64,000 nucleotides of DNA. Source: Myxococcales bacterium. GTDB lineage: Bacteria; Myxococcota_A; Polyangia; Polyangiales; JADJMO01. A program made the translations under genes and the position numbers. The stretch lies in contig JAEUKC010000022.1 of assembly GCA_016794445.1 (NCBI GenBank), positions 1,133 through 65,132 of the forward strand. Reading direction: 5' to 3'. The notes under the pieces were generated by a model. It saw only the letters and a program-made list of their open reading frames with translations. It made no database searches and had not been told where the DNA came from. Positions 1 through 64,000 of the stretch are shown here, piece after piece (positions within the stretch are counted from its first letter, which is position 1; each line of letters starts with the position of its first letter).

Positions 1-1177
1 ACGCGGTGCGCAGACGCGCCGTGCGCTCGGCGCGCGCGCGCTCGAAGCTCTGCAGGTAGCTCGCGGCCACCGCCGGCCACACCATCCGGCGGCCCTCGGC
101 GAACGCCCGATCGCAGAGCGCCTGGCGTCGATCGTCGTGGTCGAGCAGCGCGTTGATCTCGCGGGCGATCGCCGGGCCGTCCTTGACCGGCACGAGGATG
201 CCGCGGCCGTCGGCGAGGAGTTCCCGCGCGTAGATGTACGGCGTGGAGATGACGGCCTTGCCGGACCCGACCGCGTAGGCCAGCGTGCCCGACGTGATCT
301 GCTCCTGCTTGAGGTAGGGCGTGATGTAGATGTCCGCGGCCGAGAGGAACTCGGCGAGCTCGGCCTGGCTCACGAACCGGTCGTGGAAGATCATGCTGGC
401 GTCGACCCCGAGGCGGCGCGCGCGGGTCTCCAGCGAGAGCCGGTAGGTCTCGCCGTGGCGCTCCTTGACGTGCGGGTGGGTCGCGCCGAGCACGATGTAG
501 ATCGCGTCGGGGTGCCGCGCGAGGATCGCGGGCATCGCGTCGATCACGTGCTCGATGCCCTTGTCGGGCGAGAGCAGGCCGAACGTGAGAATGACGGATT
601 TGCCCTCCACGCCGAGCTTGTCCTTGCTGGTCGGGTCGCGAGGGATGGTGGGGATCCCGTGCGGGATCACGTCGATCTTCTCGGGCGAGACGCCGTGCAC
701 CTCATGCAGCAGCGCGGCGCCGTGCTGGCTCATGACGACCACGCGGTCGGAGATCGCGACGAGCTCGTTCATGGCGAGCCGTTGCCAGGGATCGGGCGTG
801 CCGAGGATGGTGTGCAGCGTGGTGACGATCGGCATGCGCAGCTCGCGCAGGAGCGAGAGGACGTGGCTGCCGGCCTTGCCACCGAAGATGCCGTATTCGT
901 GCTGCACGCAGACGATGTCGACGGTGTTGACGTTGAGGAAGTCGGCCGCCCGGCGGTACGACGCCGGGTCGTTCTCGGCGATCTCGAAGCGGACCCGCGG
1001 CGGGTAGGCGTGGCGGTGCCCGACGTCGTTCATCGCGAGCACGAAGCAGTCGAGGGCCGGGTCGACCGCGGCCAGCGCGTCGCTCAGATCGGTCGTGAAA
1101 GTGGCGATGCCGCACTGCCGCGGCAGGTGGTTGCCCAGCATGGCGACCCGGCGGATCCCGTTCGTGGTGGCTTCCAT
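1..1177 (-). CDS. GT4-family (group 1) glycosyltransferase, 3' end cut by the window edge
   Basis: Absent from the ORF track because it runs off the left edge. Reverse translation from ATG (complement of 1175-1177) reads MEATTNGIRRVAMLGNHLPRQCGIATFTTDLSDALAAVDP...GKAVISTPYIYARELLADGRGILVP...AERTARLRTA. The frame is open to position 2, with a protein-like, high-GC3 frame. Confidence 0.75.
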   Translation of the reverse strand, partial: MEATTNGIRRVAMLGNHLPRQCGIATFTTDLSDALAAVDPALDCFVLAMNDVGHRHAYPPRVRFEIAENDPASYRRAADFLNVNTVDIVCVQHEYGIFGGKAGSHVLSLLRELRMPIVTTLHTILGTPDPWQRLAMNELVAISDRVVVMSQHGAALLHEVHGVSPEKIDVIPHGIPTIPRDPTSKDKLGVEGKSVILTFGLLSPDKGIEHVIDAMPAILARHPDAIYIVLGATHPHVKERHGETYRLSLETRARRLGVDASMIFHDRFVSQAELAEFLSAADIYITPYLKQEQITSGTLAYAVGSGKAVISTPYIYARELLADGRGILVPVKDGPAIAREINALLDHDDRRQALCDRAFAEGRRMVWPAVAASYLQSFERARAERTARLRTA

Positions 1178-1539
1178 GGCTCCCCTCCAGCGTCGGAAGG
1201 CGAGGCCCGTGGGCCGCGGCTCCAACCATCGGACAGAGCGCGCAAGCGAGCGGCAACAGATCGTGTTCGAACGTCACGCCCGACGTCCGAACCGACCGAC
1301 AGTGTGGGTCTTCTCTCCCGGATACGCAATGCGCATTCCGCAGATTCACTGCGGAGCAGTGCAAGGGCGATAACGCAGAAACGCGGCTGATCGAGCGATG
1401 TTCACCGAATCGAGCCGCGAGAGACAGGACGGTCAACCACATCAGAATGATGGGGCGATTTCGATTCTGCCATCCAGCGCTGCCGCCCATGGAGCCCGTG
1501 CCCGACGCGACGCCGGTCGAGAACGGATACACTGGCGCC

Positions 1540-1971
1540 ATGCGCAGGCTCGTGCTCGTCGTGGCGGCGCTCCTGCCGGCGTGCGAGTTCCGCATCGCGG
1601 ACGGGCCCGCCGCCGAGGCCGGGCGCGACACGGCGCGCGGCGTCGACCCACCGGCGCACGACGCCACCTTCGACGCGAGCCCCGTGCCCTGCCTCGAGCG
1701 ACCGCTCCTCACGTGCCCGGTCGATCCGGGCGACACGAGACAGGCGACCCTCGACCGACAGTTCGAGAGCGAGGTCATGGGCTGTTTCGACGCCGGGTAT
1801 GCCTGCGGCGACGTGACCGCGCGCTTCGAGGGCGGCTGCATGGTCGCGCTCGACGGCACCCGGGACCGCCACCCCGCGTTCTTCGGCTGCCTCGGGGACC
1901 GCCTCGCGACGGAGAGGTGGTCGTGCGGGGAGGGCACCACGACGGTTCACCTCGGCGACTGCCTGGATTAG
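1540..1971 (+). CDS. small hypothetical lipoprotein
   Basis: Internal ATG of track ORF 1447..1971. N-terminus MRRLVLVVAALLPAC is a signal peptide plus lipobox. The mature part is Cys-rich. Confidence 0.5.
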   Translation: MRRLVLVVAALLPACEFRIADGPAAEAGRDTARGVDPPAHDATFDASPVPCLERPLLTCPVDPGDTRQATLDRQFESEVMGCFDAGYACGDVTARFEGGCMVALDGTRDRHPAFFGCLGDRLATERWSCGEGTTTVHLGDCLD

Positions 1972-2028
1972 TCCCTCGACCGGCAGCGGTGGCAAAAGGT
2001 CCGGTCTCGATGGTACCGTCAGACCTGC

Positions 2029-3189
2029 ATGTCGACGCGCGCAGTGCTGTGGGTCTCGTTGTGCGTGGGGTGCAGCTCTTCGACTTCGCCCGCCGAGCCG
2101 ACCGATGTGGGCGTCGAAGCCGAGGCCGAGGTCCCCAAGATCAAGGCGCCCACGGGAGACCCGCTCACCTGGGCGGTCGACAAGGCGGGGCCGTACAACG
2201 TCGGTCACCGCTCGTTCGACGTCACGTATCGCCCCCCGGGCCAGACGGCCGATCGCACGATCCCCGTCGACGTGTTCTACCCGACGCTCGACGCCGAAGG
2301 AGAGCACCCGAAGTACCTCAAGCTGTTCGGCGACCCCGACGTGTACGAGGAGGCGAGCGTCGCCCCACCCCCCACGAGCGCGGGGTATCCGGTGCACGTC
2401 TACTCGCACGGCTCGAACGGCTTCGGCGGCACGAGCGCGGACATGGCGCACTGGTTCGGCTCGCACGGCTGGGTCTACGTGGCGCCGAACCACGTCGGCA
2501 ACGTGCTCGGCGCCGGCGAGGGCAAGCGCCCCGTCTCGCTCTACTACCTGCGGTCGACCGACGTCACCGCCGCCCTCGACGCGGTCGAGAAGCTCGCGGC
2601 GCCCGACCCGCTCGCTGGCAAGCTGCGCACCAAGCGCGTGCTCATGAGCGGGCACAGCTACGGCACGTTCACCACGTGGGCGTCCGCGGGCGCGCAGTTC
2701 GACGTCAAGGCCATCCAGGCCAAGTGCGACAAAGGCGAGTTCACCGCCCCGTGCAAGCCGGAGGAGCTCGCGGTGTTCGCCAAGGGCGTCGCCGATCCGC
2801 GCATCGTCGCGGGCATCCCGATGGCCGGTGGCGCGAGCGACTGGTTCGTCGCCGGCGCCTACGATCAGCCCGCGAAACCGATGCTGCTGATGTCGGGCAG
2901 CCTCGACGTGAGCGGCAGCGAGATCTTCGGGAAGGTGACGACCCTCGACCTCACGTGGATCGACTTCGAGGGCGGCTGTCACCAGCTGTTCGCGCTCGGC
3001 GGGTGTTCGGGCTTCGACGAGAAGAGCGGGTGGGCGCTCACCAACACCTGGGCGTTCGCCTTCGGCCGGCGCCACGTGCTCGGCGACGCGAGCGCGCGCA
3101 CCACCGCGATCGTCACCGGCACCGAGTCGCTCGATCCGCGCATCAAGTTCCAGCACAAGGGGCCGACCACCGCGCCCTCGGGATCGTGA
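2029..3189 (+). CDS. secreted alpha/beta-hydrolase lipoprotein (PAF-acetylhydrolase/dienelactone-hydrolase-like)
   Basis: Lipobox LCVGCSSS. Nucleophile elbow GHSYG, preceded by YSHGSNGFGG. Confidence 0.8.
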   Translation: MSTRAVLWVSLCVGCSSSTSPAEPTDVGVEAEAEVPKIKAPTGDPLTWAVDKAGPYNVGHRSFDVTYRPPGQTADRTIPVDVFYPTLDAEGEHPKYLKLFGDPDVYEEASVAPPPTSAGYPVHVYSHGSNGFGGTSADMAHWFGSHGWVYVAPNHVGNVLGAGEGKRPVSLYYLRSTDVTAALDAVEKLAAPDPLAGKLRTKRVLMSGHSYGTFTTWASAGAQFDVKAIQAKCDKGEFTAPCKPEELAVFAKGVADPRIVAGIPMAGGASDWFVAGAYDQPAKPMLLMSGSLDVSGSEIFGKVTTLDLTWIDFEGGCHQLFALGGCSGFDEKSGWALTNTWAFAFGRRHVLGDASARTTAIVTGTESLDPRIKFQHKGPTTAPSGS

Positions 3190-3191
3190 CC

Positions 3192-4841
3192 ATGCGCCGC
3201 TTGCTCCCGTTCGTCGCGCTCCTCGTGGGCTGTCACGGCAAGGTCGGTGGCTCCGACAACCCGCCGCCACCCGTCCTGCCCGCGGGGGTCGGCGAGCCCA
3301 CGCCGATCGCGGCCCAGCGCCTCACCGCGACCCAGTACCGCGCGGCGATCCGCGATCTCTTCGGCCCCAGCATCGTGGTGTCGGCGCTCGAGCCCGACGT
3401 CGTCACGCCGGAGGACAACGGCTTCGAGACCACCGCCGCCGGCCGCAGCGCGATCAGCAAGCGGGGCGTCGAGCAGTACGAGACGGCCGCGTACTCGATC
3501 GCCAACCAGATCGTCGCCGACCCGAAGCTGCTCGCGATCGCCCTCCCCTGCAAGCCCGCCACCGTCGACGACCCGACGTGCGCCAGGACGTTCGCTTCGG
3601 AGACGGGGCGCCGGGTGTTCCGTCGGCGCCTCTCGACCGCCGAGGTCGACCGCGTGGTGGCCATCGTCACCACCGCGGCGGCCAAGCTCGGCTCGTTCGA
3701 GAAGGGCCTGGTCTACGGGATCGCGTCGCTCCTGCAGTCGCCGAGCTTCCTCTACCGGCCGGTCGTCGGCGAGCCCGACCCGAAGGACTCGAGCAAGCGG
3801 CGCTTCACCGCGGTCGAGCTCGCGAGTCGGCTCTCGTTCTTCCTCTGGAACACCATCCCCGACGAGCCGCTGCTCGCCGCGGCCGAGAGCGGCGCGCTCG
3901 TCACCGAGGCCGGGCTCGGCGCCGAGGTGACCCGCATGCTCGCCTCGCCCAAGGCGCGCGACGGCCTCCGCGCGTTCGTCCGCGAGTGGCTGCGGCTCGG
4001 TGAGCTCGACGCGCTCGAGAAGGACTCGAAGCTCTTCACCACCTACACCTCGGAGCTCGGCGCGATGGCGCGCGAGGAGACCCTGAAGGTGTTCGAGGAT
4101 CTGGTGTTCGACCGCGACGAAGACGTGCGCACGGTGTTCACCACGCGACGCACGTTCGTGAACGCGAAGCTCGCGTCGATGTACCAGGTGCCGGCGCCTT
4201 CACCGACGGGCTTCGCGCCGATCGAGCTGCCCGCCGACGGCGCGCGGCGCGGCCTGCTCGGGCACCTGTCGATCCTGGCGCTCTACGCGCACCCCACGAG
4301 CTCCTCGGCCACGCTGCGCGGCAAGTTCGTGCGCGAGAAGCTCCTGTGTCAACCGATCCCGCCGCCGCCGGCCGGCCTCAACACCGCCATCCCGGAGCCG
4401 GACGCGGTGTCGCGCACCCTGCGCCAGCGCGTGAAGGTCCACCTGACCGACGCCTACTGCAACGGCTGCCACTCGCAGATGGACCCGATCGGTCTCGGGC
4501 TCGAGTCGTTCGACGGCATCGGGCGGTTCCGCACCAAGGAGAACGGCGGCGTCATCGATCCGAGCGGCAACCTCGACGGCGCCTATTTCTCCGGGCCCGC
4601 CGACCTGGGGGTGGTGATCGCCGAACACCCGAACCTGCCAGCGTGTTTCGCGCGCAAGCTCTACCAGTACGGGACCGGGCAGCTGCTCGGCGACAAGCAG
4701 TCGCTGACCATCGGCGCGCTCGTCGCTCCGTTCAGCAAGAGCGGGTACCGCCTCAAGACCCTGATCGCGGCGGTGGCGCTGAGCCCCGAGTTCCGACAAG
4801 CCGGCACGCCGAAGGAACTGCCGCCGAAGGAGGCCAAGTGA
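3192..4841 (+). CDS. DUF1592/DUF1588/DUF1595-family protein (planctomycete-type, CxxCH motif)
   Basis: In-frame ATG inside the 1147-aa track ORF. Starts MRRLLPFVALLVGCHG (lipobox). Contains the hallmark LTDAYCNGCHSQMDPIGLGLESFDGIGRFR. The part of the track ORF upstream of 3192 is Arg-rich nonsense overlapping real genes. Confidence 0.85.
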   Translation: MRRLLPFVALLVGCHGKVGGSDNPPPPVLPAGVGEPTPIAAQRLTATQYRAAIRDLFGPSIVVSALEPDVVTPEDNGFETTAAGRSAISKRGVEQYETAAYSIANQIVADPKLLAIALPCKPATVDDPTCARTFASETGRRVFRRRLSTAEVDRVVAIVTTAAAKLGSFEKGLVYGIASLLQSPSFLYRPVVGEPDPKDSSKRRFTAVELASRLSFFLWNTIPDEPLLAAAESGALVTEAGLGAEVTRMLASPKARDGLRAFVREWLRLGELDALEKDSKLFTTYTSELGAMAREETLKVFEDLVFDRDEDVRTVFTTRRTFVNAKLASMYQVPAPSPTGFAPIELPADGARRGLLGHLSILALYAHPTSSSATLRGKFVREKLLCQPIPPPPAGLNTAIPEPDAVSRTLRQRVKVHLTDAYCNGCHSQMDPIGLGLESFDGIGRFRTKENGGVIDPSGNLDGAYFSGPADLGVVIAEHPNLPACFARKLYQYGTGQLLGDKQSLTIGALVAPFSKSGYRLKTLIAAVALSPEFRQAGTPKELPPKEAK

Positions 4842-6169
4842 AACACCGCTGGACCCGTCGCAGCGTGCTCCGCGGCCTGCTCGGCGGCGGCCTCGTGAGC
4901 ATCGGCCTGCCGTTCCTCGAGTCCATCGCGCGGCCCCGGCGCGCGATGGCGGCGCCCGACCTGTTCCCCAAGCGCTTCGGCCTGTTCTTCTGGGGCAACG
5001 GCGTGCTGCCGGAGCTGTGGCGTCCGAAGAAGACGGGCGACACCTTCGACGCCTGGGATCTCTCCGAGACGCTCGCGCCCCTCGCGCCGCACAAGAAGAA
5101 GGTCTCGGTGGTGAGCGGGCTCAAGGTGCCGATCCCCAACGCGGTGCCGCACCTCTCCGGGCCGATCGGGTTCTTCTCGGGGAGCAAGCCCCTGCCGAGC
5201 GACGCGAGCGCCTTCGCGGCAGCCACCCTCGACCAGCAGATCGCCGAGAAGATCGGTGGGGAGTCGCGGTTCCGCTCGCTCGAGGTCGGCGTGCAGCCCG
5301 GGATCACGGGGCTCTCGTACTCCGGCCCTGGCGCCCTCAACCCCGCGGAGACCTCTCCCGCGGCGCTGTTCCAGCGGGTGTTCGGCCCCGAGTTCGTCCC
5401 ACCGGGCAGCACGCCCAAGGAGAACCCCACCCTCGCGCTGCGCAAGAGCGTCCTCGACGCGGTGACGAGCGAGACCGCGTCGCTGCAGACCGTGCTCGGC
5501 GCGTCGGACCGCGCGCGCCTCGACGAACACCTCACCGGGATCCGGGCGCTCGAGCTGCGGATCAAGAAGCTGCAGGAGACCCCGCCCGCCATCCTCGGGT
5601 GCAAGCCTCCGGCGCCGCCGAAGGCCGACTACCCGAGCGTGGGCGGCCGCCCGCCCATGTCCGAGATCTCGCGCGTGATGGCCGACCTCACGGCGATGGC
5701 CGTGGCGTGCGACCAGACCCGCGTGTTCAGCTTCTGGTTCTCGCAGCCGGTCAACAACACGCTGTTCCCCGGCGCCGCCTCGGGCCACCACCAGCTGACC
5801 CACGACGAGCCGAGCCCTCAGCCGCAGGTCGCCGCGATCCTCCTGCAGATCATGGCCGAGTTCTCCTATCTGATCGGCGCGCTCGACGCGATCCCCGAGG
5901 GGGAGGGCACGGTCCTCGACCACTGCGCGCTGCTCGGCACCACGGACTGCAACCTCGGTCGACAGCACACGCTCGACCAGTATCCGATCGTGATCGCCGG
6001 CTCGGGCAACGGCACGCTCCGGACCGGCGTCCACTACGACGGGCAAGCCAAGAGCCAGAGCACCTCCTACGCGGCCCTCACCCTGGCCCGCGCGATGGGC
6101 CTCGACGATCTCCCGAGCTGGGGCGACGACAAGGTGAACACCGAGATCTCCACCCTGAGGCTCGCCTGA
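4838..6169 (+). CDS. DUF1552-family protein with Tat-type signal (usual partner of DUF1592)
   Basis: GTG start in a GTGA overlap with the upstream stop. N-terminus VKHRWTRRSVLRGLLGGGLVSIGLPF has a twin-arginine. The pairing with DUF1592 is the known conserved two-gene module. Confidence 0.85.
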   Translation: MKHRWTRRSVLRGLLGGGLVSIGLPFLESIARPRRAMAAPDLFPKRFGLFFWGNGVLPELWRPKKTGDTFDAWDLSETLAPLAPHKKKVSVVSGLKVPIPNAVPHLSGPIGFFSGSKPLPSDASAFAAATLDQQIAEKIGGESRFRSLEVGVQPGITGLSYSGPGALNPAETSPAALFQRVFGPEFVPPGSTPKENPTLALRKSVLDAVTSETASLQTVLGASDRARLDEHLTGIRALELRIKKLQETPPAILGCKPPAPPKADYPSVGGRPPMSEISRVMADLTAMAVACDQTRVFSFWFSQPVNNTLFPGAASGHHQLTHDEPSPQPQVAAILLQIMAEFSYLIGALDAIPEGEGTVLDHCALLGTTDCNLGRQHTLDQYPIVIAGSGNGTLRTGVHYDGQAKSQSTSYAALTLARAMGLDDLPSWGDDKVNTEISTLRLA

Positions 6170-6170
6170 G

Positions 6171-7025
6171 GTGCGCCGCCTCTTCGCTCTGCTTCTCGGC
6201 CTCGGGGTCGCCGCGTCGTTCGGGTGCGCCGCGACCGTGGAGCCCACCTGCGAGCCCGGCCCGTCGCAGGCCTACGTGATCACGGCGCTCGGCTTCACCC
6301 GCGAGAACCCGAAGGGCGTGGCCGCGGGCTTCGACCTCGACCACCGCGTCACCCTCAAGCCCGAGTCGCTCGGCTGCGGCAAGACCGACCTCGTGTCGCC
6401 CACCGGCGAGCAGGGCATCGACAACCAGCTCGCGCTCCTGGTGCCCGACATCGAGAAGCGGGTCGGCAACGCGATCGACGGCATCATCCAGGGGGCGATC
6501 AACGACGGCCGCCTGCTCATCGTGTTCGATCTCAAGAACGTGCAGAGCCAGGACCAGGACCAGTGCGTCGACCTCGACGTGAAGCTCGCCGAGGGCAAGC
6601 CCACGCTCGGGACCGACGGCGTGGTCGAGGCGTTCCAGACCTTCGATCCTCGCAAGCAGGGCCAGCAGATCAGCAAGGCCACGGGCGGGCGGATCGACAA
6701 GCGCGTGTTCACCATCGGCCCGTTCCCGCTGCGCATCCCCATCGCCATCTTCGACGTGAGCTTCATGGTCTACATCCGCGACGCGATCATCAGGTTCACC
6801 ATCGACGAGGAGGGCAACCTCGACGGCCTGCTCGGCGGCGGCGTCTCGCTGGACGAGATCGCCGAGGGCGTGAAGGACGGCGCGGGCCTCGCCGACCTGA
6901 TCCCGCAGATCAAGTTCATCGGGAAGGCCGCCGCCGATCTCGGCTACGACGAGAACGAGGGCACTTGCTCGCTGGTCTCCGCCGCCCTCGCCTTCAAGGC
7001 TCGCCCCGCCTTCCTCCGCCCATGA
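6171..7025 (+). CDS. hypothetical lipoprotein
   Basis: Signal peptide plus lipobox MRRLFALLLGLGVAASFGC. Starts 2 nt after the DUF1552 stop. High-GC3 frame. Confidence 0.65.
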   Translation: MRRLFALLLGLGVAASFGCAATVEPTCEPGPSQAYVITALGFTRENPKGVAAGFDLDHRVTLKPESLGCGKTDLVSPTGEQGIDNQLALLVPDIEKRVGNAIDGIIQGAINDGRLLIVFDLKNVQSQDQDQCVDLDVKLAEGKPTLGTDGVVEAFQTFDPRKQGQQISKATGGRIDKRVFTIGPFPLRIPIAIFDVSFMVYIRDAIIRFTIDEEGNLDGLLGGGVSLDEIAEGVKDGAGLADLIPQIKFIGKAAADLGYDENEGTCSLVSAALAFKARPAFLRP

Positions 7026-7780
7026 GCATGGCACGAATGGCAGCAGTGGCAGGAATGGCAGCAAGCCTCCTGCTCGGGGGGGTCGCGCGCGCCGAGCCGG
7101 CCAACGTGATCGTCGAGCTCGGGCCGCTGCTCGGCGCCCGGCGCTTCAGCTTCACGGACCCGAGCGCCGCGACCCTGCGCGACTACGAGGCCACGGGCGC
7201 GTTCGGGGTCGCGCTGCGCGCCGAGGCCTACCCGCTCGCGCTCGCGCCGAACCTCCGCCTCGGCGTCGGGTTCGGCTACCACACGACCACCGGGCTCTAC
7301 TCGGACACCGACCGCGGCCGCAGCATCCCGTCGATCTGGACCCACCTCGAAGCCGCCGCCGCGCTCCGGCTGGCGCTCGGGGACACCACCGTGGCCCTCG
7401 GCCTCGGCGTCCAGCGCGAGCACTTCGACTTCGCCGACGGCGACACCACGCTGCCAGCCGCCCGCTACTTCGGGTTGCGTGTTGGGCTGGCGCTCCGGGT
7501 GCCGCTCGGCCCCCTCGCGCTCGTCGCTTCCGGCGCCGCGTTGCCCGTCACCCGCCTCGGCGGCGTCAGCGAGCGCTGGGCGAAGGCGCGTGCGTTCGGC
7601 TTCGAGGGCACGTTCGGGGTCGCGGTCCCCCTGACCCCCACGCTCGAGGCACGCGCGCTCGTCGGGCACACGCGATACGGCTCCCGTTACGAAGGCCCCT
7701 CCTCGGCCGTGGGCGGCGACGCCAGCGGCGCGACCGACGCGCTCTCGCGCTTGCAGGTGACCCTTGTCTTCTCGTACTGA
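7022..7780 (+). CDS. putative outer-membrane beta-barrel protein
   Basis: ATGA overlap with the upstream gene. Signal peptide ...LLLGGVARAEP. Alternating beta-strand-like pattern. C-terminal LQVTLVFSY (aromatic terminus). Confidence 0.6.
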   Translation: MSMARMAAVAGMAASLLLGGVARAEPANVIVELGPLLGARRFSFTDPSAATLRDYEATGAFGVALRAEAYPLALAPNLRLGVGFGYHTTTGLYSDTDRGRSIPSIWTHLEAAAALRLALGDTTVALGLGVQREHFDFADGDTTLPAARYFGLRVGLALRVPLGPLALVASGAALPVTRLGGVSERWAKARAFGFEGTFGVAVPLTPTLEARALVGHTRYGSRYEGPSSAVGGDASGATDALSRLQVTLVFSY

Positions 7781-8960
7781 GCTGCGTGTGGTGGTCGCTG
7801 CGCTCGTCGTGGCGGCGTGCATCTTGCTGTTCCCAGGGCGCGCGGCCGCGTACCCGTGGATGCTGCGGCACGGCTCCACCCAGTGCGGCAACTGTCACGC
7901 CGACCCCTCGGGCTCGGGCCTGCTCACCCCGTTCGGTCGCACGCGCGGCGAGCAGGTCCTGCGCACCCACTACGGCGCTCCGGCGCGGCCCGCGCTCGGC
8001 AAGCTGCTCTTCGGGCTCGACGCGCCCGAGGGCCTCTTGCTCGGGGGGAGCTTCCGCAACGGCCTCCTCGTGCAGCACATCGCCAACGCCCCCCAGCAAC
8101 CGGACCCGCGGTTCCTGCAGATGCAGGCCGACCTGCGCGCGCAGCTCACCGTCGGCCGCCTGCGCCTGTCCGGGAGCCTCGGCTTCCTCCACGAGGGAGG
8201 TCGCCCCACGCGGGTGACCAAGCGCGACCAGGACAACCTCGTGTCGCGCGAGCACTGGATCGGCGTCGACCTCGGCGAGGACCGCGCGTGGCTGATCCGC
8301 GCCGGCCGCATGAACCTGCCCTACGGTCTGCGCAACAACGAGCACACGCTGTGGATCCGCAGCGCGCTGCGCACCGACATCAACGAGGGCCAGCAGCACG
8401 GGGTGGCGATCGCCTACGCCGCGGGCCTCGATCGGGCCGAGGTCATGGCGGTCGTCGGCAACCTCCAGCTCTCCCCCGACGTGTATCGAGAGCAGGGCGT
8501 CGTGGGCTACTACGAGCGCGCCTTCGGCAAGCACGCCACGCTGGGCGTCAGCGGGCTCCTGCTCCACTCGGCCGTCGACGTGCAGGTCGGCAAGGAGTCG
8601 ACGCGCCAGGGCTACGGCGTGTTCGCGCGCCTCTCGCCGCGCAAGCAGCTCGTGTTCCTCGCCGAGCTCGACGCGCTCCTGCAGAAGGTCGACGGCGTCG
8701 ACCTCGGCAAGGGCTGGGTCTCCATGCTCTCGACCGACCTCGAGGCCGTCGAGGGCGTGCACCTCGTGCTCACCGGCGAGGCGCGCAAGTTGCCGCTCGG
8801 CAGCGGCACCGCGTTCGGGGAGTGGCTCTCGTGTGTCTGGTTCTTCGCGCCCCACGCCGACCTGCGGATCGACGGCGTGTTCCAGGTGTTCCCTGGTCAG
8901 GGCGGTGGTCCGACCGTCCGTGCCACCACGCTGCTCGGGCAGCTCCACCTGTACCTGTGA
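7764..8960 (+). CDS. secreted protein with N-terminal CxxCH motif and beta-barrel-like body
   Basis: Signal peptide VVVAALVVAACILLFPGRAAA, then YPWMLRHGSTQCGNCHADPSG. Ends ...LLGQLHLYL. Start ambiguous: TTG 7764 or GTG 7788/7791. Confidence 0.65.
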   Translation: MSSRTELRVVVAALVVAACILLFPGRAAAYPWMLRHGSTQCGNCHADPSGSGLLTPFGRTRGEQVLRTHYGAPARPALGKLLFGLDAPEGLLLGGSFRNGLLVQHIANAPQQPDPRFLQMQADLRAQLTVGRLRLSGSLGFLHEGGRPTRVTKRDQDNLVSREHWIGVDLGEDRAWLIRAGRMNLPYGLRNNEHTLWIRSALRTDINEGQQHGVAIAYAAGLDRAEVMAVVGNLQLSPDVYREQGVVGYYERAFGKHATLGVSGLLLHSAVDVQVGKESTRQGYGVFARLSPRKQLVFLAELDALLQKVDGVDLGKGWVSMLSTDLEAVEGVHLVLTGEARKLPLGSGTAFGEWLSCVWFFAPHADLRIDGVFQVFPGQGGGPTVRATTLLGQLHLYL

Positions 8961-8962
8961 CC

Positions 8963-9430
8963 ATGCGCGCGCTCCTCCTCCCCACGTTGCTCGCGACGAC
9001 GCTGGTCGCCGGCGGCGCCCACGCGACCCCGAACTTCCCGGGGGCGATCCAGCGGCAGCTCTCGGCCACCGCGCCGCCGGCGTGCCGCATCTGTCACGTC
9101 GACGGCATCACGGGGCTCGGCACGGTGAACACCCCGTTCGGCAAGAACATGCGCGAGCGGGGCCTCGAGGCCTACGACGAGCCCAGCCTCGTCACCGCCC
9201 TCGCCGCCCTCGAGCGCGATCGCATCGACAGCAGCAGGGGTCGCGGCACCACCGACATCGAGGCGCTGCGACGCGGCGGAGACCCCAACAGCACGTCGGC
9301 GGGCACCGCGCTCGGCGAGCCCGACTACGGGTGTGGGGCCACGTTCGCGCGACGCGCGACGGGCTCCTGGACGCTCGCCGCCCTCGCCCTCGCGGCGCTC
9401 GGTGTGTTGCGTCGAGTGCGCACGACGTAG
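8963..9430 (+). CDS. small CxxCH protein with MYXO-CTERM-like sorting tail
   Basis: Signal peptide MRALLLPTLLATTLVAGGAHA. CRICH motif. C-terminus PDYGCGATFARRATGSWTLAALALAALGVLRRVRTT has the GC motif, a TM helix and a basic tail. Confidence 0.7.
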   Translation: MRALLLPTLLATTLVAGGAHATPNFPGAIQRQLSATAPPACRICHVDGITGLGTVNTPFGKNMRERGLEAYDEPSLVTALAALERDRIDSSRGRGTTDIEALRRGGDPNSTSAGTALGEPDYGCGATFARRATGSWTLAALALAALGVLRRVRTT

Positions 9431-9471
9431 TCTCGGCGGCGCCACGCCACCTGCGCCCTTCGTGGACTCCA

Positions 9472-10089
9472 GTGCTACCCCGAGGGGTGGCTCTCGCCCT
9501 CCTCGCCGACTACGCCGATCACCAGCAGGGGTGCGTCGAACGCGGCAAGAACCTCCACCTCGGCCAGCAGGCCGCCCCGGGCTGCGGACACTACGTGTCG
9601 GCGACGGGCTCGGGGTCGGGCGCGGACAAGCGCGATCAGGACGTGCTGTGGTCGTTCCAGTTCGGGGGCTCGTTCATGTCGCCACGCGACACCATCCCCT
9701 GGCAAGCGGGCCTCGGCGCGGGGCTCGGCGTGGCGCTCCTCGGCTCCACCTGGGAGCTCGGCATCCGCGGGCGCGGCGGCTACCACCCGCGCCCGACCGC
9801 CGATCGGACCCTCTTCGCGACGCTCTCGCCCTACTTCGGCTTGCGGATCGCGCTGACCCCGGAGACCACTCTGCGGCTCCTCGGCGGCGTCGGCGTGGGT
9901 TCGTTCTGGATCGCCGACCGTGGCCCCGAGGGCCGGCTCGACGTCGACGTCACGGCGCACATCGCCTCCACCACGGCCCCGCGCTCCCGCCTCTCGGTGG
10001 GGCCGCTCGTGCGTCTCGGTCGCAGCTTCTCGCTGATCAAGAAGGACCACGCGTGGACGCTCACCGCCGAGGTGGGGCTCACGCTCTAG
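9472..10089 (+). CDS. hypothetical protein (beta-rich)
   Basis: High-GC3 tail of track ORF 8833..10089, beginning after the stop of the previous gene. Start (GTG 9472) uncertain; no clear signal peptide. Confidence 0.4.
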   Translation: MLPRGVALALLADYADHQQGCVERGKNLHLGQQAAPGCGHYVSATGSGSGADKRDQDVLWSFQFGGSFMSPRDTIPWQAGLGAGLGVALLGSTWELGIRGRGGYHPRPTADRTLFATLSPYFGLRIALTPETTLRLLGGVGVGSFWIADRGPEGRLDVDVTAHIASTTAPRSRLSVGPLVRLGRSFSLIKKDHAWTLTAEVGLTL

Positions 10090-10128
10090 TCTTCCGGCCT
10101 GCGGCCGGGTCACGCGCCCATGGGGGCG

Positions 10129-11499
10129 CTACTTCGCGGTCTTCATGATCTCTTCGTAGACCTTGTCCGGTGCGACGCCGTCCTTCACGAGCTTCTCGGC
10201 CTCGGTGAGGCGCTCCTCGACGAACGACTTGAGCTTCGGGTAGGGCTGCGCCCCGACCAGCTTGCGCCCGTTCACGAACGAGCACGGCGTGCCGGTCACC
10301 GACAGCAGCGTGCCCATCGCGTGGTCGCGACCGAGCTCGGTGGTCCACTTGTTGGTGGCCACCGCCGCCATCGCCTTGGGTGCGTCGAGGCCGTTGGCCT
10401 TGGCGATCGCCTCGAGGTCCGGGTCGTCGAGGTGGGGCGAGGCGGCGAAGAGGGCGTGGTGCACGACGAAGAACGTGGGCGCCCCCTTCTGCATGAAGGC
10501 CTCCACGGCGAAGTGGGCGGCCGGCAGCGCGCGCTTGTGGAACGCGAGCGGCTCGTGCCGGAACGCGAGGCGCACCTTGGTGGGGAAGTCCTTGCGCAGC
10601 AGCACCAGCGCGTCGTCGAGCCGCTTGCAGAACGGGCACTGGTAGTCGCCGAAGGTGACGACCGTGACCAGGGCGTCCTTGGGGCCTTCGAGCGGCGCGC
10701 CGACCAGGCCGACCTTGTAGACGGTCTCGTCTTCGGCGGCCGCGCTCACGGACTTCTTGGTCGTGAAGAACTTCTCGCACAGCTTCTCGTAGATCTTGTC
10801 GGGCGCGACGGTGAGCTCCGCCGCCGCCTCCAGGTGGGCGTCGATCACCGAGGCGAACGAGGCCTCGCCCTGCGCGCCGGAGACTTCCTTGCCGTCGACG
10901 AAGCTGTTCGGCGTGCCGGTCACGCCGAGCTTCTTGCCGAGCTCGACGTCGGCGAGGACCCGCTCCTTGGCGCGGCGCCGGAGCTCGGCGGTGACCTCGT
11001 CGACGCCGAGCTCGGCCATCCACTTCTCGCGGTTCTCGTCGGTCAGGCTCGTCTGGTTGGCGAACACCTTCTGGACGAACTTGGCGTGCGCCTCGCTGCC
11101 CTTGGCCAGGAACACCATCTGCGCGGCCTCGGCGGTGGCCTGCGCCTCCTTGTGGAAGTCGAGCGGGAAGTCGTGCCAGACGATGCGGAGCTTGTCGCCG
11201 TACTTGGTGCGCAGGGCGGCGAAGGTGCCGTCGAGCCGCTTGCAGAACGGACACTGCAGATCGGAGAAGACGACGATGGTCACGAGGGCGGTGCGGGAGC
11301 CGATCTGCGGATCGGTGCTCTTGACCGGGATGGGCCCTCCCTGGGTCCACGCCTCGTCCGTGCTCTTCTTCTTCTTCTTGGGCTTCTCTTCCTCGTCGGC
11401 GGAGACGGCCGAGTCGTCGGTCCTCTTGCAGCCCCCCGGCGCCGCGAGAGCGAGCACACTGATCGCGATCAAGGTCCGGGGGCGCATGGTGGGTTTCAC
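10129..11499 (-). CDS. tandem DsbA/thioredoxin-fold lipoprotein (two CPFC active sites)
   Basis: Lipobox LALAAPGGC. Two repeats, each with a CPFC motif (FSDLQCPFCKRL and FGDYQCPFCKRL). Confidence 0.9.
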   Translation of the reverse strand: MKPTMRPRTLIAISVLALAAPGGCKRTDDSAVSADEEEKPKKKKKSTDEAWTQGGPIPVKSTDPQIGSRTALVTIVVFSDLQCPFCKRLDGTFAALRTKYGDKLRIVWHDFPLDFHKEAQATAEAAQMVFLAKGSEAHAKFVQKVFANQTSLTDENREKWMAELGVDEVTAELRRRAKERVLADVELGKKLGVTGTPNSFVDGKEVSGAQGEASFASVIDAHLEAAAELTVAPDKIYEKLCEKFFTTKKSVSAAAEDETVYKVGLVGAPLEGPKDALVTVVTFGDYQCPFCKRLDDALVLLRKDFPTKVRLAFRHEPLAFHKRALPAAHFAVEAFMQKGAPTFFVVHHALFAASPHLDDPDLEAIAKANGLDAPKAMAAVATNKWTTELGRDHAMGTLLSVTGTPCSFVNGRKLVGAQPYPKLKSFVEERLTEAEKLVKDGVAPDKVYEEIMKTAK

Positions 11500-11717
11500 T
11501 CCGGACAGGCCTGGAAATCAAGCCTGGCGCAGCGGTTCCGTGAAGCCGGCGTGAAGAAGTGTCAAGCCCACCGTTCGGGGGGTGACGGCGGCGGGCGCCT
11601 TCGTCATCCTCGTCGCGTGCCGTACCCGGGACTGTACCGCGACATGCTGGTGCTCTCGTTGATCGGATTGATCACGTCGGGCATCGTGTTCGTGTTCGTG
11701 CGCTAGAGGCCGCGCGC

Positions 11718-12266
11718 TCACCGCTGCGGGTGGGCCACGTGCGACAGCTTGCCCTCGCGCTCGAGTAGGAAGTAGCTCGGTGTGCCCACCTGGCGCGGGC
11801 CGAGGTCGACGTAGGTCCAACCGAGGAGCCGCTCGACGCTGCCCGCTTCGAGCGCGACGATCGGGTCGCGCAGCCGGCTCATCGGATCGAGCCGACCGTT
11901 GCCGCCGAGGCCGTAGTGGATGAGGAGGCCGGGCCCGCACGGCTGCGGCGTGCGACCGAGCGGCACCACGCGGTAGTGCCCGAACGTGTGGGGCAGGCCG
12001 TCCTTGCGGCGCAGCGGCACGCTCGGCGCATCGAGCCCCCGCTGCTCGATGCGCACGTTCCACCCTCGGAGCGCGCCCGTGGCCGGGTCGCGGTGGAAGG
12101 TCTTCTGGAAGGTCTTCCAGGAGAGGCGCTCGATCACGTTGGGCAACCCGAGGCTGATGCCGCGGTACTCGGTGTCGTCGAGCGCGGCCGCGTCGATGGC
12201 GTGCCCCTTGGCGAGGAGCTCGCCCAGCTCCTTGCGCCCCAGCTCGAGGATCGCGCTCCGTTCCAC
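11718..12266 (-). CDS. hypothetical protein
   Basis: 182-aa ORF with a coherent high-GC3 frame, directly downstream of purB on the same strand. No recognisable motif. Confidence 0.65.
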   Translation of the reverse strand: MERSAILELGRKELGELLAKGHAIDAAALDDTEYRGISLGLPNVIERLSWKTFQKTFHRDPATGALRGWNVRIEQRGLDAPSVPLRRKDGLPHTFGHYRVVPLGRTPQPCGPGLLIHYGLGGNGRLDPMSRLRDPIVALEAGSVERLLGWTYVDLGPRQVGTPSYFLLEREGKLSHVAHPQR

Positions 12267-12276
12267 CGCGCAGACT

Positions 12277-13572
<1,296 letters not shown>

Positions 13573-13724
13573 GGTCGCGGTCGGTACCCGGAAGGCCCCC
13601 GCTCGACAAGTCCGTGGCTCGCCACTAAGCTCCTCGACCCCCGTTCCCTATCCTCGGCAACCCTCGCACCGCCGCGTGCCGTCGGTACCGACCTCGGGAA
13701 ATCCCACGGGATCCGGAGTCCTCC

Positions 13725-14054
13725 ATGCGCCAAGTCCACCCGTATTACCCCGCCTGCACCATCACCTGCGCGTGCGGCGTCTCGTACCCGACCCGCAGCA
13801 CCCGCGGCGACTTCAGCGTCGACGTCTGCGGCCAGTGCCACCCGTTCTACACCGGCAAGCAGAAGCTGATGGACACCGCCGGCCGCGTCGACCGCTTCCG
13901 CAAGAAGTTCGGCGAGGGCAAGGCCGTGGTCAAGCCGGGCAAGGATCCCGCCGCCCAGGGCCAGAAGCTGCCCAAGAAGGCCAAGGAGAAGAAGGCCGCT
14001 CCGGCCGCTGCCGCCGCCGAGGCGCCCGCCGCCGAGCCGGTCGCCGAGGGCTGA
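13725..14054 (+). CDS. rpmE: 50S ribosomal protein L31 (Zn-ribbon type A) with Lys/Ala-rich C-terminal extension
   Basis: CACG...CGQCHPFYTGKQK core. About 40 extra C-terminal residues (KKAKEKKAAPAAAAAEAP...). Confidence 0.9.
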   Translation: MRQVHPYYPACTITCACGVSYPTRSTRGDFSVDVCGQCHPFYTGKQKLMDTAGRVDRFRKKFGEGKAVVKPGKDPAAQGQKLPKKAKEKKAAPAAAAAEAPAAEPVAEG

Positions 14055-14086
14055 GCTTCGCTGCGGGGCTCTTCGGAGTTCCAGGG

Positions 14087-14286
14087 GCCCCCGGGCTGAA
14101 GCCCGGGGCACCGACAAAGGCTGAAGCCCGGGGCATGAAACCCCGGGCTCGGCGCTTTTTGTGGCTGACGGACCAAACCGCTGCTCCACGGCGACGAGAC
14201 CTCCAGCCAGTGATTCGGAGCGTGGAGCCCGGGGTTCCAGGCCCCGGGCTTGCGGTGCGTCGGTGCCCCGGGCTTCAGCCCGGGGG
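14087..14286. repeat. cluster of four REP-like GC hairpins built on the GCCCGGGG/CCCCGGGC core, including a 28-bp perfect inverted repeat
   Basis: 14088-14115 (CCCCCGGGCTGAAGCCCGGGGCACCGAC) is the exact reverse complement of 14259-14286. Further hairpins lie at 14125-14149 and 14226-14250. Confidence 0.7.
14125..14160 (+). terminator. candidate intrinsic terminator downstream of rpmE
   Basis: 9-bp stem AGCCCGGGG / CCCCGGGCT with loop CATGAAA, followed 6 nt later by TTTTT. Confidence 0.5.
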
Positions 14287-14386
14287 AGGCTCTTTTGCCC
14301 CACGAGAAGCCCCCCACGCCGCCTCGGCATCTCACCGCCGTGCACCTCCCTCGCCCGTTCCCCCTCTCCACGCTAGGTTTCCGCGG

Positions 14387-15541
14387 ATGAGCGAAGAAGA
14401 GAACCGGCCCTACATCGGCGGCCAGGCCGTGCTCGAGGGCGTCATGATGCGCTCTCCCCACTCCTTCGCGATCGCGGTGCGCCGCGCCGACGGCTCGATC
14501 TCGATGAAGGAGCGCCCCTTCGAGCTCAAGGCCTCGTCCTGGTCGAAGATCCCGTTCCTGCGCGGCATGGCCACCCTCGTCGAGTCGCTCCGCCTCGGGA
14601 GCGAGGCGCTTCGGTTCTCCGCCGAGCTGTTCGAGAAGGACATGGAGGCCGCCGAGCAGGCCGAGGCCAAGCCCAAGGACGCGAAGAGCACCGCCAAGAA
14701 GGCCGCGCCGCTCAGCGTGTTCTCCGCGTTCGGTCTCGTGCTCGCGCAGGTGTTCGGCCGCGCCGACGGCGAGCCCAGCGGATCGAGCTCCGGCGAAGAA
14801 GAGGGCCGTCAGCCCAACACGATGGCGCTGATGACCATCGTGATGGTGGTCTTCATGGTGGCGCTCCCCCAGCTGCTCGCCTGGGGCACCTCCACGCTGT
14901 TCAAGATGCAGCTCGACGTGCGCAGCGCGAAGTTCCAGCTGCTCACGGGCGCGTTCAAGCTCATCGTGGTGCTCGGCTACCTCGCGATGATCCGCCGGGT
15001 GCCCGAGATCTACCGCGTGTTCCAGTATCACGGCGCCGAGCACAAGACGATCAGCACCTACGAGGCGCGTCAGGAGCTCGTGGTCGCCAACGCCAAGAAG
15101 CAGACCACGCTGCACCCGCGGTGCGGCACCACGTTCCTCATCATGACGGTGCTCGTGAGCATCGCCATCTGGACCGCCCTCGGCCCGCTCATGCCGCGCT
15201 TCGGCAGCAGCAAGGCGGTCGAGCAGATCACCTTCTTCTTGATGAAGCTGCCGTTCCTGCCCGTGCTCGCGGGCATCACCTTCGAGATCCAGCGCTTCAC
15301 CGCGCGCTACTGCCTCACCGGCCCGCTGCGCGCGCTCCTCTGGCCGGGGTTCCTCGTGCAGAAGATCACCACCATCGAGCCCGACGACGCCCAGCTGGAG
15401 ATCGCCCTCGCCTCCATGCGCGCGACGCTGTGGCGCGAGAAGGTGGGCCCCGAGACCAAGAAGCCCACGAGCGATTCCGAGGTGCTCGCGTTCCCGAGCT
15501 ACGAAGCGCTCCTCGAGACCCCGGAGCTCCGCGCCGCCTAG
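14387..15541 (+). CDS. DUF1385-domain membrane protein (commonly linked to rpmE/prfA)
   Basis: MSEEENRPYIGGQAVLEGVMMRSP... and QYHGAEHKTI motifs. Internal ATG of track ORF 13571..15541. Confidence 0.9.
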   Translation: MSEEENRPYIGGQAVLEGVMMRSPHSFAIAVRRADGSISMKERPFELKASSWSKIPFLRGMATLVESLRLGSEALRFSAELFEKDMEAAEQAEAKPKDAKSTAKKAAPLSVFSAFGLVLAQVFGRADGEPSGSSSGEEEGRQPNTMALMTIVMVVFMVALPQLLAWGTSTLFKMQLDVRSAKFQLLTGAFKLIVVLGYLAMIRRVPEIYRVFQYHGAEHKTISTYEARQELVVANAKKQTTLHPRCGTTFLIMTVLVSIAIWTALGPLMPRFGSSKAVEQITFFLMKLPFLPVLAGITFEIQRFTARYCLTGPLRALLWPGFLVQKITTIEPDDAQLEIALASMRATLWREKVGPETKKPTSDSEVLAFPSYEALLETPELRAA

Positions 15542-16068
15542 GTCGCGAGGGTGGCCTGGAGCTCGGTGCAGCGCGCCTGCAGCGCCTCGGCCCAGCGCTT
15601 GCGACGCGCGTCGTCGTCGGTCGCGCCGTAGAGGATCTCGGCGATCTCGTCGAAGCGCAGGCCGCGATCGAGGCAGAGGACCAGGAGGTGCTTGTCGTCG
15701 ACGGCGAGCGCGTCGAAGCCCGCCTTGGTGCGCGGGCCGCTGCGCGGCTGCGAAGACACCACCGGCTGCGAGTGCGGCTGGGCCTCGAGCGCCTGGACGT
15801 GGGCGAGGTGCGCGCGGCGCGCGAGGCCGAACAGCCAGGTGCGTAGGTTGAGCTTGTCGTGGTCGAGCTCGAGCAGCTCGGCCATCGCGCGCTCCTGCAC
15901 CTCACCGAACAAGGTTCGCGCGGTGTGCTCGTCGAGGAAGGCCTCGAGGAAGGCGAACACCTCGGTGCCGTGGGAGGCGAACAGGGTGGCGGCAGCGCGC
16001 GGCAGCTCCCCCCGCTTGCACAGGGCAGCAACGCTCAGCTCGCGGGGGGCAGCGCTCACCAGGTTCAT
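15538..16068 (-). CDS. ECF-type sigma-70 family factor
   Basis: Region-2-like NLRTWLFGLARR and region-4-like LLVLCLDRGLRFDEIAEIL. No adjacent anti-sigma gene seen. Confidence 0.7.
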   Translation of the reverse strand: MNLVSAAPRELSVAALCKRGELPRAAATLFASHGTEVFAFLEAFLDEHTARTLFGEVQERAMAELLELDHDKLNLRTWLFGLARRAHLAHVQALEAQPHSQPVVSSQPRSGPRTKAGFDALAVDDKHLLVLCLDRGLRFDEIAEILYGATDDDARRKRWAEALQARCTELQATLAT

Positions 16069-16152
16069 TCCTTCACCTCGGACGCTGGGTAGGTCCGGGT
16101 AGCAGGCTCGGCGTTACTTGCCACCCACCAGCGCCGCAAGCAGATTGCCTGG

Positions 16153-17139
16153 ATGCACCGCGGCAACTTCCCCTCTGGCTCGAGTGGCCTTGGTCGCTCC
16201 CGGTCCTCCGCTCCGGGTTGGTCACTCCTCGTCGCCCTCGCGGTGGGCTGCGGCGGATCGGCGACCGTGACCCCGGACACGGGTGGGGACGGCGCGACCG
16301 AGGCCGCGACCGACGCGCTCGTCCCGCCCGACCAGTTCGGCGGCGACCGGCCGGTGAGCGTGTTCCGTGTGCCGAACGGCTACGACCCGAAGAAGCCCGC
16401 GCCGCTGGTCGTCGTGCTGCACGGGTACGGCGCCGGGGGCTTCCTCCAGAACGCCTACTTCGGCCTGAGCACGCTCGCCGACGAGAAGAACTTCTTCCTC
16501 GTCGCGCCCGACGGCACCGTGGACTCGAAGAAGAACCGGTTCTGGAACGCGGTCGACACCTGCTGCGATTTCGACGGCAAGAAGCCCGACGACGTGAAGT
16601 ACGTCACCGGGCTCGTCGACGAGATCGCCACCTACTACGCGATCGACCGCAAGCGCGTGTACCTGCTCGGGCACTCCAACGGCGGGGCGATGTCGATGCG
16701 GCTCGCGTGCGACGTCCCGGAGAAGTTCGCCGCCGTCGTCGACCTCGCCGGGCCGTTCTGGTCCGACCCGGCCACGGCCTGCAAGCCGAAGACCCCGATC
16801 GCCTTCCGCCACATGCACGGCACCCTCGACGAGACGGTGCCCTACGCCGGGGGCGCGATCAGCGTGGGCGGGTTCTCGACCCCGAGCGCGCGCAAGATCG
16901 TCGACACGTTCGCCGCGCTGAACGGCTGCGCGGCGAGCCCGATCGAGGCGACCGCCGTCGACCTCGAGCGCTCGCTGGCCGGCGCCGAGACCAAGGTGCT
17001 GCGCTTTCCCTCGTGCAAGGGTGGTGCGGACGTCGAGCTGTTCTCGATCGAGGGCGGCAGCCACATCCCCAAGGACTTCGACCCGGCCGCGCTCCCGCGG
17101 TCGATCTGGGCCTTCTTCGAGGCCCACCCGCGGCCCTGA
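16153..17139 (+). CDS. secreted esterase lipoprotein, PHB-depolymerase/LpqC (CE1-like) family
   Basis: Lipobox LVALAVGC. VVVLHGYG, nucleophile motif LLGHSNGG. Start position uncertain. Confidence 0.8.
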   Translation: MHRGNFPSGSSGLGRSRSSAPGWSLLVALAVGCGGSATVTPDTGGDGATEAATDALVPPDQFGGDRPVSVFRVPNGYDPKKPAPLVVVLHGYGAGGFLQNAYFGLSTLADEKNFFLVAPDGTVDSKKNRFWNAVDTCCDFDGKKPDDVKYVTGLVDEIATYYAIDRKRVYLLGHSNGGAMSMRLACDVPEKFAAVVDLAGPFWSDPATACKPKTPIAFRHMHGTLDETVPYAGGAISVGGFSTPSARKIVDTFAALNGCAASPIEATAVDLERSLAGAETKVLRFPSCKGGADVELFSIEGGSHIPKDFDPAALPRSIWAFFEAHPRP

Positions 17140-17169
17140 CCGCGGCCATGCTAGGACGCCGGCCCGCCG

Positions 17170-18291
17170 ATGCTCCCGCTCGACAAGCTCGCCTCGCTCG
17201 CCCGCCGCTATCGCGAGCTCGAAGACATGCTCTGCCGCGCGGAGATCGTCGCCGATCGCCAGCAGTTCCAGCGCCTCTCCAAGGAGCGCAGCGAGCTCGA
17301 GCCGATCACCGCGGCCTACCAGCGCCTCCTCGAGCTCGAGAAGAAGATCGCCGACGACGAGGCCGCGCTGCAGGACCCGGAGCTTCGCGAGCTCGCCCAG
17401 ATGGAGCTGCCCGAGCTGCACGCCGAGCAGACCACCCTCGAGGCCGACATCCAGCTCCTCCTGCTGCCGCGCGACCCGAACGACGACAAGAACGTCATCC
17501 TCGAGATCCGTGGTGGCGAGGGCGGTGAGGAGGCGTGCCTGTTCGCGGCCGACCTCTTCAAGATGTACGCAAAATACGCCGAGAACCGGGGCTGGAAGCT
17601 CGAGGTCATGAGCCTCAGCGAGGCCTCGGCCGGCGGCTACAAGGAGGTCGTCGCCATGGTGAGCGGCCGCCAGGGCCAGCCCGGCGTCTACTCGGCGCTG
17701 CGCTTCGAGGGCGGCGTCCATCGCGTCCAGCGCGTGCCGGCGACCGAGGCCCAGGGCCGCATCCACACCTCCACCGCCACCGTGGCCGTGCTGCCCGAAG
17801 CCGAGGAGGTCGACGTCCACATCGACGAGGCGAAGGACCTCGAGATCAGCATCGCCGCGTCGGGCGGGCCCGGCGGTCAGGGCGTGAACACCACCAACAG
17901 CGCCGTCCAGATCCTGCACAAACCGAGCGGGATCATCGTCAAGTGCCAGGACGAGCGCTCGCAGATCAAGAACAAGGCGAAGGCCCTCAAGGTGCTGCGC
18001 TCCCGATTGTTCGACATCGAGCGCGAGAAGCAGGACGCGGCCACCGCGGCCGAGCGGCGCGGCATGGTCAGCACCGGCGAGCGGTCGATGAAGGTCCGCA
18101 CCTACAACTACCCGCAGAACCGCGTCACCGACCACCGCATCAAGCTCACCCTCAACAAGCTCGAGCGCATCGTCGCCGGCGACCTCGACGAGATCGTGTC
18201 CGCCCTCCAGTCCTACCGCCAGGCCGAGCTGCTCCACGCGGCCGGCCTCGGCGACGGCCCGAAGCGGGCCGGCGAAGCCGACGACGACTGA
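17170..18291 (+). CDS. prfA: peptide chain release factor 1
   Basis: PAT tripeptide (RVPATE), GGQ motif ([12 protein letters not shown]), full-length RF1-like sequence. Confidence 0.95.
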
Positions 18292-18398
18292 TCCGGCCCC
18301 CGTGGCGGCCGGAGGTCGATCCAGCCTGTTCCGAGGCACCCGGGTTGTGGTGTAGGCTCGCCGCGGGTCTTCCTCACCGACTCCTCAAGAGGTGCTTC

Positions 18399-19367
18399 AT
18401 GCTTCGCCTTCGCCCGTTCGGCCTGCCGTTCGCCTCCGTGCTCGCCCTCACCCTGCTCGCCGGGCCCGTGCTCGCCGACGACAAGAAGGCCGAGAAGAAG
18501 GACGACAAGGGCGACGCCGCCGACAAGAAGGACGACGGCAAGAAGGACGACGGCAAGAAGGGCGACAAGGACGACGACGACGACGACGACAAGCCCAAGA
18601 AGAAGAAGAAGGCCGCGGCGGCCGAGGAGCCGGCCAAGCCCGAGCTCCCGCCGAACGACCCGACCGAGGACCCGTCGAAGACCTACTACTTCCTCGGCGC
18701 GCGCTACCAGTACGCGATCCTCCCGAAATACCTGCTGTCGCTGTTCGTCGCGGGCGGCCCCACCACGGTCGGCGTCTGGCAGACCGGCATCGAGGGCGGC
18801 ATGCGCAAGGAGGGCTTCGAGACCCGCTTCGCGCTGACCTACGCCGACGTCTCCACCTCGGAGCCGTTCGGGTTCAAGGGCAAGAACGAGGACCCGAACG
18901 CCTGGGAGCTCGTGAAGTCCGACCTCAAGATGATCAACGCGGTCGTCGACTTCATGTGGAGCACGCCGTTCAGCAAGTACGTGTCGTTCGAGTACGGCAT
19001 GACCGTCGGCCTCTCGGTCGTGATGGGCGACCTCGCGCGCGTGCAGGCCAAGAGCAAGGACGGACGGCCCGGCGAGACCGACCCGAAGAACCTCGAGCCC
19101 TGCTCGGGGCCGCAGGCGGGCAGCTACTACTGCGACAACAGCAACACCCACTACCCGGGCGACCCGGCCAACCCGAACGACACCAAGAACTGGTACAAGG
19201 AGTCGTCCTGGTTCAATGGCGGTAGCAAGCCGAACCTCTATGCGCGCTTCGGGCCCGCGCTCGGCTTCCGCTTCAAGCCGGTGAAGCAGTTCGTGGGCCG
19301 CGTCGACCTCGGGTACGACCTCTTCATGGGCTTCTTCTTCGGCGTCGCAGCCAACTACGGGTTCTGA
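18399..19367 (+). CDS. secreted protein with Asp/Lys low-complexity linker and OMP-like C-terminus
   Basis: Signal peptide MLRLRPFGLPFASVLALTLLAGPVLA. DDKKAEKKDDKG...DDDDDDDKPKKKKK linker. Ends ...GVAANYGF. Confidence 0.7.
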   Translation: MLRLRPFGLPFASVLALTLLAGPVLADDKKAEKKDDKGDAADKKDDGKKDDGKKGDKDDDDDDDKPKKKKKAAAAEEPAKPELPPNDPTEDPSKTYYFLGARYQYAILPKYLLSLFVAGGPTTVGVWQTGIEGGMRKEGFETRFALTYADVSTSEPFGFKGKNEDPNAWELVKSDLKMINAVVDFMWSTPFSKYVSFEYGMTVGLSVVMGDLARVQAKSKDGRPGETDPKNLEPCSGPQAGSYYCDNSNTHYPGDPANPNDTKNWYKESSWFNGGSKPNLYARFGPALGFRFKPVKQFVGRVDLGYDLFMGFFFGVAANYGF

Positions 19368-19375
19368 GCCCCTCG

Positions 19376-22300
19376 ATGACGGCGTCGGGCGGGGCGAGCG
19401 AGCCGGCGCCGGCGGTCGGCACCGGCACCTCGGCGGTCGGCACGGGCAAGGCGCTGCCTGCCCGCTACGAGCCGATCCGTCGGCTCGGCGCCGGCGGTGG
19501 CGGCGAGGTGTGGGCCGTGCGCGATCGGCTCGACGGCCGCACGCTCGCCCTCAAGGCCCTGCCCCCCGGCGCCTCCGATCCGCAGGAGGTCGCGGCGCTC
19601 GTGCGCGAGGCCACGACCCTCCTCGACCTCTCCACCAGCACCGGCAACCTGCTGCCGGGCGTGGAGCGCTTCGGGCGCCTCGCCGACGGTCGACCGTTCC
19701 TCGTGCGCGAGCTCGTCGAGGGCGCGAGCCTGCAGTCGCTGCTCGACCGCGGCGGCGGGCTCCTCGTCGCGACGCGCGCGCTGCTCGGCGCCGCGAGCCA
19801 GCTCACTCTGCTGCACCGCGCAGGCCTGCTGCACGGCGACATCAAGCCCGCCAACGTGATCGTGCGGCCCGACGGCACCGCCACGCTGGTCGACCTCGGG
19901 CTCGCGACCACGTGGGGTCCGCGCGGCGCCCGCGTCGAGGGTCTCACGCCGCGCTTCGCCGCGCCCGAGCTGTTCGAGGGCGAGCCGCTCACCGTCCGGG
20001 GAGAGGTGTTCGCGCTCGGCGCGAGCCTGCGCGACGTCCTCGACGCCTGCACCGGCGGCGAGCGCTCCATGGTCGTCGCGCTGCGCGAGATCGAGCGACG
20101 AGCGACCGCGCGGGACCCGAGCGTCCGCCACCCGAGCGTCGACGAGCTCGGCGCGTCGATCGCGGCCGCATGCGGGTTCCCCGCCGAGCACAGCGGGCCG
20201 CGCGGGATCTGGACCGTGCGCGGCGTGGAGTCCGTGCTCGCCGACCTCGTGCACGCGCTCGACGGGATCGCCACCGGCGAGGAGCTCTCGGTGGTCGGGC
20301 CGGTCGGCGTCGGCGGCCGCACGGTGCTCGCTGCGCTCGCCTTCCGGCTCGGGCTCGGCGGGTGGCCGGTCGCGTGGCTCCGCGGGCCGTTCGACCGCAC
20401 CGCGCTCGCGCTCGAGCTCGCCACCGCCATCGGCGCGACCACCGCCAGCGCCACCTCTTTCGCGGTGCACGGTGGCGTGCTCGTCGTGCACGACCCCGAG
20501 GGCGCCGAGGAGGCGCTCGCCGAGCTGCGTCGCGCCGGCGCGCGCATCGTCGTACGCCGCACCGCTGCGCGCCCGGGCGAGGGCGTGCGGGTGTTCACCG
20601 TGCCGCCGCTCGAGGAGCGCGAGCTCGCCGAGATCGCCCGGCGCGCGCTGCCCTCGTTGCCCGAGGCGGTGCTCGGTCGCGTCGTCGGTCGGAGCGACGG
20701 CCTGCCCGGTCGGCTGCGCGCGATCGTGGCGGCCATCGGCGACCGCGCGATCGTCCGCGCCGAGTCGGTCGACGTCATCGTCGCGCACATCGATCGCACG
20801 GGGGGTGCCCCGCTGCCCGAGGCGCCCGTGACCGTGGAGCGGGTGCGCGAGCTGCTCGACGCGGCGCGGGTGACCGAGGCCGAGGCGCTGCTCGCGGGGC
20901 TGCCCGACGACGGCCGCACCGCGCTCTTGCGCGGCTGGATCGCGCTCGGCAAGGCCGACCTCGCCGGCGCGCGTGCGCTGCTCGACAGCGTCGATCCGGC
21001 GGGGGACCACGGGCTGCTCGCCGAGCGCGCCCTCCTCGCGGCCAAGGTCGAGAACCGCGCGGCCGCCTACGACCAGGTGGCCGCCCAGGCCGCGATCGTG
21101 CTCGCCCTCGAGGGCGACCCGGCGGTGTCCGGGGCGGTGGTGGCGGAGGCGTATCAGGCGCGCGGCGTGGCGCGGATGTACCAGCGCGACGACGCGGGCG
21201 CGGTCGAGGATCTCACCCACGCCTCTCGGATCGCGCGCGAGGCGGGGGCGCAGCGCATCGAGGCCATGGCGTTCGCGTCGCTCGCGATGGCGCACCAGCG
21301 CGCCGGGCGCGCCAGGGACGCGCGCGCCGCCTACGACGCGTCGATCACCGCCGCGGAGGCCGCGAACGACGCGGCCGCCGTCGCGCTCGCGCGCCTCAAC
21401 CTCGGCACGCTCGCGTGGTCCGAGGGCGACCTCGCGGAGGCGATCTCGGCGTTCGAGGCCGCGGCCGACCTCGGGCGTCGGGTCCAGCGCAACTCCACCG
21501 TCGAGCGCGCCCTCCTGAACCTCGCGGTCGTGGATCTGGGTCTCGGACGGTACGCCCGGGTGGGCGCCACCCTCAAGAACCTGACCGCGATGGAGGCGCA
21601 GATGACGCCCGTCGGTCAGGCGCAGCTCCTCGGCGTGCGCGCCGAGCTCGAGAGCCGCATCGGCGACGTGCAGCGGGCCTCGGGCCTGTTCGCCGAGACC
21701 GCGGCTGCCTGGCGCGCGATCGGTCGCCCGGGGGACGCCGCCGAGGTCGAGATCGACGGCGTGCTCCTGCGCTGCCAGCGCGACACGCCGTCCTCCACGG
21801 GCGCGAGCAGCGTGCGCATCGACGAGGAGCAGCGCATCCTCGACGCCGCCGAGGCCGAGCTCGGCGCGCGCGCGGGCGAGCTCGCCGCCCCGCTCACCCT
21901 GGCCCGCGGCCTCGTCGCGGCACACCGTGGCGACGAGCAGGGCGCGCTCGCCGCGTTCGACAAGGCGATCGCTGCGGCCAAGGACGCCAAGGACTGGCTC
22001 TGGCAGGTGTACGCCGCGCGGGCCCGGGTGCTCAGCAGCCAGGGCAGCCACGCGCGCGCGCGCCGAGACGCGGACCAGGCCGCCGCCGTGCTCGAGGAGA
22101 TCGCCGAGAAGCTCTCGCGGGATCTGCGCGAGGTGTTCTGGGACGAGCCGCGACGCCGGGCGCTGCGGCAGGTGCACGAGGTGACCCAGCTCAACACGCG
22201 GGCCACCATGGCACCCGCCAGCGGGACGCCGCTGACGCCGCCTTCGGGCATCATGGGGCCCACCATGGCGTCGGGGACCATCGGACCACCCACCGCGATC

Positions 22301-24001
22301 TCGGGGGGGTCGACCCAGTTCGTCCGCCTCGCCGAGGATCGCCTCGCGCGGATCCTCGCGGTCAATCGCGACCTCGCGTGCGAGGCCGATCTCGGGCGCT
22401 TGCTCGCGCGCGTCACCGATCAGGCGCTCGACCTCCTCGGTGCCGATCGCGGGTTCGTGCTGCTCGCTGGCGAAGAGGAGGGCGCGACGACCGAGGGCGA
22501 CAGCCAGCCTGGCGAGCTCTCGGCGAGGGTCGCGCGCGACCGGCGCAAGGACGACCCGTCCGTGCAGTTCTCGCGGTCGATCGCCGAGCGGGTCCTCGAG
22601 ACCGGCGAGGCCATCGTCACCAACAACGCCCGCACCGACGCGCGCCTCGGCGGTGCGGCGAGCATCCACGCGCTCTCGATCCACTCGGTGGCGTGCGTGC
22701 CGATCCCACGCGTGCGCGGCGGCGACCGGCGACCGATCGGCGTGCTCTACCTCGAGACCCGCGGCCCCCGCGCCGGTCGCGAGGGCATGGAGACCGAGCT
22801 CCCCACGCTGCTCGCGTTCGCCGATCAGGTCGGCATAGCGATCGCGAACGCGCGCCTGGTCGAGGAGAACCGCCGCCGCGCCGACGAGCTCGCCAAGGCC
22901 AACGAGGAGCTCGAGCAGGCCCGCGCGCGGCTCGACGACGCCCTCGCGCGGCGCACCGAGCAGCTCGAGCGCGCCAAGGCGGACCTGGGCGCCGCGCGGC
23001 AGGCCTTGCGCGGCCACACCGGCTACGCCGGCTACAAGGGCCTCGTCGGCACGAGCGCGCCGATGCGCAAGCTCTACGCGCTCATCGATCGCATCCGCCA
23101 GGCCGACGTGCCCGTGCTGCTCGCCGGCGAGAGCGGGACCGGCAAGGAGGTGGTGGCCCGCGCGATCCACAACGGGAGCACGCGCGCCAAGCGGCCGTTC
23201 CTCGGCGTGAACTGCGGCGCGATCCCAGCGAACCTCCTGGAGAGCGAGCTGTTCGGCCACGTGCGCGGCGCGTTCACCGGCGCCGACCGCGAGCGCAAGG
23301 GCCTGTTCCGCGAGACCGAGGGCGGCACCATCCTGCTCGACGAGATCGGGGAGATGCCGCTCAAGATGCAGGCGGGCCTGCTCCGCGTGCTGCAGGAGAA
23401 GACCGTGCGCCCGGTGGGCGGCAGCAAGGAGGAGCCCGTCGACGCGCGGGTGATCTGCGCGACCCACCGCGACCTCGACGAGATGGTCGCCCGCAGCGAG
23501 TTCCGCGAAGACCTGTTCTACCGCATCAACGTCGTGGTCCTGCGCCTGCCCTCGCTCCGCGAGCGCCCCGAGGACATCCCGCTGCTCGCCGACCACTTCC
23601 TCGGCGTGTTCGCCGCCCACTACCGGCGCGAGAAGAAGGCGCTGTCGCGCGAGGCGGTGCGCAAGCTGCAGGGGTATCCGTGGCCCGGCAACGTGCGCCA
23701 GCTCGAGAACCTCCTGCTCAACGCCTTCGTGCTCAGCGAGGGCGCCCTCATCGAGAGCTCGGATCTCGCGTTCCCCGAGCCGAGCCGCTCGGCGCCCCCT
23801 TCCCGTCCCGAGAGCCTCGCGCCGTCGTCCGGCGAGGACGATCGGCCCGCCTCGCTCGAGAGCTTCAAGCGCACCGAGAAGGACCGCATCCTCGAGGCCC
23901 TCGAGCGCGCGGGCTGGAACCGTCTCCAGGCCGCGAAGATCTGCGGCATCCCCCGGCGCACGTTCTATCGGCGATTGAAGGAGTACGGGATCCAGGAGTG
24001 A
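19376..24001 (+). CDS. Ser/Thr protein kinase - P-loop/TPR-like - GAF - sigma-54 AAA+ activator - Fis-type HTH fusion (1541 aa)
   Basis: Kinase motifs LGAGGGGEVW, LALKAL, HGDIKPANV, DLGLA. Mid-region GPVGVGGRT. C-terminal GESGTGKEVVARAIH, GAFTGA, LLDEIGE and a terminal HTH (AAKICGIPRRTFYRRLKEYG). Confidence 0.9.
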   Translation: MTASGGASEPAPAVGTGTSAVGTGKALPARYEPIRRLGAGGGGEVWAVRDRLDGRTLALKALPPGASDPQEVAALVREATTLLDLSTSTGNLLPGVERFGRLADGRPFLVRELVEGASLQSLLDRGGGLLVATRALLGAASQLTLLHRAGLLHGDIKPANVIVRPDGTATLVDLGLATTWGPRGARVEGLTPRFAAPELFEGEPLTVRGEVFALGASLRDVLDACTGGERSMVVALREIERRATARDPSVRHPSVDELGASIAAACGFPAEHSGPRGIWTVRGVESVLADLVHALDGIATGEELSVVGPVGVGGRTVLAALAFRLGLGGWPVAWLRGPFDRTALALELATAIGATTASATSFAVHGGVLVVHDPEGAEEALAELRRAGARIVVRRTAARPGEGVRVFTVPPLEERELAEIARRALPSLPEAVLGRVVGRSDGLPGRLRAIVAAIGDRAIVRAESVDVIVAHIDRTGGAPLPEAPVTVERVRELLDAARVTEAEALLAGLPDDGRTALLRGWIALGKADLAGARALLDSVDPAGDHGLLAERALLAAKVENRAAAYDQVAAQAAIVLALEGDPAVSGAVVAEAYQARGVARMYQRDDAGAVEDLTHASRIAREAGAQRIEAMAFASLAMAHQRAGRARDARAAYDASITAAEAANDAAAVALARLNLGTLAWSEGDLAEAISAFEAAADLGRRVQRNSTVERALLNLAVVDLGLGRYARVGATLKNLTAMEAQMTPVGQAQLLGVRAELESRIGDVQRASGLFAETAAAWRAIGRPGDAAEVEIDGVLLRCQRDTPSSTGASSVRIDEEQRILDAAEAELGARAGELAAPLTLARGLVAAHRGDEQGALAAFDKAIAAAKDAKDWLWQVYAARARVLSSQGSHARARRDADQAAAVLEEIAEKLSRDLREVFWDEPRRRALRQVHEVTQLNTRATMAPASGTPLTPPSGIMGPTMASGTIGPPTAISGGSTQFVRLAEDRLARILAVNRDLACEADLGRLLARVTDQALDLLGADRGFVLLAGEEEGATTEGDSQPGELSARVARDRRKDDPSVQFSRSIAERVLETGEAIVTNNARTDARLGGAASIHALSIHSVACVPIPRVRGGDRRPIGVLYLETRGPRAGREGMETELPTLLAFADQVGIAIANARLVEENRRRADELAKANEELEQARARLDDALARRTEQLERAKADLGAARQALRGHTGYAGYKGLVGTSAPMRKLYALIDRIRQADVPVLLAGESGTGKEVVARAIHNGSTRAKRPFLGVNCGAIPANLLESELFGHVRGAFTGADRERKGLFRETEGGTILLDEIGEMPLKMQAGLLRVLQEKTVRPVGGSKEEPVDARVICATHRDLDEMVARSEFREDLFYRINVVVLRLPSLRERPEDIPLLADHFLGVFAAHYRREKKALSREAVRKLQGYPWPGNVRQLENLLLNAFVLSEGALIESSDLAFPEPSRSAPPSRPESLAPSSGEDDRPASLESFKRTEKDRILEALERAGWNRLQAAKICGIPRRTFYRRLKEYGIQE

Positions 24002-24010
24002 GCGCGGCAG

Positions 24011-25543
24011 TCAGGGCGTCAGCCGGCTCACCATCGCGCGCAGGTCGCGCACCTTGAACGGCTTGCGGAGGACGCGGCCGGCGACCCGCGTGGCGACGTC
24101 GGGGGCGAGCTCGACCCCGGTGATGAACAGCGTGCGGCCGGCGAGCGCAGGCAAGCGGCGGGTGAGGGTCTCGTGGAACTCGAGGCCGCCCATGCCGGGG
24201 AGCACGAGGTCGCAGAGGACCACGTCGAAGGCGCCCTCTTCGAGCTCGGCGAGGCCGGCCAGCGCCGTCTCGACGTGCACCACCTCGTGGTCGCGGCCGA
24301 GCGCGCGCCGCACCGCGACACCGATCTGCGGCTGGTCGTCGACCACGAGCACACGGGTGCGGCGCAGGGGCGCCGGCGTGGACTCGCGCACCTCGGCGCT
24401 CACGGGTGGGATCCGGACCGAGAAGGTGGAGCCGTGCCCGACCACGCTGTCGACCAGGATCTCGCCGCCGAATCCGCGCACCAGCGACTGACCGATCGCG
24501 AGCCCGAGTCCCGTGCCCTCGCCGACCGGCTTGGTGGTGAAGAACGGGTCGAAGATGCGGGCGAGGATCTCGGGCGGGATGCCGCGCCCGGTGTCCTCGA
24601 CGTCGATCGCCACACGGCCCTTGGCGTCGACGCTGGTGCGCACCCGTACGGTGTGGCGCTCGCCACCCTCGGCCTGCGCCGCGTTGACGAGCAGGTTCAC
24701 GAGCACCTGGCCGAGCTGGCCGACGTCGAGCCGCACGGGCGGCACCTCTCCGAGGTCGAGGATCAGCTCCGCCCGGCGGTGGATCTCGTGCTCGGCGACG
24801 GCGATCGCCGAGGCGATCACCTGGCGCACGTCGACCACCTCGGGCACGGCGTCGCCCACGCCGGAGAGCACGCGCAGATCCCGCACGATGCCCCGCACGC
24901 GGTCGGCCCCCTGGTGCGCCTCGGCCAGCACGGAGAAGCACTCGGCGAGGCGGTCGGCGGTGTCGGGGTCTCCGCGGGCGCCGAGCTGCTCGATCAGCTC
25001 CTCGAGGTCGCGCTCGACCCAGTCGATGTTGGTCAACACGTAGGAGAGCGGGTTGTTGATCTCCTGGGCGATGCCGGCGGCGAGGCGCGCCTGCTTGTCG
25101 GTCGCCGAGGCCCGCAGCTGCCCCAACACGAGGGCGAGCGTGATCTGCCGAGCGAGGGCGACGAGCAACGCCCGCTCCTCTTCACCGAGCGCGCGGGCGA
25201 CGGCGACGGCGACCACGCCACGCAGCGCTTCACCATCGTCCAGGGCGGCGGCGACGATGCCCGTGGCGCCGGAGGTCGGCAGGAACACGACGCCACCAGC
25301 CTGCTCGACCAGGAGCTGCAGGCCGGGCCGATCGAGGCGGGCGGGAGTGCTGTTCCAGCCGACCAGTGCGAGCGAACGCAGGCCCCCCTCCTCGAACACG
25401 AAGACGCCCCCCGCGGTCACCGAGAGCGCGCCCACGAGCTCCTGACACAGCGCGGGGAGCGCGGCGTCGAGGTCGCGCTCCGCGAGGACCACGGCGCTCG
25501 CGCGCGCGAGGCTCGACTGCCCGGGGTGGTCCATCCCTCCCAT
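24011..25543 (-). CDS. GAF-sensor hybrid histidine-kinase-like protein with C-terminal receiver; H-box His replaced by Gln
   Basis: H-box reads [15 protein letters not shown] (Q160, codon 25064-25066). Intact N/G1/G2 boxes ([22 protein letters not shown]). Receiver VLVVDDQ...[10 protein letters not shown]...LRKPF. Confidence 0.85.
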
Positions 25544-25587
25544 CGTCGCAAAAACACTGCCGCGGTGCTATCCGGGCGGCACACCCG

Positions 25588-27345
25588 ATGATCCAGCGCT
25601 TCACCAAAGGTCTGCTCCCGACCGTCAAAGAGACCCCGGCCGACGCGACCAACGCCTCGCACAAGCTGCTCCTGCGCGGGGGATTCGTCCGCCAGGTCGG
25701 CGCCGGTATCTACAATTTCCTCCCGCTCGGTCTGCGCGTCCTGCGCAAGATCGAGAACGTGGTGAGGCAGGAGATGGACCGCTCCGGCGCCCAGGAGGTG
25801 CTGATGCCGGCCCTCCTCCCGGCGGACTACTTCCGCGAGACGGGGCGCTGGGACCTGTACGGCGACGTGCTGCTCCGCATCAAGGATCGCAAGGGGGGCG
25901 ACTACCACCTCGGCCCGACGCACGAGGAGATCATCACCGACATGGTGCGGCGCGAGGTCAAGAGCTACCGCCAGCTGCCGCTCAACCTCTACCAGATCCA
26001 GACCAAGTTCCGCGACGAGCCTAGGCCCCGTGGCGGGATCATGCGCGGCCGCGAGTTCACCATGAAGGACGCCTACTCCTTCGACGTGGACGAGGCCGGC
26101 GCGGTCACGTCGTACGAGACCATGCGCGAGGCCTACAAGCGCATCTTCACCCGCCTCGGGCTCACCTTCCGCATCGTCCAGGCGGACAGCGGCGCCATCG
26201 GCGGCAAGACCAGCGCCGAGTTCCAGATCCTCGCCGACAGCGGTGAAGACGCGATCGTCGCGTGCACCCACTGCGACTACGCCGCGAACGTCGAGGCCGC
26301 CGAGGTCGCCGCGCCGGTGGCCGCCGCGCCGCCCGCCACGCTCGAGGCGATCACCAAGGTCCACACCCCGGGCAAGGGCGGCATCGCCGACGTCGCTGCC
26401 TTCTTGAAGCGGGGCGCCGACCAGTTCGTGAAGTCGCTGCTCTACGTCGTGGTCAAGGCCGGCCCCGGCGCCGAGAAGACCACCGAGGTCGTCATGGCCT
26501 GCGTGCGTGGCGACCACGAGGTCAACGAGATCAAGCTGCAGAACGCGCTCGGCGCGCTCGAGGTGCACCTCGCGAGCGAGGCCGACGTGTGGAAGGCCAC
26601 CAGCGCCAAGGTCGGCTACGCCGGTCCGGTAGGGTTCGCCGGCAAGGTCGTCGTCGACCGCCACGCCGCCGTGATCGTCGACGCCGTCACCGGCGCCAAC
26701 GAGACCGACCACCACGTCACCGGCGTGAACTTCTCGCGCGGCGACTACCAGGCCGTGATCGCCGATCTGCGCCAGGCCGCGGAGGGCGACGACTGCCCCA
26801 AGTGCGGAACCAAGGGCGGATTCAAGGCCTACAAGGGCATCGAGGGTGGCCACATCTTCATCCTCGGCACCCACTACTCGTCCAAGATGAAGTGCCACTT
26901 CGTCGACGAGAAGGGGGCGGAGAAGCCGATCGTGATGGGCTGCTACGGCATCGGCGTCTCGCGCCTGGTCGCCTCGGCGGTCGAGCAGCACCACGACGCC
27001 GACGGCATCCGCTGGCCGATGGCCATCGCGCCCTACCACGTCTACCTGTGCACGCTCGCCAACGACGAGGCCACCACCGCGGCCGGTCAGGCGCTCGCTT
27101 CGGCGCTCGAGGCGCAGGGCGTCGACGTGCTCTGGGACGACCGCGACGAGCGCCCCGGCGTGAAGTTCAAGGACGCCGACCTCATCGGCTGTCCGATCCG
27201 CGTCACCATCGGCAAGAAGACCCTCGACCAGCAGGCCTGCGAGCTCAAGCTGCGGAACCCTGCGCCGGGCACCGACCCGAAGGCGTTCGAGCTCGTCCCC
27301 CTCACCGACGCCGCTGCCAGGATCGCCGGCCTCGTGCGGGGCTGA
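25588..27345 (+). CDS. proS: proline--tRNA ligase (bacterial type with editing insertion)
   Basis: MIQRFTKGLLPTVKETPADA..., HLGPTHEE, RPRGGIMRGREFTMKDAYSF. Confidence 0.95.
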   Translation: MIQRFTKGLLPTVKETPADATNASHKLLLRGGFVRQVGAGIYNFLPLGLRVLRKIENVVRQEMDRSGAQEVLMPALLPADYFRETGRWDLYGDVLLRIKDRKGGDYHLGPTHEEIITDMVRREVKSYRQLPLNLYQIQTKFRDEPRPRGGIMRGREFTMKDAYSFDVDEAGAVTSYETMREAYKRIFTRLGLTFRIVQADSGAIGGKTSAEFQILADSGEDAIVACTHCDYAANVEAAEVAAPVAAAPPATLEAITKVHTPGKGGIADVAAFLKRGADQFVKSLLYVVVKAGPGAEKTTEVVMACVRGDHEVNEIKLQNALGALEVHLASEADVWKATSAKVGYAGPVGFAGKVVVDRHAAVIVDAVTGANETDHHVTGVNFSRGDYQAVIADLRQAAEGDDCPKCGTKGGFKAYKGIEGGHIFILGTHYSSKMKCHFVDEKGAEKPIVMGCYGIGVSRLVASAVEQHHDADGIRWPMAIAPYHVYLCTLANDEATTAAGQALASALEAQGVDVLWDDRDERPGVKFKDADLIGCPIRVTIGKKTLDQQACELKLRNPAPGTDPKAFELVPLTDAAARIAGLVRG

Positions 27346-27346
27346 C

Positions 27347-28417
<1,071 letters not shown>

Positions 28418-28457
28418 TCGGTGTTCCTGCCAGTTGCTGCCACCCCGTGGCCGCCAC

Positions 28458-29999
28458 TCAGTCGTGGAGCAGCAGCGCGTCCATGCGGGGGACTGGCGAG
28501 GGCGGCCCCACGAGCTCGATCCGCGCGAGCTTCTTGGACGGCACCGTGGCGAACCCCGCGGCCGTGCGGCGGGCGACGCCCACACGTGTGACGACGTACT
28601 CCACCGCGCCGCTCGGGTCGGCGAAGAAGGTGACCCCGAGCTTGGTCCCGAGCGCCACGAAGTCACCGACGAAGGAGTCGGCGGCGGCTTGCACGAGGTC
28701 GACCGGGGTCTCGCTCGGCCCGTACGCGAGCCCGAGCTTGCCTCCGGCCAGCGTGACCTTCGTCGCGCCGAGGGTCGCGAACGGGTCGTCGTAGGAACCG
28801 GCGTAGCGCGTCCAGGTCGACGGATCGGTGCGGTAGGTCTTGGCCTCGCCGGTCGGCGAGAGGAACGCGTCGATCGCCCTCAACGCGACCGGCTCGACCG
28901 AGGCCGCGTCGGCGTTGGCGAGCACGACGACGGCCATCTTCTTCGCGGGCACCCACATGACGGTGCTGAGGAAGCCGGGCAACCCACCGTCGTGCGAGAT
29001 CACGGAGAGGCCCTTCCAGTCGAACCCGAAGAGACCGAACCCGTAGTTGGTGTCGGGCCCCTGGCCGAGGTTCGCGTGGGGCGCGGTCATCGCGGCGACC
29101 GACGCCTTCGAGAGCACGGTGCCGCCGCCGTCGAGGAAGACCTCGGCGAGGTGCGCGTAGTCCTCCGCCGTGGCGTAGAGGCCGCCCGCGGCGCGGAGCG
29201 ACGCGCAGTCCCAGCGGTCGATGGGGACCGCGCGCAGCACGCCCGGCTTGGTGCCCTTCTGGTGGCCTTGCACGTGGTCACCCGCCGCGGCGAGCTTCGG
29301 CTCGAAGGTGGCCTCCCTCATCCCGAGCGGGCCGAGCACGCTGGTCGCGAGCACATCGGTGAACACCTTGCCGGTCGCGGCCTCGATCATGCCAGCGGCC
29401 ATCGCGTAGTGGTGGTTGGAGTAGTTCCAGAGCCGCCCGGGCGGGGACCACAGAGGGTACGGGCCGTCGGCTGCGTAGTACTTCTCGAGGGCGCCCGCGC
29501 CGACGTCGCAGGTGACGCCGAGGCCGTCGGGGAAGCCCGCGGTGTGCGACAGGAGCTGCGAGAGCTTCACCGTCTTCGCGTCGAACCCCGGCTGCAGCTT
29601 CATCCAGGGCAGTCGGCTCTCGAGGGTGTCGTCGAGCGACAGCTTGCCCTGCTCGACGAGCTGCATCGCGCCGGTCGCGACGATCATCTTGGTCATCGAC
29701 GCCACGCGGAAGCGCGTGTGCGTGCCGACGCGGTCTGTGCCGCCGTCGGCCTTGACGCCGACGCCCGTGGAGAACGCCAGCTTGCCGTCGAGCACCAACG
29801 CGATCGAGAGCCCGGGGATGCCCTTGTCGATGGCGTAGGTCTCTGCGTACGCGACGAGGTCGTCGAACGTGCGTTGCGCCGCGCTCGGCGCGTCGACCGC
29901 GATGTCGGTGCCGGCATCCGTGCCGGTGTCGCTCGGCTCCGCGGGCGACGAGGAGCCGCACGCGACGAGCAGCGGAATCAGGATGGACAGCCACCGCAT
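28458..29999 (-). CDS. beta-lactamase-family serine hydrolase lipoprotein
   Basis: Internal ATG of the track ORF. MRWLSILIPLLVACGSSS lipobox. SxxK motif ASMTK. Confidence 0.85.
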   Translation of the reverse strand: MRWLSILIPLLVACGSSSPAEPSDTGTDAGTDIAVDAPSAAQRTFDDLVAYAETYAIDKGIPGLSIALVLDGKLAFSTGVGVKADGGTDRVGTHTRFRVASMTKMIVATGAMQLVEQGKLSLDDTLESRLPWMKLQPGFDAKTVKLSQLLSHTAGFPDGLGVTCDVGAGALEKYYAADGPYPLWSPPGRLWNYSNHHYAMAAGMIEAATGKVFTDVLATSVLGPLGMREATFEPKLAAAGDHVQGHQKGTKPGVLRAVPIDRWDCASLRAAGGLYATAEDYAHLAEVFLDGGGTVLSKASVAAMTAPHANLGQGPDTNYGFGLFGFDWKGLSVISHDGGLPGFLSTVMWVPAKKMAVVVLANADAASVEPVALRAIDAFLSPTGEAKTYRTDPSTWTRYAGSYDDPFATLGATKVTLAGGKLGLAYGPSETPVDLVQAAADSFVGDFVALGTKLGVTFFADPSGAVEYVVTRVGVARRTAAGFATVPSKKLARIELVGPPSPVPRMDALLLHD

Positions 30000-30105
30000 G
30001 GCCCACGGAGAGAGCAACAGCGATGCCGACGGGCCTTTCGCTGGCGATCGCCGCAATGGCCTCACGTGCGGGGTCGGTCGTGCGCGTCCTGACGCCCGCA
30101 TCGCG

Positions 30106-30531
30106 TCAGGGATCCGACACGGACGGCAGGCGGCGCCGCACCGCCGCGACGAAGGCCTCGAGGTCGCCCAACCGATGCTCGACGACGTCGCGGACGATGG
30201 CCAGATCCACGTCGGCGTAGCCGTGCACCAGCACGTTGCGAAAGCCGGCCATGGCCACCAGCGGTCGCTGCAGCGTGGCAGGGAACCACCCCGCATTCCC
30301 GAGGAGCTCGAACAGCTCCTTGTTCGTCCGGGGCTCGCCGAGGTGATCGTCCGAGACGACGTGCGAGGCGACGTCGAGCGCCGCCTGGATCGCGATCTGC
30401 AGCGTGTGCTCGATGAAGCGGCGCTCGCGGACGTCCTCTTCGATGCGGTCGGCGTGGGCCAGCGCGCGGAGCTCGGCGAGGCTCCGCTCGATCACGGCGA
30501 GCTTCTTGGCGACGAGCTCGGCCTCGGTCAC
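30106..30531 (-). CDS. hepT: HepT (DUF86) RNase toxin, type VII toxin-antitoxin
   Basis: Rx4HxY motif RNVLVHGY. GTG start in a GTGA overlap with the mntA stop. Confidence 0.85.
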   Translation of the reverse strand: MTEAELVAKKLAVIERSLAELRALAHADRIEEDVRERRFIEHTLQIAIQAALDVASHVVSDDHLGEPRTNKELFELLGNAGWFPATLQRPLVAMAGFRNVLVHGYADVDLAIVRDVVEHRLGDLEAFVAAVRRRLPSVSDP

Positions 30532-30914
30532 GGGGCGAGCCTCCGCACACGGCGGCGCACCGGCTCGAGGTCGAACCACTCGTTGCGCTTGAACACCTCG
30601 AAGGCGATGCGCGCGGCGCGGTCGCGCTCGACGACCAGGACGCCGTCGCGCAGCACCCGGTGGACGAGGTCGGAGTCGGCGCCGTCGAGCAGGACGAGGT
30701 CGACCCGCGAGCCCACCGCCTCTTCGACGGCGGCCTCGAGCTCCACGGGCCAGTCGTCGAGCGTGCGCGGCCGCGGCCTCCCGCGGAGCACCGCCACGTC
30801 GACGTCGCTGCCTTCGTGCGCGTCCCCGCGCGCCTGGCTCCCGAAGAGCCACGCGCAGACGACGTCGGACCGGCCCTCGAGGGCCGCGCGCAGTCTCTCG
30901 GCGAGGGGCGACAC
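30528..30914 (-). CDS. mntA: MntA nucleotidyltransferase antitoxin
   Basis: GS-x10-DxD motif LFGSQARGDAHEGSDVDVAV. Immediately upstream of and overlapping hepT. Confidence 0.85.
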   Translation of the reverse strand: MSPLAERLRAALEGRSDVVCAWLFGSQARGDAHEGSDVDVAVLRGRPRPRTLDDWPVELEAAVEEAVGSRVDLVLLDGADSDLVHRVLRDGVLVVERDRAARIAFEVFKRNEWFDLEPVRRRVRRLAP

Positions 30915-30926
30915 CCCCTTACTGTA

Positions 30927-31505
30927 CTACTGCGCGTCCGCCAGGATCTGATCGGCGTGCACGGCCGGGTCGACCTTCGGGTAGACCTTCTTGATCTTGC
31001 CGTCGGTCCCGATCAGGTAGCTCACGCGCGACGCGTAGCCGCCGTTGACCGCGACGCCGAAGCGCTTGCAGATCGATTGATCGGTGTCGGCGACGAGGGG
31101 GAACGGGAGCTTGTACTTGGCGGCGAACGCCTTGTGGCTCGCGTCGTCGTCGACGCTCACGCCGATGACCTGGATGCCCGCCTTCTGCAGCTTGTCCCAC
31201 GCGTCGCGGAACGCGCAGGCCTCCTTGGTGCAGCCCGGCGTGTCGTCCTTGGGGTAGAAATACACGACGATGTGCTTGCCCTTGAGGGCCCCGAGGTCGA
31301 CCTTCGTGCCGTCGGCGGCCGTGGCCACCAGCGCGGGGGCCGGGTCGCCCTCCTTGGGAGGCGCCGCCTCGGCGGTGGGGCTGGCCCCGGAGACCGTGGC
31401 GCTCGTGCTGGGGCTCGCCCCCGGCGTCGGCGTCGACTCCTTGCAACCCACGGGACCGACGGCGAGGGCGAGGAGGGCGACGGCGAGCGAGCGCATGGCG
31501 ATCAT
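30927..31505 (-). CDS. bcp: peroxiredoxin (Bcp type) with lipoprotein signal
   Basis: FYPKDDTPGCTKEAC active site. N-terminal MIAMRSLAVALLALAVGPVGC. Confidence 0.9.
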   Translation of the reverse strand: MIAMRSLAVALLALAVGPVGCKESTPTPGASPSTSATVSGASPTAEAAPPKEGDPAPALVATAADGTKVDLGALKGKHIVVYFYPKDDTPGCTKEACAFRDAWDKLQKAGIQVIGVSVDDDASHKAFAAKYKLPFPLVADTDQSICKRFGVAVNGGYASRVSYLIGTDGKIKKVYPKVDPAVHADQILADAQ

Positions 31506-31762
31506 TTTCCTTTGGGCTTGGCCGACGGCGCCGGCTTCGCGGAAGCAGATGCCGCGGGCGGCGCGCTGGATACAGCCGGCGCCGGGGGCGGCGGCGGCGG
31601 CGCGACCGTGGGGGCCGGCTCGGCCTTGGGCTTGGGGGCGTAGAGGTCCCCGCCGCTGGGCGCGTAGGCGATCGGGGTCGCCGGGATGGTCGGCGGCTTG
31701 CTGCCACAACCCAGAATCAGCACGAACAGGAGAATGCCCGAGGCTCGCGACGTGTTGCCCAT
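31502..31762 (-). CDS. small Pro-rich lipoprotein
   Basis: Last 86 codons of the 1220-aa antisense track ORF. MGNTSRASGILLFVLILGCGSKPP... ATGA overlap with the bcp start. Confidence 0.55.
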   Translation of the reverse strand: MGNTSRASGILLFVLILGCGSKPPTIPATPIAYAPSGGDLYAPKPKAEPAPTVAPPPPPPAPAVSSAPPAASASAKPAPSAKPKGK

Positions 31763-31822
31763 GGGCCCGATGATGCAGCCGTTCCCTGGGTCGCCACAAC
31801 CCCCTAGACTGTAGGACCCCTG

Positions 31823-34800
31823 ATGCAATCGCCCGAGCGGCTCGGCCGCAGCTTCGTCATCCTCGGTTCGCTCGGTCTCGCCACCTGGCTCGCCCTCTTC
31901 TCCACCGGTCGCGGCGAGGGGCTTTTCCGCGGGCTCTACTCCACCGCGCAGGCCGCGCCCGCCCAGAAGGGGCAGAAGAAGGGCCCCTACGCCCTGTCCA
32001 AGGCGCTGGTCGTCAAGCGCACCCTGGAGCTGATCTCCGACGAGTACGTCGACCCGAAGCGGGTGGTCCCCCACAACCTCCTCCTCGCGGCCCTCAACTC
32101 GGTCCAGCGCGACGTGGCCCAGGTGCTCGTGCACGTGGAGCCGGGCGGGCAGGTCGCCAAGATCCGCGTCGAGGACAAGGAGCTCTCGCTCGAGATCAAG
32201 GAGGTCAACGGCCCCTGGGACGTGCTGGCCAAGATCCGCACCGTGTTCCAGTTCCTGGAGCTCCACCTCAAGGACTCGCCCGACATCGACCTGCGCGAGG
32301 TCGAGTACGCCGCCTGCAACGGCATGCTCAAGACCCTCGACCCCCACTCGGTGCTGTTCTCGCCGGAGGCCTACAAGGACTTCAGCGTCGGCACGAGCGG
32401 CAAGTTCGGCGGCCTCGGGATCGTCATCCAGATCCGCGACAAGGTCCTCACCGTGATGAACACGATGCCGGGCACGCCCGCCGCCGAGGGCGGCCTCCTG
32501 AAGGGCGACCGCATCATCCAGATCAACGGCGAGTCCACCACCACGATGGGCATCAACGAGGCCGTGCAGCGCCTCCGCGGCGACCCGGACACCGACGTCA
32601 CGCTGGTCATCAAGCGCGAGGGCAAAGACGGCTTCCCGAGCAAGCCGTTCAAGCTCACGCGCAAGGAGATCAAGGTCGCGAGCGTCGAGAGCAAGGCCCT
32701 CGACGACGGTGTCGGCTACATCCGCCTCAAGCAGTTCGCCGAGCAGACCGCGCCCGACATGCAGAAGGCGATGGCCGAGCTCAAGGCCTCGGGGCACGAC
32801 AAGGGCCTCGTCCTCGACCTGCGCGGCAACCCGGGCGGCCTGCTCGACCAGGCGCGCCGCGTGGTCGACGCCTTCGTGAAGACCGGCGAGATCGTCATCC
32901 AGGACGGCCGCAAGGAGGGCCGCATCGTCGACGATGCCAAGGACGACAAGAACGAGCCCGGCTACCCCATCGTGGTGCTGGTGAGCTCGGGCTCGGCGAG
33001 CGCGAGCGAGATCGTCGCGGGTGCGCTCAAGAACCTCGACCGCGCGGTCATCGTCGGCGAGACCACGTTCGGCAAGGGCAGCGTGCAGAAGGTCGAGAAG
33101 AACATCCCGCCCGAGGGCGCGGCGCTCAAGCTCACCATCGCGCAGTACCTCACCCCCGGCGACATCAGCATCCAGGGCGTCGGCATCGTGCCCGACATCG
33201 AGCTCCTGCCGATGACGGTCGACCTCCAGGAGCTCAACCTCACCGCCGACGCGCCCTACTACCGCGAGAGCGATCTGAGCGCGCACCTGTCGAACGCCAA
33301 GGCCAAGGCCGGCCAGAAGCCGGTCGAGATCCTGCAGTACGCGCTCTCCCGCGAGGACCGCGCGGCCCTCCGCGAGCGCGGCGGCGACCCGGAGGACCAG
33401 TTCGCGCTCGACGCCCAGATCGCCTTCGCGCGCCGGTTCCTCAAGACCGTCTCGAGCAGCGACGGCGCCAAGCGCCTCGACCTCATCAAGAAGGCCAAGG
33501 GCTTCCTCGACGGCTACAAGTCCGAGGAGATGAAGAAGGTCGAGGCCGACCTCGTGAAGCTCGGCATCGACTGGTCCGACGGCGACGCGAGCGGCGCCTT
33601 CGACCCGAGCAAGATCAGCGTCACCGTCGAGCCGAGCAAGGCGAACGGCGAGGTGAACGCGGGCGACGCGCTCGAGCTCAAGGTCACCGTCACCAACAAC
33701 GGCGCGGTGCCGCTCTACAAGCTCCGCGGCCAGACCAAGAGCGACGCCGGCATCTTCGACGGCAAGGAGTTCGTGTTCGGCAAGGTCGAGCCCGGCAAGT
33801 CGCGCAGCTGGACGAGTCCGCTCGGCTGGTGCGAGACCGAGGGCCACAAGGCCGGCGTCACCGCCCCCAAGGACGCGCCGCGCGTCTGCAAGATCCCGAA
33901 GGACACGGTCACTCGCGCCGACGTCATCAAGGTGAAGTTCGAGGAGGCGCACGAGCACGCCCCCAAGGACGCCGAGACCCGCACCACCATCAAGGCGCTG
34001 GCCCGGCCGTCGTTCGCCTACAGCTACGCGGTCGTCGACGACGTGCAGGGCAACGGCGACGGCCAGCTGCAGGTCGGCGAGAAGGCCTCGCTCTACCTCA
34101 CGGTCAAGAACACGGGCACCGGCAAGTCCTGGGAGACGGAGGCCTCGCTCCACAACCTCTCGGGCGACGGGCTCCTCCTGCGCGACGCGCGGTTCGACCT
34201 CTCCAACATGGCGCCCGGCGAGGAGCGCAAGGTGCGCTTCACGTTCGACGTCAACCCGGTGAAGGACGAGGCCAAGGTCTCGCTCGCCATCCGCGACGCC
34301 GACCTCCGCGAGTCGGCGACCGAGCGCATCGTGATGCCGATCCGCCCGTCGCTGAGCGTGACGAGCGCCTCCGGCATCCTCAAGGTGGAGTCGCTGGTCG
34401 ACCTGTTCGAGTCGCCGGTCGCCGGGGGCAAGCCGTTCGGTCAGCTCCCCAAGGACGGCATCCTCGGCGTCACCGGCCTCGTGTCGGACTTCGTGCGCGT
34501 GGATCTCGGCAACGGCCGCTTCGCGTTCGCCAGCAAGACCGCGGGCAAGGTCGGCAAGGGCGACCCGCCCAAGCCCAAGGACCCGAAGAAGCCCGTGCAA
34601 CCGTGGATCGACCTGCTCACGCACTCGCCGCCCTCGATCGAGGTCGACGCGATCGATCTGGTGGTCAAGAGCGACAAGGTGAAGCTCAAGGGCTTCGCGA
34701 TCGACCCCGACAAGGTGATCGACGCCTACGTCTTCGTCGGCTCGCGCAAGATCTTCTACAAGAGCAACAAGGGCGGCGCCGACGCCAAGAAGCTGCCGTT

Positions 34801-34978
34801 CGAGCTCGACGTGCCGCTGCGCCCCGGCGTGAACTTCGTGAGCGTGTGGGCGCGCGAGTCGTCGGACACGGTCCAGCGCCGTGTGTTCGTGGTGCGCCGC
34901 GACGGGCCGGACGGCGCGGCCCTCGAGACCCCGAAGGGCGACGAGGACCTGGGCGAGCTGCTCGGCGGGGGGCACTGA
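31823..34978 (+). CDS. S41-family C-terminal processing peptidase with PDZ domain and long C-terminal extension
   Basis: PDZ region (GLLKGDRIIQING), catalytic SSGSASASE and TFGKGSVQ. About 550 additional C-terminal residues. Confidence 0.9.
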   Translation: MQSPERLGRSFVILGSLGLATWLALFSTGRGEGLFRGLYSTAQAAPAQKGQKKGPYALSKALVVKRTLELISDEYVDPKRVVPHNLLLAALNSVQRDVAQVLVHVEPGGQVAKIRVEDKELSLEIKEVNGPWDVLAKIRTVFQFLELHLKDSPDIDLREVEYAACNGMLKTLDPHSVLFSPEAYKDFSVGTSGKFGGLGIVIQIRDKVLTVMNTMPGTPAAEGGLLKGDRIIQINGESTTTMGINEAVQRLRGDPDTDVTLVIKREGKDGFPSKPFKLTRKEIKVASVESKALDDGVGYIRLKQFAEQTAPDMQKAMAELKASGHDKGLVLDLRGNPGGLLDQARRVVDAFVKTGEIVIQDGRKEGRIVDDAKDDKNEPGYPIVVLVSSGSASASEIVAGALKNLDRAVIVGETTFGKGSVQKVEKNIPPEGAALKLTIAQYLTPGDISIQGVGIVPDIELLPMTVDLQELNLTADAPYYRESDLSAHLSNAKAKAGQKPVEILQYALSREDRAALRERGGDPEDQFALDAQIAFARRFLKTVSSSDGAKRLDLIKKAKGFLDGYKSEEMKKVEADLVKLGIDWSDGDASGAFDPSKISVTVEPSKANGEVNAGDALELKVTVTNNGAVPLYKLRGQTKSDAGIFDGKEFVFGKVEPGKSRSWTSPLGWCETEGHKAGVTAPKDAPRVCKIPKDTVTRADVIKVKFEEAHEHAPKDAETRTTIKALARPSFAYSYAVVDDVQGNGDGQLQVGEKASLYLTVKNTGTGKSWETEASLHNLSGDGLLLRDARFDLSNMAPGEERKVRFTFDVNPVKDEAKVSLAIRDADLRESATERIVMPIRPSLSVTSASGILKVESLVDLFESPVAGGKPFGQLPKDGILGVTGLVSDFVRVDLGNGRFAFASKTAGKVGKGDPPKPKDPKKPVQPWIDLLTHSPPSIEVDAIDLVVKSDKVKLKGFAIDPDKVIDAYVFVGSRKIFYKSNKGGADAKKLPFELDVPLRPGVNFVSVWARESSDTVQRRVFVVRRDGPDGAALETPKGDEDLGELLGGGH

Positions 34979-35589
34979 GCCGCGCGGCGAATCTCTGTCT
35001 TCTGGCGCTCGCGGCTCTGGGTTCCCTGGCCTGCCCAGCCCCCCGCACCGCGACGCCGGCCCCGCCGTGCCTACCTTCCGGGCCACCCGACGCCGTGGAG
35101 CTCGAGGGCGACACGGTGCTGCTCTCCCGCGGGAACACGTGGCGACGAGCGATGGGTCCCGCACGAGCCGCGGCTGCGGCCGGACCTCGTGCGGTCCTGG
35201 TGCTCGACTTCCTGTGGGCGACGGCGCGCTGGGACGTTGTGATCGACCTCGCGCGCGACGCGTTCGCGCACGTCAGTCAGCCTCCCCAGGAGGTCGGCGA
35301 CGAGTTCGGGCAACGCGCGAAGAGCTTCGTCGAGCGGCGGCGGGTGGGCTTCTTCTTCCGGGATCCCGGCCTGTTCCTCGCGACCGCGCCAGCGCGTGGA
35401 GAGGGAAGCGTGGTCGACACGACGACGGGCGCGCGGCGCAGCGAGGCGCCGCTCGCCCTCACCGAGCGGGGACTCGCGTTCGTGCTGGGGCCGGCGCAGT
35501 ACCTCGTGGTCGAGCCGCGCTCGGATGGGACGTGCCTGCGGGTCGTCGGCGGCGAAGCCGTGGCCCGCTGCCTCGCGACGTGCCAGTGA
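34975..35589 (+). CDS. hypothetical lipoprotein, apparent non-canonical (CTG) start in a CTGA overlap
   Basis: The frame opens with (L)SRAANLCLLALAALGSLACP, a complete signal peptide plus lipobox, exactly at the stop of the upstream gene. The nearest in-frame ATG/GTG/TTG start candidate is a GTG about 120 nt upstream. Confidence 0.4.
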   Translation: MSRAANLCLLALAALGSLACPAPRTATPAPPCLPSGPPDAVELEGDTVLLSRGNTWRRAMGPARAAAAAGPRAVLVLDFLWATARWDVVIDLARDAFAHVSQPPQEVGDEFGQRAKSFVERRRVGFFFRDPGLFLATAPARGEGSVVDTTTGARRSEAPLALTERGLAFVLGPAQYLVVEPRSDGTCLRVVGGEAVARCLATCQ

Positions 35590-35658
35590 GAAGAAGCCCC
35601 GCTCCTCATCGACCAGCACGCGCGGATCGTCGCCGGTTTCGCGGCCACGAAGACCTAG

Positions 35659-36327
35659 TCAGGCCGGCGCCTCCCGCACTGACACGAGCCCGTGCCGCCG
35701 CCACCCGACGCGCGCGAGCCAGGTGCGAGGCGGGTGTACCGGCGCTCGCACAGCGAGCGACGCGCCCGTCACTTCCCGGAACCCATCGAACCACATCGCC
35801 GACGAGCATGGGTCGAGCAGCGTGGACACCCGCACCTGGTGCTTCTTGAAGTTCTGCAGCACGTACGCCAGCGCGAACCGCACCTCGCGCGGCGAGCGCA
35901 GAGCGCGCGTGTGGAACCGGTCGTCGAACACGCGCCCGCGCCGCCCGAGGGCGCGGTTGATCGCCCGGGCCAGCCGTACGCCGAGCCCCTGCGCCCCCGC
36001 GCGCAAGGCGTGGGCGTCGGCCGCCTCGACGATCAGGTGGAGGTGGTTGTCTTGCACCGAGAAGTGCACGACGCGGAACGCGGCGACCGACGCGCGCTGC
36101 GCCGCCAGCGCCGCAACGATCGCAGGGAACACCTCGGCGCCCCGGAGCGAGCCGAGACCGGCGAGACACCGCCAGGTGAGGTGCTCCGGATACGACGCCT
36201 GGTGCACCGGCCGACGGCGATGCGGCACGAGGGGCCGTGGCGCCACCCGCTTGCGACCCGCGCCCGCGCGCTTGCCGCCCCACCCGGAGGTGAGCGGTAG
36301 CTCGAGCTGGGGAGACCGGCGCGCCAT
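35659..36327 (-). mobile_element. REP-associated tyrosine transposase (RAYT, IS200/IS605 TnpA-like Y1 HUH) gene
   Basis: MARRSPQLELPL...GWGGKRAGAGRK N-terminus. HUH motif DNHLHLIVEA. Tyr motif FALAYVLQNFKKH. Alternative starts at 36342 and 36384. Confidence 0.8.
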
Positions 36328-36402
36328 CTCTTGATTGAGCATAGTTAGCGGCGGATGGACGTCAAGGTTCCCGGTTGCACACACACTGGGGTCCGGGTGC
36401 GG

Positions 36403-36534
36403 ACATGGGTGACGGTTTGTGCGGGCACATGGGTGACGGCCGTCCTTCAGTCCAAGGACATGGGTGACAGTTGCGGCAAGGAGCGGACCGCTGTCGCCGA
36501 TGTCAGCAGACAGATCTGTTGCCCATGTCCTTGG
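36403..36534. repeat. three direct 13-nt repeats ACATGGGTGAC(G/A)G plus a 13-bp inverted repeat, upstream of the RAYT gene
   Basis: Direct copies at 36403-36415, 36427-36439 and 36458-36470. CCAAGGACATGGG (36452-36464) pairs with CCCATGTCCTTGG (36522-36534). Locally lower GC. Confidence 0.7.
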
Positions 36535-36693
36535 CTTCGCAACTGGGGTGGTAGATCCTTGCCAATCAGACCCAGCCCGTGGCCCCTCTCGGAGACCCGT
36601 CGGCTCCTGCGGGGGGTCGATGTCCCGCAGCTCGGGCGCGCGCTGCAGCTCCGACGCGCGCCGGACGCAGCCGTTCGCGTGGGTCGGGCTCGC

Positions 36694-37113
<420 letters not shown>

Positions 37114-37169
37114 GCCCTCCCTTCTTGCCACGCGCCTCGTGCGGCGGGGCTGCGACCGATCGTCGCGGC

Positions 37170-37718
37170 TCACTTCGGGGCGTATTTCGAGAGCTTTCGC
37201 TGGAGCGACCGGCGGTGCACCCCGAGCTTGCGGGCGGCCTCCGAGACGTTGCCGCCGCAGTCGGTGAGCACCCGGTGGATGTGCTCCCACTCGGCGCGTG
37301 CCAGCGACGGAGCGTCGTACTCGACGGTGGTCGGGACCAGGGGCGGCTGGGCGGCGCGCTCGAAGGCGGCGAGCACGTCGTCCGCGTCGGCCGGCTTCTG
37401 CAGGTATCCAACGGCTCCGAGCCGCATGGCCTCGACCGCCGTCGCGATGCTGCCGTACCCGGTGAGCACCACCACGCGGGTCGCGGGATCGAGGGCCACG
37501 AGGTCGCGGGCGAGCTCGAGCCCCGACCGGCCGGGCATCTTCAGGTCCACGAGCGCGTACTCCGGCGACTCGACGCGAGCCGCCTCCATGGCCGCGTCGT
37601 AGCCGTCGGCCACGCGCACCTCGAAGCCGCGCTCGGTCATCGCGCGCGCCAGCCGCGTGCGGAGCGGTGCGTCGTCGTCCACCACGAGGAGGGTCCCGGC
37701 GTCGGGCTTGGCGGTCAC
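37170..37718 (-). CDS. regA: RegA/PrrA/ActR-family response regulator (Fis-type HTH)
   Basis: LLVVDDDAPLRTRLARAM...YALVDLKMPG...LTGYGSIATAVEAMRLGAVGYLQKPADADD...NVSEAARKLGVHRRSLQRKL. GTGA overlap with the kinase stop. Confidence 0.9.
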   Translation of the reverse strand: MTAKPDAGTLLVVDDDAPLRTRLARAMTERGFEVRVADGYDAAMEAARVESPEYALVDLKMPGRSGLELARDLVALDPATRVVVLTGYGSIATAVEAMRLGAVGYLQKPADADDVLAAFERAAQPPLVPTTVEYDAPSLARAEWEHIHRVLTDCGGNVSEAARKLGVHRRSLQRKLSKYAPK

Positions 37719-38950
37719 GCGAGCACCGTCCGGGGCAGCGTGAGGCGCACCTCGGTGCCCTCGCCCACCTGAGAGTCGACCGCGAGCTCGCCGTGCAGGT
37801 GCTCGAGCACCGACCGGGTGAGGAACAGCCCGAGGCCCATGCCCTTGCCGGGCTCCTTGGTCGTGAAGAACGGCTCGCCGAGGCGCGCGAGCGTCTGGGC
37901 GTTCATGCCCTCGCCGTGGTCGCGCACGACCAGCTCCACCGCCTCGCTCGTCGCGCGCGCGTGCAGCGAGACGCCCGCGGTCGAGGCGTCCTGCGCGTTC
38001 TTCACGACTCCGCGGACCGCCATCGCGAGGGAGCGCGGCGGCACGACGAGCTTGCGGCCGGTCAGCGTCGGCTCGATCACCGTGGCCACGGTGGGCGCGA
38101 GGCCCTCGAGCGAGAGCGAGAGCAGCTCGTCGACCGAGATCGCGCGGGGCAGGTCTCCGACGCCACCCCCCGCGTCGGCCTGCAGCTGATCGAGGACCGC
38201 CCGGCAGCGCGCGCACTGCTCGCGGACCAGCCGCGCGTCCTCCTCGAGGGCCGGATCGAGGGTGGCGAGGCGACGCTCGAGCTCGCGCGCGGCCACGGCG
38301 ATCGTGGAGAGCGGCGTCGAGAGCTCGTGGGCGGCGCCGGCCGCGAGCGTGGCGAGGGCCGCGAGCTTCTCGCCGCGCGCCTGGGCCGCGCGGAGCCGCG
38401 CGATCTCCTCCCGGTCGGCCTCGAGCGCGCGCTGCACGCGTCGCACGAAGTAGCCGATGAAGATGGCCGCGAGGGTGAACGACAGCCACATACCCTTGAG
38501 GTGCAGGCGCATGTGCGTCGCGTGATCTTGACCTTCGAGCTTGGTGGACAGATACGCCGAGTCGACGAACAACCCGCCGAAGCACAGCGTGGAGAGCACC
38601 ACGATGCTCCAGGTGGCGCGCCCGTCGAGCACCGCGGCGGCGAGCGCGATGTTGACGAGATAGAGCGAGCTGAACGGGTTGAGCGGCCCGCCGGTGAAGT
38701 AGAGCATCGCCGTCAACGCGAGCACGTCGAACGCGAGGGCCGCGCCCGGAAGCGCCGCGGGGATCTCGCGCCGATCCCGCGCGAACAGCCACAGGAGCGC
38801 GTTGCTGAGGGCGCTCAGCCCGAGCACCACCAGCAGCCGACGCACGGGCAGGTCGAAGCTCGAGAAGCGATCGACGAACACCACGAGCGCGGCCTGCGCC
38901 AGGGTCGCGCCCCAGCGCAATCGGAGGAGCCAGGTGAAGCTCGCGCGCAT
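37715..38950 (-). CDS. regB: RegB/PrrB/ActS-family redox-sensing histidine kinase
   Basis: Multi-TM N-terminus with the quinone-site heptapeptide GGPLNPF (GGxxNPF). H-box AAHELSTPL. Cys pair in REQCARCR. Alternative start at 38989. Confidence 0.85.
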   Translation of the reverse strand: MRASFTWLLRLRWGATLAQAALVVFVDRFSSFDLPVRRLLVVLGLSALSNALLWLFARDRREIPAALPGAALAFDVLALTAMLYFTGGPLNPFSSLYLVNIALAAAVLDGRATWSIVVLSTLCFGGLFVDSAYLSTKLEGQDHATHMRLHLKGMWLSFTLAAIFIGYFVRRVQRALEADREEIARLRAAQARGEKLAALATLAAGAAHELSTPLSTIAVAARELERRLATLDPALEEDARLVREQCARCRAVLDQLQADAGGGVGDLPRAISVDELLSLSLEGLAPTVATVIEPTLTGRKLVVPPRSLAMAVRGVVKNAQDASTAGVSLHARATSEAVELVVRDHGEGMNAQTLARLGEPFFTTKEPGKGMGLGLFLTRSVLEHLHGELAVDSQVGEGTEVRLTLPRTVLA

Positions 38951-38957
38951 CGCGCGC

Positions 38958-39329
38958 TCAGGGTACTTCGTACTGGAACGTCTTCCCATCGCTCCCCTGC
39001 GCGGCGCGCGCGACCACGCGGAGTTGCCAGAGCCCGGCCATCGAGAAGATCACGTCGTCCACGACGTAGAGGCCGCCACCCTTGTCGGTGACGCGCGGCA
39101 CGGGCGCCTCGTGTCCGTGCGCGGGCATCGTCGCGAGCACGTCGAGCGTCGCGCCCGCCACCGGCTGCCCCGCGAGCGTGCGCACGTGCACGCTGAACGA
39201 GTTGGAGCCGCGGTGCGGGGTGACGGTCGGGTCGGCGGTCACCGCGAAGACCTGCCCACCGGTGGGAGGCGCGTCTGCGCTGGCGCAGCCCGAGAGCAGA
39301 GCGAACATGAGCACGGGTCGGAACCACAT
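38958..39329 (-). CDS. YtkA-like/FixH-like domain lipoprotein (copper-chaperone-like)
   Basis: MWFRPVLMFALLSGC lipobox. GATLDVLATMPAHGHEAP...GGGLYVVDDVIFSMAGLWQLRVV resembles the YtkA-like domain pattern. Confidence 0.65.
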   Translation of the reverse strand: MWFRPVLMFALLSGCASADAPPTGGQVFAVTADPTVTPHRGSNSFSVHVRTLAGQPVAGATLDVLATMPAHGHEAPVPRVTDKGGGLYVVDDVIFSMAGLWQLRVVARAAQGSDGKTFQYEVP

Positions 39330-39462
39330 CGTGCGACGGGTGTAGCCTGGCCCTGCACGCGCACCCTGCGGCCGATTGTCGCGGCCATGGCGCCCACCCA
39401 TGCACGGAACCGAGCTGACCGCGACCAAGACGCCCAGTTGCCCGCTGGACGCGGGATGGGGT

Positions 39463-40194
39463 TCAAGGCTCGCTGCGGCTGAGCGAACGCGCGGCGGTGA
39501 GCGCCTTGCCGAGGGCGAGCGACAGCGGATCGGTCCTCGTCAACGCCATCGTCGCGAGGCGCGCCTTGACCTCCTCCTCCGTGCAGAGAGCGAGTCGATG
39601 GAGGCTGGTCGCCACTTGCGCGCGCGGCTTGGGCGCCCAGGCCGTCGGGGGCAACACCCCCGCGCGCTGGATCAGCGTCAGCGCGAAGCGGGGAACGACC
39701 AGCGGCACGCCGGTGCTCATCGCGAAGCCCGCGAGGCGCAGCACGCGCATCAGCACGAGGTCGCCGGGCTCCCCCGCCTCGGAGAGGCCACGGTCGGCGA
39801 GCAGCAGCGCATCGCCCGCGAGCACGTCGCGGACCGGGACCCCGAACCCCGGTCCGCGCGCCGTGACCTCGAGCACCGTCACCCGCGCCGCCTTCATCGC
39901 AGCAAGGAGCAGGCGCTCGTCGTCCGACACCTCCACCGACGGCTTCGCGAACCGAGCGATCGCGTTCGTGCCGGTCCCAGGCACGCTGTAGTCGTACAGC
40001 GCGCTGTCGAGGACGATGGCCCGCTCCACGTCCGGGTCGCCCGGCGTCCGCTTCGGGTCGCGCACGCCGAGGCGGGTCGCCATCTCGTCGATGGCGCGCT
40101 GCGAGAGCGTCTTGTAGAGGCGCAGGGTGAGCGCGTCGTGGGCCGCGCGGAGCTCGCCGTAGCGTTCGATCGTCACCGACATGGCCCGCGGCAT
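39463..40194 (-). CDS. hypothetical protein
   Basis: Internal ATG (MPRAMSVTIERYGELRAAH...) of track ORF 39463..40407. Coherent high-GC3 frame, no motif recognised. Confidence 0.55.
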   Translation of the reverse strand: MPRAMSVTIERYGELRAAHDALTLRLYKTLSQRAIDEMATRLGVRDPKRTPGDPDVERAIVLDSALYDYSVPGTGTNAIARFAKPSVEVSDDERLLLAAMKAARVTVLEVTARGPGFGVPVRDVLAGDALLLADRGLSEAGEPGDLVLMRVLRLAGFAMSTGVPLVVPRFALTLIQRAGVLPPTAWAPKPRAQVATSLHRLALCTEEEVKARLATMALTRTDPLSLALGKALTAARSLSRSEP

Positions 40195-40255
40195 AGCACC
40201 CCGGTAGGGTGATGGCGTCGCCGAAGTCCGCTGACCCAGAGAGTCCCCCGCCTCC

Positions 40256-40483
40256 TTGAGCATCGAGCAACCGAAGAACCCCCTCCACGGCGTGACCCTC
40301 GCCGCTCTCCTGCGCACGCTCGTCGACGAGCTCGGCTGGGAAGAGCTCGCGCGGCGGGTCCCGATTCCGCCGTTCCTTCGCGAACCCACCTTCGAGTCGA
40401 GCCTCAAGTTCCTGCGGCGGCACCCGGAGGAGCGCGCCGCGGTCGAGGCGCTCTACCTCGCGACGCGCCCACCCATCGGCTAG
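40256..40483 (+). CDS. VF530/DUF2132-family small DNA-binding protein
   Basis: NPLHGVTLAALLRTLVDELGWEELARRVPIPPF...SSLKFLRRHPEERAAVEALYL matches the family pattern as I remember it. Confidence 0.75.
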   Translation: MSIEQPKNPLHGVTLAALLRTLVDELGWEELARRVPIPPFLREPTFESSLKFLRRHPEERAAVEALYLATRPPIG

Positions 40484-40700
40484 GCGGCACCGCGACGAGC
40501 TCGAGCCCGTGCAGCGTGAGCAGGTCGGAGAGCGTCGGGTGCACCACGAAGGGACGGTGCCTGAACCAGGCGACGGCGCGGCCGGAGGCGTCACACAGGA
40601 TCTCGTCTGGTGTCGACAGCGTGCCTGCGCGCACGACATCGAACGGGACGACCGTGAGCGGCGAGGTGAGCCCGACCGCGCGCAGCATCTCATGCGGCAC
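40404..40700 (-). CDS. hypothetical small protein (uncertain)
   Basis: 98-aa ORF overlapping the upstream small gene by 11 nt. High GC3 in the first two thirds. The 3' end overlaps the convergent DUF2132 gene. Confidence 0.3.
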   Translation of the reverse strand: MPHEMLRAVGLTSPLTVVPFDVVRAGTLSTPDEILCDASGRAVAWFRHRPFVVHPTLSDLLTLHGLELVAVPPSRWVGASRGRAPRPRRAPPGAAAGT

Positions 40701-40911
40701 GGCGATCCTCGTAGCGACCGTCGGCCTGCTCGATGCGCACTGTGACCGGCGCGCGCTGCTTGGCGGCCAGCTCTTCGGCGAGCGTCAGGGCGTGCTCGAT
40801 CGCGCGCTCCTTGGTGCACAGACGGTCGACCATGCGTTCGTAGAGAGGATCGACGATGACGACCCACGCGCGCTGGCGCGGCACGACGCGGATGATGTGG
40901 CCTTTGCTCAT
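40690..40911 (-). CDS. hypothetical small protein (DUF2188-like pattern)
   Basis: MSKGHIIRVVPRQRAWVVIV...VTVRIEQADGRYEDRRAA. Internal ATG of track ORF 40690..41049. Confidence 0.45.
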   Translation of the reverse strand: MSKGHIIRVVPRQRAWVVIVDPLYERMVDRLCTKERAIEHALTLAEELAAKQRAPVTVRIEQADGRYEDRRAA

Positions 40912-41084
40912 GCCTGTCGAAGGAGCAACCCGCGGGCCACGGCCTGCTTCTCGGTGCGGGCGAACCGGGAACGCTCGGGCTCGTGCACCTTGCAACCAGG
41001 CATCGTGCAGCCGAGCAATCACGGGGGCTTTGCCGGGTGGGTGACCCACGCGCCAGGCTCGTTGCGTGCATGCACGATGCCGAG

Positions 41085-41753
41085 TCAGGGGGTGCTCGAG
41101 GACGGCGGCGCGCTGGCCGAGGCGCCTGCGGCCGGCGAGGCGCTCGCGGCGGCTGCGGCGCGGGCCTTGGCGAACGAGGGCGACGCGGGCTTGCGCGCGT
41201 CGAGCGCGAGGTTCAGGAGCAGCACGTTCACCCGCGGCTCACCGAGGAAGCCGAGCGTGGAGCCCTCGGTGTGCTGGGCGACGAGCCCCTGCACCTCGGC
41301 CTCGCTCATGCCGCGGGCCTTGGCGATGCGAGGGATCTGGATCGCCACCGCCTCGGGCGAGAGGTGCGGGTCGAGCCCGCTCGCGCTCTTGGTGACGAGA
41401 TCGACCGGGATCGGACCCGTGGCGCCGGAGTCGCGCAGCGCCTTCACGCGCGCCTCGACCTCGTCCTTCAGCGCGGCCTGGAGGGGGCCGTAGTTCGAGC
41501 CCGACGAGTAGGTGACCCCAGTGGCCGGATCGACGCTCGCGCCGGACGGCCGACCCCAGAAGTACTCGGGCCACAGCGTCGGATCGCCGAAGGTCTGACC
41601 GATCAGCGCGGAGCCCTTCTGGCCGACCAGGCTCCCGCTCGCCTGCTTCGGGAACAGCACGCGCGCAGCCGCGGTGACCAGGCCGGGGTAGACGCCGCAG
41701 CACAAGATCAGCAGCAGCAGCGTGACGACGAAGGTCTGACGGAGGAGCTTCAT
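41085..41753 (-). CDS. kdpC: K+-transporting ATPase subunit C
   Basis: N-terminal TM MKLLRQTFVVTLLLLILCCGVYPG and KdpC-like SASGLDPHLSPEAV. Follows kdpB. Confidence 0.9.
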   Translation of the reverse strand: MKLLRQTFVVTLLLLILCCGVYPGLVTAAARVLFPKQASGSLVGQKGSALIGQTFGDPTLWPEYFWGRPSGASVDPATGVTYSSGSNYGPLQAALKDEVEARVKALRDSGATGPIPVDLVTKSASGLDPHLSPEAVAIQIPRIAKARGMSEAEVQGLVAQHTEGSTLGFLGEPRVNVLLLNLALDARKPASPSFAKARAAAAASASPAAGASASAPPSSSTP

Positions 41754-41765
41754 GGCGGACTCGAT

Positions 41766-43874
41766 TCAGGCGAGGTGCAGGGCGTTGACCACGAGGTCGA
41801 TGGCCTTGATGGCGACGAACGGCGCGACAACGCCGCCGAGCCCGTAGACGAGGAGGTTTCTCCGCAGGAGCGCCGCTGCCCCGAGCGGGCGGTAGAACAC
41901 GCCGCGGAGCGCGAGCGGGATCAGCGCGACGATCACCAGCGCGTTGAAGATGACCGCCGAGAGGATCGCGCTCGTGGGCGAACCCAGCCGCATGACGTTG
42001 AGCGCCCAGAAGGCCGACGAGCGGGGCCCGCCCTGCGCCACCTGGAACGCGACGATGCCCGTGAACATGGCCGGGAGTATCGAGAAGTACTTGGCCACGT
42101 CGTTGGCGATCGAGAACGTGGTGAGCGCCCCGCGGGTCATCAGGAGCTGCTTGCCGATCTCGACGATCTCGATCAGCTTGGTCGGGTCGCTGTCGAGGTC
42201 GACCATGTTGCCGGCCTCCTTGGCCGCCTGGGTGCCGGTGTTCATCGCCACCCCGACGTCGGCTCGCGCGAGGGCCGGCGCGTCGTTGGTGCCGTCGCCC
42301 GTCATCGCGACGAGGCGCCCACCCTCCTGCATCTGGTGGATGTAGGCGAGCTTCGCCTCGGGGGTGGCCTCGGCGAGGAAGTCGTCGACGCCCGCTTCGG
42401 CCGCGATCTTCTTGGCGGTGAGCGGGTTGTCGCCGGTGATCATCACGGTCTTGATCCCCATGGCGCGGAGGCGCTCGAAGCGGTCCTTCATGCCGGGCTT
42501 CACTGTGTCCTTCAGGTAGACGACGCCGAGGACGCGATCGCCGTCGGCGACGACGAGCGGGGTGCCGCCCTCGTTGGCGACGCGCGCCACGAGGCCCTGG
42601 AGATCCGCGGGGATCACGCCCTTCTTGCTGCGCACGAGCGCGGTCACCGTGTCGCCGGCGCCCTTGCGCAGGAGGCGCTCGCCGGCGTCGATCCCGCTCA
42701 TGCGCGTGGCGGCGGTGAACGCGACGAACGTGGCGCCCTCGGGGAGCTTCGGCATGATGCCGCGCTCGGTCGCGAGCGCGACGATGCTCTTGCCCTCCGG
42801 GGTCTCGTCGGCGAGCGAGGCGAGCGTGGCGATCTCGGCGAGCTCGTGCTCGTCGACCCCGGCGACCGGCAGGAACTGGAACGCCTGCCGGTTGCCGTAG
42901 GTGATGGTGCCGGTCTTGTCGAGCATGAGGACGTCGATGTCCCCGGCGGCCTCGACCGCGCGCCCCGACGTCGCGAGCACGTTGTGCTGCACGAGGCGGT
43001 CCATCCCGGCGATGCCGATGGCCGACAGCAGGCCGCCGATGGTGGTCGGGATGAGGCACACGAGCAGCGCCACGAGGGCCGCGATGCCGAGCGAGCCCTT
43101 GAAGAAGCGCGCGTAGGGCTCGAGGGTCGCGACCGCGACCAGGAAGATCAGCGTGAGCGCGGCGAGCAGGATGGTGAGCGCGATCTCGTTGGGGGTCTTC
43201 TGCCGCTCGGCGCCCTCGACGAGCGCGATCATGCGGTCGATGAAGCCCGCCCCCGGGTCCTGCCCGATCTGGATCTTCAGCCAGTCGCTCTGCACGCGGG
43301 TGCCGCCGGTCACCGCGCTGCGGTCGCCGCCCGCCTCCCGCACCACGGGCGCCGACTCGCCGGTGATGGCGCTCTCGTCGACCGAGGCGATGCCCTCGAG
43401 GATCTCGCCGTCGGCGGGGATCATCTGACCCGCCTTCACGTAGACCACGTCACCACGCCGGAGCTCGGTCGCGGGGATCTCCTCGCCCCCGTCCTCGAAG
43501 CCGATGGTGAGGATCGGGGTCTCCTCGCCAGAGCGGCGGATGCGCCGGGCCATGGTGGTGGTGCGCATCTTGCGCAGGGTGTCGGCCTGGGCCTTGCCGC
43601 GCCCCTCCGCCATCGCCTCGGCGAAGTTGGCGAACAGCACGGTGAACCACAGCCAGACGATCAGCTGCACGGAGAAGCGCACGTCGGTGGCCGTGCCGCG
43701 CAGGACGTCGCGCACGAACAGCACCGTGACGAGCAGGCTCCCGACCTCGACGACGAACATGACCGGGTTCTTCGCCATGGTGCGCGGGTCGAGCTTCTTG
43801 AAGCTCTCGACGATGGCGGGGCGGAGGATCGCGGGATCCCAGAGCGAGTGCTGCTTGCGGTGATTCTTGGCCAT
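41766..43874 (-). CDS. kdpB: K+-transporting P-type ATPase subunit B
   Basis: [27 protein letters not shown] motifs. 702 aa. Confidence 0.97.
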
Positions 43875-43878
43875 GGCT

Positions 43879-45594
43879 TCAGCGGGTCATCTGGATGTGC
43901 TCGACGATCGGACCGATCGCGAGCGCCGGGAAGAAGGTCAGCGCGCCGACGATGAGGATCACGCCGACGAGGAGGCCGACGAACAGGGTGTTGTCCACGG
44001 GGAACGAGCCGGCGCCCGCGGGTACGAGCTTCTTCTTGGCCATGTTGCCCGCGATGGCGAGCACGGCGATGATGAGCGGGAAGCGCCCGACGTGCATCGC
44101 GAGGCCGAGGGTGAGCGTGGAGAACACCGGGTGTTGCGTGGAGAAGGCGGTGAGCCCCGCGAACGCGCTGCCGTTGTTCGCCGTCGCGCTGGTGTAGGCG
44201 TAGAGCACCTCGCTGAACCCGTGCGGGTGCGGCCCGCCATCGGGTCCCGTGTTCAGGATCCCCGATCTACCGGCGTCGGTCAGGAGACCCGCCGCGGTGA
44301 AGAGCAGGATCGAGAACGCGGGGATCAGCACGTAGATCGAGGCGAAGCGCACGTCGCGGCTGTCGATCTTCTTGCCGAGGTATTCCGGCGTGCGCCCCAC
44401 CATCAGGCCCGCGAGGAACACCGCCAGGATGACGTAGACGAGGATGCCGTACATGCCGGCGCCGACGCCGCCGAAGACGATCTCGCCGAGCTGCATGTTC
44501 AAGAGCGGCACGAGCCCGCCGAGCGGCGTGTAGCTGTCGTGCATGGCGTTGACCGCCCCACACGAAGCGCCCGTGGTGACCACCGTGAAGAGGGCGCTGT
44601 CGGGGACACCGAACCGCACCTCCTTGCCCTCGAGGTTGGTCGCAACGGCGGCGCCCGCCCGGGCCAGCACCGGGTTGCCCTTGGTCTCGAACCAGGTCGC
44701 GGCGACGATGCCGAGGACTGCGATGAACGTCATCGCCCCGAACACCGCCCAGCCGTGCTTCGGGCTCTTGACCATGCCGAGCGTCACGCACAGCGCCGCC
44801 GGGATCGCCCAGATCGAGACCATCTGCACGAAGTTTGAGAGCGGGGTCGGGTTCTCCCACGGGTGGGCGCTGTTCGCGTTGAAGTAGCCGCCGCCATTGG
44901 TGCCGAGCATCTTGATGGCCTCCTGCGAGGCCACCGGCCCGCGGAGGACGGACTGGGTGGAGCCGTCGAGCGCCGTCCACGACGCCGGGCCCTCCCACGT
45001 CTGGATGACGCCCTGCGAGACCAGGAACAGCGCGTAGAACAGGCAGATCGGCAAGAGCACGTAGAGGTGCACGCGCACGAGATCGACCCAGAAGTTGCCG
45101 AGGGTGTCGGCCTGCGAGCGCGCGAGGCCGCGGATCAGCGCGATGGCCACGCACATCCCGACGCCGGCCGAGAAGAAGTTGTGCGAGGTGAGCCCGACCG
45201 CCTGCGAGGCGTAACTCATGGTCGTCTCGCCGCCGTAGCTCTGCCAGTTGGTGTTCGTGGTGAACGAGACCGAGGTGTTGAACGCGAGCCACGGCGCGAC
45301 GGCGTCGAGCTTGGTCGGATTGAACGGCAGCTCGTGCTGCATCCGGAGGACCGCGTAGGTGACGACCTGGGTGAGCAGCGAGAACGCGAGCATGGCGCCC
45401 GCGTACGCGCGCCACGTGTGCTCCCTGGCTTCCTCGATCCCCGCCGCGCGGTAGATGCCGCGCTCGAGGAACCCGAGGACCTTGCGGGAGGTGTGGTTCT
45501 CCCCGGCGAAGACCCGGGTCATGAACCGGCCGAGCGGCACGGCCACGAGCACGAGGACCGCGAAGAACACCAGGTCGAGGACGAGCACGCGCAT
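43879..45594 (-). CDS. kdpA: K+-transporting ATPase subunit A
   Basis: Internal ATG ([25 protein letters not shown]...). 571 aa polytopic KdpA-like sequence. The start overlaps the kdpF stop (TGATG). Confidence 0.95.
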
Positions 45595-45683
45595 CAGAAG
45601 CGCTCCGGGCGAGCGAGCACGAAGAACAGGTAGGCGGCGAGCAGGACGCTCACGCCGAGGCCTAGGACGAGGTCGAGGGACAT
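45594..45683 (-). CDS. kdpF: K+-transporting ATPase subunit F (29 aa)
   Basis: Not in the ORF track. MSLDLVLGLGVSVLLAAYLFFVLARPERF has the typical single TM and the RPERF ending, directly upstream of kdpA. Confidence 0.8.
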   Translation of the reverse strand: MSLDLVLGLGVSVLLAAYLFFVLARPERF

Positions 45684-45698
45684 GGCAGGTTCCCGCGG

Positions 45699-45782
45699 TC
45701 AGATTGCGTCGCAGAGGCGGGCGAAACCCACCACCGCGACGAAGAGCGCCAGCGTCAGCAAGAGGATCCAGAGATCGGTCAT
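45699..45782 (-). CDS. candidate 27-aa hydrophobic micro-protein upstream of kdpF
   Basis: Not in the ORF track. MTDLWILLLTLALFVAVVGFARLCDAI. GGAG lies 8 nt upstream of the ATG. Sits 15 nt upstream of kdpF. Confidence 0.4.
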   Translation of the reverse strand: MTDLWILLLTLALFVAVVGFARLCDAI

Positions 45783-45799
45783 GGGACGAGCTCCGTGGA

Positions 45800-45814
45800 G
45801 CAGGAACCAGACCA
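45800..45814 (-). promoter_or_regulatory. candidate sigma-54 (-24/-12) promoter for the micro-ORF-kdpFABC unit
   Basis: Minus strand TGGTCTGGTTCCTGC: GG and GC at the exact consensus spacing (TGGCAC-N5-TTGC). The GC lies 18 nt upstream of the micro-ORF ATG. Confidence 0.4.
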
Positions 45815-45895
45815 TCCGGTGACGCTGCGGAGCCTCGGCGCGATCGCGTCGTCACCGCACTCGACGTCGGGCGATTTGCACGACGCCCGCCGCGA

Positions 45896-45913
45896 TCGTG
45901 CGGCCGTGCACGA
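45896..45913. promoter_or_regulatory. candidate enhancer (UAS) palindrome TCGTGCG-GCCG-TGCACGA
   Basis: 18/22 identical to the element at 51397-51418. Lies about 83 nt upstream of the 45814 -24 element. NtrC-like TGCAC half-sites. Confidence 0.45.
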
Positions 45914-45916
45914 ACC

Positions 45917-47743
45917 TCAGGCGGGGAGCCGCAGCGTGAACGTGCTGCCCTCGCCGACCTGGCTCTTGACCTCCAGGTTCCCGCCGTGGCGTTCGGCGAT
46001 CTCCCGCGCGATGGCCAGACCGAGGCCGTGACGCCCGCGGAGCTGGGCCGGCTCCGCACCCGTCCAGTGGCGCTCGAACACGTGGGGCAGGTGCTCCTCG
46101 GCGATGCCTTCGCCGTCGTCGCGCACGCCGAGCACGACGTGGGCAGCGTCTCGCTGCGCGAAGAGCCGCACCGTGCCGCCCGGCTCGGTGTGCCGGATCG
46201 CGTTCGAGACCAGGTTCCCGAGCAGGATGTGGATCTGCTCGACGTCTAGGGAGACGGGCGCGACCTCCTCGGGGTCCACCACGAGGGCGACGCGCTTCTC
46301 GGCGGCGAGCGCCCGGTGCGCGCGTTCGACCTCGGCGAGGAGGGCGCGCGGCTCCACGAGCTCGCGGTGCAGCTCGCCGGCCTCGCGCTCGATGCGCACG
46401 AGATCGAGCAGCTCCTCCACGGTCCGCTGCAGGCGCTCGGTCTCCTCGCAGGCCGTGTTCGCGAGCTCGCGCTGCAGCGCCGTCAGGCCCTCGCTCTCCT
46501 CGAGGAGCATGTGGGTCGCGAGGCGGAGCGAGGTCAGCGGGGTCTTGAGCTCGTGGCTCACCGTGGCGACCACGTCGCTCTTGAGGGCGTCGATGCGGCG
46601 GTAGCGGGTGACGTCCTCCGCCACGACGATCACGCCCCGGCCCGCGGACTCCTCCACGTGCAGCGGGGAGGCCCGCACGAGGAAGAAGCGCTCGGCGCCG
46701 CCGGCTGCGGTCCACTGCATGGCCTCGCTCAAGCTGTCGGGCAAGAGCGGCTTGTCGTCGGCGAGCACGCGGTCCCGCGCCGCGAGGATCCGCTCCGGCG
46801 GCTCGACGCCGAGGCGCCGCTGCTCGTCGCGATCGCCCGGGGTGAGGCCGAACACCGCCTCGGCGGCCTCGTTGGTGAGGAGGATGTCGCCACTGCCACC
46901 GAAGACGATCACGGGGTCGGTCATGGCGGCGACGGTGGCGCGCGACAGATCGCGCGCCGCGAGCAGCTCGCCGAGGCTGCTCTCTCGGTAGAGGCGCAGC
47001 TTGTCCTGCATGCGGTTGAGCGCGTCGGCGAGGCCGCGCAGCTCGCTCAGGTCGGGCAGCGCGAGCTTCGTCTCGAACCGGCCCTCACCGATGGCCCGGG
47101 CTCGATCGGTGAAGGTGGAGATCGGGTCGATGATCACCCGCGGGAAGCGGAAGGTGAGCCACCCGGTCAGGAGGAGGGCGATGGCGGCGGCGAGCACCGA
47201 AAGCGAGCGCGTGCGCTGGGCAAGCCGGCGCGCCTCGGCGTCGGCCCCGACCATGTTCCGCTGGTTCGCGTCTCGGATGGCGGCGATGCTGGCCTTCAGC
47301 TTCTGGAATCGGGGCAGGAGCTCGCCGAAGTAGCCCGCGCTCCGCTGCTCGATCGGCCGCGCGAGCACGCGGTCGGCGGTGATCACATAGTCTTTGTATG
47401 CATCCTCGACGAAGCGAACGAGGTCGCCCTCTCCCGGGAGGGTCACGTTGCGCGCCTCGGCGGCGAGGGCGCCCTCGAACTTGCGGCGGTGGTCGGTGAG
47501 CATCGGGGTGCCGATGTCCACGCGCCCGCTCGCCACGAACAACGCCCCCGAGTCCTGCCGCTCGAGCGCCTCGTTCATCTCCTGGCACGCGACGACCGAG
47601 GCGTAGTTCTCGCGCAGGATGAGCCCGACCGCGCCGCCGAGCCGGTCGAGCGCCAGCGTCGAGAGCACCGAGACCACGAGCACGGTCGCGGCCATCGCGA
47701 GGCCGAGGCGCACGAGGCGACCGCGGAGCGACGCGCGGGTCAT
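45917..47743 (-). CDS. HAMP/PAS sensor histidine kinase
   Basis: Two TM segments flanking a periplasmic-type domain. H-box SHELKTPLTSL. HATPase DDGEGI, GLGLAIAREI. Overlaps the activator gene stop by 4 nt. Confidence 0.9.
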   Translation of the reverse strand: MTRASLRGRLVRLGLAMAATVLVVSVLSTLALDRLGGAVGLILRENYASVVACQEMNEALERQDSGALFVASGRVDIGTPMLTDHRRKFEGALAAEARNVTLPGEGDLVRFVEDAYKDYVITADRVLARPIEQRSAGYFGELLPRFQKLKASIAAIRDANQRNMVGADAEARRLAQRTRSLSVLAAAIALLLTGWLTFRFPRVIIDPISTFTDRARAIGEGRFETKLALPDLSELRGLADALNRMQDKLRLYRESSLGELLAARDLSRATVAAMTDPVIVFGGSGDILLTNEAAEAVFGLTPGDRDEQRRLGVEPPERILAARDRVLADDKPLLPDSLSEAMQWTAAGGAERFFLVRASPLHVEESAGRGVIVVAEDVTRYRRIDALKSDVVATVSHELKTPLTSLRLATHMLLEESEGLTALQRELANTACEETERLQRTVEELLDLVRIEREAGELHRELVEPRALLAEVERAHRALAAEKRVALVVDPEEVAPVSLDVEQIHILLGNLVSNAIRHTEPGGTVRLFAQRDAAHVVLGVRDDGEGIAEEHLPHVFERHWTGAEPAQLRGRHGLGLAIAREIAERHGGNLEVKSQVGEGSTFTLRLPA

Positions 47744-49062
47744 CGAAGGCCGTAGCGCTCGCGCTTGCGATAGAGGGTGGACGGGTCGACGCCGAGCGCG
47801 CGGGCCGCCGCGTCCAGGGTCGGGTGCCGCGCGAGCACGGCCGCGATGTGCCGCGCCTCGGCGGACTCGAGCGACTCGTCTCCGGCGACCGCGCCGCGGG
47901 TCGTCGCCCGCACCTCCTCGGGGAGCAGATCGGGCGAGAGGATCTCTCCGTGGGCGAGCAGCGAAGCGCGCTCGAGGACGTTGCCGAGCTCGCGGATGTT
48001 CCCCGGCCAGTCGTAGGCGACGAGCGCCCCCATCGCCTCGGGCGAGACGGACGTGAGGCGCCCGCCCGAGCGGTGCGGCTGATCGAGCAGCGCCGTGACG
48101 AGGCCGGGGATGTCCTCGCGGCGCTCACGCAGCGACGGGAGGCGCACCGAGACCACGTTGAGCCGGTAGAACAGGTCTTCGCGGAACGTGCCCGCGCCGA
48201 TCGCCGCCCGCAGATCGCGGTGGGTCGCGGCGATCACCCGCGCCTCCGACCGTCGCGGCTCGGTGTCGCCGACGCGCACGTACTCGCGCTCCTCGAGCAA
48301 CCGCAGGAGCTTCCCCTGCAGCTCCTTGCCGAGGTCGCCCACCTCGTCGATGAACAGGGTGCCGTTCTTGGCGGCCTCGACGTAGCCCGCGCGCGCCTGG
48401 TCGGCGCCGGTGAACGCGCCGCGCGCGTGGCCGAACAGCTCGTTCTCGATCAGGTTCGGGCTGATGGTCGCGCAGTTCACCGTGACGAACGGCCGATCCG
48501 CGCGCGGCGAGTGCTGGTGCACGTGCCGCGCGAGCACGCCCTTGCCCGTACCGGTCTCGCCGAGCACCAGGATCGTCGCGTCGGTCGCCGCCGCGCGCTC
48601 CGCGAGCAGGTAGGCCTGCTGCACGGCCGGGCTGTGCGACGGCAACGGCGCGCCCCGCGGCTTGCGCTTCACCTCGCTGAGCTCCTGGCGCAGGCGCGCC
48701 GCGTCGAGCACGCGCGACACCACGTGCTTCACCGCGGCCGGCGTGAACGGCTTCGGCAGGTAGTCGGCCGCGCCCGCGCGCATGGCCTCGACCGCGTTGT
48801 CGATGGTCGCGAACGCAGTCATCACGACCACGGCGGTCCCCGGCGCCTCCTGCGCGAGCGTGCGGGTCACCGTGAGCCCGTCGATCCCCCCGAGTCGCAG
48901 GTCGATGAGCGCGAGATCGGGGGGGTTGCGTCGGGCGGCCGCGAGCCCCGCCTCGCCGCTCGGCGCGAGCGTCACCGTGTACCCCGCCGACTCCAGGCAG
49001 AGGCGCAGGGTCTTGCGGATGGACTCCTCGTCGTCGACGACGAGCACGTGGGCCTTCGTCAT
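47740..49062 (-). CDS. NtrC-family sigma-54-dependent response regulator
   Basis: Canonical receiver (VLVVDDEE...LALIDLRL...LPKPF). GETGTGKGVLARHVH, GAFTGA. C-terminal HTH (AAARALGVDPSTLYRKRERYG). Confidence 0.95.
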   Translation of the reverse strand: MTKAHVLVVDDEESIRKTLRLCLESAGYTVTLAPSGEAGLAAARRNPPDLALIDLRLGGIDGLTVTRTLAQEAPGTAVVVMTAFATIDNAVEAMRAGAADYLPKPFTPAAVKHVVSRVLDAARLRQELSEVKRKPRGAPLPSHSPAVQQAYLLAERAAATDATILVLGETGTGKGVLARHVHQHSPRADRPFVTVNCATISPNLIENELFGHARGAFTGADQARAGYVEAAKNGTLFIDEVGDLGKELQGKLLRLLEEREYVRVGDTEPRRSEARVIAATHRDLRAAIGAGTFREDLFYRLNVVSVRLPSLRERREDIPGLVTALLDQPHRSGGRLTSVSPEAMGALVAYDWPGNIRELGNVLERASLLAHGEILSPDLLPEEVRATTRGAVAGDESLESAEARHIAAVLARHPTLDAAARALGVDPSTLYRKRERYGLR

Positions 49063-49066
49063 GCTC

Positions 49067-50029
49067 TCACCCTACCTCTCTCGAGGGCTTTGTTCCTGGA
49101 TCGTCGTCGTTCGCTCTGTTCCGGTCGGACGCGCGCTGCACCATGGGATGGTCGAACGTTCGCGCGAGCCAGCGATCGAGCTGCGCCCCGCTCGCCCCGG
49201 TGAACAGCACGTACGTGGGGCCGTTCTCTCTGCGCCGACCGACCGCCATCGAGCCCGTCTCGCCGAGCCCGAGCGGGAAGAGCACGGCGTCGAGCTCCGC
49301 GTCGGCTCGTCGCGGCGAGGTCGGGTCGTCGACCACCAGGATTCGTGGCGTCGAGGACAGCACGAGCGGCGCGAGCGGCGCGCCACCGTAGCTGGCCAGG
49401 CGGGCGAGGCCATCCCACGGTCGCGGCCCGTCCGAGACCCCGCTGTCGAGCGCGAGCGCCGCGCGATAGGCGCGGTCGGCGTCCTCGTCCCGACCCGCGA
49501 GCTCCCGGCACAGACCGAGCAACGTCATCGCCTCCGGATCGAGCGGCGCGAGCGCCCGCGCCCGGGACAGGAACGGCTCGGCGTCGGCCGGGCTGCCCGA
49601 GGCGAGCACCCGGCGCGCCGCGGCCATCGCCGCCGCGTAGTCGAGCGCGCCTTCGTTCGAGGCTCGTCGACTGCGCAGCACGCGCTCCAGCGTCTGCCGC
49701 AGCTCCCGAGGCGAGAACGGCTTACCCATCACGTCCGCGATCGAGAGCCGCAAGAGCTCGACGAGGAGGCGGGTCGTGAGCAGCGTGGTCATCACGACGA
49801 TGGGCAGCTCGGGATGGTCGCGTCGCAGCGCGCGCAAGCCCTCCGTGGGCTCGTCGCCGAACGCGCGGAGCTCGACGACGGCGACCTCGACCTCGTGGTC
49901 CCGATCGAGGAGCGCGCGCGCCTCGTCCACGCTCGACGCGGTGACGACGGTGAACCCGGCGGCCACCAGCGCCTGATCGAGCACGTGCTGCACGGTCGCG
50001 TCCGGCTCGACGACGAGGACGCGGCTCAC
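49067..50029 (-). CDS. receiver-like (pseudo-receiver, Asp to Glu) protein with TPR-like C-terminal region
   Basis: VSRVLVVEPDATV...EVAVVELRAFGD...VVMTT...MGKPF: Glu where the phospho-Asp is expected, while Thr and Lys are conserved. GTGA overlap with the upstream stop. Confidence 0.65.
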   Translation of the reverse strand: MSRVLVVEPDATVQHVLDQALVAAGFTVVTASSVDEARALLDRDHEVEVAVVELRAFGDEPTEGLRALRRDHPELPIVVMTTLLTTRLLVELLRLSIADVMGKPFSPRELRQTLERVLRSRRASNEGALDYAAAMAAARRVLASGSPADAEPFLSRARALAPLDPEAMTLLGLCRELAGRDEDADRAYRAALALDSGVSDGPRPWDGLARLASYGGAPLAPLVLSSTPRILVVDDPTSPRRADAELDAVLFPLGLGETGSMAVGRRRENGPTYVLFTGASGAQLDRWLARTFDHPMVQRASDRNRANDDDPGTKPSREVG

Positions 50030-51162
50030 GACGGCTCCTTGTCCCGGTCCGCGGAGGGGTCGCCGACGACCACGACGTCGACCTCCGGCACGGTGCGCAT
50101 GAACTCCGCCAGCACCGAGCCCCGCAGCCGCTCCCGGAGCCTGGACTGGCGCGTCCGGCCGAACACGGCGTGGGTGATCCCCTTCCTGCGCGCGAACTCG
50201 CGCAGCGCCGCGACGACGTCGTCTCCCTCGAGCCGCACGACCTCGGCGCCGAGCTCCTTGGCGAGCCGGATGTTCTCGGTCAGCGAGCGCAGGCTCGCGG
50301 CGTCGATGCGATCGGGGGTCTCGTCGCGGGTGCGCACGTAGACGACGAACCAGCGGCTCGCGAGGCCTCCGGCGAGCCGCGCCCCCTGCCGGAGCAGCCG
50401 CCGCGTCGCGCCGGGCTGCGACGACATGGAGACCATCACGCGCTCGGCGGCGACCGCCCCCGACTCCTCCTCCGGGCTGCGACGCGCACGGCGCTCGACG
50501 GCGTTGGCCACCTCGCGCAGGGCGAGCTGGCGCAGCGCGACCAGGTTCTTCTCGGTGAAGAAGCGACGCAGGGCGTGCTCCACCTTCTCGGGCGGGTAGA
50601 TCTTGCCCTCGCGGAGGCGCTCGGTGAGCTCGCTCGGCGGCAGGTCGACGACGACCACCTCGTCCGCGCGCTGCACGACGCGGTCGGGGATGCGCTCGCG
50701 CACGTCGACCCCGGTCTCGCGCAGCACGAGGTCGTGCAGGCTCTCGAGGTGCTGCACGTTGAGGGTCGCGATGACGCTGATCCCGGCGTCGAGGATCTCC
50801 TCCACGTCCTCCCACCGCTTGTCGTGCCGCGAGCCGGGGACGTTGGTGTGGGCGAGCTCGTCGACGAGCGCGACGGCCGGGCGACGCGCGAGCAGGGCGT
50901 CGAGGTCGAGCTCCTCGAGCGGTACGCCCCGGTACTGCAGCGTCCGGCGCGGCAACACGACGAGCCCCTCGAGCGCGGCGGCGGTCTCCTTGCGCCCGTG
51001 GGTCTCGACGATCCCGCAGACGACGTCGACCCCCTCCTCGGACAGGCGCCGCCCCTCTCGCAGCATCGCGACCGTCTTGCCGACCCCCGCGGCCATGCCG
51101 AGGTAGATCTTGAGAGGCGCCCGGCGACGCGCTCGCAAGAGGGTGAGGAAATCGTCGGCCAC
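50026..51162 (-). CDS. kdpD: stand-alone KdpD N-terminal sensor domain plus Usp domain (no kinase core)
   Basis: KIYLGMAAGVGKT Walker A, LVDELAHTN, ISVIATLNVQHLES, then a Usp-like half. 378 aa with no TM, HisKA or HATPase part. Confidence 0.9.
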   Translation of the reverse strand: MADDFLTLLRARRRAPLKIYLGMAAGVGKTVAMLREGRRLSEEGVDVVCGIVETHGRKETAAALEGLVVLPRRTLQYRGVPLEELDLDALLARRPAVALVDELAHTNVPGSRHDKRWEDVEEILDAGISVIATLNVQHLESLHDLVLRETGVDVRERIPDRVVQRADEVVVVDLPPSELTERLREGKIYPPEKVEHALRRFFTEKNLVALRQLALREVANAVERRARRSPEEESGAVAAERVMVSMSSQPGATRRLLRQGARLAGGLASRWFVVYVRTRDETPDRIDAASLRSLTENIRLAKELGAEVVRLEGDDVVAALREFARRKGITHAVFGRTRQSRLRERLRGSVLAEFMRTVPEVDVVVVGDPSADRDKEPS

Positions 51163-51202
51163 GGTCGGAAGGGTCGCTCTGCCCGCGCGCGGGCGTCGAG
51201 TC

Positions 51203-51295
51203 TCACGAGCCGAGCTGCTCCGGCCGCGCGAGCACGAAGACCCCGTAGATCACGAAGACCATGCCCGAGATGGCGCCGAGGAGGACGTCTGCCAT
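51203..51295 (-). CDS. KdpF-like 30-aa micro-protein upstream of the kdpD N-domain gene
   Basis: Only the tail of track ORF 51203..51760. MADVLLGAISGMVFVIYGVFVLARPEQLGS shares the hydrophobic helix plus the F/VVLARPE(R/Q) ending with the kdpF product at 45594-45683. Confidence 0.55.
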   Translation of the reverse strand: MADVLLGAISGMVFVIYGVFVLARPEQLGS

Positions 51296-51307
51296 GCCGA
51301 CGCTCCT

Positions 51308-51323
51308 TGCAGCGCGTGGGCCA
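51308..51323 (-). promoter_or_regulatory. candidate sigma-54 promoter for the kdpF-like / kdpD-N / regulator operon
   Basis: Minus strand TGGCCCACGCGCTGCA versus consensus TGGCAC-N5-TTGCA, exact spacing. The GC lies 14 nt upstream of the micro-ORF ATG. Confidence 0.55.
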
Positions 51324-51397
51324 GCAGGTGGTCGAGGCTGCTGGAACCCGGCTCCGGACCGGGTTCGGGCGGCGCCGCATGACGGCGTCTCGGCGGG

Positions 51398-51415
51398 TCG
51401 TGCAGCGGTGCACGA
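51398..51415. promoter_or_regulatory. candidate enhancer (UAS) palindrome TCGTGCA-GCGG-TGCACGA
   Basis: Perfect 7-bp inverted repeat between the two divergent -24/-12 elements. Near-identical copy at 45896-45913. Confidence 0.5.
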
Positions 51416-51456
51416 ATCGGCCCCGACGTCGCGTGAAGGTCGGGGGTCCCGAGAAC

Positions 51457-51472
51457 TGGCGCATGGCTTGCA
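51457..51472 (+). promoter_or_regulatory. candidate sigma-54 promoter for the KimA-like gene
   Basis: TGGCGCATGGCTTGCA: 14 of 16 positions match TGGCAC-N5-TTGCA including GG, GC and the spacing. About 60 nt upstream of ATG 51534. Confidence 0.6.
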
Positions 51473-51533
51473 AATTCGCACGACGTCCTCGCAGTCGCGC
51501 ACGAAGTCCACCGCGCAGAACCCGCACTCCTCG

Positions 51534-53588
51534 ATGCCCAAGCGTCTCCGCCACCTCCTGTTCGGCGCCCCCAAGGACGTCCGCGATCCCGAAGCCTTCC
51601 ACAAGATCTCGCTGGTCGCCCTGCTCGCCTGGGTCGGCCTCGGCGCCGATGGTCTCTCGTCGTCGGCGTACGGCCCCGACGAGTCGTTCCGCGCGCTCGG
51701 CGCCCACACCGGCCTCGCAGTGTTCCTCGCGCTCGCCACGGCGCTCACCGTCTTCATCATCAGCTACGGGTACAGCCGGATCATCGAGCAGTTCCCGAGC
51801 GGCGGTGGCGGCTACGTCGTCGCCTCGCGGCTCCTCGGCCCGCGGGTCGGGGTGGCCTCGGGCGCCGCGCTCCTCGTCGACTACGTGCTGACCATCACCG
51901 TCTCGATCGCGAGCGGCGCCGACGCGATCTTCTCGTTCCTGCCGCCGAGCCTGCTCCACTTCAAGCTGCCCGCCGCCGCGGCCGGTCTCGCCTTCCTCAC
52001 CATCCTCAACCTGCGCGGCGCGAAGGAGTCCGTCACCTCGCTCGTGCCGGTGTTCATGGTGTTCCTGGTGACCCACGCGATCATGCTCGGCGTGGTGCTG
52101 TTCGGGCACCTCGGCGACGTCGCGCCGACCGCCCACCGCGTGCAAGAGAGCCTCCACGGCTCCGCCAAGACCCTCGGCACCGTCGGCCTCCTCTCGCTGT
52201 TCATGCGCGCCTACTCGATGGGCGGAGGCACCTACACGGGCATCGAGGCGGTCTCCAACGGCGTCGCCATGATGCGCGAGCCGCGCGTACAGACCGCCAA
52301 GCGCACGATGGTGCTGATGGCCGTGTCGCTGGCCGTCACGGCCGGTGGCATCATGCTCGCGTACCTCTTGATGGCGGCCACGCCCGAGCCGGGCAAGACC
52401 ATGAACGCGGTGCTCCTCGAGCGCGTCGCGAGCCACTGGCAGCTGTTCGGGCTGCCGCTCGGCAAGGTGTTCGTGATCGTGGCGCTCGTGTCCGAGGGCG
52501 CCCTCCTGTTCGTCGCCGCGCAGGCCGGCTTCCTCGACGGCCCGCGCGTCATGGCCAACATGGCGACCGACTCGTGGCTCCCCCACCGCTTCGCCGCCCT
52601 CTCCGACCGCCTCTCCATGCGCAACGGCGTGCTGCTCATGGCGATCTCGTCGGGCGCGCTCCTCGTCTACACGCGGGGCGACGTGTCGAAGCTCGTCGTC
52701 ATGTACTCGATCAACGTGTTCCTCACGTTCTCGCTCTCCAACCTCGCCATGTCCAAGCTGTGGATCTCGCGGCGGAAGACCGAGGCGGGGGCCCTCAAGC
52801 ACCTGCCCGCACACGTGATCGCGCTGGCGCTCTGCGTGACCATCCTCGGCGTCACGGTCTACGAGAAGTTCCGCGAGGGCGGCTGGCTCACGCTCGTCGT
52901 GACGAGCGCGGTCGTGGCCGTGTGCTTCTACATCAAGCGCCACTACGAGGCCGTCCGGATCGCGCTGCGCCGCCTCGACCAGGATCTCCCCTCCCCCGTC
53001 GAGGTCGAGAGCACCACGTCCGAGGGGCGCGAGGCGATCGCGTTCGTGCACGGCGAGACCGAGAACCTCGCCGAGCACCACAGCGAGCTCGATCCCGACC
53101 CGGAGCGACCGGTGGCGGTGCTGTTCGTCGGCGGCTACAGCGGGCTCGGTCGCCACGCGTTGCTCACGCTCCTGCGCATGTTCCCCGACCACTTCGGCGG
53201 CGTGGTGTTCGTCAGCGTCGCGGTCGCGGACTCCGAGTCGTTCAAGGGTCCCGACCAGCTCGAGGCCCTGCAGAACCGCACGCGCGAGCACCTCCTGCGC
53301 TACGAGCGCTACGCGCAGTCGCTCGGCCTGCGCGCAGCGAGCGCGTTTGCGGTCGGCACCGAGGTCGCGGTCGAGGGCGTCCGCGTGGCCGAGGTGCTGC
53401 GGCGTCGCTACCCGAAGCCGCTGTTCGTGGCCGGGCAGATCGTCTTCGAAGAAGAGACCCAGATCTCACGCATCCTGCACAACGAGACGGCGTTCATGGT
53501 GCAGCGCCGCCTGCAGCGCGCCGGGATGCCGATGATCGTGGTGCCCGTTCGCCTCGCGCTCGAGGGAGAGCAGAAGGCCGCGGCGTGA
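51534..53588 (+). CDS. kimA: KimA-type (APC superfamily) K+/H+ symporter homolog with cytoplasmic C-terminal domain
   Basis: Collinear with B. subtilis KimA as I remember it: KRLRHLLFGAP..., LSSSAYGP, FPSGGGGYVVAS, LLVDYVLTITVSIASGADAI, NLRGAKES, C-terminal ILHNETAFMVQRRL. 684 aa. Confidence 0.8.
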   Translation: MPKRLRHLLFGAPKDVRDPEAFHKISLVALLAWVGLGADGLSSSAYGPDESFRALGAHTGLAVFLALATALTVFIISYGYSRIIEQFPSGGGGYVVASRLLGPRVGVASGAALLVDYVLTITVSIASGADAIFSFLPPSLLHFKLPAAAAGLAFLTILNLRGAKESVTSLVPVFMVFLVTHAIMLGVVLFGHLGDVAPTAHRVQESLHGSAKTLGTVGLLSLFMRAYSMGGGTYTGIEAVSNGVAMMREPRVQTAKRTMVLMAVSLAVTAGGIMLAYLLMAATPEPGKTMNAVLLERVASHWQLFGLPLGKVFVIVALVSEGALLFVAAQAGFLDGPRVMANMATDSWLPHRFAALSDRLSMRNGVLLMAISSGALLVYTRGDVSKLVVMYSINVFLTFSLSNLAMSKLWISRRKTEAGALKHLPAHVIALALCVTILGVTVYEKFREGGWLTLVVTSAVVAVCFYIKRHYEAVRIALRRLDQDLPSPVEVESTTSEGREAIAFVHGETENLAEHHSELDPDPERPVAVLFVGGYSGLGRHALLTLLRMFPDHFGGVVFVSVAVADSESFKGPDQLEALQNRTREHLLRYERYAQSLGLRAASAFAVGTEVAVEGVRVAEVLRRRYPKPLFVAGQIVFEEETQISRILHNETAFMVQRRLQRAGMPMIVVPVRLALEGEQKAAA

Positions 53589-53643
53589 TCGTGCGCCGCT
53601 GCACGAGCTACGGCCTGGGTACACATTCTGCTTCGTTCTCGTC

Positions 53644-53910
53644 GTGTCCCCCTACCGACGCCCCGATCGTGCACCGCGTCCCGAGCCCGAGGACGACCGC
53701 GAAGAGTCGGTCTTCGTCACCTCGATCATCGTGATCGCCCTTGCCGTGGCCGCGTTCCAGCGCGTGAGCCACGGCGGCGCCTTCGACGCCATCGAGACGC
53801 TCGCGTGGCTGGTCGCGATCGTGCTGCTGGTGGAGCGCGCGCTCAGGGCGCGAGCCGCGGCAGGATCGCGCGGAACATCCACTCACCGACCGCCCACGAG
53901 TACAGGTTGA
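53644..53910 (+). CDS. possible small two-TM membrane protein (uncertain)
   Basis: 88-aa ORF with high GC3 until it overlaps the convergent gene. Hydrophobic segments SIIVIALAVAAF and LAWLVAIVLLV. Confidence 0.3.
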   Translation: MSPYRRPDRAPRPEPEDDREESVFVTSIIVIALAVAAFQRVSHGGAFDAIETLAWLVAIVLLVERALRARAAAGSRGTSTHRPPTSTG

Positions 53911-54196
53911 CGACGAGCGCGACCGCGAACGCGCGCCGCGCGCCCAGGCCGCAGATCACGAGCGAGAGGCCCTCGAGGACCACCGCCGAAGCCTCGCCCG
54001 CGAAGATCGCGGCGTCGTGCCCGAGCACGCGCACCCACACGAACCAGAGCAGCGGGTAGCTCACCGCGTTGCCGAGCGTCGCGCCGAGGAGCGCGCGGAG
54101 CCGACGACCCGCCGGCGCGAGCGCGGCGTAGAGCGGCAGCTCGAGCGCCAGCACGAGCGGCACCATGGCGAGGAACAGACGCGTGTAGGCGCTCAC
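53843..54196 (-). CDS. hypothetical integral membrane protein
   Basis: 117 aa with 3-4 predicted TM helices and a coherent frame. Confidence 0.5.
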   Translation of the reverse strand: MSAYTRLFLAMVPLVLALELPLYAALAPAGRRLRALLGATLGNAVSYPLLWFVWVRVLGHDAAIFAGEASAVVLEGLSLVICGLGARRAFAVALVVNLYSWAVGEWMFRAILPRLAP

Positions 54197-54211
54197 ACGC
54201 GGCCCGCGGGC

Positions 54212-54700
54212 TCAGCCCTCTTCGAGGCCGTGCTGACGCATGAGCGCGCGGACCTCGAGCGAGACCTCGAGCTCCGGCGTCGAGTCGAGGAACGCCATCA
54301 ACCAGCGGCGCGCGCCGTCCTTGTCACCGCGCCCGAGGCACGCGAGGCCGAGCGCGTGCCAGACCTCGGGGTCGTCGGGCTTCTGCCGGTGGGCCGTCTC
54401 GGCCTGCTGGAGCGCCGCGCGCGCGTCGCCGAGCTGGCGGAGCGTGTGGCTCAGGTGGATGCGAGCGCCGAGGTATTGCGGAGAGAGCGCCAGCGCCGCG
54501 CGGTACGCGTCGCGCGCTGGCTCGAGCTGTCCCGCTTCGTAGAGCGCGACCCCGAGCCAGTGGTACGCGTAAGGGTTCTTGGGCGAGGCCGCGACCACCT
54601 TGCGCAGCTCGACCAGCGCCTCGAGGGGCTGGTCGTCCTGCACGAGCTCGACGGCCTCTTCGACCTCGCCCCAGAACCGCGCGTCGTCTTCTTCGGACAT
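54212..54700 (-). CDS. TPR-repeat protein
   Basis: Repeated A-x-x-x-Y/L-x-x-A-L TPR pattern (AYHWLGVALYEAGQLEPARDAYRAALALSP...). Confidence 0.8.
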   Translation of the reverse strand: MSEEDDARFWGEVEEAVELVQDDQPLEALVELRKVVAASPKNPYAYHWLGVALYEAGQLEPARDAYRAALALSPQYLGARIHLSHTLRQLGDARAALQQAETAHRQKPDDPEVWHALGLACLGRGDKDGARRWLMAFLDSTPELEVSLEVRALMRQHGLEEG

Positions 54701-54722
54701 GCCGGCGACGCCTGGAGGGAGC

Positions 54723-54890
54723 TCAGCCCGCGGACTTCTTGGCGGCCGTCTTCTTGGCGGCGGCCTTCTTCGTCCCGGCCTTCACGCTGGCGGCGCGCGC
54801 CTCGGTGCGACGGGCGATGCGGGCCTTCTTCTTCGCCTGGGCCTTGCGGCGGCTCATCTTCTGCGAGTGGCGGCGGTCGTGACGACCCAT
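54723..54890 (-). CDS. small highly basic Lys/Ala/Arg-rich protein (55 aa)
   Basis: MGRHDRRHSQKMSRRKAQAKKKARIARR...KKAAAKKTAAKKSAG. AAGGAG lies 6 nt upstream of the ATG. Confidence 0.6.
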   Translation of the reverse strand: MGRHDRRHSQKMSRRKAQAKKKARIARRTEARAASVKAGTKKAAAKKTAAKKSAG

Positions 54891-55045
54891 GGTCGACTCC
54901 TTGATGGACTGTGGAAAAAGGGGGGCGCGGAGCCTAGGTCGGATCGGGGGGTTTAGCAAAAGCCCGCGGTTTGCGCCCGAGCTGAGGATTGGACAGGGAC
55001 GGTCCGGGAGCGACAAAGCAAGCAGGGATCGGGTAACTTTCGGGC

Positions 55046-55480
55046 ATGAGCTTCTCGACCGTCGTCACGCTCGCCGAGCAGGTCCTCTCGCACCTCGGCA
55101 TCGATCCCAAGACCGCCTGCGTGCGGAGCGACCCCGACACGGTGGCCTGGGGCATGAAGCGCGGCAGCGCGCAGGTCCTGTTCATCGTGGCCGAGGAGCC
55201 CAAGACGGGCGTCTGGCTGCGGGCCATCGCGCCCGTGGTCAAGGTGCCGGCCGACGCGGCCAAGAAGCTCGAGCTCTACGGTCGCCTGCTCGACCTCAAC
55301 GCCAAGGCCATGCGCAACGCGGCCTTCGGCGTGCTGAACGACAACGTGGTGGTCGTGAGCGAGCGCCCGGCCGCCGGGCTCGACGCCGCCGAGGCCGAGC
55401 AGATCCTGAAGCACGTGGGCGCCACGGCCGACCACTACGACGACCTCCTCGCCAACGAGCTCGGCCTCACCCGCGTCTGA
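55046..55480 (+). CDS. YbjN-like / secretion-chaperone-like domain protein
   Basis: 144-aa acidic protein. The pattern (VAWGMKRGSAQVLFIV...WLRAIAPVV...ELYGRLLDLNAKAMRNAAFGV) resembles the YbjN family. Confidence 0.6.
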   Translation: MSFSTVVTLAEQVLSHLGIDPKTACVRSDPDTVAWGMKRGSAQVLFIVAEEPKTGVWLRAIAPVVKVPADAAKKLELYGRLLDLNAKAMRNAAFGVLNDNVVVVSERPAAGLDAAEAEQILKHVGATADHYDDLLANELGLTRV

Positions 55481-55539
55481 GCTCCGGTACGAGGTGTCGC
55501 AGTGACGCCGGGGGCGCCCTTCGCTAGAGGGCTACCCCC

Positions 55540-57029
<1,490 letters not shown>

Positions 57030-57030
<1 letters not shown>

Positions 57031-58034
57031 TGACCGTCCCCGCGCAGGTGCTCGAGGCCTTCGCGCTCGAAGGCCTGCCGCTCACGCCGATCAGCGTGGG
57101 CCTCATCAACCGCACCTTCCGGGTAGACCGTGACGGCGCCCCGTGGCTCGCGCTCCAGGAGCTGCACCCCGTGTTCAAGGGCGAGGTGAACCTCGACCTC
57201 GACGCCATCACGACCCACCTCGCGGCCCAGGGGCTCGCGACCCCCCGCCTGCACCGCACCCGCACGGGCGCGCCGTTCCTCGAGGCCGAGGGGCGCCCGT
57301 GGCGTGCGCTCACCTGGCTGCCGGGCCGCGTGCACCTCGCGGTCTCGTCTCCCTCGATCGCGCGCGCGGCGGCCGGCCTCGTCGCGCGGTTCCACGCGGC
57401 CACCGCGGGCCTCGTGCACACGTTCGCCTTCGAGCGACCGGGCGCCCACGACACGGCCGCCCACCTCGCGCGGCTCGGCGCCGCCCTCGAGCGCGGGAGC
57501 CCCTCGGTGCGGGCGCTCGCCGCGCGGATCCTCGCGCACCCCTTGCCTGCGATCCCGCCGTTGCCCACGCGCATCGTCCACGGCGATCTCAAGATCACCA
57601 ACATCCTGTTCGACGAGGAGGGCACGCGCGCCGTCGCGCTGCTCGACCTCGACACGCTCGCCTACGGCACCCTCGCCACGGAGCTCGGCGACGCGCTGCG
57701 TTCGTGGTGCAACCCGGCCGGGGAGAGCGCCGAGCGCGTCGCCGTGGACGAGGAGATCTTCGCGGCGGCGATCGAGGGCTACGCCGCCGGCGATCCTGGC
57801 ATCACCGGCGCGGAGGTCGCGGCGCTCGTGCCCGGACTCGAGACCATCGCGCTCGAGCTCGCCTCGCGCTTCTGCCTCGACGCGATCGAGGACCGCTACT
57901 TCGGCTGGGATCCGGCGCGGTTCCCGTCGCGGGTCGCGCACGACGAGCGGCGCGCCGAGGCGCAGCTGGCCTTGGCCGAGTCCGTCGCCGAGGCTCGCCC
58001 GCGGCTCGAAGCGCGAGTGGCGAGCGCCTTCTGA
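57030..58034 (+). CDS. APH/choline-kinase-family phosphotransferase
   Basis: IVHGDLKITNILF (HGDxxxxN) and ALLDLD. The ATG overlaps the purF stop by 1 nt (TGATG). Confidence 0.8.
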
Positions 58035-58050
58035 GCGTCGTCGCCAGCGA

Positions 58051-58109
58051 ACAAAAAGAAAGTGCGCCGCAGCGGCCCGGGGGGGGGGACAGGCCTCGCT
58101 GCGGCGCAC
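58051..58109 (-). terminator. intrinsic terminator (minus strand) with a G10 tract in the loop
   Basis: 13-bp perfect stem GTGCGCCGCAGCG (58062-58074) / CGCTGCGGCGCAC (58097-58109). On the minus strand it is followed by TTTCTTTTTGT (58051-58061). Confidence 0.7.
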
Positions 58110-58252
58110 CTGGCATTAGAGCAAACGGTGGGCCAGCTCTGCGCGACCAGAGATCAACAGCTTTGCCCTCCTTCACCTTTCAGTCTTGAAAGACTCGTTG
58201 CAGACCGAGTGCAATGAACCTGGCCGATTTGCGCTAGCGCAAGGAAGTTCGG

Positions 58253-59938
58253 TCAGTGATCGTGCTGTTCGGGGGCCTCGGGCTCGTCGTCCGGGAACGT
58301 GAAGGTCGGCGGCGGATCGTCCTTCACGCGCTTGGTCTCGAACACCCACCACTTGCCGCGGTGCAGGACCACGTCGACCTCGTTCGCGTGCGTGCCCCAC
58401 ACCGAGGCGCGCGGGTCCTTGCCGTCGTCGTAGGTGGTCTTCATGAGCACGAGGTCGAAGTACTTGGCGAAGGCCATGCCCGGCCGGTAGTCGCTCGGGT
58501 TCCACTCGAAGTTCGCCGGCGGATCGGGCGGCATCATCTCCCGCTTGTAGTGCACGGGCAGGCTCATGGTGCGCGTGAACGAGAACGCCACCTCCCCCCC
58601 GTTGCGCGCCACGTAGTAGGCCGGCGAGTGCAGGAGCGACCACTGCTCGGTGGCCTCGATCTTGGGGTGCCACACGAGGCCGGTGATCCGGCGGCCCTTG
58701 GGCATCGCGTCGAGGATGGCGTCGAGGTCGGCCATCTCGGTCCGGACCGCGCCCATGAAGAGGAAGAAGCTCGCCGCCGCGCCGAGGCCGACCGACACGC
58801 TCATGAGGCGCACGAGCTCCTCCTTCTCGGGCATCGCGCGCGGCGCGAACAGCGCGGCGGTGATGACGATGAAGAACGTGAGGCGCTCGAAGACGAAGTT
58901 GGTCGCCCAGAACACGTGCGGGATGACGAAGTACGCGACGAGCGACGCCACGAACATCCAGCGCAGCTGCGCCGGCGCCTCGTCGTCGGGGTCGCGGAAC
59001 AGCGCGGCGAGGAGCAGGAGCCCGAGGCCGACGCCGAGGATCTTCTGGTCGAGCATGTCGGCGCGGAGGCCGGCGCCGTAGCCGAGGAAGCCCTTCACCT
59101 TCTGCATGGCGAAGACGTCGTTGCCCTCGTAGGCGCCGTACTCGAAGTTCTGCCACGCGAGGCGCTGCTGGCGCCGGTACACCCAGGCGCAGAACGCCAC
59201 GGCCGGCAGGAGCGGCGCGCCGATGCGCAGCGCCCGCCCGAGCCGGGCGAAGAGGCCCTCCCGCGAGACCTGCACCTTGGCCACGATCGCGACCAGCATG
59301 AGCATGTAGACGAGCGCCGAGGCGAGCAGGTGGGTCCACGCGCCCACCGTGGCGAGCAGCGCGGTGAGCAGGTCGAAGCGCAGCCGCTTCTCCGCGGGCA
59401 CCTGGCCCTCTTGGCGCGCGAGCACGCGCGCGAGGACGAGCATCTGCACCGCCGCGCCGAGCCCGAAGTTGATGAACCCCCAGGCGAACGTGTACCCGAC
59501 GAACACCGGCAAGACGAGGAACGCCCGCGCGCGCGGCCGACCGGTGGCGCGACACAGGGCGAGGGCCGCGAACCCGAGCAGCACCATGTAGCCGCTCACC
59601 ACGAGGCGCCCCGCGGTGTCGATGGGGACCACGAGCCCGAGCCCCGCCACCAGCACGTGGAAGGCGGAGTTGTAGCTGAGGAGGTTGGTCTCGAAGAGCG
59701 CCCGCTCGGGGGCGCCGCTCGCCATCATGCGCCGGAGGGTGCCGGCGAGGGCGAGGTGCTGGGGGTAGTCGACGAGTGGCAGGAGGCGCGTGCGGAAGAG
59801 GCCGCCCACGAGCAACAGGATGGCGCCCCAGTAGGCGAGGCTCAGCGACTTGCCACCAGCGTCCCACGGTGGGGCGGTGCGCGAGAGCTCGGCGTCGGCG
59901 CGCGCGTCGAGCGGCGGGATCTCCTCGTCTTCGGCCAT
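58253..59938 (-). CDS. large polytopic membrane protein with C-terminal soluble domain (function unknown)
   Basis: 561 aa with about 10 hydrophobic helices, then about 170 residues of hydrophilic domain. Confidence 0.75.
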   Translation of the reverse strand: MAEDEEIPPLDARADAELSRTAPPWDAGGKSLSLAYWGAILLLVGGLFRTRLLPLVDYPQHLALAGTLRRMMASGAPERALFETNLLSYNSAFHVLVAGLGLVVPIDTAGRLVVSGYMVLLGFAALALCRATGRPRARAFLVLPVFVGYTFAWGFINFGLGAAVQMLVLARVLARQEGQVPAEKRLRFDLLTALLATVGAWTHLLASALVYMLMLVAIVAKVQVSREGLFARLGRALRIGAPLLPAVAFCAWVYRRQQRLAWQNFEYGAYEGNDVFAMQKVKGFLGYGAGLRADMLDQKILGVGLGLLLLAALFRDPDDEAPAQLRWMFVASLVAYFVIPHVFWATNFVFERLTFFIVITAALFAPRAMPEKEELVRLMSVSVGLGAAASFFLFMGAVRTEMADLDAILDAMPKGRRITGLVWHPKIEATEQWSLLHSPAYYVARNGGEVAFSFTRTMSLPVHYKREMMPPDPPANFEWNPSDYRPGMAFAKYFDLVLMKTTYDDGKDPRASVWGTHANEVDVVLHRGKWWVFETKRVKDDPPPTFTFPDDEPEAPEQHDH

Positions 59939-59981
59939 CGGCCCGCATCGGTACTTGAGCCACGCGGGCGAAGGAAGGGCT

Positions 59982-60467
59982 TCAGGAGACGAGGTCGGGC
60001 GGGGCGAGCGGGCCGATGGCGGCGCCGAAGCAGTCGCAGATGCTGCTCGCGGCGTCCGCGCAGGTGCACGAGTCGCCGCAGGAGATGGTCCCGCACGGGG
60101 CGGTCGCCGCGTCGGTGCTCGGCTCGCAGGTGGCGGTCGTGGAGCTCGCGACGCACACCTTGCCCGGCGCGCAGTCGACGAGCGTGAAGCCCACCCCCGC
60201 GCTCATCCGGCACTTGTTGGTGACCGGCGCGTCGCTCGCGACGTCGGTGGAGCCATCGCGGGCGTCGGGCGCAGCATCGGTGACGAGCGTGTCCGTCACG
60301 CTGTCGGCGACGAGGGTGTCCGTGCCGCTGTCCGCCACCGCGGTGTCGACGGCCGCGCCGTCGGCGACCGTGCCCGTGTCGGTGGTGGCCGTCTCGCTCG
60401 AGGACGACGATCAGCCGGCCGCCGCGGTGGAGAGGAGACAGAGCGCGCGAAGGAAGGGGAGCTTCAT
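59982..60467 (-). pseudogene. Cys-rich secreted lipoprotein gene interrupted by an in-frame TGA at the lipobox Cys codon
   Basis: ATG 60467: MKLPFLRALCLLSTAAAG, then TGA (60411-60413), then in frame SSSSSETATTDTG... continuing into track ORF 59982..60338 (8 Cys). TGC/TGT at that codon would give the lipobox AAAG-C-SSS. Confidence 0.6.
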
Positions 60468-60498
60468 CCCCGGAGTGTGCAGGGCCTCGACCCCGAAG

Positions 60499-61698
60499 TC
60501 ACGCGGGCGGCTTGTTGCAGCCGAACACCACGTCCACGGCCTTGACCTTCTCGGCCTTGATGTCGGCGCAGAACGACCCGTAGAACGTGACGGTGTTGGT
60601 GGTCGGGTCGTAGTCCCAGCCGTTGGTCTTGGTGGTGTCGCGCGGCACCTCGGTGCCCTTGTCGAAGAACGCGAAGATCTTCGTCGAGTCGGGCGGGGTC
60701 TTGCCGAGCTTGAACACGCAGCCGAGGGCCGTGCTGCCGATGGTGGTGAGGGCCTTGTCGAGCGACGTGGCGTCTTCGGCCTTGAAGAACTTGGGGCTCG
60801 CTGCGGCCGCGGGGACCCCGCCCGCCGCCGCGAACGAGTCCATCGCCGCCGTGTCGACGGCGCTGCCGAAGCCGATCACGAAGGTCTTCACGCCGCGCTT
60901 GGTGGCGAGGTCGGTGATGGCGGCCAGGGTGCCGGCGTCGCCGCCGCCGGCCGTGCAGCCGGCCTGCGCGCCGTCGGTGAGCAGGAGCACGTAGCTCTGG
61001 CGGGTGGCGTCGCCGAGCCCTGGGTCGGTGGCCGCCTGCTTCATGGCGGTGTCGATGTTGGTGACGCACGGGCCGTCGGGGAAGAACGGGTCGGTCGTCT
61101 TGAGCGCGCTGCTCAACATGGTCGAGATCTTGGTCTCGTTGTCCGGGCCGAGCGGGATCGGGATCGTCCCCTGGCTGCACTTGTCCGCGTCGGTGTCGGG
61201 GAACATGATCAGGCCGAAGCGCAGCTTGCCCTTGTACTTCGTGGTCATGTCGGAGATGGCCTGCACGGCGATCTGCCACTTGGTGAGCGCGCCCACCTTG
61301 GCGGTCATCGAGCACGAGCGGTCGAGCACGATGAGCACGTTGGAGGGCACCTTGTCGGCCGAGGCGGACTCGGCGCCGCAGTCGCCGCCCGGGAGGCACG
61401 CGGGCTTGCCGGTCTCCGGGGTGATGCACTTCATGCCAGGCTTGCAGTCGCCGTCGGCCGCGCACGAGTCGGCGTCGATGCACTTGTTGAGGACGCTGCA
61501 CTTCTGCGGAGCGACGCACGCCGGCTTGCAGTCGAGGGTGAGGGTGTCGGCGAGGCCATCCGGAGCGCCGTCGAGATCGATGCCACCCCCCGTGTCGGCG
61601 GGGTCGAGGCTGTCGCTCCCACCTCCGGCGCCGCTGCACGCGACGAGCAGACCGCCCACCAAGACCGCCGAAAGCCCCATCTTGAGCACTGCGCGCAT
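60499..61698 (-). CDS. von Willebrand factor A (VWA) domain lipoprotein with Cys-rich N-terminal module
   Basis: MRAVLKMGLSAVLVGGLLVACSG lipobox. MIDAS motif DRSCSM (DxSxS), later LLTDG. Confidence 0.85.
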   Translation of the reverse strand: MRAVLKMGLSAVLVGGLLVACSGAGGGSDSLDPADTGGGIDLDGAPDGLADTLTLDCKPACVAPQKCSVLNKCIDADSCAADGDCKPGMKCITPETGKPACLPGGDCGAESASADKVPSNVLIVLDRSCSMTAKVGALTKWQIAVQAISDMTTKYKGKLRFGLIMFPDTDADKCSQGTIPIPLGPDNETKISTMLSSALKTTDPFFPDGPCVTNIDTAMKQAATDPGLGDATRQSYVLLLTDGAQAGCTAGGGDAGTLAAITDLATKRGVKTFVIGFGSAVDTAAMDSFAAAGGVPAAAASPKFFKAEDATSLDKALTTIGSTALGCVFKLGKTPPDSTKIFAFFDKGTEVPRDTTKTNGWDYDPTTNTVTFYGSFCADIKAEKVKAVDVVFGCNKPPA

Positions 61699-61733
61699 GG
61701 CCTGCCTCCCCGCTCGAACGCCGACCTGCGAGT

Positions 61734-62528
61734 ATGGCACGCGTGGCCACCGCTCGCACCCTCGGCGGGCTCCTCCTGCCCGCCCTCGCGATCCTGGTCG
61801 CAGCGCGGGTGCTGCCGTCGGTCCAGGTAGGACCCGGCGCGGCGGCGGCCGTGGTCTACGTCGGCGCGACCCTGTGCGGAGCGATCGGCGTCGCGCTGAC
61901 GCTGCGCAGCACGGATCGCCCGCTCGTCCTCGCCCCGATCGGCGCCGCCGTGCTGGTCGCGGCCGCGCTCGTGCACGGCGGAGCGTGGCTCGCGGCGCCG
62001 GTGGCCAGCGCGCTCGTGGCCCTCGCGGTCGGCCTCGGCGGCTCGATCGGCCTGCGCGTGCAGCACGCCGGGCACTTCTTGCCCGCGGCGGCGATGGCGG
62101 CGGCCGCCGACATCGTGAGCGTCACCGCCTCCTTCGGCCCCTCGCACGCCATCGCGGAGAGCCCCCGCGCGCTGTCGCTGCTGGCGATCTCGTTCCCCGT
62201 CCCCGGCACCCACCTCGCCGCGCCAGCGCTCGGGGTCGGCGATCTCCTCTTCTTCGCGCTCGCCCTCGGGGTCGCGCGGGCCCACGCGCTCTCCGCGGTG
62301 CGCGTCGGGCTCGCGGGATACCTCGGGGTGCTGCTCGCAGGGCTCCTGTCGGCGGTGCTCGCGGCGCCGATCCCCGCGCTCCCGGCCATCGGGGGCGCGA
62401 TCGTCGCGTTCGTGCCCGAGACCCGCAAGGTGCGGCGCGTCGACCGCACGGCGACGACCATCGCGGTCGGCCTCGCGCTGCTGGCGCTCGCCTGGGCGCT
62501 GGTCCGTGCGAAGATGGCGCCGCCATGA
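61734..62528 (+). CDS. polytopic membrane protein with presenilin/SPP-like GxGD and PAL motifs
   Basis: 264 aa, about 7-8 TM helices. D126 (AAADIV), G167-VGD170 (GVGDLLFF) and P214-AL (IPALPAIGG) in consecutive helices with about 44-residue spacing. Confidence 0.6.
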   Translation: MARVATARTLGGLLLPALAILVAARVLPSVQVGPGAAAAVVYVGATLCGAIGVALTLRSTDRPLVLAPIGAAVLVAAALVHGGAWLAAPVASALVALAVGLGGSIGLRVQHAGHFLPAAAMAAAADIVSVTASFGPSHAIAESPRALSLLAISFPVPGTHLAAPALGVGDLLFFALALGVARAHALSAVRVGLAGYLGVLLAGLLSAVLAAPIPALPAIGGAIVAFVPETRKVRRVDRTATTIAVGLALLALAWALVRAKMAPP

Positions 62529-63238
62529 AGCGCCTGCTCTACGCCCACCGCGGCGCGTGCGCCGAGCTCCCGGAGAACACGCTCGAGGCGTTCGCGCTCG
62601 CCCTCGAGCTCGGCGCCGACGCCATCGAGACCGACGTGCACCTCACGCGCGACGGACACGTGGTGGTGTTCCACGACGACACCGGTGCCCGCGTGGCAGC
62701 AATGTCAGCAAGGGTCCGCGACTGCACCCTGGCCGAGCTCCGCACCTGGGATCTCGGCAAGGTGCGCGGCCTCCCTGTGCACCACATCCCCACGTTCGAC
62801 GAGGCGCTGGCCCGCTTCCCCGACACGTTCTTCAACGTCGACGCCAAGGTGCCCGCGGTGATCGACCCGCTGCTCGCCGTCATCGAACGGCACCGCGCGG
62901 CCCACCGCGTCCGCCTCGCGAGCTTCTCCGCGCGCAACCTGCGCAAGATCCGGCGCCTCGGCTACCGCGGCGAGACCGGCCTCGGCGACGACGAGGTCGT
63001 GCGGTTCCTCGTGCAGCCGAGGGTGCTCCCGCTGCCGGGCGACGCGCTGCAGATCCCCACCGCGTTCGGCCCGCTCCGGCTCGACAACCGGCGCACGATC
63101 GACCGCGTGCACGCGTTCGGCAAGCGGGTGGACTTCTGGGTGATCGACGACGCGGCCGAGGCGCAGCGCCTGTTCGACCTCGGCGCGGACGGCGTGATGA
63201 CCAACGACCCGCGCGCCCTCCGCGAGGTGCGCCGATGA
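62525..63238 (+). CDS. glycerophosphodiester phosphodiesterase family protein
   Basis: AHRGACAELPENTLEAF, ETDVHLTRDGHVVVFHD, FWVIDD...GADGVMTNDP. ATGA overlap with the upstream gene. Confidence 0.9.
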   Translation: MKRLLYAHRGACAELPENTLEAFALALELGADAIETDVHLTRDGHVVVFHDDTGARVAAMSARVRDCTLAELRTWDLGKVRGLPVHHIPTFDEALARFPDTFFNVDAKVPAVIDPLLAVIERHRAAHRVRLASFSARNLRKIRRLGYRGETGLGDDEVVRFLVQPRVLPLPGDALQIPTAFGPLRLDNRRTIDRVHAFGKRVDFWVIDDAAEAQRLFDLGADGVMTNDPRALREVRR

Positions 63239-63903
63239 CCCTCGTGCTGCGGCTCACCAGCGGTGCGCGAACCATCGAGCCCGCCGAGGCCCATGTGATG
63301 CTCTCGCGCCGCGCCGGGCTGCCCGGTGCCTACGGGTGGGACCAGGCGGCCCACGTGCTCCGCGCGCTCGAGGCCGAGGGGGTGGGCGCGATCGCGCTCT
63401 TGCCGCTCGCGCTGCCCACGAGCTGGATGGTCAACGCCAAGGCCACCTCGCGCACGTTCCGGGCGTGGCTCACCCCGCGCTGGCACGCCGCCTTCGAGGG
63501 CGTGCTCGCGGCCCTCGATCCGAGCCAGCCGTGGCCCGAGCTCGACGGGGCCCGCATCCAGGGCTTCGTCGAGGAGCTGGCGCGCGCGCCCGGGGCCGGC
63601 CTCGCTGCCCTCACCAAGGTGCTCGCGCTGCTGCGACCGTCGCTCGTGCCCTTGATGGACGACTCGGCGCTCGCCGTCACGCTCGGGGTCGTGCCCCTGC
63701 CCGAGACCGACGACGCGCCCGCGGCCGGGCCGGAGCACTTCACGCCGATGATGGACTGGTTCCACCGCGAGCTCGCACGCAACGAGCGGGCCCTGGTCGA
63801 CCTCGCGCGCGATCACACCGAGGCTGTCCTCGAGCCCGCGCAGGTGCTCGATCGGGTGCTCTGGTACGTGAGCTTCGGCCACCGGCACTTTCCGCCGGGA
63901 TAG
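63235..63903 (+). CDS. hypothetical protein
   Basis: 222-aa in-frame segment of track ORF 62506..63903, starting at an ATGA overlap with the GDPD stop. Contains LTKVLALLRPSLVPLMDD and VLDRVLWYVSF. No function recognised. Confidence 0.55.
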   Translation: MTLVLRLTSGARTIEPAEAHVMLSRRAGLPGAYGWDQAAHVLRALEAEGVGAIALLPLALPTSWMVNAKATSRTFRAWLTPRWHAAFEGVLAALDPSQPWPELDGARIQGFVEELARAPGAGLAALTKVLALLRPSLVPLMDDSALAVTLGVVPLPETDDAPAAGPEHFTPMMDWFHRELARNERALVDLARDHTEAVLEPAQVLDRVLWYVSFGHRHFPPG

Positions 63904-64000
63904 CCGCTGGCGGCGAGGCGCGAGGCCGACTACGGTCGCGGCGTGCCGAGCGGCAAGGACGTGTTCTTCTACGCGATCCCCGGCGCGATCGCGGTGGTCG

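Follow-up and report, generated by a model that had tools for sequence, protein, structure and literature searches.

The kdp locus of an uncultured member of the Polyangiales carries a reading frame of only 30 codons whose product resembles KdpF, and this frame stands ahead of the genes for a potassium sensor rather than next to kdpA. The questions raised are whether this micro-ORF is a gene, how its product is related to KdpF, and what such a peptide might do in a sensor operon. The window, namely the whole stretch of 64,000 nucleotides that was analyzed, contains the features collected in Table 1. An earlier note, made from the letters alone, had placed a 30-aa peptide at 51203-51295, 40 nt upstream of a stand-alone KdpD N-domain (KdpD-N) gene, and a bona fide kdpF at 45594-45683. 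The translation was identical to the peptide given there and the coordinates confirmed the 40-nt gap, while the kdpF product passed both PF09604 (22.3 bits, cut-off 21.2) and TIGR02115 (28.1 bits, cut-off 26.85).

Table 1. Features of the kdp regulatory locus, in window coordinates
Feature	Position	Strand	Description
Sigma-54-type motif TGGTCTGGTTCCTGCT	45799..45814	minus	16 nt before the 27-aa ORF preceding kdpF
kdpF, bona fide	45594..45683	minus	29 aa; stop overlaps the kdpA start
27-aa hydrophobic micro-ORF MTDLWILLLTLALFVAVVGFARLCDAI	45699..45782	minus	directly upstream of kdpF
Membrane histidine kinase	45917..47743	minus	HAMP, PAS, HisKA and HATPase domains
NtrC-type sigma-54 activator	47740..49062	minus	REC, AAA+ and HTH_8 domains
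Response-regulator receiver (REC) with TPR-like C-terminal part	49067..50029	minus	GTG start overlaps the kdpD-N stop (GTGA); called in relatives
Stand-alone KdpD-N sensor domain with Usp (kdpD-N)	50026..51162	minus	378 aa; PF02702 (E=1.2e-94), PF00582; no kinase and no TM part
Perfect 14-nt palindrome GCCCGCGCGCGGGC	51181..51194		in the 40-nt spacer between micro-ORF and kdpD-N
KdpF-like micro-ORF	51203..51295	minus	30 codons, peptide MADVLLGAISGMVFVIYGVFVLARPEQLGS
Sigma-54-type motif TGGCCCACGCGCTGCA (GG-N10-GC)	51308..51323	minus	pattern scan; ends 12 nt before the micro-ORF ATG
Inverted repeat TCGTGCA-N4-TGCACGA	51398..51415		between two divergent sigma-54-type promoters; largely conserved in relatives
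Sigma-54-type motif TGGCGCATGGCTTGCA	51457..51472	plus	pattern scan; precedes the divergent kimA-like gene; invariant in relatives, present in L089
APC-family transporter, homologue of KimA (K+ importer)	51534..53588	plus, divergent	PF13520; PDB 6S3K KimA, E=4.5e-57

The micro-ORF is 93 nt long including the stop, with its ATG at 51295-51293 and its TGA at 51205-51203 of the minus strand, on which all genes of the locus except the divergent kimA-like gene are located. The longest ORF in the same frame (51760..51203, 185 aa) is open upstream, and conservation is limited to its last 30 codons. One hydrophobic stretch (residues 4-23), read directly from the sequence, is predicted to form a single helix, so that size and topology agree with those of KdpF (about 25-35 aa, one TM helix). 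The helix contains a GxxxG-type motif at G7-G11, conserved as a small-xxx-small pattern (GAISG or GAIAG) that is typical of helix packing, and it is followed through into a KdpF-like Y...FVLARPE segment.

Based on the gene order, the micro-ORF heads the sensor/regulator operon (kdpD-N, REC, NtrC-type activator and kinase) and not the pump operon. The kdpD-N gene starts with a GTG at 51162. Its best NCBIfam model was NF038185 (KdpD_non_kinase, "KdpD-like non-kinase potassium sensor"), with a score of 366 bits that lies below the cut-off of 550. As in other split KdpD systems, a KdpD-N/Usp protein and a separate kinase are found in the cluster; unlike in those systems, a sigma-54 activator and a REC-TPR protein take the place of KdpE. 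The short KdpD of cyanobacteria is likewise of the stand-alone KdpD-N/Usp type.

When a genome collection was scanned with KdpD-N, a MAG (L001, Myxococcales bacterium EsbW_18-Q3-R4-48_BATAC.438) was found to be 94% identical to the window over 13 kb. An exhaustive HMMER search of 1.84 billion representative proteins returned only two relatives of the micro-protein, and exact-sequence look-ups added 24 contigs with the micro-ORF. On every contig that was long enough, the order was kimA-like gene (divergent), micro-ORF, kdpD-N, REC, activator, kinase, 27-aa ORF, kdpF, kdpA and kdpB, and a normal kdpF was present beside kdpA in every genome with the micro-ORF. The micro-ORF was absent from the next relative (P0020/L089, KdpD-N 87% identical), which has the same kimA-like neighbour and synteny, and from 25 of 25 other Polyangiales loci examined (KdpD-N 65-80% identical). 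In a metagenome scan with back-translated FVLARPEQ, no hydrophobic micro-ORF was seen among the 120 matches listed (of a total of at least 120), which is uninformative. Within the genomes covered, the micro-gene is thus confined to one narrow clade of uncultured Polyangiales with about 94% identical DNA. In one cluster of the protein collection, that of P0004, the L001-type 30-aa peptide was grouped with fragments of NADH-quinone oxidoreductase subunit F, which looks like an artefact.

Several neighbours of the micro-ORF showed features of their own. The REC-TPR regulator of the window was 77% identical to those of L001 and L081 and 59% identical to that of L089; since its two neighbours, KdpD-N and the activator, share 99% identity in the clade, this regulator evolves unusually fast. 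A KimA homologue also adjoins the kdp regulators in L009. Hydrophobic ORFs of 27-31 aa, like the one that precedes kdpF in the window, were located 2-16 nt upstream of kdpF in loci of Polyangiales, Planctomycetota and Verrucomicrobiota (L002, L003, L007, L009, L012, L014, L034, L035, L041, L043, L045, L053, L071-L080, L090 and L091). They share a conserved C-terminal Cys-(Asp/Glu/Gln)-(Lys/Arg)-(Ile/Leu/Val), gave no significant match in Pfam or NCBIfam, and may represent an unannotated family of additional Kdp-associated peptides.

Whether the micro-ORF is translated was judged from its substitution pattern in five DNA haplotypes, which encode four peptide variants and represent four close lineages with about 6-10% DNA divergence. 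Start codon, frame, length and stop were identical in all five, and the sequence contained neither indels nor internal stops; the flanks carry indels. Variable columns made up 18% of the micro-ORF and 12% of the kdpD-N 5' end, as against 34% of the spacer to kdpD-N, 41% of the upstream variable block and 50% of the 12 nt preceding the ATG. Of the 17 variable sites, 11 fell on third codon positions (binomial p=0.008). The pN/pS ratio was 0.10-0.14 in most pairs, while in the other two frames pN was about equal to or larger than pS. The L-A-R-P-E codons contained five synonymous changes and no non-synonymous ones, and both FVLARPEQ and the N-terminal half were invariant at the protein level. The GC content by codon position (0.70/0.33/0.93) was like that of the neighbouring genes, compared with 0.71 in the intergenic region, and gene callers predicted the micro-ORF in independent assemblies. 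These tests rest on 17 variable sites, because only four lineages of about 6-10% divergence were available; for so small a sample, the pattern is good evidence of a peptide that is produced and under selection, and the micro-ORF is probably a real coding gene.

The same data bear on the idea of a relic without function, left by an insertion or duplication that came from kdpF and too young to have decayed, with the synonymous bias as a small-sample effect. The very narrow distribution and the low number of variable sites agree with such a relic, as do the lineage L081, in which a clustered replacement of three residues (YGV to WAA) raises pN/pS to 0.36-0.59 in pairs with L081, and the degraded tandem kdpF copies found in other phyla. 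It is nevertheless very unlikely, given the intact frame amid variable and indel-bearing non-coding DNA and the third-position bias; moreover, pS of the micro-ORF (0.13-0.30) was in the same range as that of kdpD-N, so the frame has had time to decay. The earlier note had looked to conservation in related genomes and to dN/dS. Start, frame and RPE motif proved to be kept throughout the clade of about 94% identity, with the synonymous bias described above; beyond it, in L089 and in the relatives of 65-80% identity, the ORF was missing.

Third-position variability was distributed unevenly along the micro-ORF, since the 5' half had one variable codon in 15 and the 3' half had 10 in 15; the value of the 3' half exceeded that of every 15-codon window of kdpD-N (range 1-9). 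A nucleotide-level constraint or overlapping element in the 5' half was considered and dismissed, as 6% of the kdpD-N windows also had at most one variable third position.

Subsequently, the relationship to KdpF was assessed. The micro-protein and the KdpF of the window could be aligned without gaps and collinearly, with 11 identities in 25 positions (D, L, G, Y and FVLARPE); identity in the collinear alignment of micro-protein and KdpF was 42-44%. When 80 related genome loci were searched by tblastn, the micro-protein detected the KdpF family and KdpF the micro-protein family (E 0.004-0.07), and the kdpF query found nothing else above background. A local HMM was built from 38 KdpF sequences and, with every filter switched off, used to search 21,926 six-frame segments (about 1.04 Mb). 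True KdpF scored 23.6-63.7 bits, the micro-protein variants with Tyr 14.5-16.2 bits, the variant with Trp 5.8 bits, and the best unrelated segment 6.6 bits. Across about 1 Mb in six frames, the micro-ORF family was the only sequence away from kdpA that rose above background with either the KdpF query or the HMM. When the four micro-protein variants were aligned by hhalign with 15 diverse KdpF sequences, a probability of 95.9% over 26 columns was obtained.

The curated models gave a different result. The micro-protein had no match in Pfam or NCBIfam, with the window peptide searched at E up to 1 and the L001 variant (Pfam) and the L081 variant (NCBIfam) at E up to 10, and three micro-protein variants did not reach the cut-offs of PF09604 and TIGR02115. 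A PDB sequence search matched neither the micro-protein nor the KdpF of the window, because E. coli KdpF is too divergent. In the 15 diverse KdpF sequences, the invariant positions are a Tyr-Leu pair, Arg/Lys-Pro-(Glu/Asp) and a C-terminal x-Phe-COOH. The micro-protein keeps the Tyr (Trp in one lineage), Arg, Pro and Glu, while the Leu after the Tyr is replaced by Gly or Ala, and the C-terminus reads EQL(G/R)S instead of E-(R/K/W)-F, with Leu or Ile for the terminal Phe and two extra residues. Two of the four invariant non-Met positions are thereby lost. In addition, about 5.6 kb separate the micro-ORF from kdpA, with which the true kdpF overlaps.

The micro-protein thus shares with KdpF a length of roughly 30 aa, a single hydrophobic helix, the Tyr and FVLARPE, and a place inside a kdp cluster; it differs in preceding kdpD-N, in coexisting with a normal kdpF, in leaving the curated models silent and in its altered C-terminus. 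Judged by these comparisons, it is a relative of KdpF with a resemblance above noise and below threshold, and no regular member of the family; descent of the micro-ORF from KdpF is probable. The term KdpF paralog used in the earlier note is in keeping with the profile-profile, HMM and tblastn likeness, and does not extend to the curated models or to the missing C-terminal E-x-F.

At the DNA level, the 3' end of the micro-ORF matched the 3' end of kdpF at 27 of 32 positions, the best non-self match within the window. A recent DNA copy of kdpF was rejected as its origin, given that the score of 39 was barely above the next matches (35 and 33). Degraded second copies resembling kdpF were observed upstream of the true kdpF in L063 (1065-1196; uncultured bacterium) and in L078 (~884-1180; Candidatus Acidiferrales). 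They have Arg/Lys within the helix, yet end in KPEKF or KPGKF, and they indicate that kdpF duplication recurs.

The comparison with L089 bears on the origin of the micro-ORF. There, the intergenic region measures 186 nt, as against 371 nt in the window, and a sigma-54-type motif (TGGCCCGTCGGCTGCA) is found 14 nt upstream of the kdpD-N GTG. Since this motif directly precedes kdpD-N, the micro-ORF and its spacer (133 nt together) would stand in the window between an older promoter and the gene that originally followed it. Parsimony favours a gain of the micro-ORF in the clade of the window; its deletion in L089 is a possible alternative. The first six codons of the micro-ORF resembled the start of kdpD-N, with 13 of 18 nucleotides identical, the highest value among 372 codon-aligned positions. 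A tandem duplication of promoter and micro-ORF from the spacer and kdpD-N 5' end was considered and rejected, since the local score was 20 against a null mean of 18.9 and the first 18 nt alone stood out.

The promoter motifs of the locus point to a common regulation. The pattern TGGC-N8-TGCW occurred nine times in the window, compared with 3.2 expected, and a scan for sigma-70 promoters found nothing. In the sigma-54-type motifs of the relatives, GG and TGC are fixed and the spacer varies. L001 and L081 have conserved the motif TGGTCTGGTTCCTGCT upstream of kdpF, and similar ones were found in L007, L090 and L091. The half-site of the inverted repeat, TCGTGCA, recurs upstream of the kdp promoter at 45877-45883 and 45907-45913, and these elements fit as candidate binding sites for the encoded NtrC-type activator. 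The micro-ORF operon and kdp share both the motif type and candidate activator sites, and may be controlled by the same system. Taken together, the elements suggest a regulon in which kdp, the kimA-like gene and the operon of the NtrC-type activator itself would be under the control of this activator instead of KdpE. From the sequence we infer the use of the promoter before the micro-ORF, as well as the translation of the peptide, its insertion into the membrane and its partner. The predicted transcription start lies 0-3 nt before the ATG, so that an AAGGAG preceding the micro-ORF in the window, which is not conserved in the relatives, would be outside the mRNA.

A rival explanation gives the micro-ORF mainly a cis-acting role, in which the peptide would be secondary. 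An insertion would have put 133 nt between kdpD-N and a promoter from which its mRNA had formerly been near-leaderless, and translation of the new first ORF would bring ribosomes to a kdpD-N start without a Shine-Dalgarno sequence. This explanation would account for the promoter motif lying 14 nt before the kdpD-N GTG in L089 and 12 nt before the micro-ORF ATG in the window and for the likeness of the first six codons to the kdpD-N start. In the window kdpD-N has no evident Shine-Dalgarno sequence; in the relatives it has a weak AGGA or GGA. Mere translation should, however, tolerate amino-acid changes, yet FVLARPEQ and the N-terminal half are invariant, and the spacer, 39-41 nt in the clade and 40 nt in the window, is long for termination-reinitiation. 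An upstream ORF acting purely in cis is accordingly unlikely, and a cis role may coexist with a function of the peptide as sensor partner or pump isoform.

The earlier note had also singled out the palindrome between the micro-ORF and kdpD-N and had mentioned a leader peptide. The palindrome is exact at 51181-51194. Perfect 14-nt palindromes, though, numbered 16 in the window, against 16.1 +/- 4.6 expected from first-order Markov simulations, and this one is altered to GCCCGACTGCGGGC and GCCCGCGCGCAGGC in two lineages, so no special significance is attached to it. The layout, in which a GC-rich palindrome comes 8 nt after a small ORF and ahead of the first long gene, resembles that of a transcription attenuator with the palindrome as terminator or antiterminator. 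Such an attenuator is highly improbable here, because no T-run or terminator followed the palindrome in a scan for intrinsic terminators, the folding energy of the region was ordinary relative to shuffles (z = -0.53), and the micro-ORF has no run of regulatory codons. Nor did Rfam give a match at the region (a sub-threshold ASdes match was located elsewhere only), and a structured RNA leader or riboswitch was rejected on the same folding and Rfam results.

In the explanation that we prefer, the 93-nt ORF would be a genuine gene that is translated into a micro-protein with one membrane pass and common ancestry with KdpF, and it would have arisen, or survived, solely in one narrow clade of Polyangiales. 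It would be the first cistron of an operon (micro-ORF, kdpD-N/Usp, REC-TPR, NtrC-type activator and HAMP-PAS kinase) transcribed from the sigma-54-type promoter, with a start predicted within a few nucleotides of its ATG. The peptide would insert into the membrane and act on the split KdpD sensor encoded by the same transcript, either by binding the transmembrane region of the kinase or by keeping the soluble KdpD-N at the membrane, in the way that the small membrane peptides MgrB and SafA act on PhoQ. This explanation as a whole, a translated KdpF-derived gene that heads the sensor operon and acts on the split sensor, is offered tentatively, at somewhat less than even confidence, and the role of membrane partner of the split KdpD sensor, taken by itself, is a possibility held more tentatively still.

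Four observations lead to the sensor-partner reading. The peptide is predicted to share a transcript with KdpD-N and the kinase and not with the pump; its helix has the conserved small-xxx-small motif; unrelated two-helix ORFs fill the same slot in at least seven other Polyangiales loci; and mycobacterial KdpF bound KdpD in a two-hybrid assay, although it had no effect on kdp expression (PMC3618439). With MgrB, SafA and mycobacterial KdpF, the micro-protein has in common that a small single-pass peptide is encoded within the regulon of its possible target system; it has no sequence relation to MgrB or SafA, and its gene is itself the first cistron of the sensor operon. Among the papers covered, none described a KdpF-like cistron in a sensor operon or in split KdpD systems. 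Speaking against a sensor partner, L089 and the more distant relatives evidently have working sensors without the micro-ORF, LARPE, as a hallmark of the pump subunit, argues equally for docking on KdpA/KdpB, and overexpression of KdpF in M. bovis BCG left kdp regulation unchanged.

The two-helix ORFs directly upstream of kdpD-N encode 66-112 aa and are located at L010:~5650-5874, L011:~5755-5964, L019:~2366-2701, L020:~5622-5939, L021:~5723-5995, L022:5711-5971 and L023:~5790-5989. They share a loop motif, FGxEPTLA or SxDTLA, and had no Pfam match except a weak one to DUF6343 for one of them. Alignment detected no homology between these ORFs and the micro-ORF, so that the analogy is positional only; the micro-ORF as a truncated protein of this type was rejected, the alignment being without meaningful similarity.

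The main rival to the sensor partner is an alternative isoform of KdpF, made from the regulator operon, that would occupy the KdpF site of KdpA/KdpB and either stabilise the pump as a basal or substitute subunit or compete with KdpF. Strict conservation of LARPE points to it: the Y...(L/V)xRPE segment is kept and protein-invariant despite five synonymous changes, the micro-gene lies within the kdp cluster, and candidate activator sites and promoter type are common to both operons. Every genome with the micro-ORF, however, keeps a normal kdpF beside kdpA, the micro-protein lacks the Leu after the Tyr and the terminal Phe, carries two extra residues and has Trp for Tyr in one lineage, and its gene is, by gene context, not co-transcribed with the pump. 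We consider such an isoform rather unlikely.

KdpF is usually seen as a lipid-like stabiliser of the pump. A broader version of the sensor-partner proposal, by analogy, is that a pump subunit has been co-opted into signalling, with a KdpF-derived helix tethering or tuning the split KdpD and the two-helix proteins serving the same role elsewhere; this is doubtful, and, if true, a small membrane partner would be a general requirement of split KdpD systems. The impact is limited by the confinement of the gene to one uncultured clade. Within it, the locus documents a sigma-54/NtrC-type K+ regulon (Kdp, a KimA-like transporter and a split KdpD) unlike the KdpDE paradigm, and it illustrates how, over a time span of genus level, a 30-codon gene can come to stand between a promoter and the gene that used to follow it. 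At present one mycobacterial two-hybrid result is the sole basis for the idea that KdpF-type helices communicate with the K+ sensor, and a selected KdpF paralogue at the head of a sensor operon would be a natural test of it.

Follow-up and report, generated by a model that had tools for sequence, protein, structure and literature searches.

The window analysed here, a 64-kb stretch of DNA that is ~95% identical to a Polyangiales MAG (JADJMO01), carries a potassium cluster in which a 238-nt gap (51296-51533) separates the gene of a KimA-type K+ transporter, on the plus strand, from a regulatory operon on the minus strand. The genes of the cluster are listed below, with domain matches in brackets.

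41085-41765, minus strand: kdpC (Pfam KdpC)
41766-43874, minus strand: kdpB (Pfam E1-E2 ATPase)
43879-45594, minus strand: kdpA (Pfam KdpA)
45594-45683, minus strand: kdpF (TIGR02115, PF09604)
45699-45782, minus strand: 27-aa micro-ORF of the kdp operon (41085-45782), conserved in relatives
45917-47743, minus strand: HAMP-PAS-HisKA-HATPase histidine kinase, presumed partner of the activator
47740-49062, minus strand: NtrC-family enhancer-binding response regulator (PF00158, 1.3e-64; PF00072; PF02954)
49067-50020 (start codon approximate), minus strand: REC protein (PF00072, N-terminal) with an uncharacterised C-terminal half
50026-51162, minus strand: KdpD-type sensor without a kinase, with KdpD N-terminal and Usp domains (PF02702, 1.2e-94; PF00582)
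51203-51295, minus strand: 30-aa micro-ORF, MADVLLGAISGMVFVIYGVFVLARPEQLGS, first gene of the regulatory operon
51534-53588, plus strand: predicted KimA-type K+ transporter, 684 aa (Pfam AA_permease_2)

For comparison, use was made of two near-identical strains, L001 and L081, together with some 25 loci from related Polyangiales, the window itself being designated W. Both strains are 95% identical to the window overall, and the three-strain alignment was used as a footprint. L081 was obtained from a metagenome scan with KimA in search of strains of intermediate divergence, which yielded this single 99% strain; all other homologues in the scan were at most 74% identical.

The product of 51534-53588 was assigned to the KimA type by homology (phmmer against B. 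subtilis KimA, 6S3K: E = 4.5e-57, residues 21-491), and potassium transport is its predicted function. For the KdpD-N protein, the match to NF038185 ('KdpD-like non-kinase potassium sensor'; 1.8e-109) fell short of the curated cut-off. The activator is composed of REC, AAA+ and Fis-type HTH (HTH_8) domains, with GAFTGA at residue 215. A kinase-less KdpD-N/Usp protein, a separate kinase and an NtrC-type regulator are linked to kdpFABC throughout L001-L025, where the REC-protein gene is kept between the KdpD-N and activator genes; the gene order around the histidine kinase is kept in relatives, and all relatives examined have the activator gene within this cluster. The split-KdpD arrangement was also found in planctomycete and Hymenobacter loci.

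The first micro-ORF of the regulatory operon had been called KdpF-like. It gave no match to the KdpF HMMs PF09604 and TIGR02115 even at E up to 10, and these models do match kdpF at 45594-45683; its best tblastn matches beyond the window and L001 are nevertheless the kdpF genes of relatives, at 44-48% identity (E 0.006-0.04 in a small database). The micro-ORF differs from that of L001 at 7 nt, 5 of them synonymous third-position changes as read by eye. It is best described as a putative divergent KdpF-like paralogue, not as a proven KdpF.

The gap itself contains the following elements, in order along the plus strand.

51308-51323, minus strand: -24/-12 element TGGCCCACGCGCTGCA of the predicted promoter of the micro-ORF/kdpD-N operon (GG 51322-21, GC 51310-09)
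51321-51344: inverted repeat a, CCAGCAG-N10-CTGCTGG, judged spacer DNA
51344-51366: inverted repeat b, GAACCCGG-N7-CCGGGTTC, judged spacer DNA
51365-51382: site B, degenerate palindrome TCGGGCGGCGCCGCATGA with 2 arm mismatches
51398-51415: site A, perfect 18-bp palindrome TCGTGCAGCGGTGCACGA, proposed activator-dimer site
51421-51445: inverted repeat d, CCCCGAC-N11-GTCGGGG, judged spacer DNA
51457-51472, plus strand: -24/-12 element TGGCGCATGGCTTGCA of the predicted kimA promoter (GG 51458-59, GC 51470-71)

Compared with TGGCAC-N5-TTGCW, and with GG and GC exactly 10 nt apart, the plus promoter agrees at 10/11 specified positions and the minus promoter at 9/11. The pattern TGGCNC-N6-TGCW occurs 5 times in 64 kb against 0.94 expected, an enrichment of ~5-fold that was reached by none of 100 shuffles (0/100 with 5 matches). 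Both -24/-12 elements are identical at 16/16 positions in L001 and L081. The predicted +1 of the kimA promoter is at ~51483, giving a leader of ~51 nt; the leader is identical at 59/61 positions between the window and the near-identical strains, and its RNA fold is not more stable than that of shuffled sequences (z = 0.82). An Rfam scan of the whole 64-kb window, for instance for a c-di-AMP riboswitch before kimA, returned no match. The gene rpoN was not seen within the 64-kb window. Sigma-54 is carried by Myxococcota. It is essential in M. xanthus (cited in PMC12316311).

In the relatives the -12 element is frequently GTGCA, GTGGA or GTGAA, so that a strict regular expression missed most of them and a relaxed sigma-54 scorer was used. 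Sigma-54-like elements linked to the palindrome were found to precede the KdpD-N operon in L016, L017, L019-L021 and L026, and inspection by eye of the sequences upstream of that operon in L012-14 showed a TGGTAT-N5-GTGCG element. Cultured carriers of the motif include Minicystis rosea DSM 24000 (L016) and strains of Byssovorax or Sorangium.

The palindrome at site A is identical at 17/18 positions in L001 and L081, with invariant arms and variation in its spacer alone. Site B, which the original prediction had missed, is centred 33 bp from site A, about three helical turns; its block is identical at 20/22 positions and its arms are kept in both strains. The spacer DNA is 56-67% identical in L001 and L081, yet there are zero indels across the region. 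From the GG of the kimA promoter, site A lies at 52 nt and site B at 85 nt, and from the GG of the minus promoter, site B lies at 52 nt and site A at 85 nt, so that the addition of site B makes the enhancer layout symmetric, each promoter having sites at 52 and 85 nt (about -77 and -110 relative to the predicted start). These are the only sites with up to three mismatches between the two promoters. At up to two mismatches the palindrome occurs three times in the window (45896, 51398 and 53589) against 0.36 expected, and for perfect 6+6 arms the expectation from base composition is 0.007.

The same layout recurs among relatives. The site A motif lies upstream of sigma-54-like promoters in ~20 Polyangiales loci, and a pair of sites 32-34 bp apart is present in L002, L003, L009, L011, L012, L017, L019 and L020. 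In L019 and L020 the design is the same (51-53/84-87 spacing, GG-to-GG 136-138 bp) with different flanks, kdpFABC lying at one end and a small ORF plus kdpD-N at the opposite end, and L017 shows a 63/95 spacing on both sides; the 52/85 (or 63/95) geometry was thus seen again at kdp and kdpD promoters of relatives. When the window and L001-L026 are taken together, the distances from palindrome to GG form clusters (51-53, 60-64, 83-87 and 92-96) that are separated by roughly one helical turn. As a decoy control, the true palindrome gave 48 matches in 396 kb, of which 28 had a sigma-54-like site in these distance classes, compared with 3 of the 281 matches to 89 permuted decoys. The palindrome is absent from KimA homologues of at most 74% identity, and support for the kimA promoter therefore comes only from three near-identical strains and the geometry.

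The anatomy of the gap, its conservation and its spacing statistics are direct observations. Sites A and B are dyads that lie upstream, are conserved and are helically phased, as expected at the sequence level of an enhancer, and the data support two putative divergent -24/-12 promoters with a common enhancer. The comparative evidence supports the proposal of two back-to-back sigma-54 promoters, and likewise that of the TCGTGCA palindrome as a candidate activator site that recurs at kdp. The related sites in the rest of the window are given below.

40924-40939, minus strand: sigma-54-like promoter TGGCCCGCGGGTTGCT, after kdpC
45799-45814, minus strand: predicted kdp promoter TGGTCTGGTTCCTGCT, GG-N10-GC
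45896-45913: kdp upstream palindrome TCGTGCACGGCCGCACGA (minus strand), centred at a distance of 92 nt from the kdp promoter GG
53589-53606, plus strand: third perfect palindrome
53617-53632, plus strand: GG-N10-GC element GGGTACACATTCTGCT, before an 88-aa small membrane ORF (53644-53910)

The palindrome at 45896-45913 is indeed upstream of a kdp GG-N10-GC element (45814-45799, minus strand), and in 12 relatives the kdp micro-ORF and kdpF are preceded at the corresponding place by (C/T)GGCAC-N5-NTG(C/G/A). Two further sites had escaped the original prediction. The centre of the palindrome at 53589-53606 is only 21 nt from the GG of the element at 53617-53632, and the palindrome arms and this -24/-12 element are conserved in L001. 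The promoter at 40924-40939 has TGCACGA half-sites centred 52 and 74 nt upstream and precedes a 73-aa DUF2188 ORF (40690-40911) with its ATG 14 nt past the final base of the -12 GC; over the 125 nt upstream, identity with L001 is 100%.

We consider it likely that the gap is a bidirectional sigma-54 control region from which potassium-uptake genes would be switched on through the shared activator sites A and B. In another account the kimA promoter alone works: the minus GG-N10-GC would be a chance match or a relic, transcription of the operon would begin at an unrecognised promoter further upstream, and AGGAG would act as a normal ribosome-binding site. The C of the minus -12 GC is at 51309, which places the predicted +1 at ~51297, and with the micro-ORF ATG at 51295-51293 the predicted leader is ~2 nt. 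A leader of this length with AGGAG (51307-51303) upstream of the predicted start is unusual, so that the real minus start could be elsewhere; the two departures from the consensus (TGGCcC and cTGCA) and the restriction of the micro-ORF and its arrangement to the window, L001 and L081 point in the same direction. However, AGGAG is replaced by AGGCG in L001 and L081, hence the ribosome-binding site of the micro-ORF is not conserved, whereas the minus element is kept at 16/16 beside spacer of ~60% identity and is positioned exactly 52 and 85 nt from sites B and A. Palindrome-linked sigma-54-like promoters precede the kdpD-N operon in other lineages, and a scan of 50900-51900 for sigma-70-like promoters and intrinsic terminators found none. 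At other promoters of the set, too, the start codon follows the -12 GC by 13-18 nt, and the near-leaderless geometry noted in the original prediction agrees with this comparative evidence. The account with a single working promoter is in our judgement unlikely.

By association, the activator encoded at 47740-49062 is proposed to bind sites A and B. The resemblance of the palindrome to NtrC half-sites, as had been suggested, did not hold: its TGCAC pentamers are everted (GTGCA-N4-TGCAC) and face outwards, and TGCACC-N5-GGTGCA with up to three mismatches has no match in 51296-51533 and 38 in the window against 36 expected. It may still be that the promoters are real and the palindrome is bound by another regulator, either a nitrogen-type NtrC or an activator of the CGTGC-N6-GCACG kind, in response to another signal. 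In D. vulgaris the same CGTGC-N6-GCACG core belongs to a different activator, DVU0679 (PMC3333781), and not to the kdp regulator DVU3334, whose motif CGTTACATTTTGTAACG (CGTTAC-N5-GTAACG) is not shared with the TCGTGC-N6-GCACGA found here; the assignment of site to protein is thus by association only. Moreover, L002 and L003 also have the palindrome in front of P-II-like and CBS-like genes that neighbour an ammonium transporter (Amt) gene, so the binder could be a regulator of wider or different remit. Nevertheless, the motif tracks the kdp-linked activator gene across ~20 Polyangiales loci, and the half-site tracks the same activator in planctomycete kdp loci (46-50% identity of the orthologous activator), where it is shared as TGCACGA-N4-TCGTGCA 96-98 nt from the kdp sigma-54 promoter. 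There is no second activator gene in the 21-kb loci, and the site precedes the activator's own operon, as autoregulation predicts. A different binder is consequently an improbable explanation.

The strings quoted in the original prediction, including the four inverted repeats, all lie where they had been placed, and the repeats are more frequent than expected by chance: four with 7-nt arms in 238 nt compared with 0.46 (P ~0.005 by dinucleotide shuffles; 0.9% of real 238-nt windows reach this count). This density, ~10-fold above expectation, is what could be cited for a regulatory role of all four as extra operators, cruciforms or sites for further factors. The palindrome is conserved, but repeats a, b and d have only 14/21, 13/23 and 14/25 identical positions with L001, diverge more than any other part of the region and no longer form repeats in L001 or L081, and the three-strain alignment rules them out as conserved elements. 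They also lie upstream of both predicted starts and would therefore not be transcribed, and the partial overlap of repeat b with site B explains the conservation at that end. A compensatory repeat d in L001 was considered and rejected, the sequence there being a different 6-nt repeat that is out of register and broken again in L081. Three of the four inverted repeats are probably incidental, and a function for all four seems very unlikely. That nothing in the gap is functional, with GC-rich intergenic DNA (71% GC makes short GC-rich motifs common) giving chance consensus matches, is hardly credible given the shuffle and decoy controls, the conservation footprint and the exact geometry repeated in independent lineages.

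For the bidirectional control region, we infer the binding, the dependence on sigma-54, K+ as the signal and the positions of the starts. In the proposed mechanism, the activator from the minus-strand operon (47740-49062) would be phosphorylated by the adjacent HAMP-PAS kinase and would bind sites A and B, with the kinase-less KdpD/Usp potassium sensor probably governing the output of the kinase. Under K+ limitation it would assemble on both sites, loop to the sigma-54 holoenzyme and open both promoters. The plus promoter would yield the KimA K+ importer and the minus promoter the KdpF-like micro-ORF together with the sensor, regulator and kinase genes, a positive autoregulation since the minus promoter would drive the regulator's own operon. 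The micro-ORF may be translated from a leaderless or near-leaderless message, as the transcript would start ~2 nt before its ATG. The same activator would also fire kdpFABC through the palindrome at 45896-45913.

A comparable system has been described in D. vulgaris, where DVU3334 (NtrC-type), the kinase DVU3335 and the KdpD-N/Usp protein DVU3336 regulate kdpFABC, as shown by DAP-chip (Rajeev et al. 2011, PMC3333781), and where Kazakov et al. (2015, PMC4641369) list the kdp operon among those dependent on sigma-54. The Kdp locus of the Hildenborough strain (DVU3334-DVU3339.1) has the same parts as the present one, namely a REC-AAA-DBD regulator of the NtrC family with GAFTGA, a histidine kinase as a separate protein, a KdpD N-terminal/Usp protein lacking a kinase, and kdpFABC; DVU3334 targets its own operon, as is proposed here, at a palindrome upstream of kdpF. 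The activator described here is likened to DVU3334 by gene context alone. D. vulgaris has a single operon and one target, whereas the kdp, regulatory and kimA units are separate here, and the proposed bidirectional two-site enhancer, the extra REC protein and the KdpF-like micro-ORF are present only here. In E. coli and Salmonella, zraP and zraSR have divergent sigma-54-dependent promoters under ZraR (PMC4987338). That pair resembles the arrangement proposed here in having one activator, one intergenic region and one transcript that encodes the two-component system itself, but differs in its zinc/envelope-stress signal and in its unrelated activator and site sequence. To our knowledge, the symmetric 52/85 geometry has not been described for zraP/zraSR.

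E. coli glnAp2 is a -24/-12 promoter with two upstream NtrC dimer sites, spaced by about three helical turns and bound by a phosphorylation-dependent NtrC-family oligomer, the NtrC box being TGCACC-N5-GGTGCA with its pentamers facing inwards. TGCAC pentamers occur in both cases; here they are everted and the sites are closer to the promoter. E. coli KdpD/KdpE shares the kdpFABC transporter, the KdpD N-terminal sensor domain and the expected K+-limitation signal, but KdpE is an OmpR-family activator acting at a sigma-70 promoter and KdpD is one kinase protein, in contrast to the split sensor and predicted sigma-54 activator of the window. In B. subtilis, kimA (ydaO) is under a c-di-AMP riboswitch; for the homologous transporter here, transcriptional control through sigma-54 is predicted, with no riboswitch found in the window. 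The regulation of myxobacterial kdp has so far been assumed to be of the KdpDE type (PMC5857379).

The region is a solid but fairly ordinary case of a control design known from other bacteria. Both sigma-54/split-KdpD control of kdp and divergent sigma-54 promoters are already documented, and current understanding is not overturned. A more ambitious reading, which we regard as doubtful though conceivable, is that K+ uptake in Polyangia forms one sigma-54 regulon (Kdp, KimA, the DUF2188 protein and the small membrane protein) with a strict enhancer grammar. Were this true, the symmetric two-site module, with a fixed GG-to-GG distance of ~137 bp, would be able to serve any pair of target genes by lying between them; several of the promoters, at which the start codon follows the -12 GC by 13-18 nt, would give mRNAs that are leaderless or nearly so; and the KdpF-like micro-protein would partner the kinase-less KdpD sensor or KimA instead of being a relic of operon rearrangement. 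At the level of the locus, the analysis offers a concrete proposal for how potassium homeostasis is wired in an uncultured lineage of myxobacteria, in which a KimA-type transporter appears to have been recruited into a split-KdpD/sigma-54 regulon, and the fixed 52/85-nt symmetric layout would provide a clean natural case of one enhancer serving two sigma-54 promoters. The little-studied split-KdpD/sigma-54 type of Kdp control would thereby be extended from Desulfovibrio to Myxococcota, and the loci compared indicate that it occurs in Planctomycetota and Bacteroidota as well.

The gene map, built from Pfam, NCBIfam and PDB searches, places the intergenic region 51296-51533 between a regulatory operon on the minus strand and the gene for a KimA homologue (K+ importer) on the plus strand. 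The minus-strand features, in order of transcription, and the plus-strand gene are as follows.

51295-51203, minus strand: micro-ORF of 30 codons, the first gene
51162-50026, minus strand: kinase-less KdpD sensor (KdpD N-terminal domain and Usp)
about 50020-49067, minus strand: receiver-domain protein
49062-47740, minus strand: NtrC-family enhancer-binding response regulator with GAFTGA and a Fis-type HTH
47743-45917, minus strand: HAMP-PAS histidine kinase, followed by the intergenic region before kdp
45782-41085, minus strand: conserved 27-codon micro-ORF, kdpF, kdpA, kdpB and kdpC
start 51534, plus strand: KimA homologue (phmmer E = 4.5e-57 to 6S3K)

The NCBI model 'KdpD-like non-kinase potassium sensor' already exists for the kinase-less KdpD type. 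The micro-ORF of approximately 27 codons (45699-45782, minus strand; MTDLWILLLTLALFVAVVGFARLCDAI in the window) had no match in Pfam or NCBIfam; it precedes kdpF in all Polyangiales loci examined (L002-L023), the second kdp operon of L002 among them. The window (71% GC) is most closely related to Polyangiales MAGs and Minicystis rosea. The region studied has ~95% nucleotide identity to JADJMO010000002.1 (L001), a contig of an uncultured 'Myxococcales bacterium' MAG.

The original prediction described two back-to-back -24/-12 promoters and four inverted repeats in this region, and both 16-mers (51457-51472, plus strand; 51308-51323, minus strand) and all four repeats were found where it had placed them. 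The pattern TGGCNC-N6-TGCW occurs five times in the window against 0.94 expected, and inverted repeats with 7-nt arms are approximately 10-fold denser in the region than in shuffles (P about 0.005). Two other matches to the sigma-54 pattern (33455-33470 and 58120-58135, both minus strand), one antisense within a large plus-strand gene and the other between convergent genes, are probably due to chance since no palindrome is near either.

One of the repeats, TCGTGC-N6-GCACGA at 51398-51415 (site A), is a perfect palindrome; perfect 6+6 arms are expected 0.007 times in the window, and with up to two mismatches the palindrome was found three times against 0.36 expected. A degenerate copy, TCGGGCGGCGCCGCATGA (51365-51382; site B), has two arm mismatches, lies within a conserved block (51367-51388) and is centred 33 bp from the centre of site A. 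Between the promoters, only sites A and B match the palindrome at up to three mismatches. Each promoter has one site at 52 nt from its GG and the other at 85 nt: for the plus-strand promoter A is the nearer and B the farther site, and for the minus-strand promoter the reverse holds. The palindrome before kdp (45896-45913) is 92 nt from the GG of the kdp promoter. Within the kimA leader (51466-51505), GCACGA half-sites occur at 51478 and at 51500, 22 nt from each other, and a sequence resembling the palindrome at up to two mismatches (51466-51483) overlaps the kimA -12 element and predicted start; these could be an operator or a coincidence.

The comparison took in two more strains from this species-level group, L001 and the metagenome contig L081. 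In L001, each -24/-12 element is identical at 16/16 positions, site A at 17/18 with the single change in its spacer, the block 51367-51388 at 20/22 and the kimA leader at 59/61. The segments of the other three inverted repeats (51321-51344, 51344-51366 and 51421-51445) are identical at only 14/21, 13/23 and 14/25 positions and no longer form these repeats there; they are probably incidental spacer sequence rather than the elements originally proposed. No indels were found between the two promoters across the three strains, and the spacers are free in sequence and constrained in length.

Gene order differs among 25 related Polyangiales loci, where the palindrome recurs in one or two copies with a pair spacing of 32-34 bp. 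Ahead of the kdp micro-ORF and kdpF are (C/T)GGCAC-N5-NTG(C/G/A) elements with the palindrome upstream of them; in lineages that give the kinase-less KdpD operon its own upstream region, the palindrome is found before this operon as well. The distances from palindrome centre to GG cluster at 51-53, 60-64, 83-87 and 92-96 nt, in steps of approximately one helical turn. In L019 and L020, kdpFABC is divergent from a small-ORF/kinase-less KdpD operon, with two common sites at 51-53/84-87 nt and a GG-to-GG span of 136-138 bp, compared with 137 bp in the window; in L017 the distances are 63/95 nt at both promoters. As a decoy control, all 89 permutations of the half-site gave 281 matches with three in these distance classes, against 28 of 48 matches for the true motif.

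The orthologous activator-kinase-sensor operon is also divergent from kdp in planctomycete loci, and in three of these (L028, L033 and L034) TGCACGA-N4-TCGTGCA lies in the kdp/activator intergenic region 96-98 nt upstream of the kdp sigma-54 promoter, e.g. TGGCATGCAGGATGCA. This is the 7-nt half-site of the window in the opposite order, and the half-site is therefore tied to the kdp-linked activator across phyla. The inverted order suggests that the recognition helix is conserved and that the dimer geometry is different.

The palindrome had been likened to NtrC half-sites (TGCAC). It is no NtrC box: the pentamers are everted relative to TGCACC-N5-GGTGCA and matches to the NtrC box at up to three mismatches are absent from the region and at chance level in the whole window (38 against 36 expected). 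With the NtrC box and the three unconserved repeats removed, the core of the original prediction, two sigma-54 promoters and a palindrome, is supported by the comparative evidence. A split KdpD combined with sigma-54/NtrC-type control of kdp has been documented for Desulfovibrio vulgaris, where DVU3335 is the kinase, DVU3336 the KdpD-N/Usp protein, and DVU3334 binds upstream of kdpF by DAP-chip with the motif CGTTACATTTTGTAACG at -149 (PMC3333781); the kdp operon is also listed in the sigma-54 regulome (PMC4641369). The DVU3334 motif differs from the window palindrome, whose core CGTGC-N6-GCACG matches the one bound by DVU0679, another D. vulgaris activator; hence caution is needed in assigning the site to a particular protein.

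The near-leaderless geometry noticed for the minus-strand promoter was confirmed: with the ATG at 51295 and the -12 C at 51309, the predicted start at about 51297 gives a 2-nt leader. The concern is fair, yet it is not evidence against this promoter. The AGGAG before the micro-ORF is not conserved (AGGCG in L001 and L081). Comparably short spacings between the -12 C and the start codon are seen elsewhere in this set of promoters: counted by eye in sequence listings, they come to 18 nt for the kdp micro-ORF of the window, 13 nt from 53631 to 53644, 14 nt from 40925 to 40911, 13-14 nt in L002 (21019 to 21032) and 15-16 nt for kdp of L011, L012 and L014. Leaders of 23-33 nt occur in other lineages and the short distance is thus a tendency, not a rule. 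Compared by eye with L001, the 30-codon micro-ORF has five synonymous third-position changes and two replacements (at least 5/7 at third positions, P about 0.045 by hand binomial), a weak hint that it is translated. It matches kdpF genes of relatives best, but KdpF HMMs do not recognise it. Judging from the L019/L020 arrangement, a rearrangement may have joined the head of a kdp operon to the regulatory operon and left this micro-ORF as its remnant.

Recruitment of kimA is suggested by three near-identical strains and by the geometry. It would be specific to the lineage of the window, since the palindrome is absent at KimA homologues of up to 74% identity (35 metagenome loci, L007 and L009). 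The ~70%-identity homologues of L007 (about 1-2750, minus strand) and L009 (14830-15302) are preceded by the small membrane ORF described below and a conserved AT-rich box, ATATAAAAAC, with neither palindrome nor sigma-54 element upstream. In a different lineage, the start of a KimA homologue of 54% identity (L119, 3820-3950) is preceded at 79 nt by a strong sigma-54-like element, TGGCGCGTGCCTTGCT, and TTGCA/TGCAA-type repeats lie upstream; KimA may have come under sigma-54 control independently there, through another activator site. In the Verrucomicrobiota loci L051, L057 and L072 a KimA homologue immediately follows the kinase-less KdpD gene, thus the Kdp-sensor/KimA linkage recurs outside Myxococcota.

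Two further loci in the window carry similar sites. A third perfect palindrome, TCGTGCGCCGCTGCACGA (53589 onward, plus strand), begins at the first base past the kimA stop codon and is followed by a GG-N10-GC element, GGGTACACATTCTGCT (within 53589-53632, plus strand), and by an 88-aa small membrane ORF (53644-53910, plus strand) with a GTG start 13 nt past the -12 C, all conserved in L001; the 3' end of this ORF overlaps a convergent ORF (53843-54196, minus strand). The centre-to-GG distance is only 21 nt, which is atypical for an enhancer. Directly past kdpC lies a sigma-54-like promoter, TGGCCCGCGGGTTGCT (40939-40924, minus strand), with TGCACGA half-sites centred 52 and 74 nt upstream, a 12-bp palindrome, CGTGCATGCACG, further upstream, and a 73-aa DUF2188 ORF (40911-40690, minus strand) whose ATG is 14 nt past the -12 C. 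L001 is 100% identical over the 125 nt upstream and carries an insertion of ~330 nt at this locus with an additional small-ORF copy.

Divergent sigma-54 promoters under a single activator, one of them autoregulatory, are already known from zraP/zraSR (PMC4987338). In the literature searched, no description was found of kdp or kimA being under sigma-54 control in myxobacteria; a 2018 M. xanthus study took kdp control as KdpDE (PMC5857379). The arrangement is readily testable and of moderate to low surprise. The comparisons establish the anatomy, its conservation and the spacing, and from the sequence we infer activator binding, dependence on sigma-54, the signal and where transcription starts. 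Sites A and B would form an enhancer for the NtrC-type activator encoded in the cluster, which the adjacent kinase would phosphorylate, with the kinase-less KdpD sensor presumably modulating kinase activity. The phosphorylated activator would oligomerise on both sites and then turn on the sigma-54 holoenzyme at both divergent promoters, and the kdp promoter would be activated likewise via the palindrome at 45896-45913. At L002 (2400-4720) and L003 (about 2930-3130), divergent sigma-54-like promoters flank the palindrome, at 63/96 and 60/140 nt. They precede P-II-like proteins (weak PF00543; canonical-looking T-loop YRG) and a CBS-like protein (MNIAFFLTPKSEVVWV...); an ammonium transporter gene is next to them, and kdp lies 1-3 kb downstream. 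In the window, KimA, Kdp and the regulatory genes would be induced together and, given these two loci, the regulon may reach beyond K+ uptake, as may the identity of the regulator.

Follow-up and report, generated by a model that had tools for sequence, protein, structure and literature searches.

In a metagenome-assembled genome (MAG) of a Myxococcales bacterium, a small gene for a cysteine-rich lipoprotein carries an in-frame TGA at the very codon where the cysteine of its lipobox is expected. Several explanations have to be weighed: the stop may be decoded as an amino acid, it may be a nonsense mutation, it may be an error of the assembly, or the true gene may be a shorter one that starts further downstream. 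The stretch of DNA that was analysed, 64,000 nucleotides in length, is called the window below. The comparisons presented here argue for a very recent, strain-specific nonsense mutation that is a real variant, fixed or in the majority, a reading to which we give a probability of roughly 0.6.

A reading frame interrupted at codon 19

The frame opens on the minus strand with an ATG (60467-60465), runs through the 18 codons of MKLPFLRALCLLSTAAAG to a TGA (60413-60411), and then continues in-frame for 142 sense codons to a terminal TGA (59984-59982). These are the positions given by the earlier note, which was made from the letters of the window; its count of 8 cysteines downstream of the internal stop has to be raised to 10. 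GC3 stays at 0.9-1.0 in one frame from the ATG through the internal TGA and beyond, indicating a single coding frame that contains a stop, and in tblastn comparisons with orthologs residues 1-161 are collinear with one stop. A frameshift in place of a nonsense change can be dismissed: GC3 is continuous across the TGA and the ortholog alignment is ungapped. If the TGA is real, the normal start yields only the 18-residue peptide. The features of the locus are collected in Table 1.

Table 1. Features of the interrupted lipoprotein gene and of its two neighbours (window coordinates).
Feature	Position	Strand	Basis or remark
Ancestral full-length CDS, small Cys-rich lipoprotein, interrupted here at codon 19	59982..60467	-	161 codons plus stop
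Signal-peptide segment MKLPFLRALCLLSTAAAG, 18 aa	60414..60467	-	Conserved in family alignment
Premature TGA at the lipobox +1 Cys codon	60411..60413	-	TGC in L001-L014, TGA in the window only
C-terminal domain, residues 85-161, 10 invariant Cys, ends GPLAPPDL, predicted all-beta	59985..60215	-	Family alignment, AlphaFold2
Residual ORF, 118 aa	59982..60338	-	P0003; GenBank MBL8714737.1, JNL79_02010, 'hypothetical protein', Myxococcales bacterium MAG
Upstream gene, 399-aa VWA-domain lipoprotein, lipobox LLVAC|SG, intact	60499-61698	-	Pfam VWA 32.6 bits, VWA_2 30.4 bits
Downstream gene, 561-aa polytopic membrane protein, intact	58253-59938	-	9 hydrophobic TM-like segments

With a cysteine put at codon 19, the N-terminus satisfies the PROSITE PS51257-type lipobox rule (A-A-G-C, the Cys being residue 19), in which a Cys stands at +1 after [LIVMFWSTAG]2-[LIVMFYSTAGCQ]-[AGS], within residues 15-35. 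The n- and h-regions also conform: K2 and R7 are present, D, E, R and K are absent from residues 8-18, and both features are conserved in relatives. The invariant +1 Cys itself is missing from the window allele (TGA at codon 19) and is present in all 14 related loci, as Cys18 or Cys19. The proposal that a cysteine at the TGA would complete a signal peptide and lipobox thus passed the rule test, and it is also realised in nature: an identical 161-residue protein with Cys19 exists in nine other assemblies, so that the lipobox pattern reflects homology and not chance. Judged by these sequence rules, the ancestral gene is predicted to encode a bacterial lipoprotein, and the allele written in the window falls outside that class.

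The relatives were collected by a protein search in which codon 19 was read as Cys, and which returned one cluster of five sequences (P0001-P0005). P0003 is the 118-aa GenBank protein and equals the residual ORF of the window. One of these (P0004, 161 aa; nine Logan assemblies, runs SRR14092364-95) equals the conceptual translation of the window gene except that it has Cys19, and two others (P0001 and P0002; GCA_964269395.1, GCA_016709545.1, one ENA assembly and one JGI assembly) are 97% identical and also have Cys19; these three are intact 161-residue orthologs. In P0005 (160 aa, ENA) the signal peptide is one codon shorter by deletion and the cysteine is Cys18. The ortholog alignment that the earlier note had proposed as a check on the codon was made on DNA at 14 related loci (L001-L014), drawn from at least 13 independent assemblies. 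The homologous codon is TGC (Cys) at 14 of 14, and TGA occurs in the window alone, from which a single transversion at 60411 separates it (C>A on the coding strand, G>T on the plus strand). Eight of the 14 loci are 99.4-99.8% identical to the window without gaps, and polarisation with outgroup genomes (about 96% identical) makes TGA the derived state.

The ATG and the intergenic region upstream of it are invariant across relatives. Taken together with some 75 nt past codon 19, this segment shows no difference from the window in the closest strains with TGC (L004, L010 and L014) and differs at few positions in the group of about 96% identity. Since TGC stands in the relatives and a G/A-Cys lipobox opens the distant members of the family, cysteine is ancestral both within the species and across the family. 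Pattern scans of JGI metagenomes and GTDB representatives, run with the third codon base left free, found no further carriers of TGA and returned only two contigs, both already known and both TGC.

One allele at 99.4% identity (L014 305-787, ENA ERZ926194) has lost 3 nt in-frame from the h-region of its signal peptide (STAAAGC to STAAGC). The h-region varies in length and the Cys codon is kept.

A real variant or an error of the consensus

The earlier note considered a TGC/TGT-to-TGA nonsense mutation or a base-call error to be the simplest reading, and the comparison agrees: TGC stands at all 14 related loci and the window is one base away from it. Fourteen intact relatives, a sense codon (TGC) in each and a single-base difference are the picture of a nonsense pseudogene, and we lean towards the base at 60411 being biologically real. 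The nearest strain, represented by Logan contigs, shares 99.65-99.81% identity with the window, and the alignment has 0 gaps over up to 7.3 kb. The fixed differences number 14, namely 11 synonymous, 2 missense (both in a 264-aa hypothetical gene) and 1 nonsense, and this strong synonymous bias points to genuine strain polymorphism filtered by purifying selection and not to random errors. Three other changes are derived in the window lineage (61465, 60871 and 60802), all of them synonymous. Over 50-64 kb of the window, all 15 genes held in common with L013 (GCA_016709545.1) are collinear, in alignments that are essentially gap-free, and the one internal stop among them is that at codon 19 of the lipoprotein gene.

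That the MAG consensus is wrong at this base through a base-call or polishing error, and that the organism has TGC and an intact lipoprotein, is a possibility to be taken seriously, although it falls short of an even chance. It is favoured by the presence of TGA in one assembly against TGC at 14 loci that include near-identical strains, by the fact that this is the sole gene-disrupting difference in the region, in a gene with no other decay, by the metagenomic origin of the genome, and by the change itself, G>T on the plus strand being of the oxidative-damage class of artefacts, a classic one. The local consensus nevertheless looks accurate: comparison with relatives of 99.8% identity shows no indels over 7.3 kb, the 15 genes and the rest of the 64 kb are free of frameshifts, and the three other window-derived changes, all being synonymous, appear real.

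The lipoprotein gene itself contains no further window-specific change, which makes the event recent, if it is real. This absence of secondary decay is equally compatible with an error and with a very recent mutation. At about 4 per 10 kb, real differences are dense in this region, much more so than would be expected of errors, and errors are evidently rare in the assembly; nonsense changes, for their part, are strongly under-represented among real fixed differences, which they are not among errors. Our weighting of the two readings follows from the density of real differences and from the scarcity of nonsense changes among them.

A generally error-prone assembly was considered as well and rejected. 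Segmentation of the whole 64 kb by codon-position GC found no frameshift junctions; the sole suspicious junction (30,530-30,570, minus strand), where the segmentation had suggested a frameshift, is the normal overlap of two genes at GTGA (30528-30531). These encode a toxin-antitoxin pair of MNT (Polbeta nucleotidyltransferase, PF18765, 63 bits) and HepT (PF01934, 102 bits), located at 30106-30914 on the minus strand; a peroxiredoxin-like gene, ending at 30927, immediately precedes the pair.

The change from TGC to TGA also creates a GATC (CTGATCG) at 60409-60412 that is absent from the TGC alleles. It is probably irrelevant, and would be of consequence only for an assembly made from long reads whose base-calling is sensitive to methylation.

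Under the preferred reading, a real and recent nonsense mutation, the events may be outlined as follows. The gene would have specified a small secreted lipoprotein whose signal peptide carries an A-A-G-Cys lipobox and leads into a disordered linker rich in Asp and Thr, a 10-Cys beta-rich domain and a GPLxPPDL end. In the strain or population of the MAG, one C-to-A transversion would have turned the lipobox Cys codon TGC into the stop TGA, translation from the normal ATG would now stop after 18 residues, and the gene would be a very young pseudogene. As to expression, we infer that about 430 nt of untranslated mRNA would lie upstream of the 561-aa membrane-protein gene, which could thereby be exposed to some polarity from the premature stop.

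Unlikely recoding of the UGA, and the annotated 118-residue protein

Functional decoding of the UGA, whether by programmed selenocysteine insertion or by appreciable near-cognate readthrough (Cys or Trp), would give a full-length and possibly lipidated protein. The pattern invites the idea: there is an in-frame UGA where the orthologs carry Cys, the classic pattern of Sec/Cys alternation, and UGA is the leakiest of the stop codons. We nevertheless consider it very improbable; recoding is unsupported, and even this low estimate includes trivial leakage. Trp, Cys or Arg is inserted when UGA is read through in yeast (PMC4150775), and small amounts of wild-type protein can therefore be imagined. 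Leaky readthrough would at most give trace amounts of full-length protein, of which the Cys-containing fraction alone could be lipidated.

What speaks against decoding is, first, the sequence that follows the stop. The 83 nt from the UGA onward (60334-60416) fold at -42.3 kcal/mol, against -38 +/- 3.2 for shuffled sequences (z = -1.35; 23 of 200 shuffles are as good). No Rfam family reaches its gathering score anywhere in the window, and between 60200 and 60560 a search at E<=10 gave only three chance matches to unrelated families (E = 2.8-9.3). The one stem pointed out previously, GACGGC-GCG-GCCGTC, is present unchanged in the TGC alleles and is therefore unlinked to the UGA; more generally, the 75 nt or so downstream are the same in the nearest TGC strains, which indicates that no SECIS evolved together with the UGA. 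Thus fold score, Rfam and identity to the TGC alleles all give no sign of a bSECIS stem-loop directly 3' of the UGA. Second, a one-base change against a background of 99.8% identity leaves no time for a recoding apparatus to arise. No tRNA gene, tRNA-Sec included, lies within the 64-kb window.

TGA is also the ordinary stop of this genome region: it terminates 9 of 10 neighbouring genes, at lengths that match those of their orthologs. A scan of the window for internal stops flanked by the same frame returned only antisense-frame artefacts and ordinary gene ends. An alternative code in which UGA is sense (tables 4 and 25) is rejected on the strength of the same nine genes, and of the lack of any other in-frame TGA interrupting the frames of the window.

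An in-frame UGA at the Cys of homologs, as found here, does not by itself discriminate a selenoprotein gene from a nonsense mutation. What does discriminate is the 99.8% nucleotide-identical background, the identical downstream sequence and the absence of a SECIS. Selenocysteine recoding is discarded as a reading on the fold, the Rfam scans and the stem shared with TGC alleles, and these results, together with the use of TGA as the neighbours' normal stop, bear out the doubt about Sec or Cys recoding voiced before. The narrower case, in which the UGA is real and usefully decoded by near-cognate tRNA-Cys or tRNA-Trp, or as Sec without a canonical SECIS, with some full-length protein being made, is slighter still. 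Were it true, with Cys or Sec at +1, a stop codon would specify the lipid-modified residue, and the product would be a translationally throttled lipoprotein.

Least probable of all, to the point that we give it almost no weight, is that the true gene is the 118-aa ORF from the GTG at 60338 and that the upstream 'signal peptide' is a chance ORF: the PGAP annotation is exactly this ORF (MBL8714737.1), but the relatives all share one invariant ATG, from which they encode 160-161 continuous residues, the distant family members start with a homologous signal peptide and lipobox, high GC3 in the same frame spans the ATG through the TGA, no Shine-Dalgarno-like sequence precedes the GTG (context CGACACCGCG GTG), and a 10-Cys domain without an export signal would be implausible. 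The possibility, raised at the outset, that this GTG is the start in orthologs and that they have no signal-peptide ORF is likewise contradicted, orthologs and distant members alike beginning with a signal peptide and lipobox.

MBL8714737.1 is a truncated remnant, and exact look-up found no other record of the truncated product. Its ORF has no signal peptide, and without an export signal the 10-Cys domain would stay in the reducing cytoplasm, where it could neither form disulfides nor reach the envelope; the annotated protein is for this reason most likely non-functional. The entry calls for a pseudogene flag, or for correction should reads show TGC.

The lipoprotein family, its neighbours and known systems

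The lipoprotein has no match in Pfam or NCBIfam. An exhaustive HMMER search added about 16 more distant representatives at 33-54% identity; clustered at 50%, the family has about 16 representatives (P0001 and P0006-P0020). Wherever the N-terminus is intact, family members open with a signal peptide closed by a G/A-Cys lipobox, followed by a variable Asp/Thr-rich linker, 10 invariant cysteines and a C-terminal GPL[PA]PP[DE]L. Among close relatives, five amino-acid changes fall in residues 17-82, the linker, and residues 85-161 show synonymous changes only, a distribution that places the C-terminal domain under purifying selection. An AlphaFold2 model built on a 16-sequence family alignment leaves the N-terminal half disordered and gives a pLDDT of 82-91 over residues ~85-150, where it predicts an all-beta domain of eight short strands (residues 85-147). 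Foldseek found no significant neighbour in the PDB: the best match has an E of about 3, to generic Cys-rich repeats, among them furin repeats of R-spondin and modules of the TNFR or EGF type. The PPPDL motif at the end of the protein could serve as a tag for sorting or for interaction. What is defined here is a small unnamed family of myxobacterial-type lipoproteins with a lipobox, an acidic linker, a 10-Cys domain and a GPLxPPDL end, for which we find no structural neighbour.

The gene was described in the earlier note as lying between a VWA lipoprotein gene and a membrane-protein gene on the same strand, an order confirmed by the VWA domain and lipobox of the one and the 9 TM-like segments of the other. 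The same note's estimate of at least ten other lipoproteins also agrees with a rule-based scan, which picked out 11 ORFs with a lipobox in the window, a few being doubtful, with both of the examples cited (CVGCSSS and LVACGSSS) present. The upstream VWA gene is collinear with its orthologs. The downstream gene starts 44 nt past the lipoprotein stop; its 561-aa product is 99.3% identical to the L013 ortholog without gaps and has no match in Pfam or NCBIfam. The order of the three genes holds within the species cluster. A conserved operon reaching beyond the cluster was considered and discarded, the order being absent around the two distant family members examined.

The VWA neighbour invites comparison with CglB, the adventurous-gliding VWA lipoprotein adhesin of Myxococcus. 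Both are myxobacterial VWA lipoproteins of about 400 residues, and the C-terminal ~85 residues of the neighbour (302-385) match the NCBIfam model of CglB (NF033757) locally. At 36 bits, however, the match stays below the curated cutoff of 200, and this excludes the neighbour as a CglB equivalog. Going by this local similarity, the upstream protein may be a distant CglB-like surface adhesin.

Two further observations concern genes near the locus in relatives. On one Logan contig (L010 153-1622, SRR14092364) the lipoprotein gene is identical to that of the window, and the gene upstream is called with 489 aa and no VWA match, against 399 aa in the window; upstream of the lipoprotein gene, identity between this contig and the window is only 95.7%, and the alignment opens 23 gaps. 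The VWA allele could be divergent or recombinant here, or the contig could be chimeric. In GCA_964269395.1 (L001 6564-7943), GDPD and DUF6308 are called as one 459-aa fusion, whereas the window (62525-63903, plus strand), L002, L003, L004 and L013 carry them as separate genes of 237 aa and 222 aa with a 4-nt overlap. Either the fusion is real or that assembly contains a frameshift or indel.

The scientific weight of the interrupted gene is small, a single premature stop in one MAG being routine. It is an ordinary premature stop, whether in a young pseudogene of this strain or through one wrong base in the consensus, and its placement on the lipobox cysteine is a matter of chance.

Three known systems help to place the case. 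The lipoproteins processed by Lgt and LspA (PS51257) are the class to which the ancestral protein would belong: it and all 14 relatives have a K/R n-region, a hydrophobic h-region and A-[AS]-G-C with the Cys at residue 18-19, and the window holds about ten other such proteins. The window allele differs in that it has no Cys codon and, as written, would be no substrate, and the mature domain falls in no named Pfam or NCBIfam family. Bacterial selenoprotein genes, with UGA-Sec, a bSECIS hairpin and SelA/SelB/SelC/SelD, likewise have an in-frame UGA at the Cys of homologs. Here, in contrast, SECIS-like structure does not rise above background and has no Rfam match, selC is absent from the window, and the UGA allele is found in a single assembly, at 99.8% background identity, with downstream sequence identical to that of the Cys alleles. 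The closest likeness is with nonsense-mutation pseudogenes, or assembly-specific premature stops, in bacterial lipoprotein genes, in which one base turns a sense codon into a stop while sister strains stay intact, and in which automatic annotation moves to the next start codon and reports a shortened ORF. The difference is that the stop falls exactly on the lipid-modified +1 Cys, which is eye-catching and implies no special mechanism, TGC being one step from TGA. The locus is a useful negative control for scans of stop-codon recoding: a UGA at a Cys position mimics selenocysteine, and comparison with close strains resolves it immediately.
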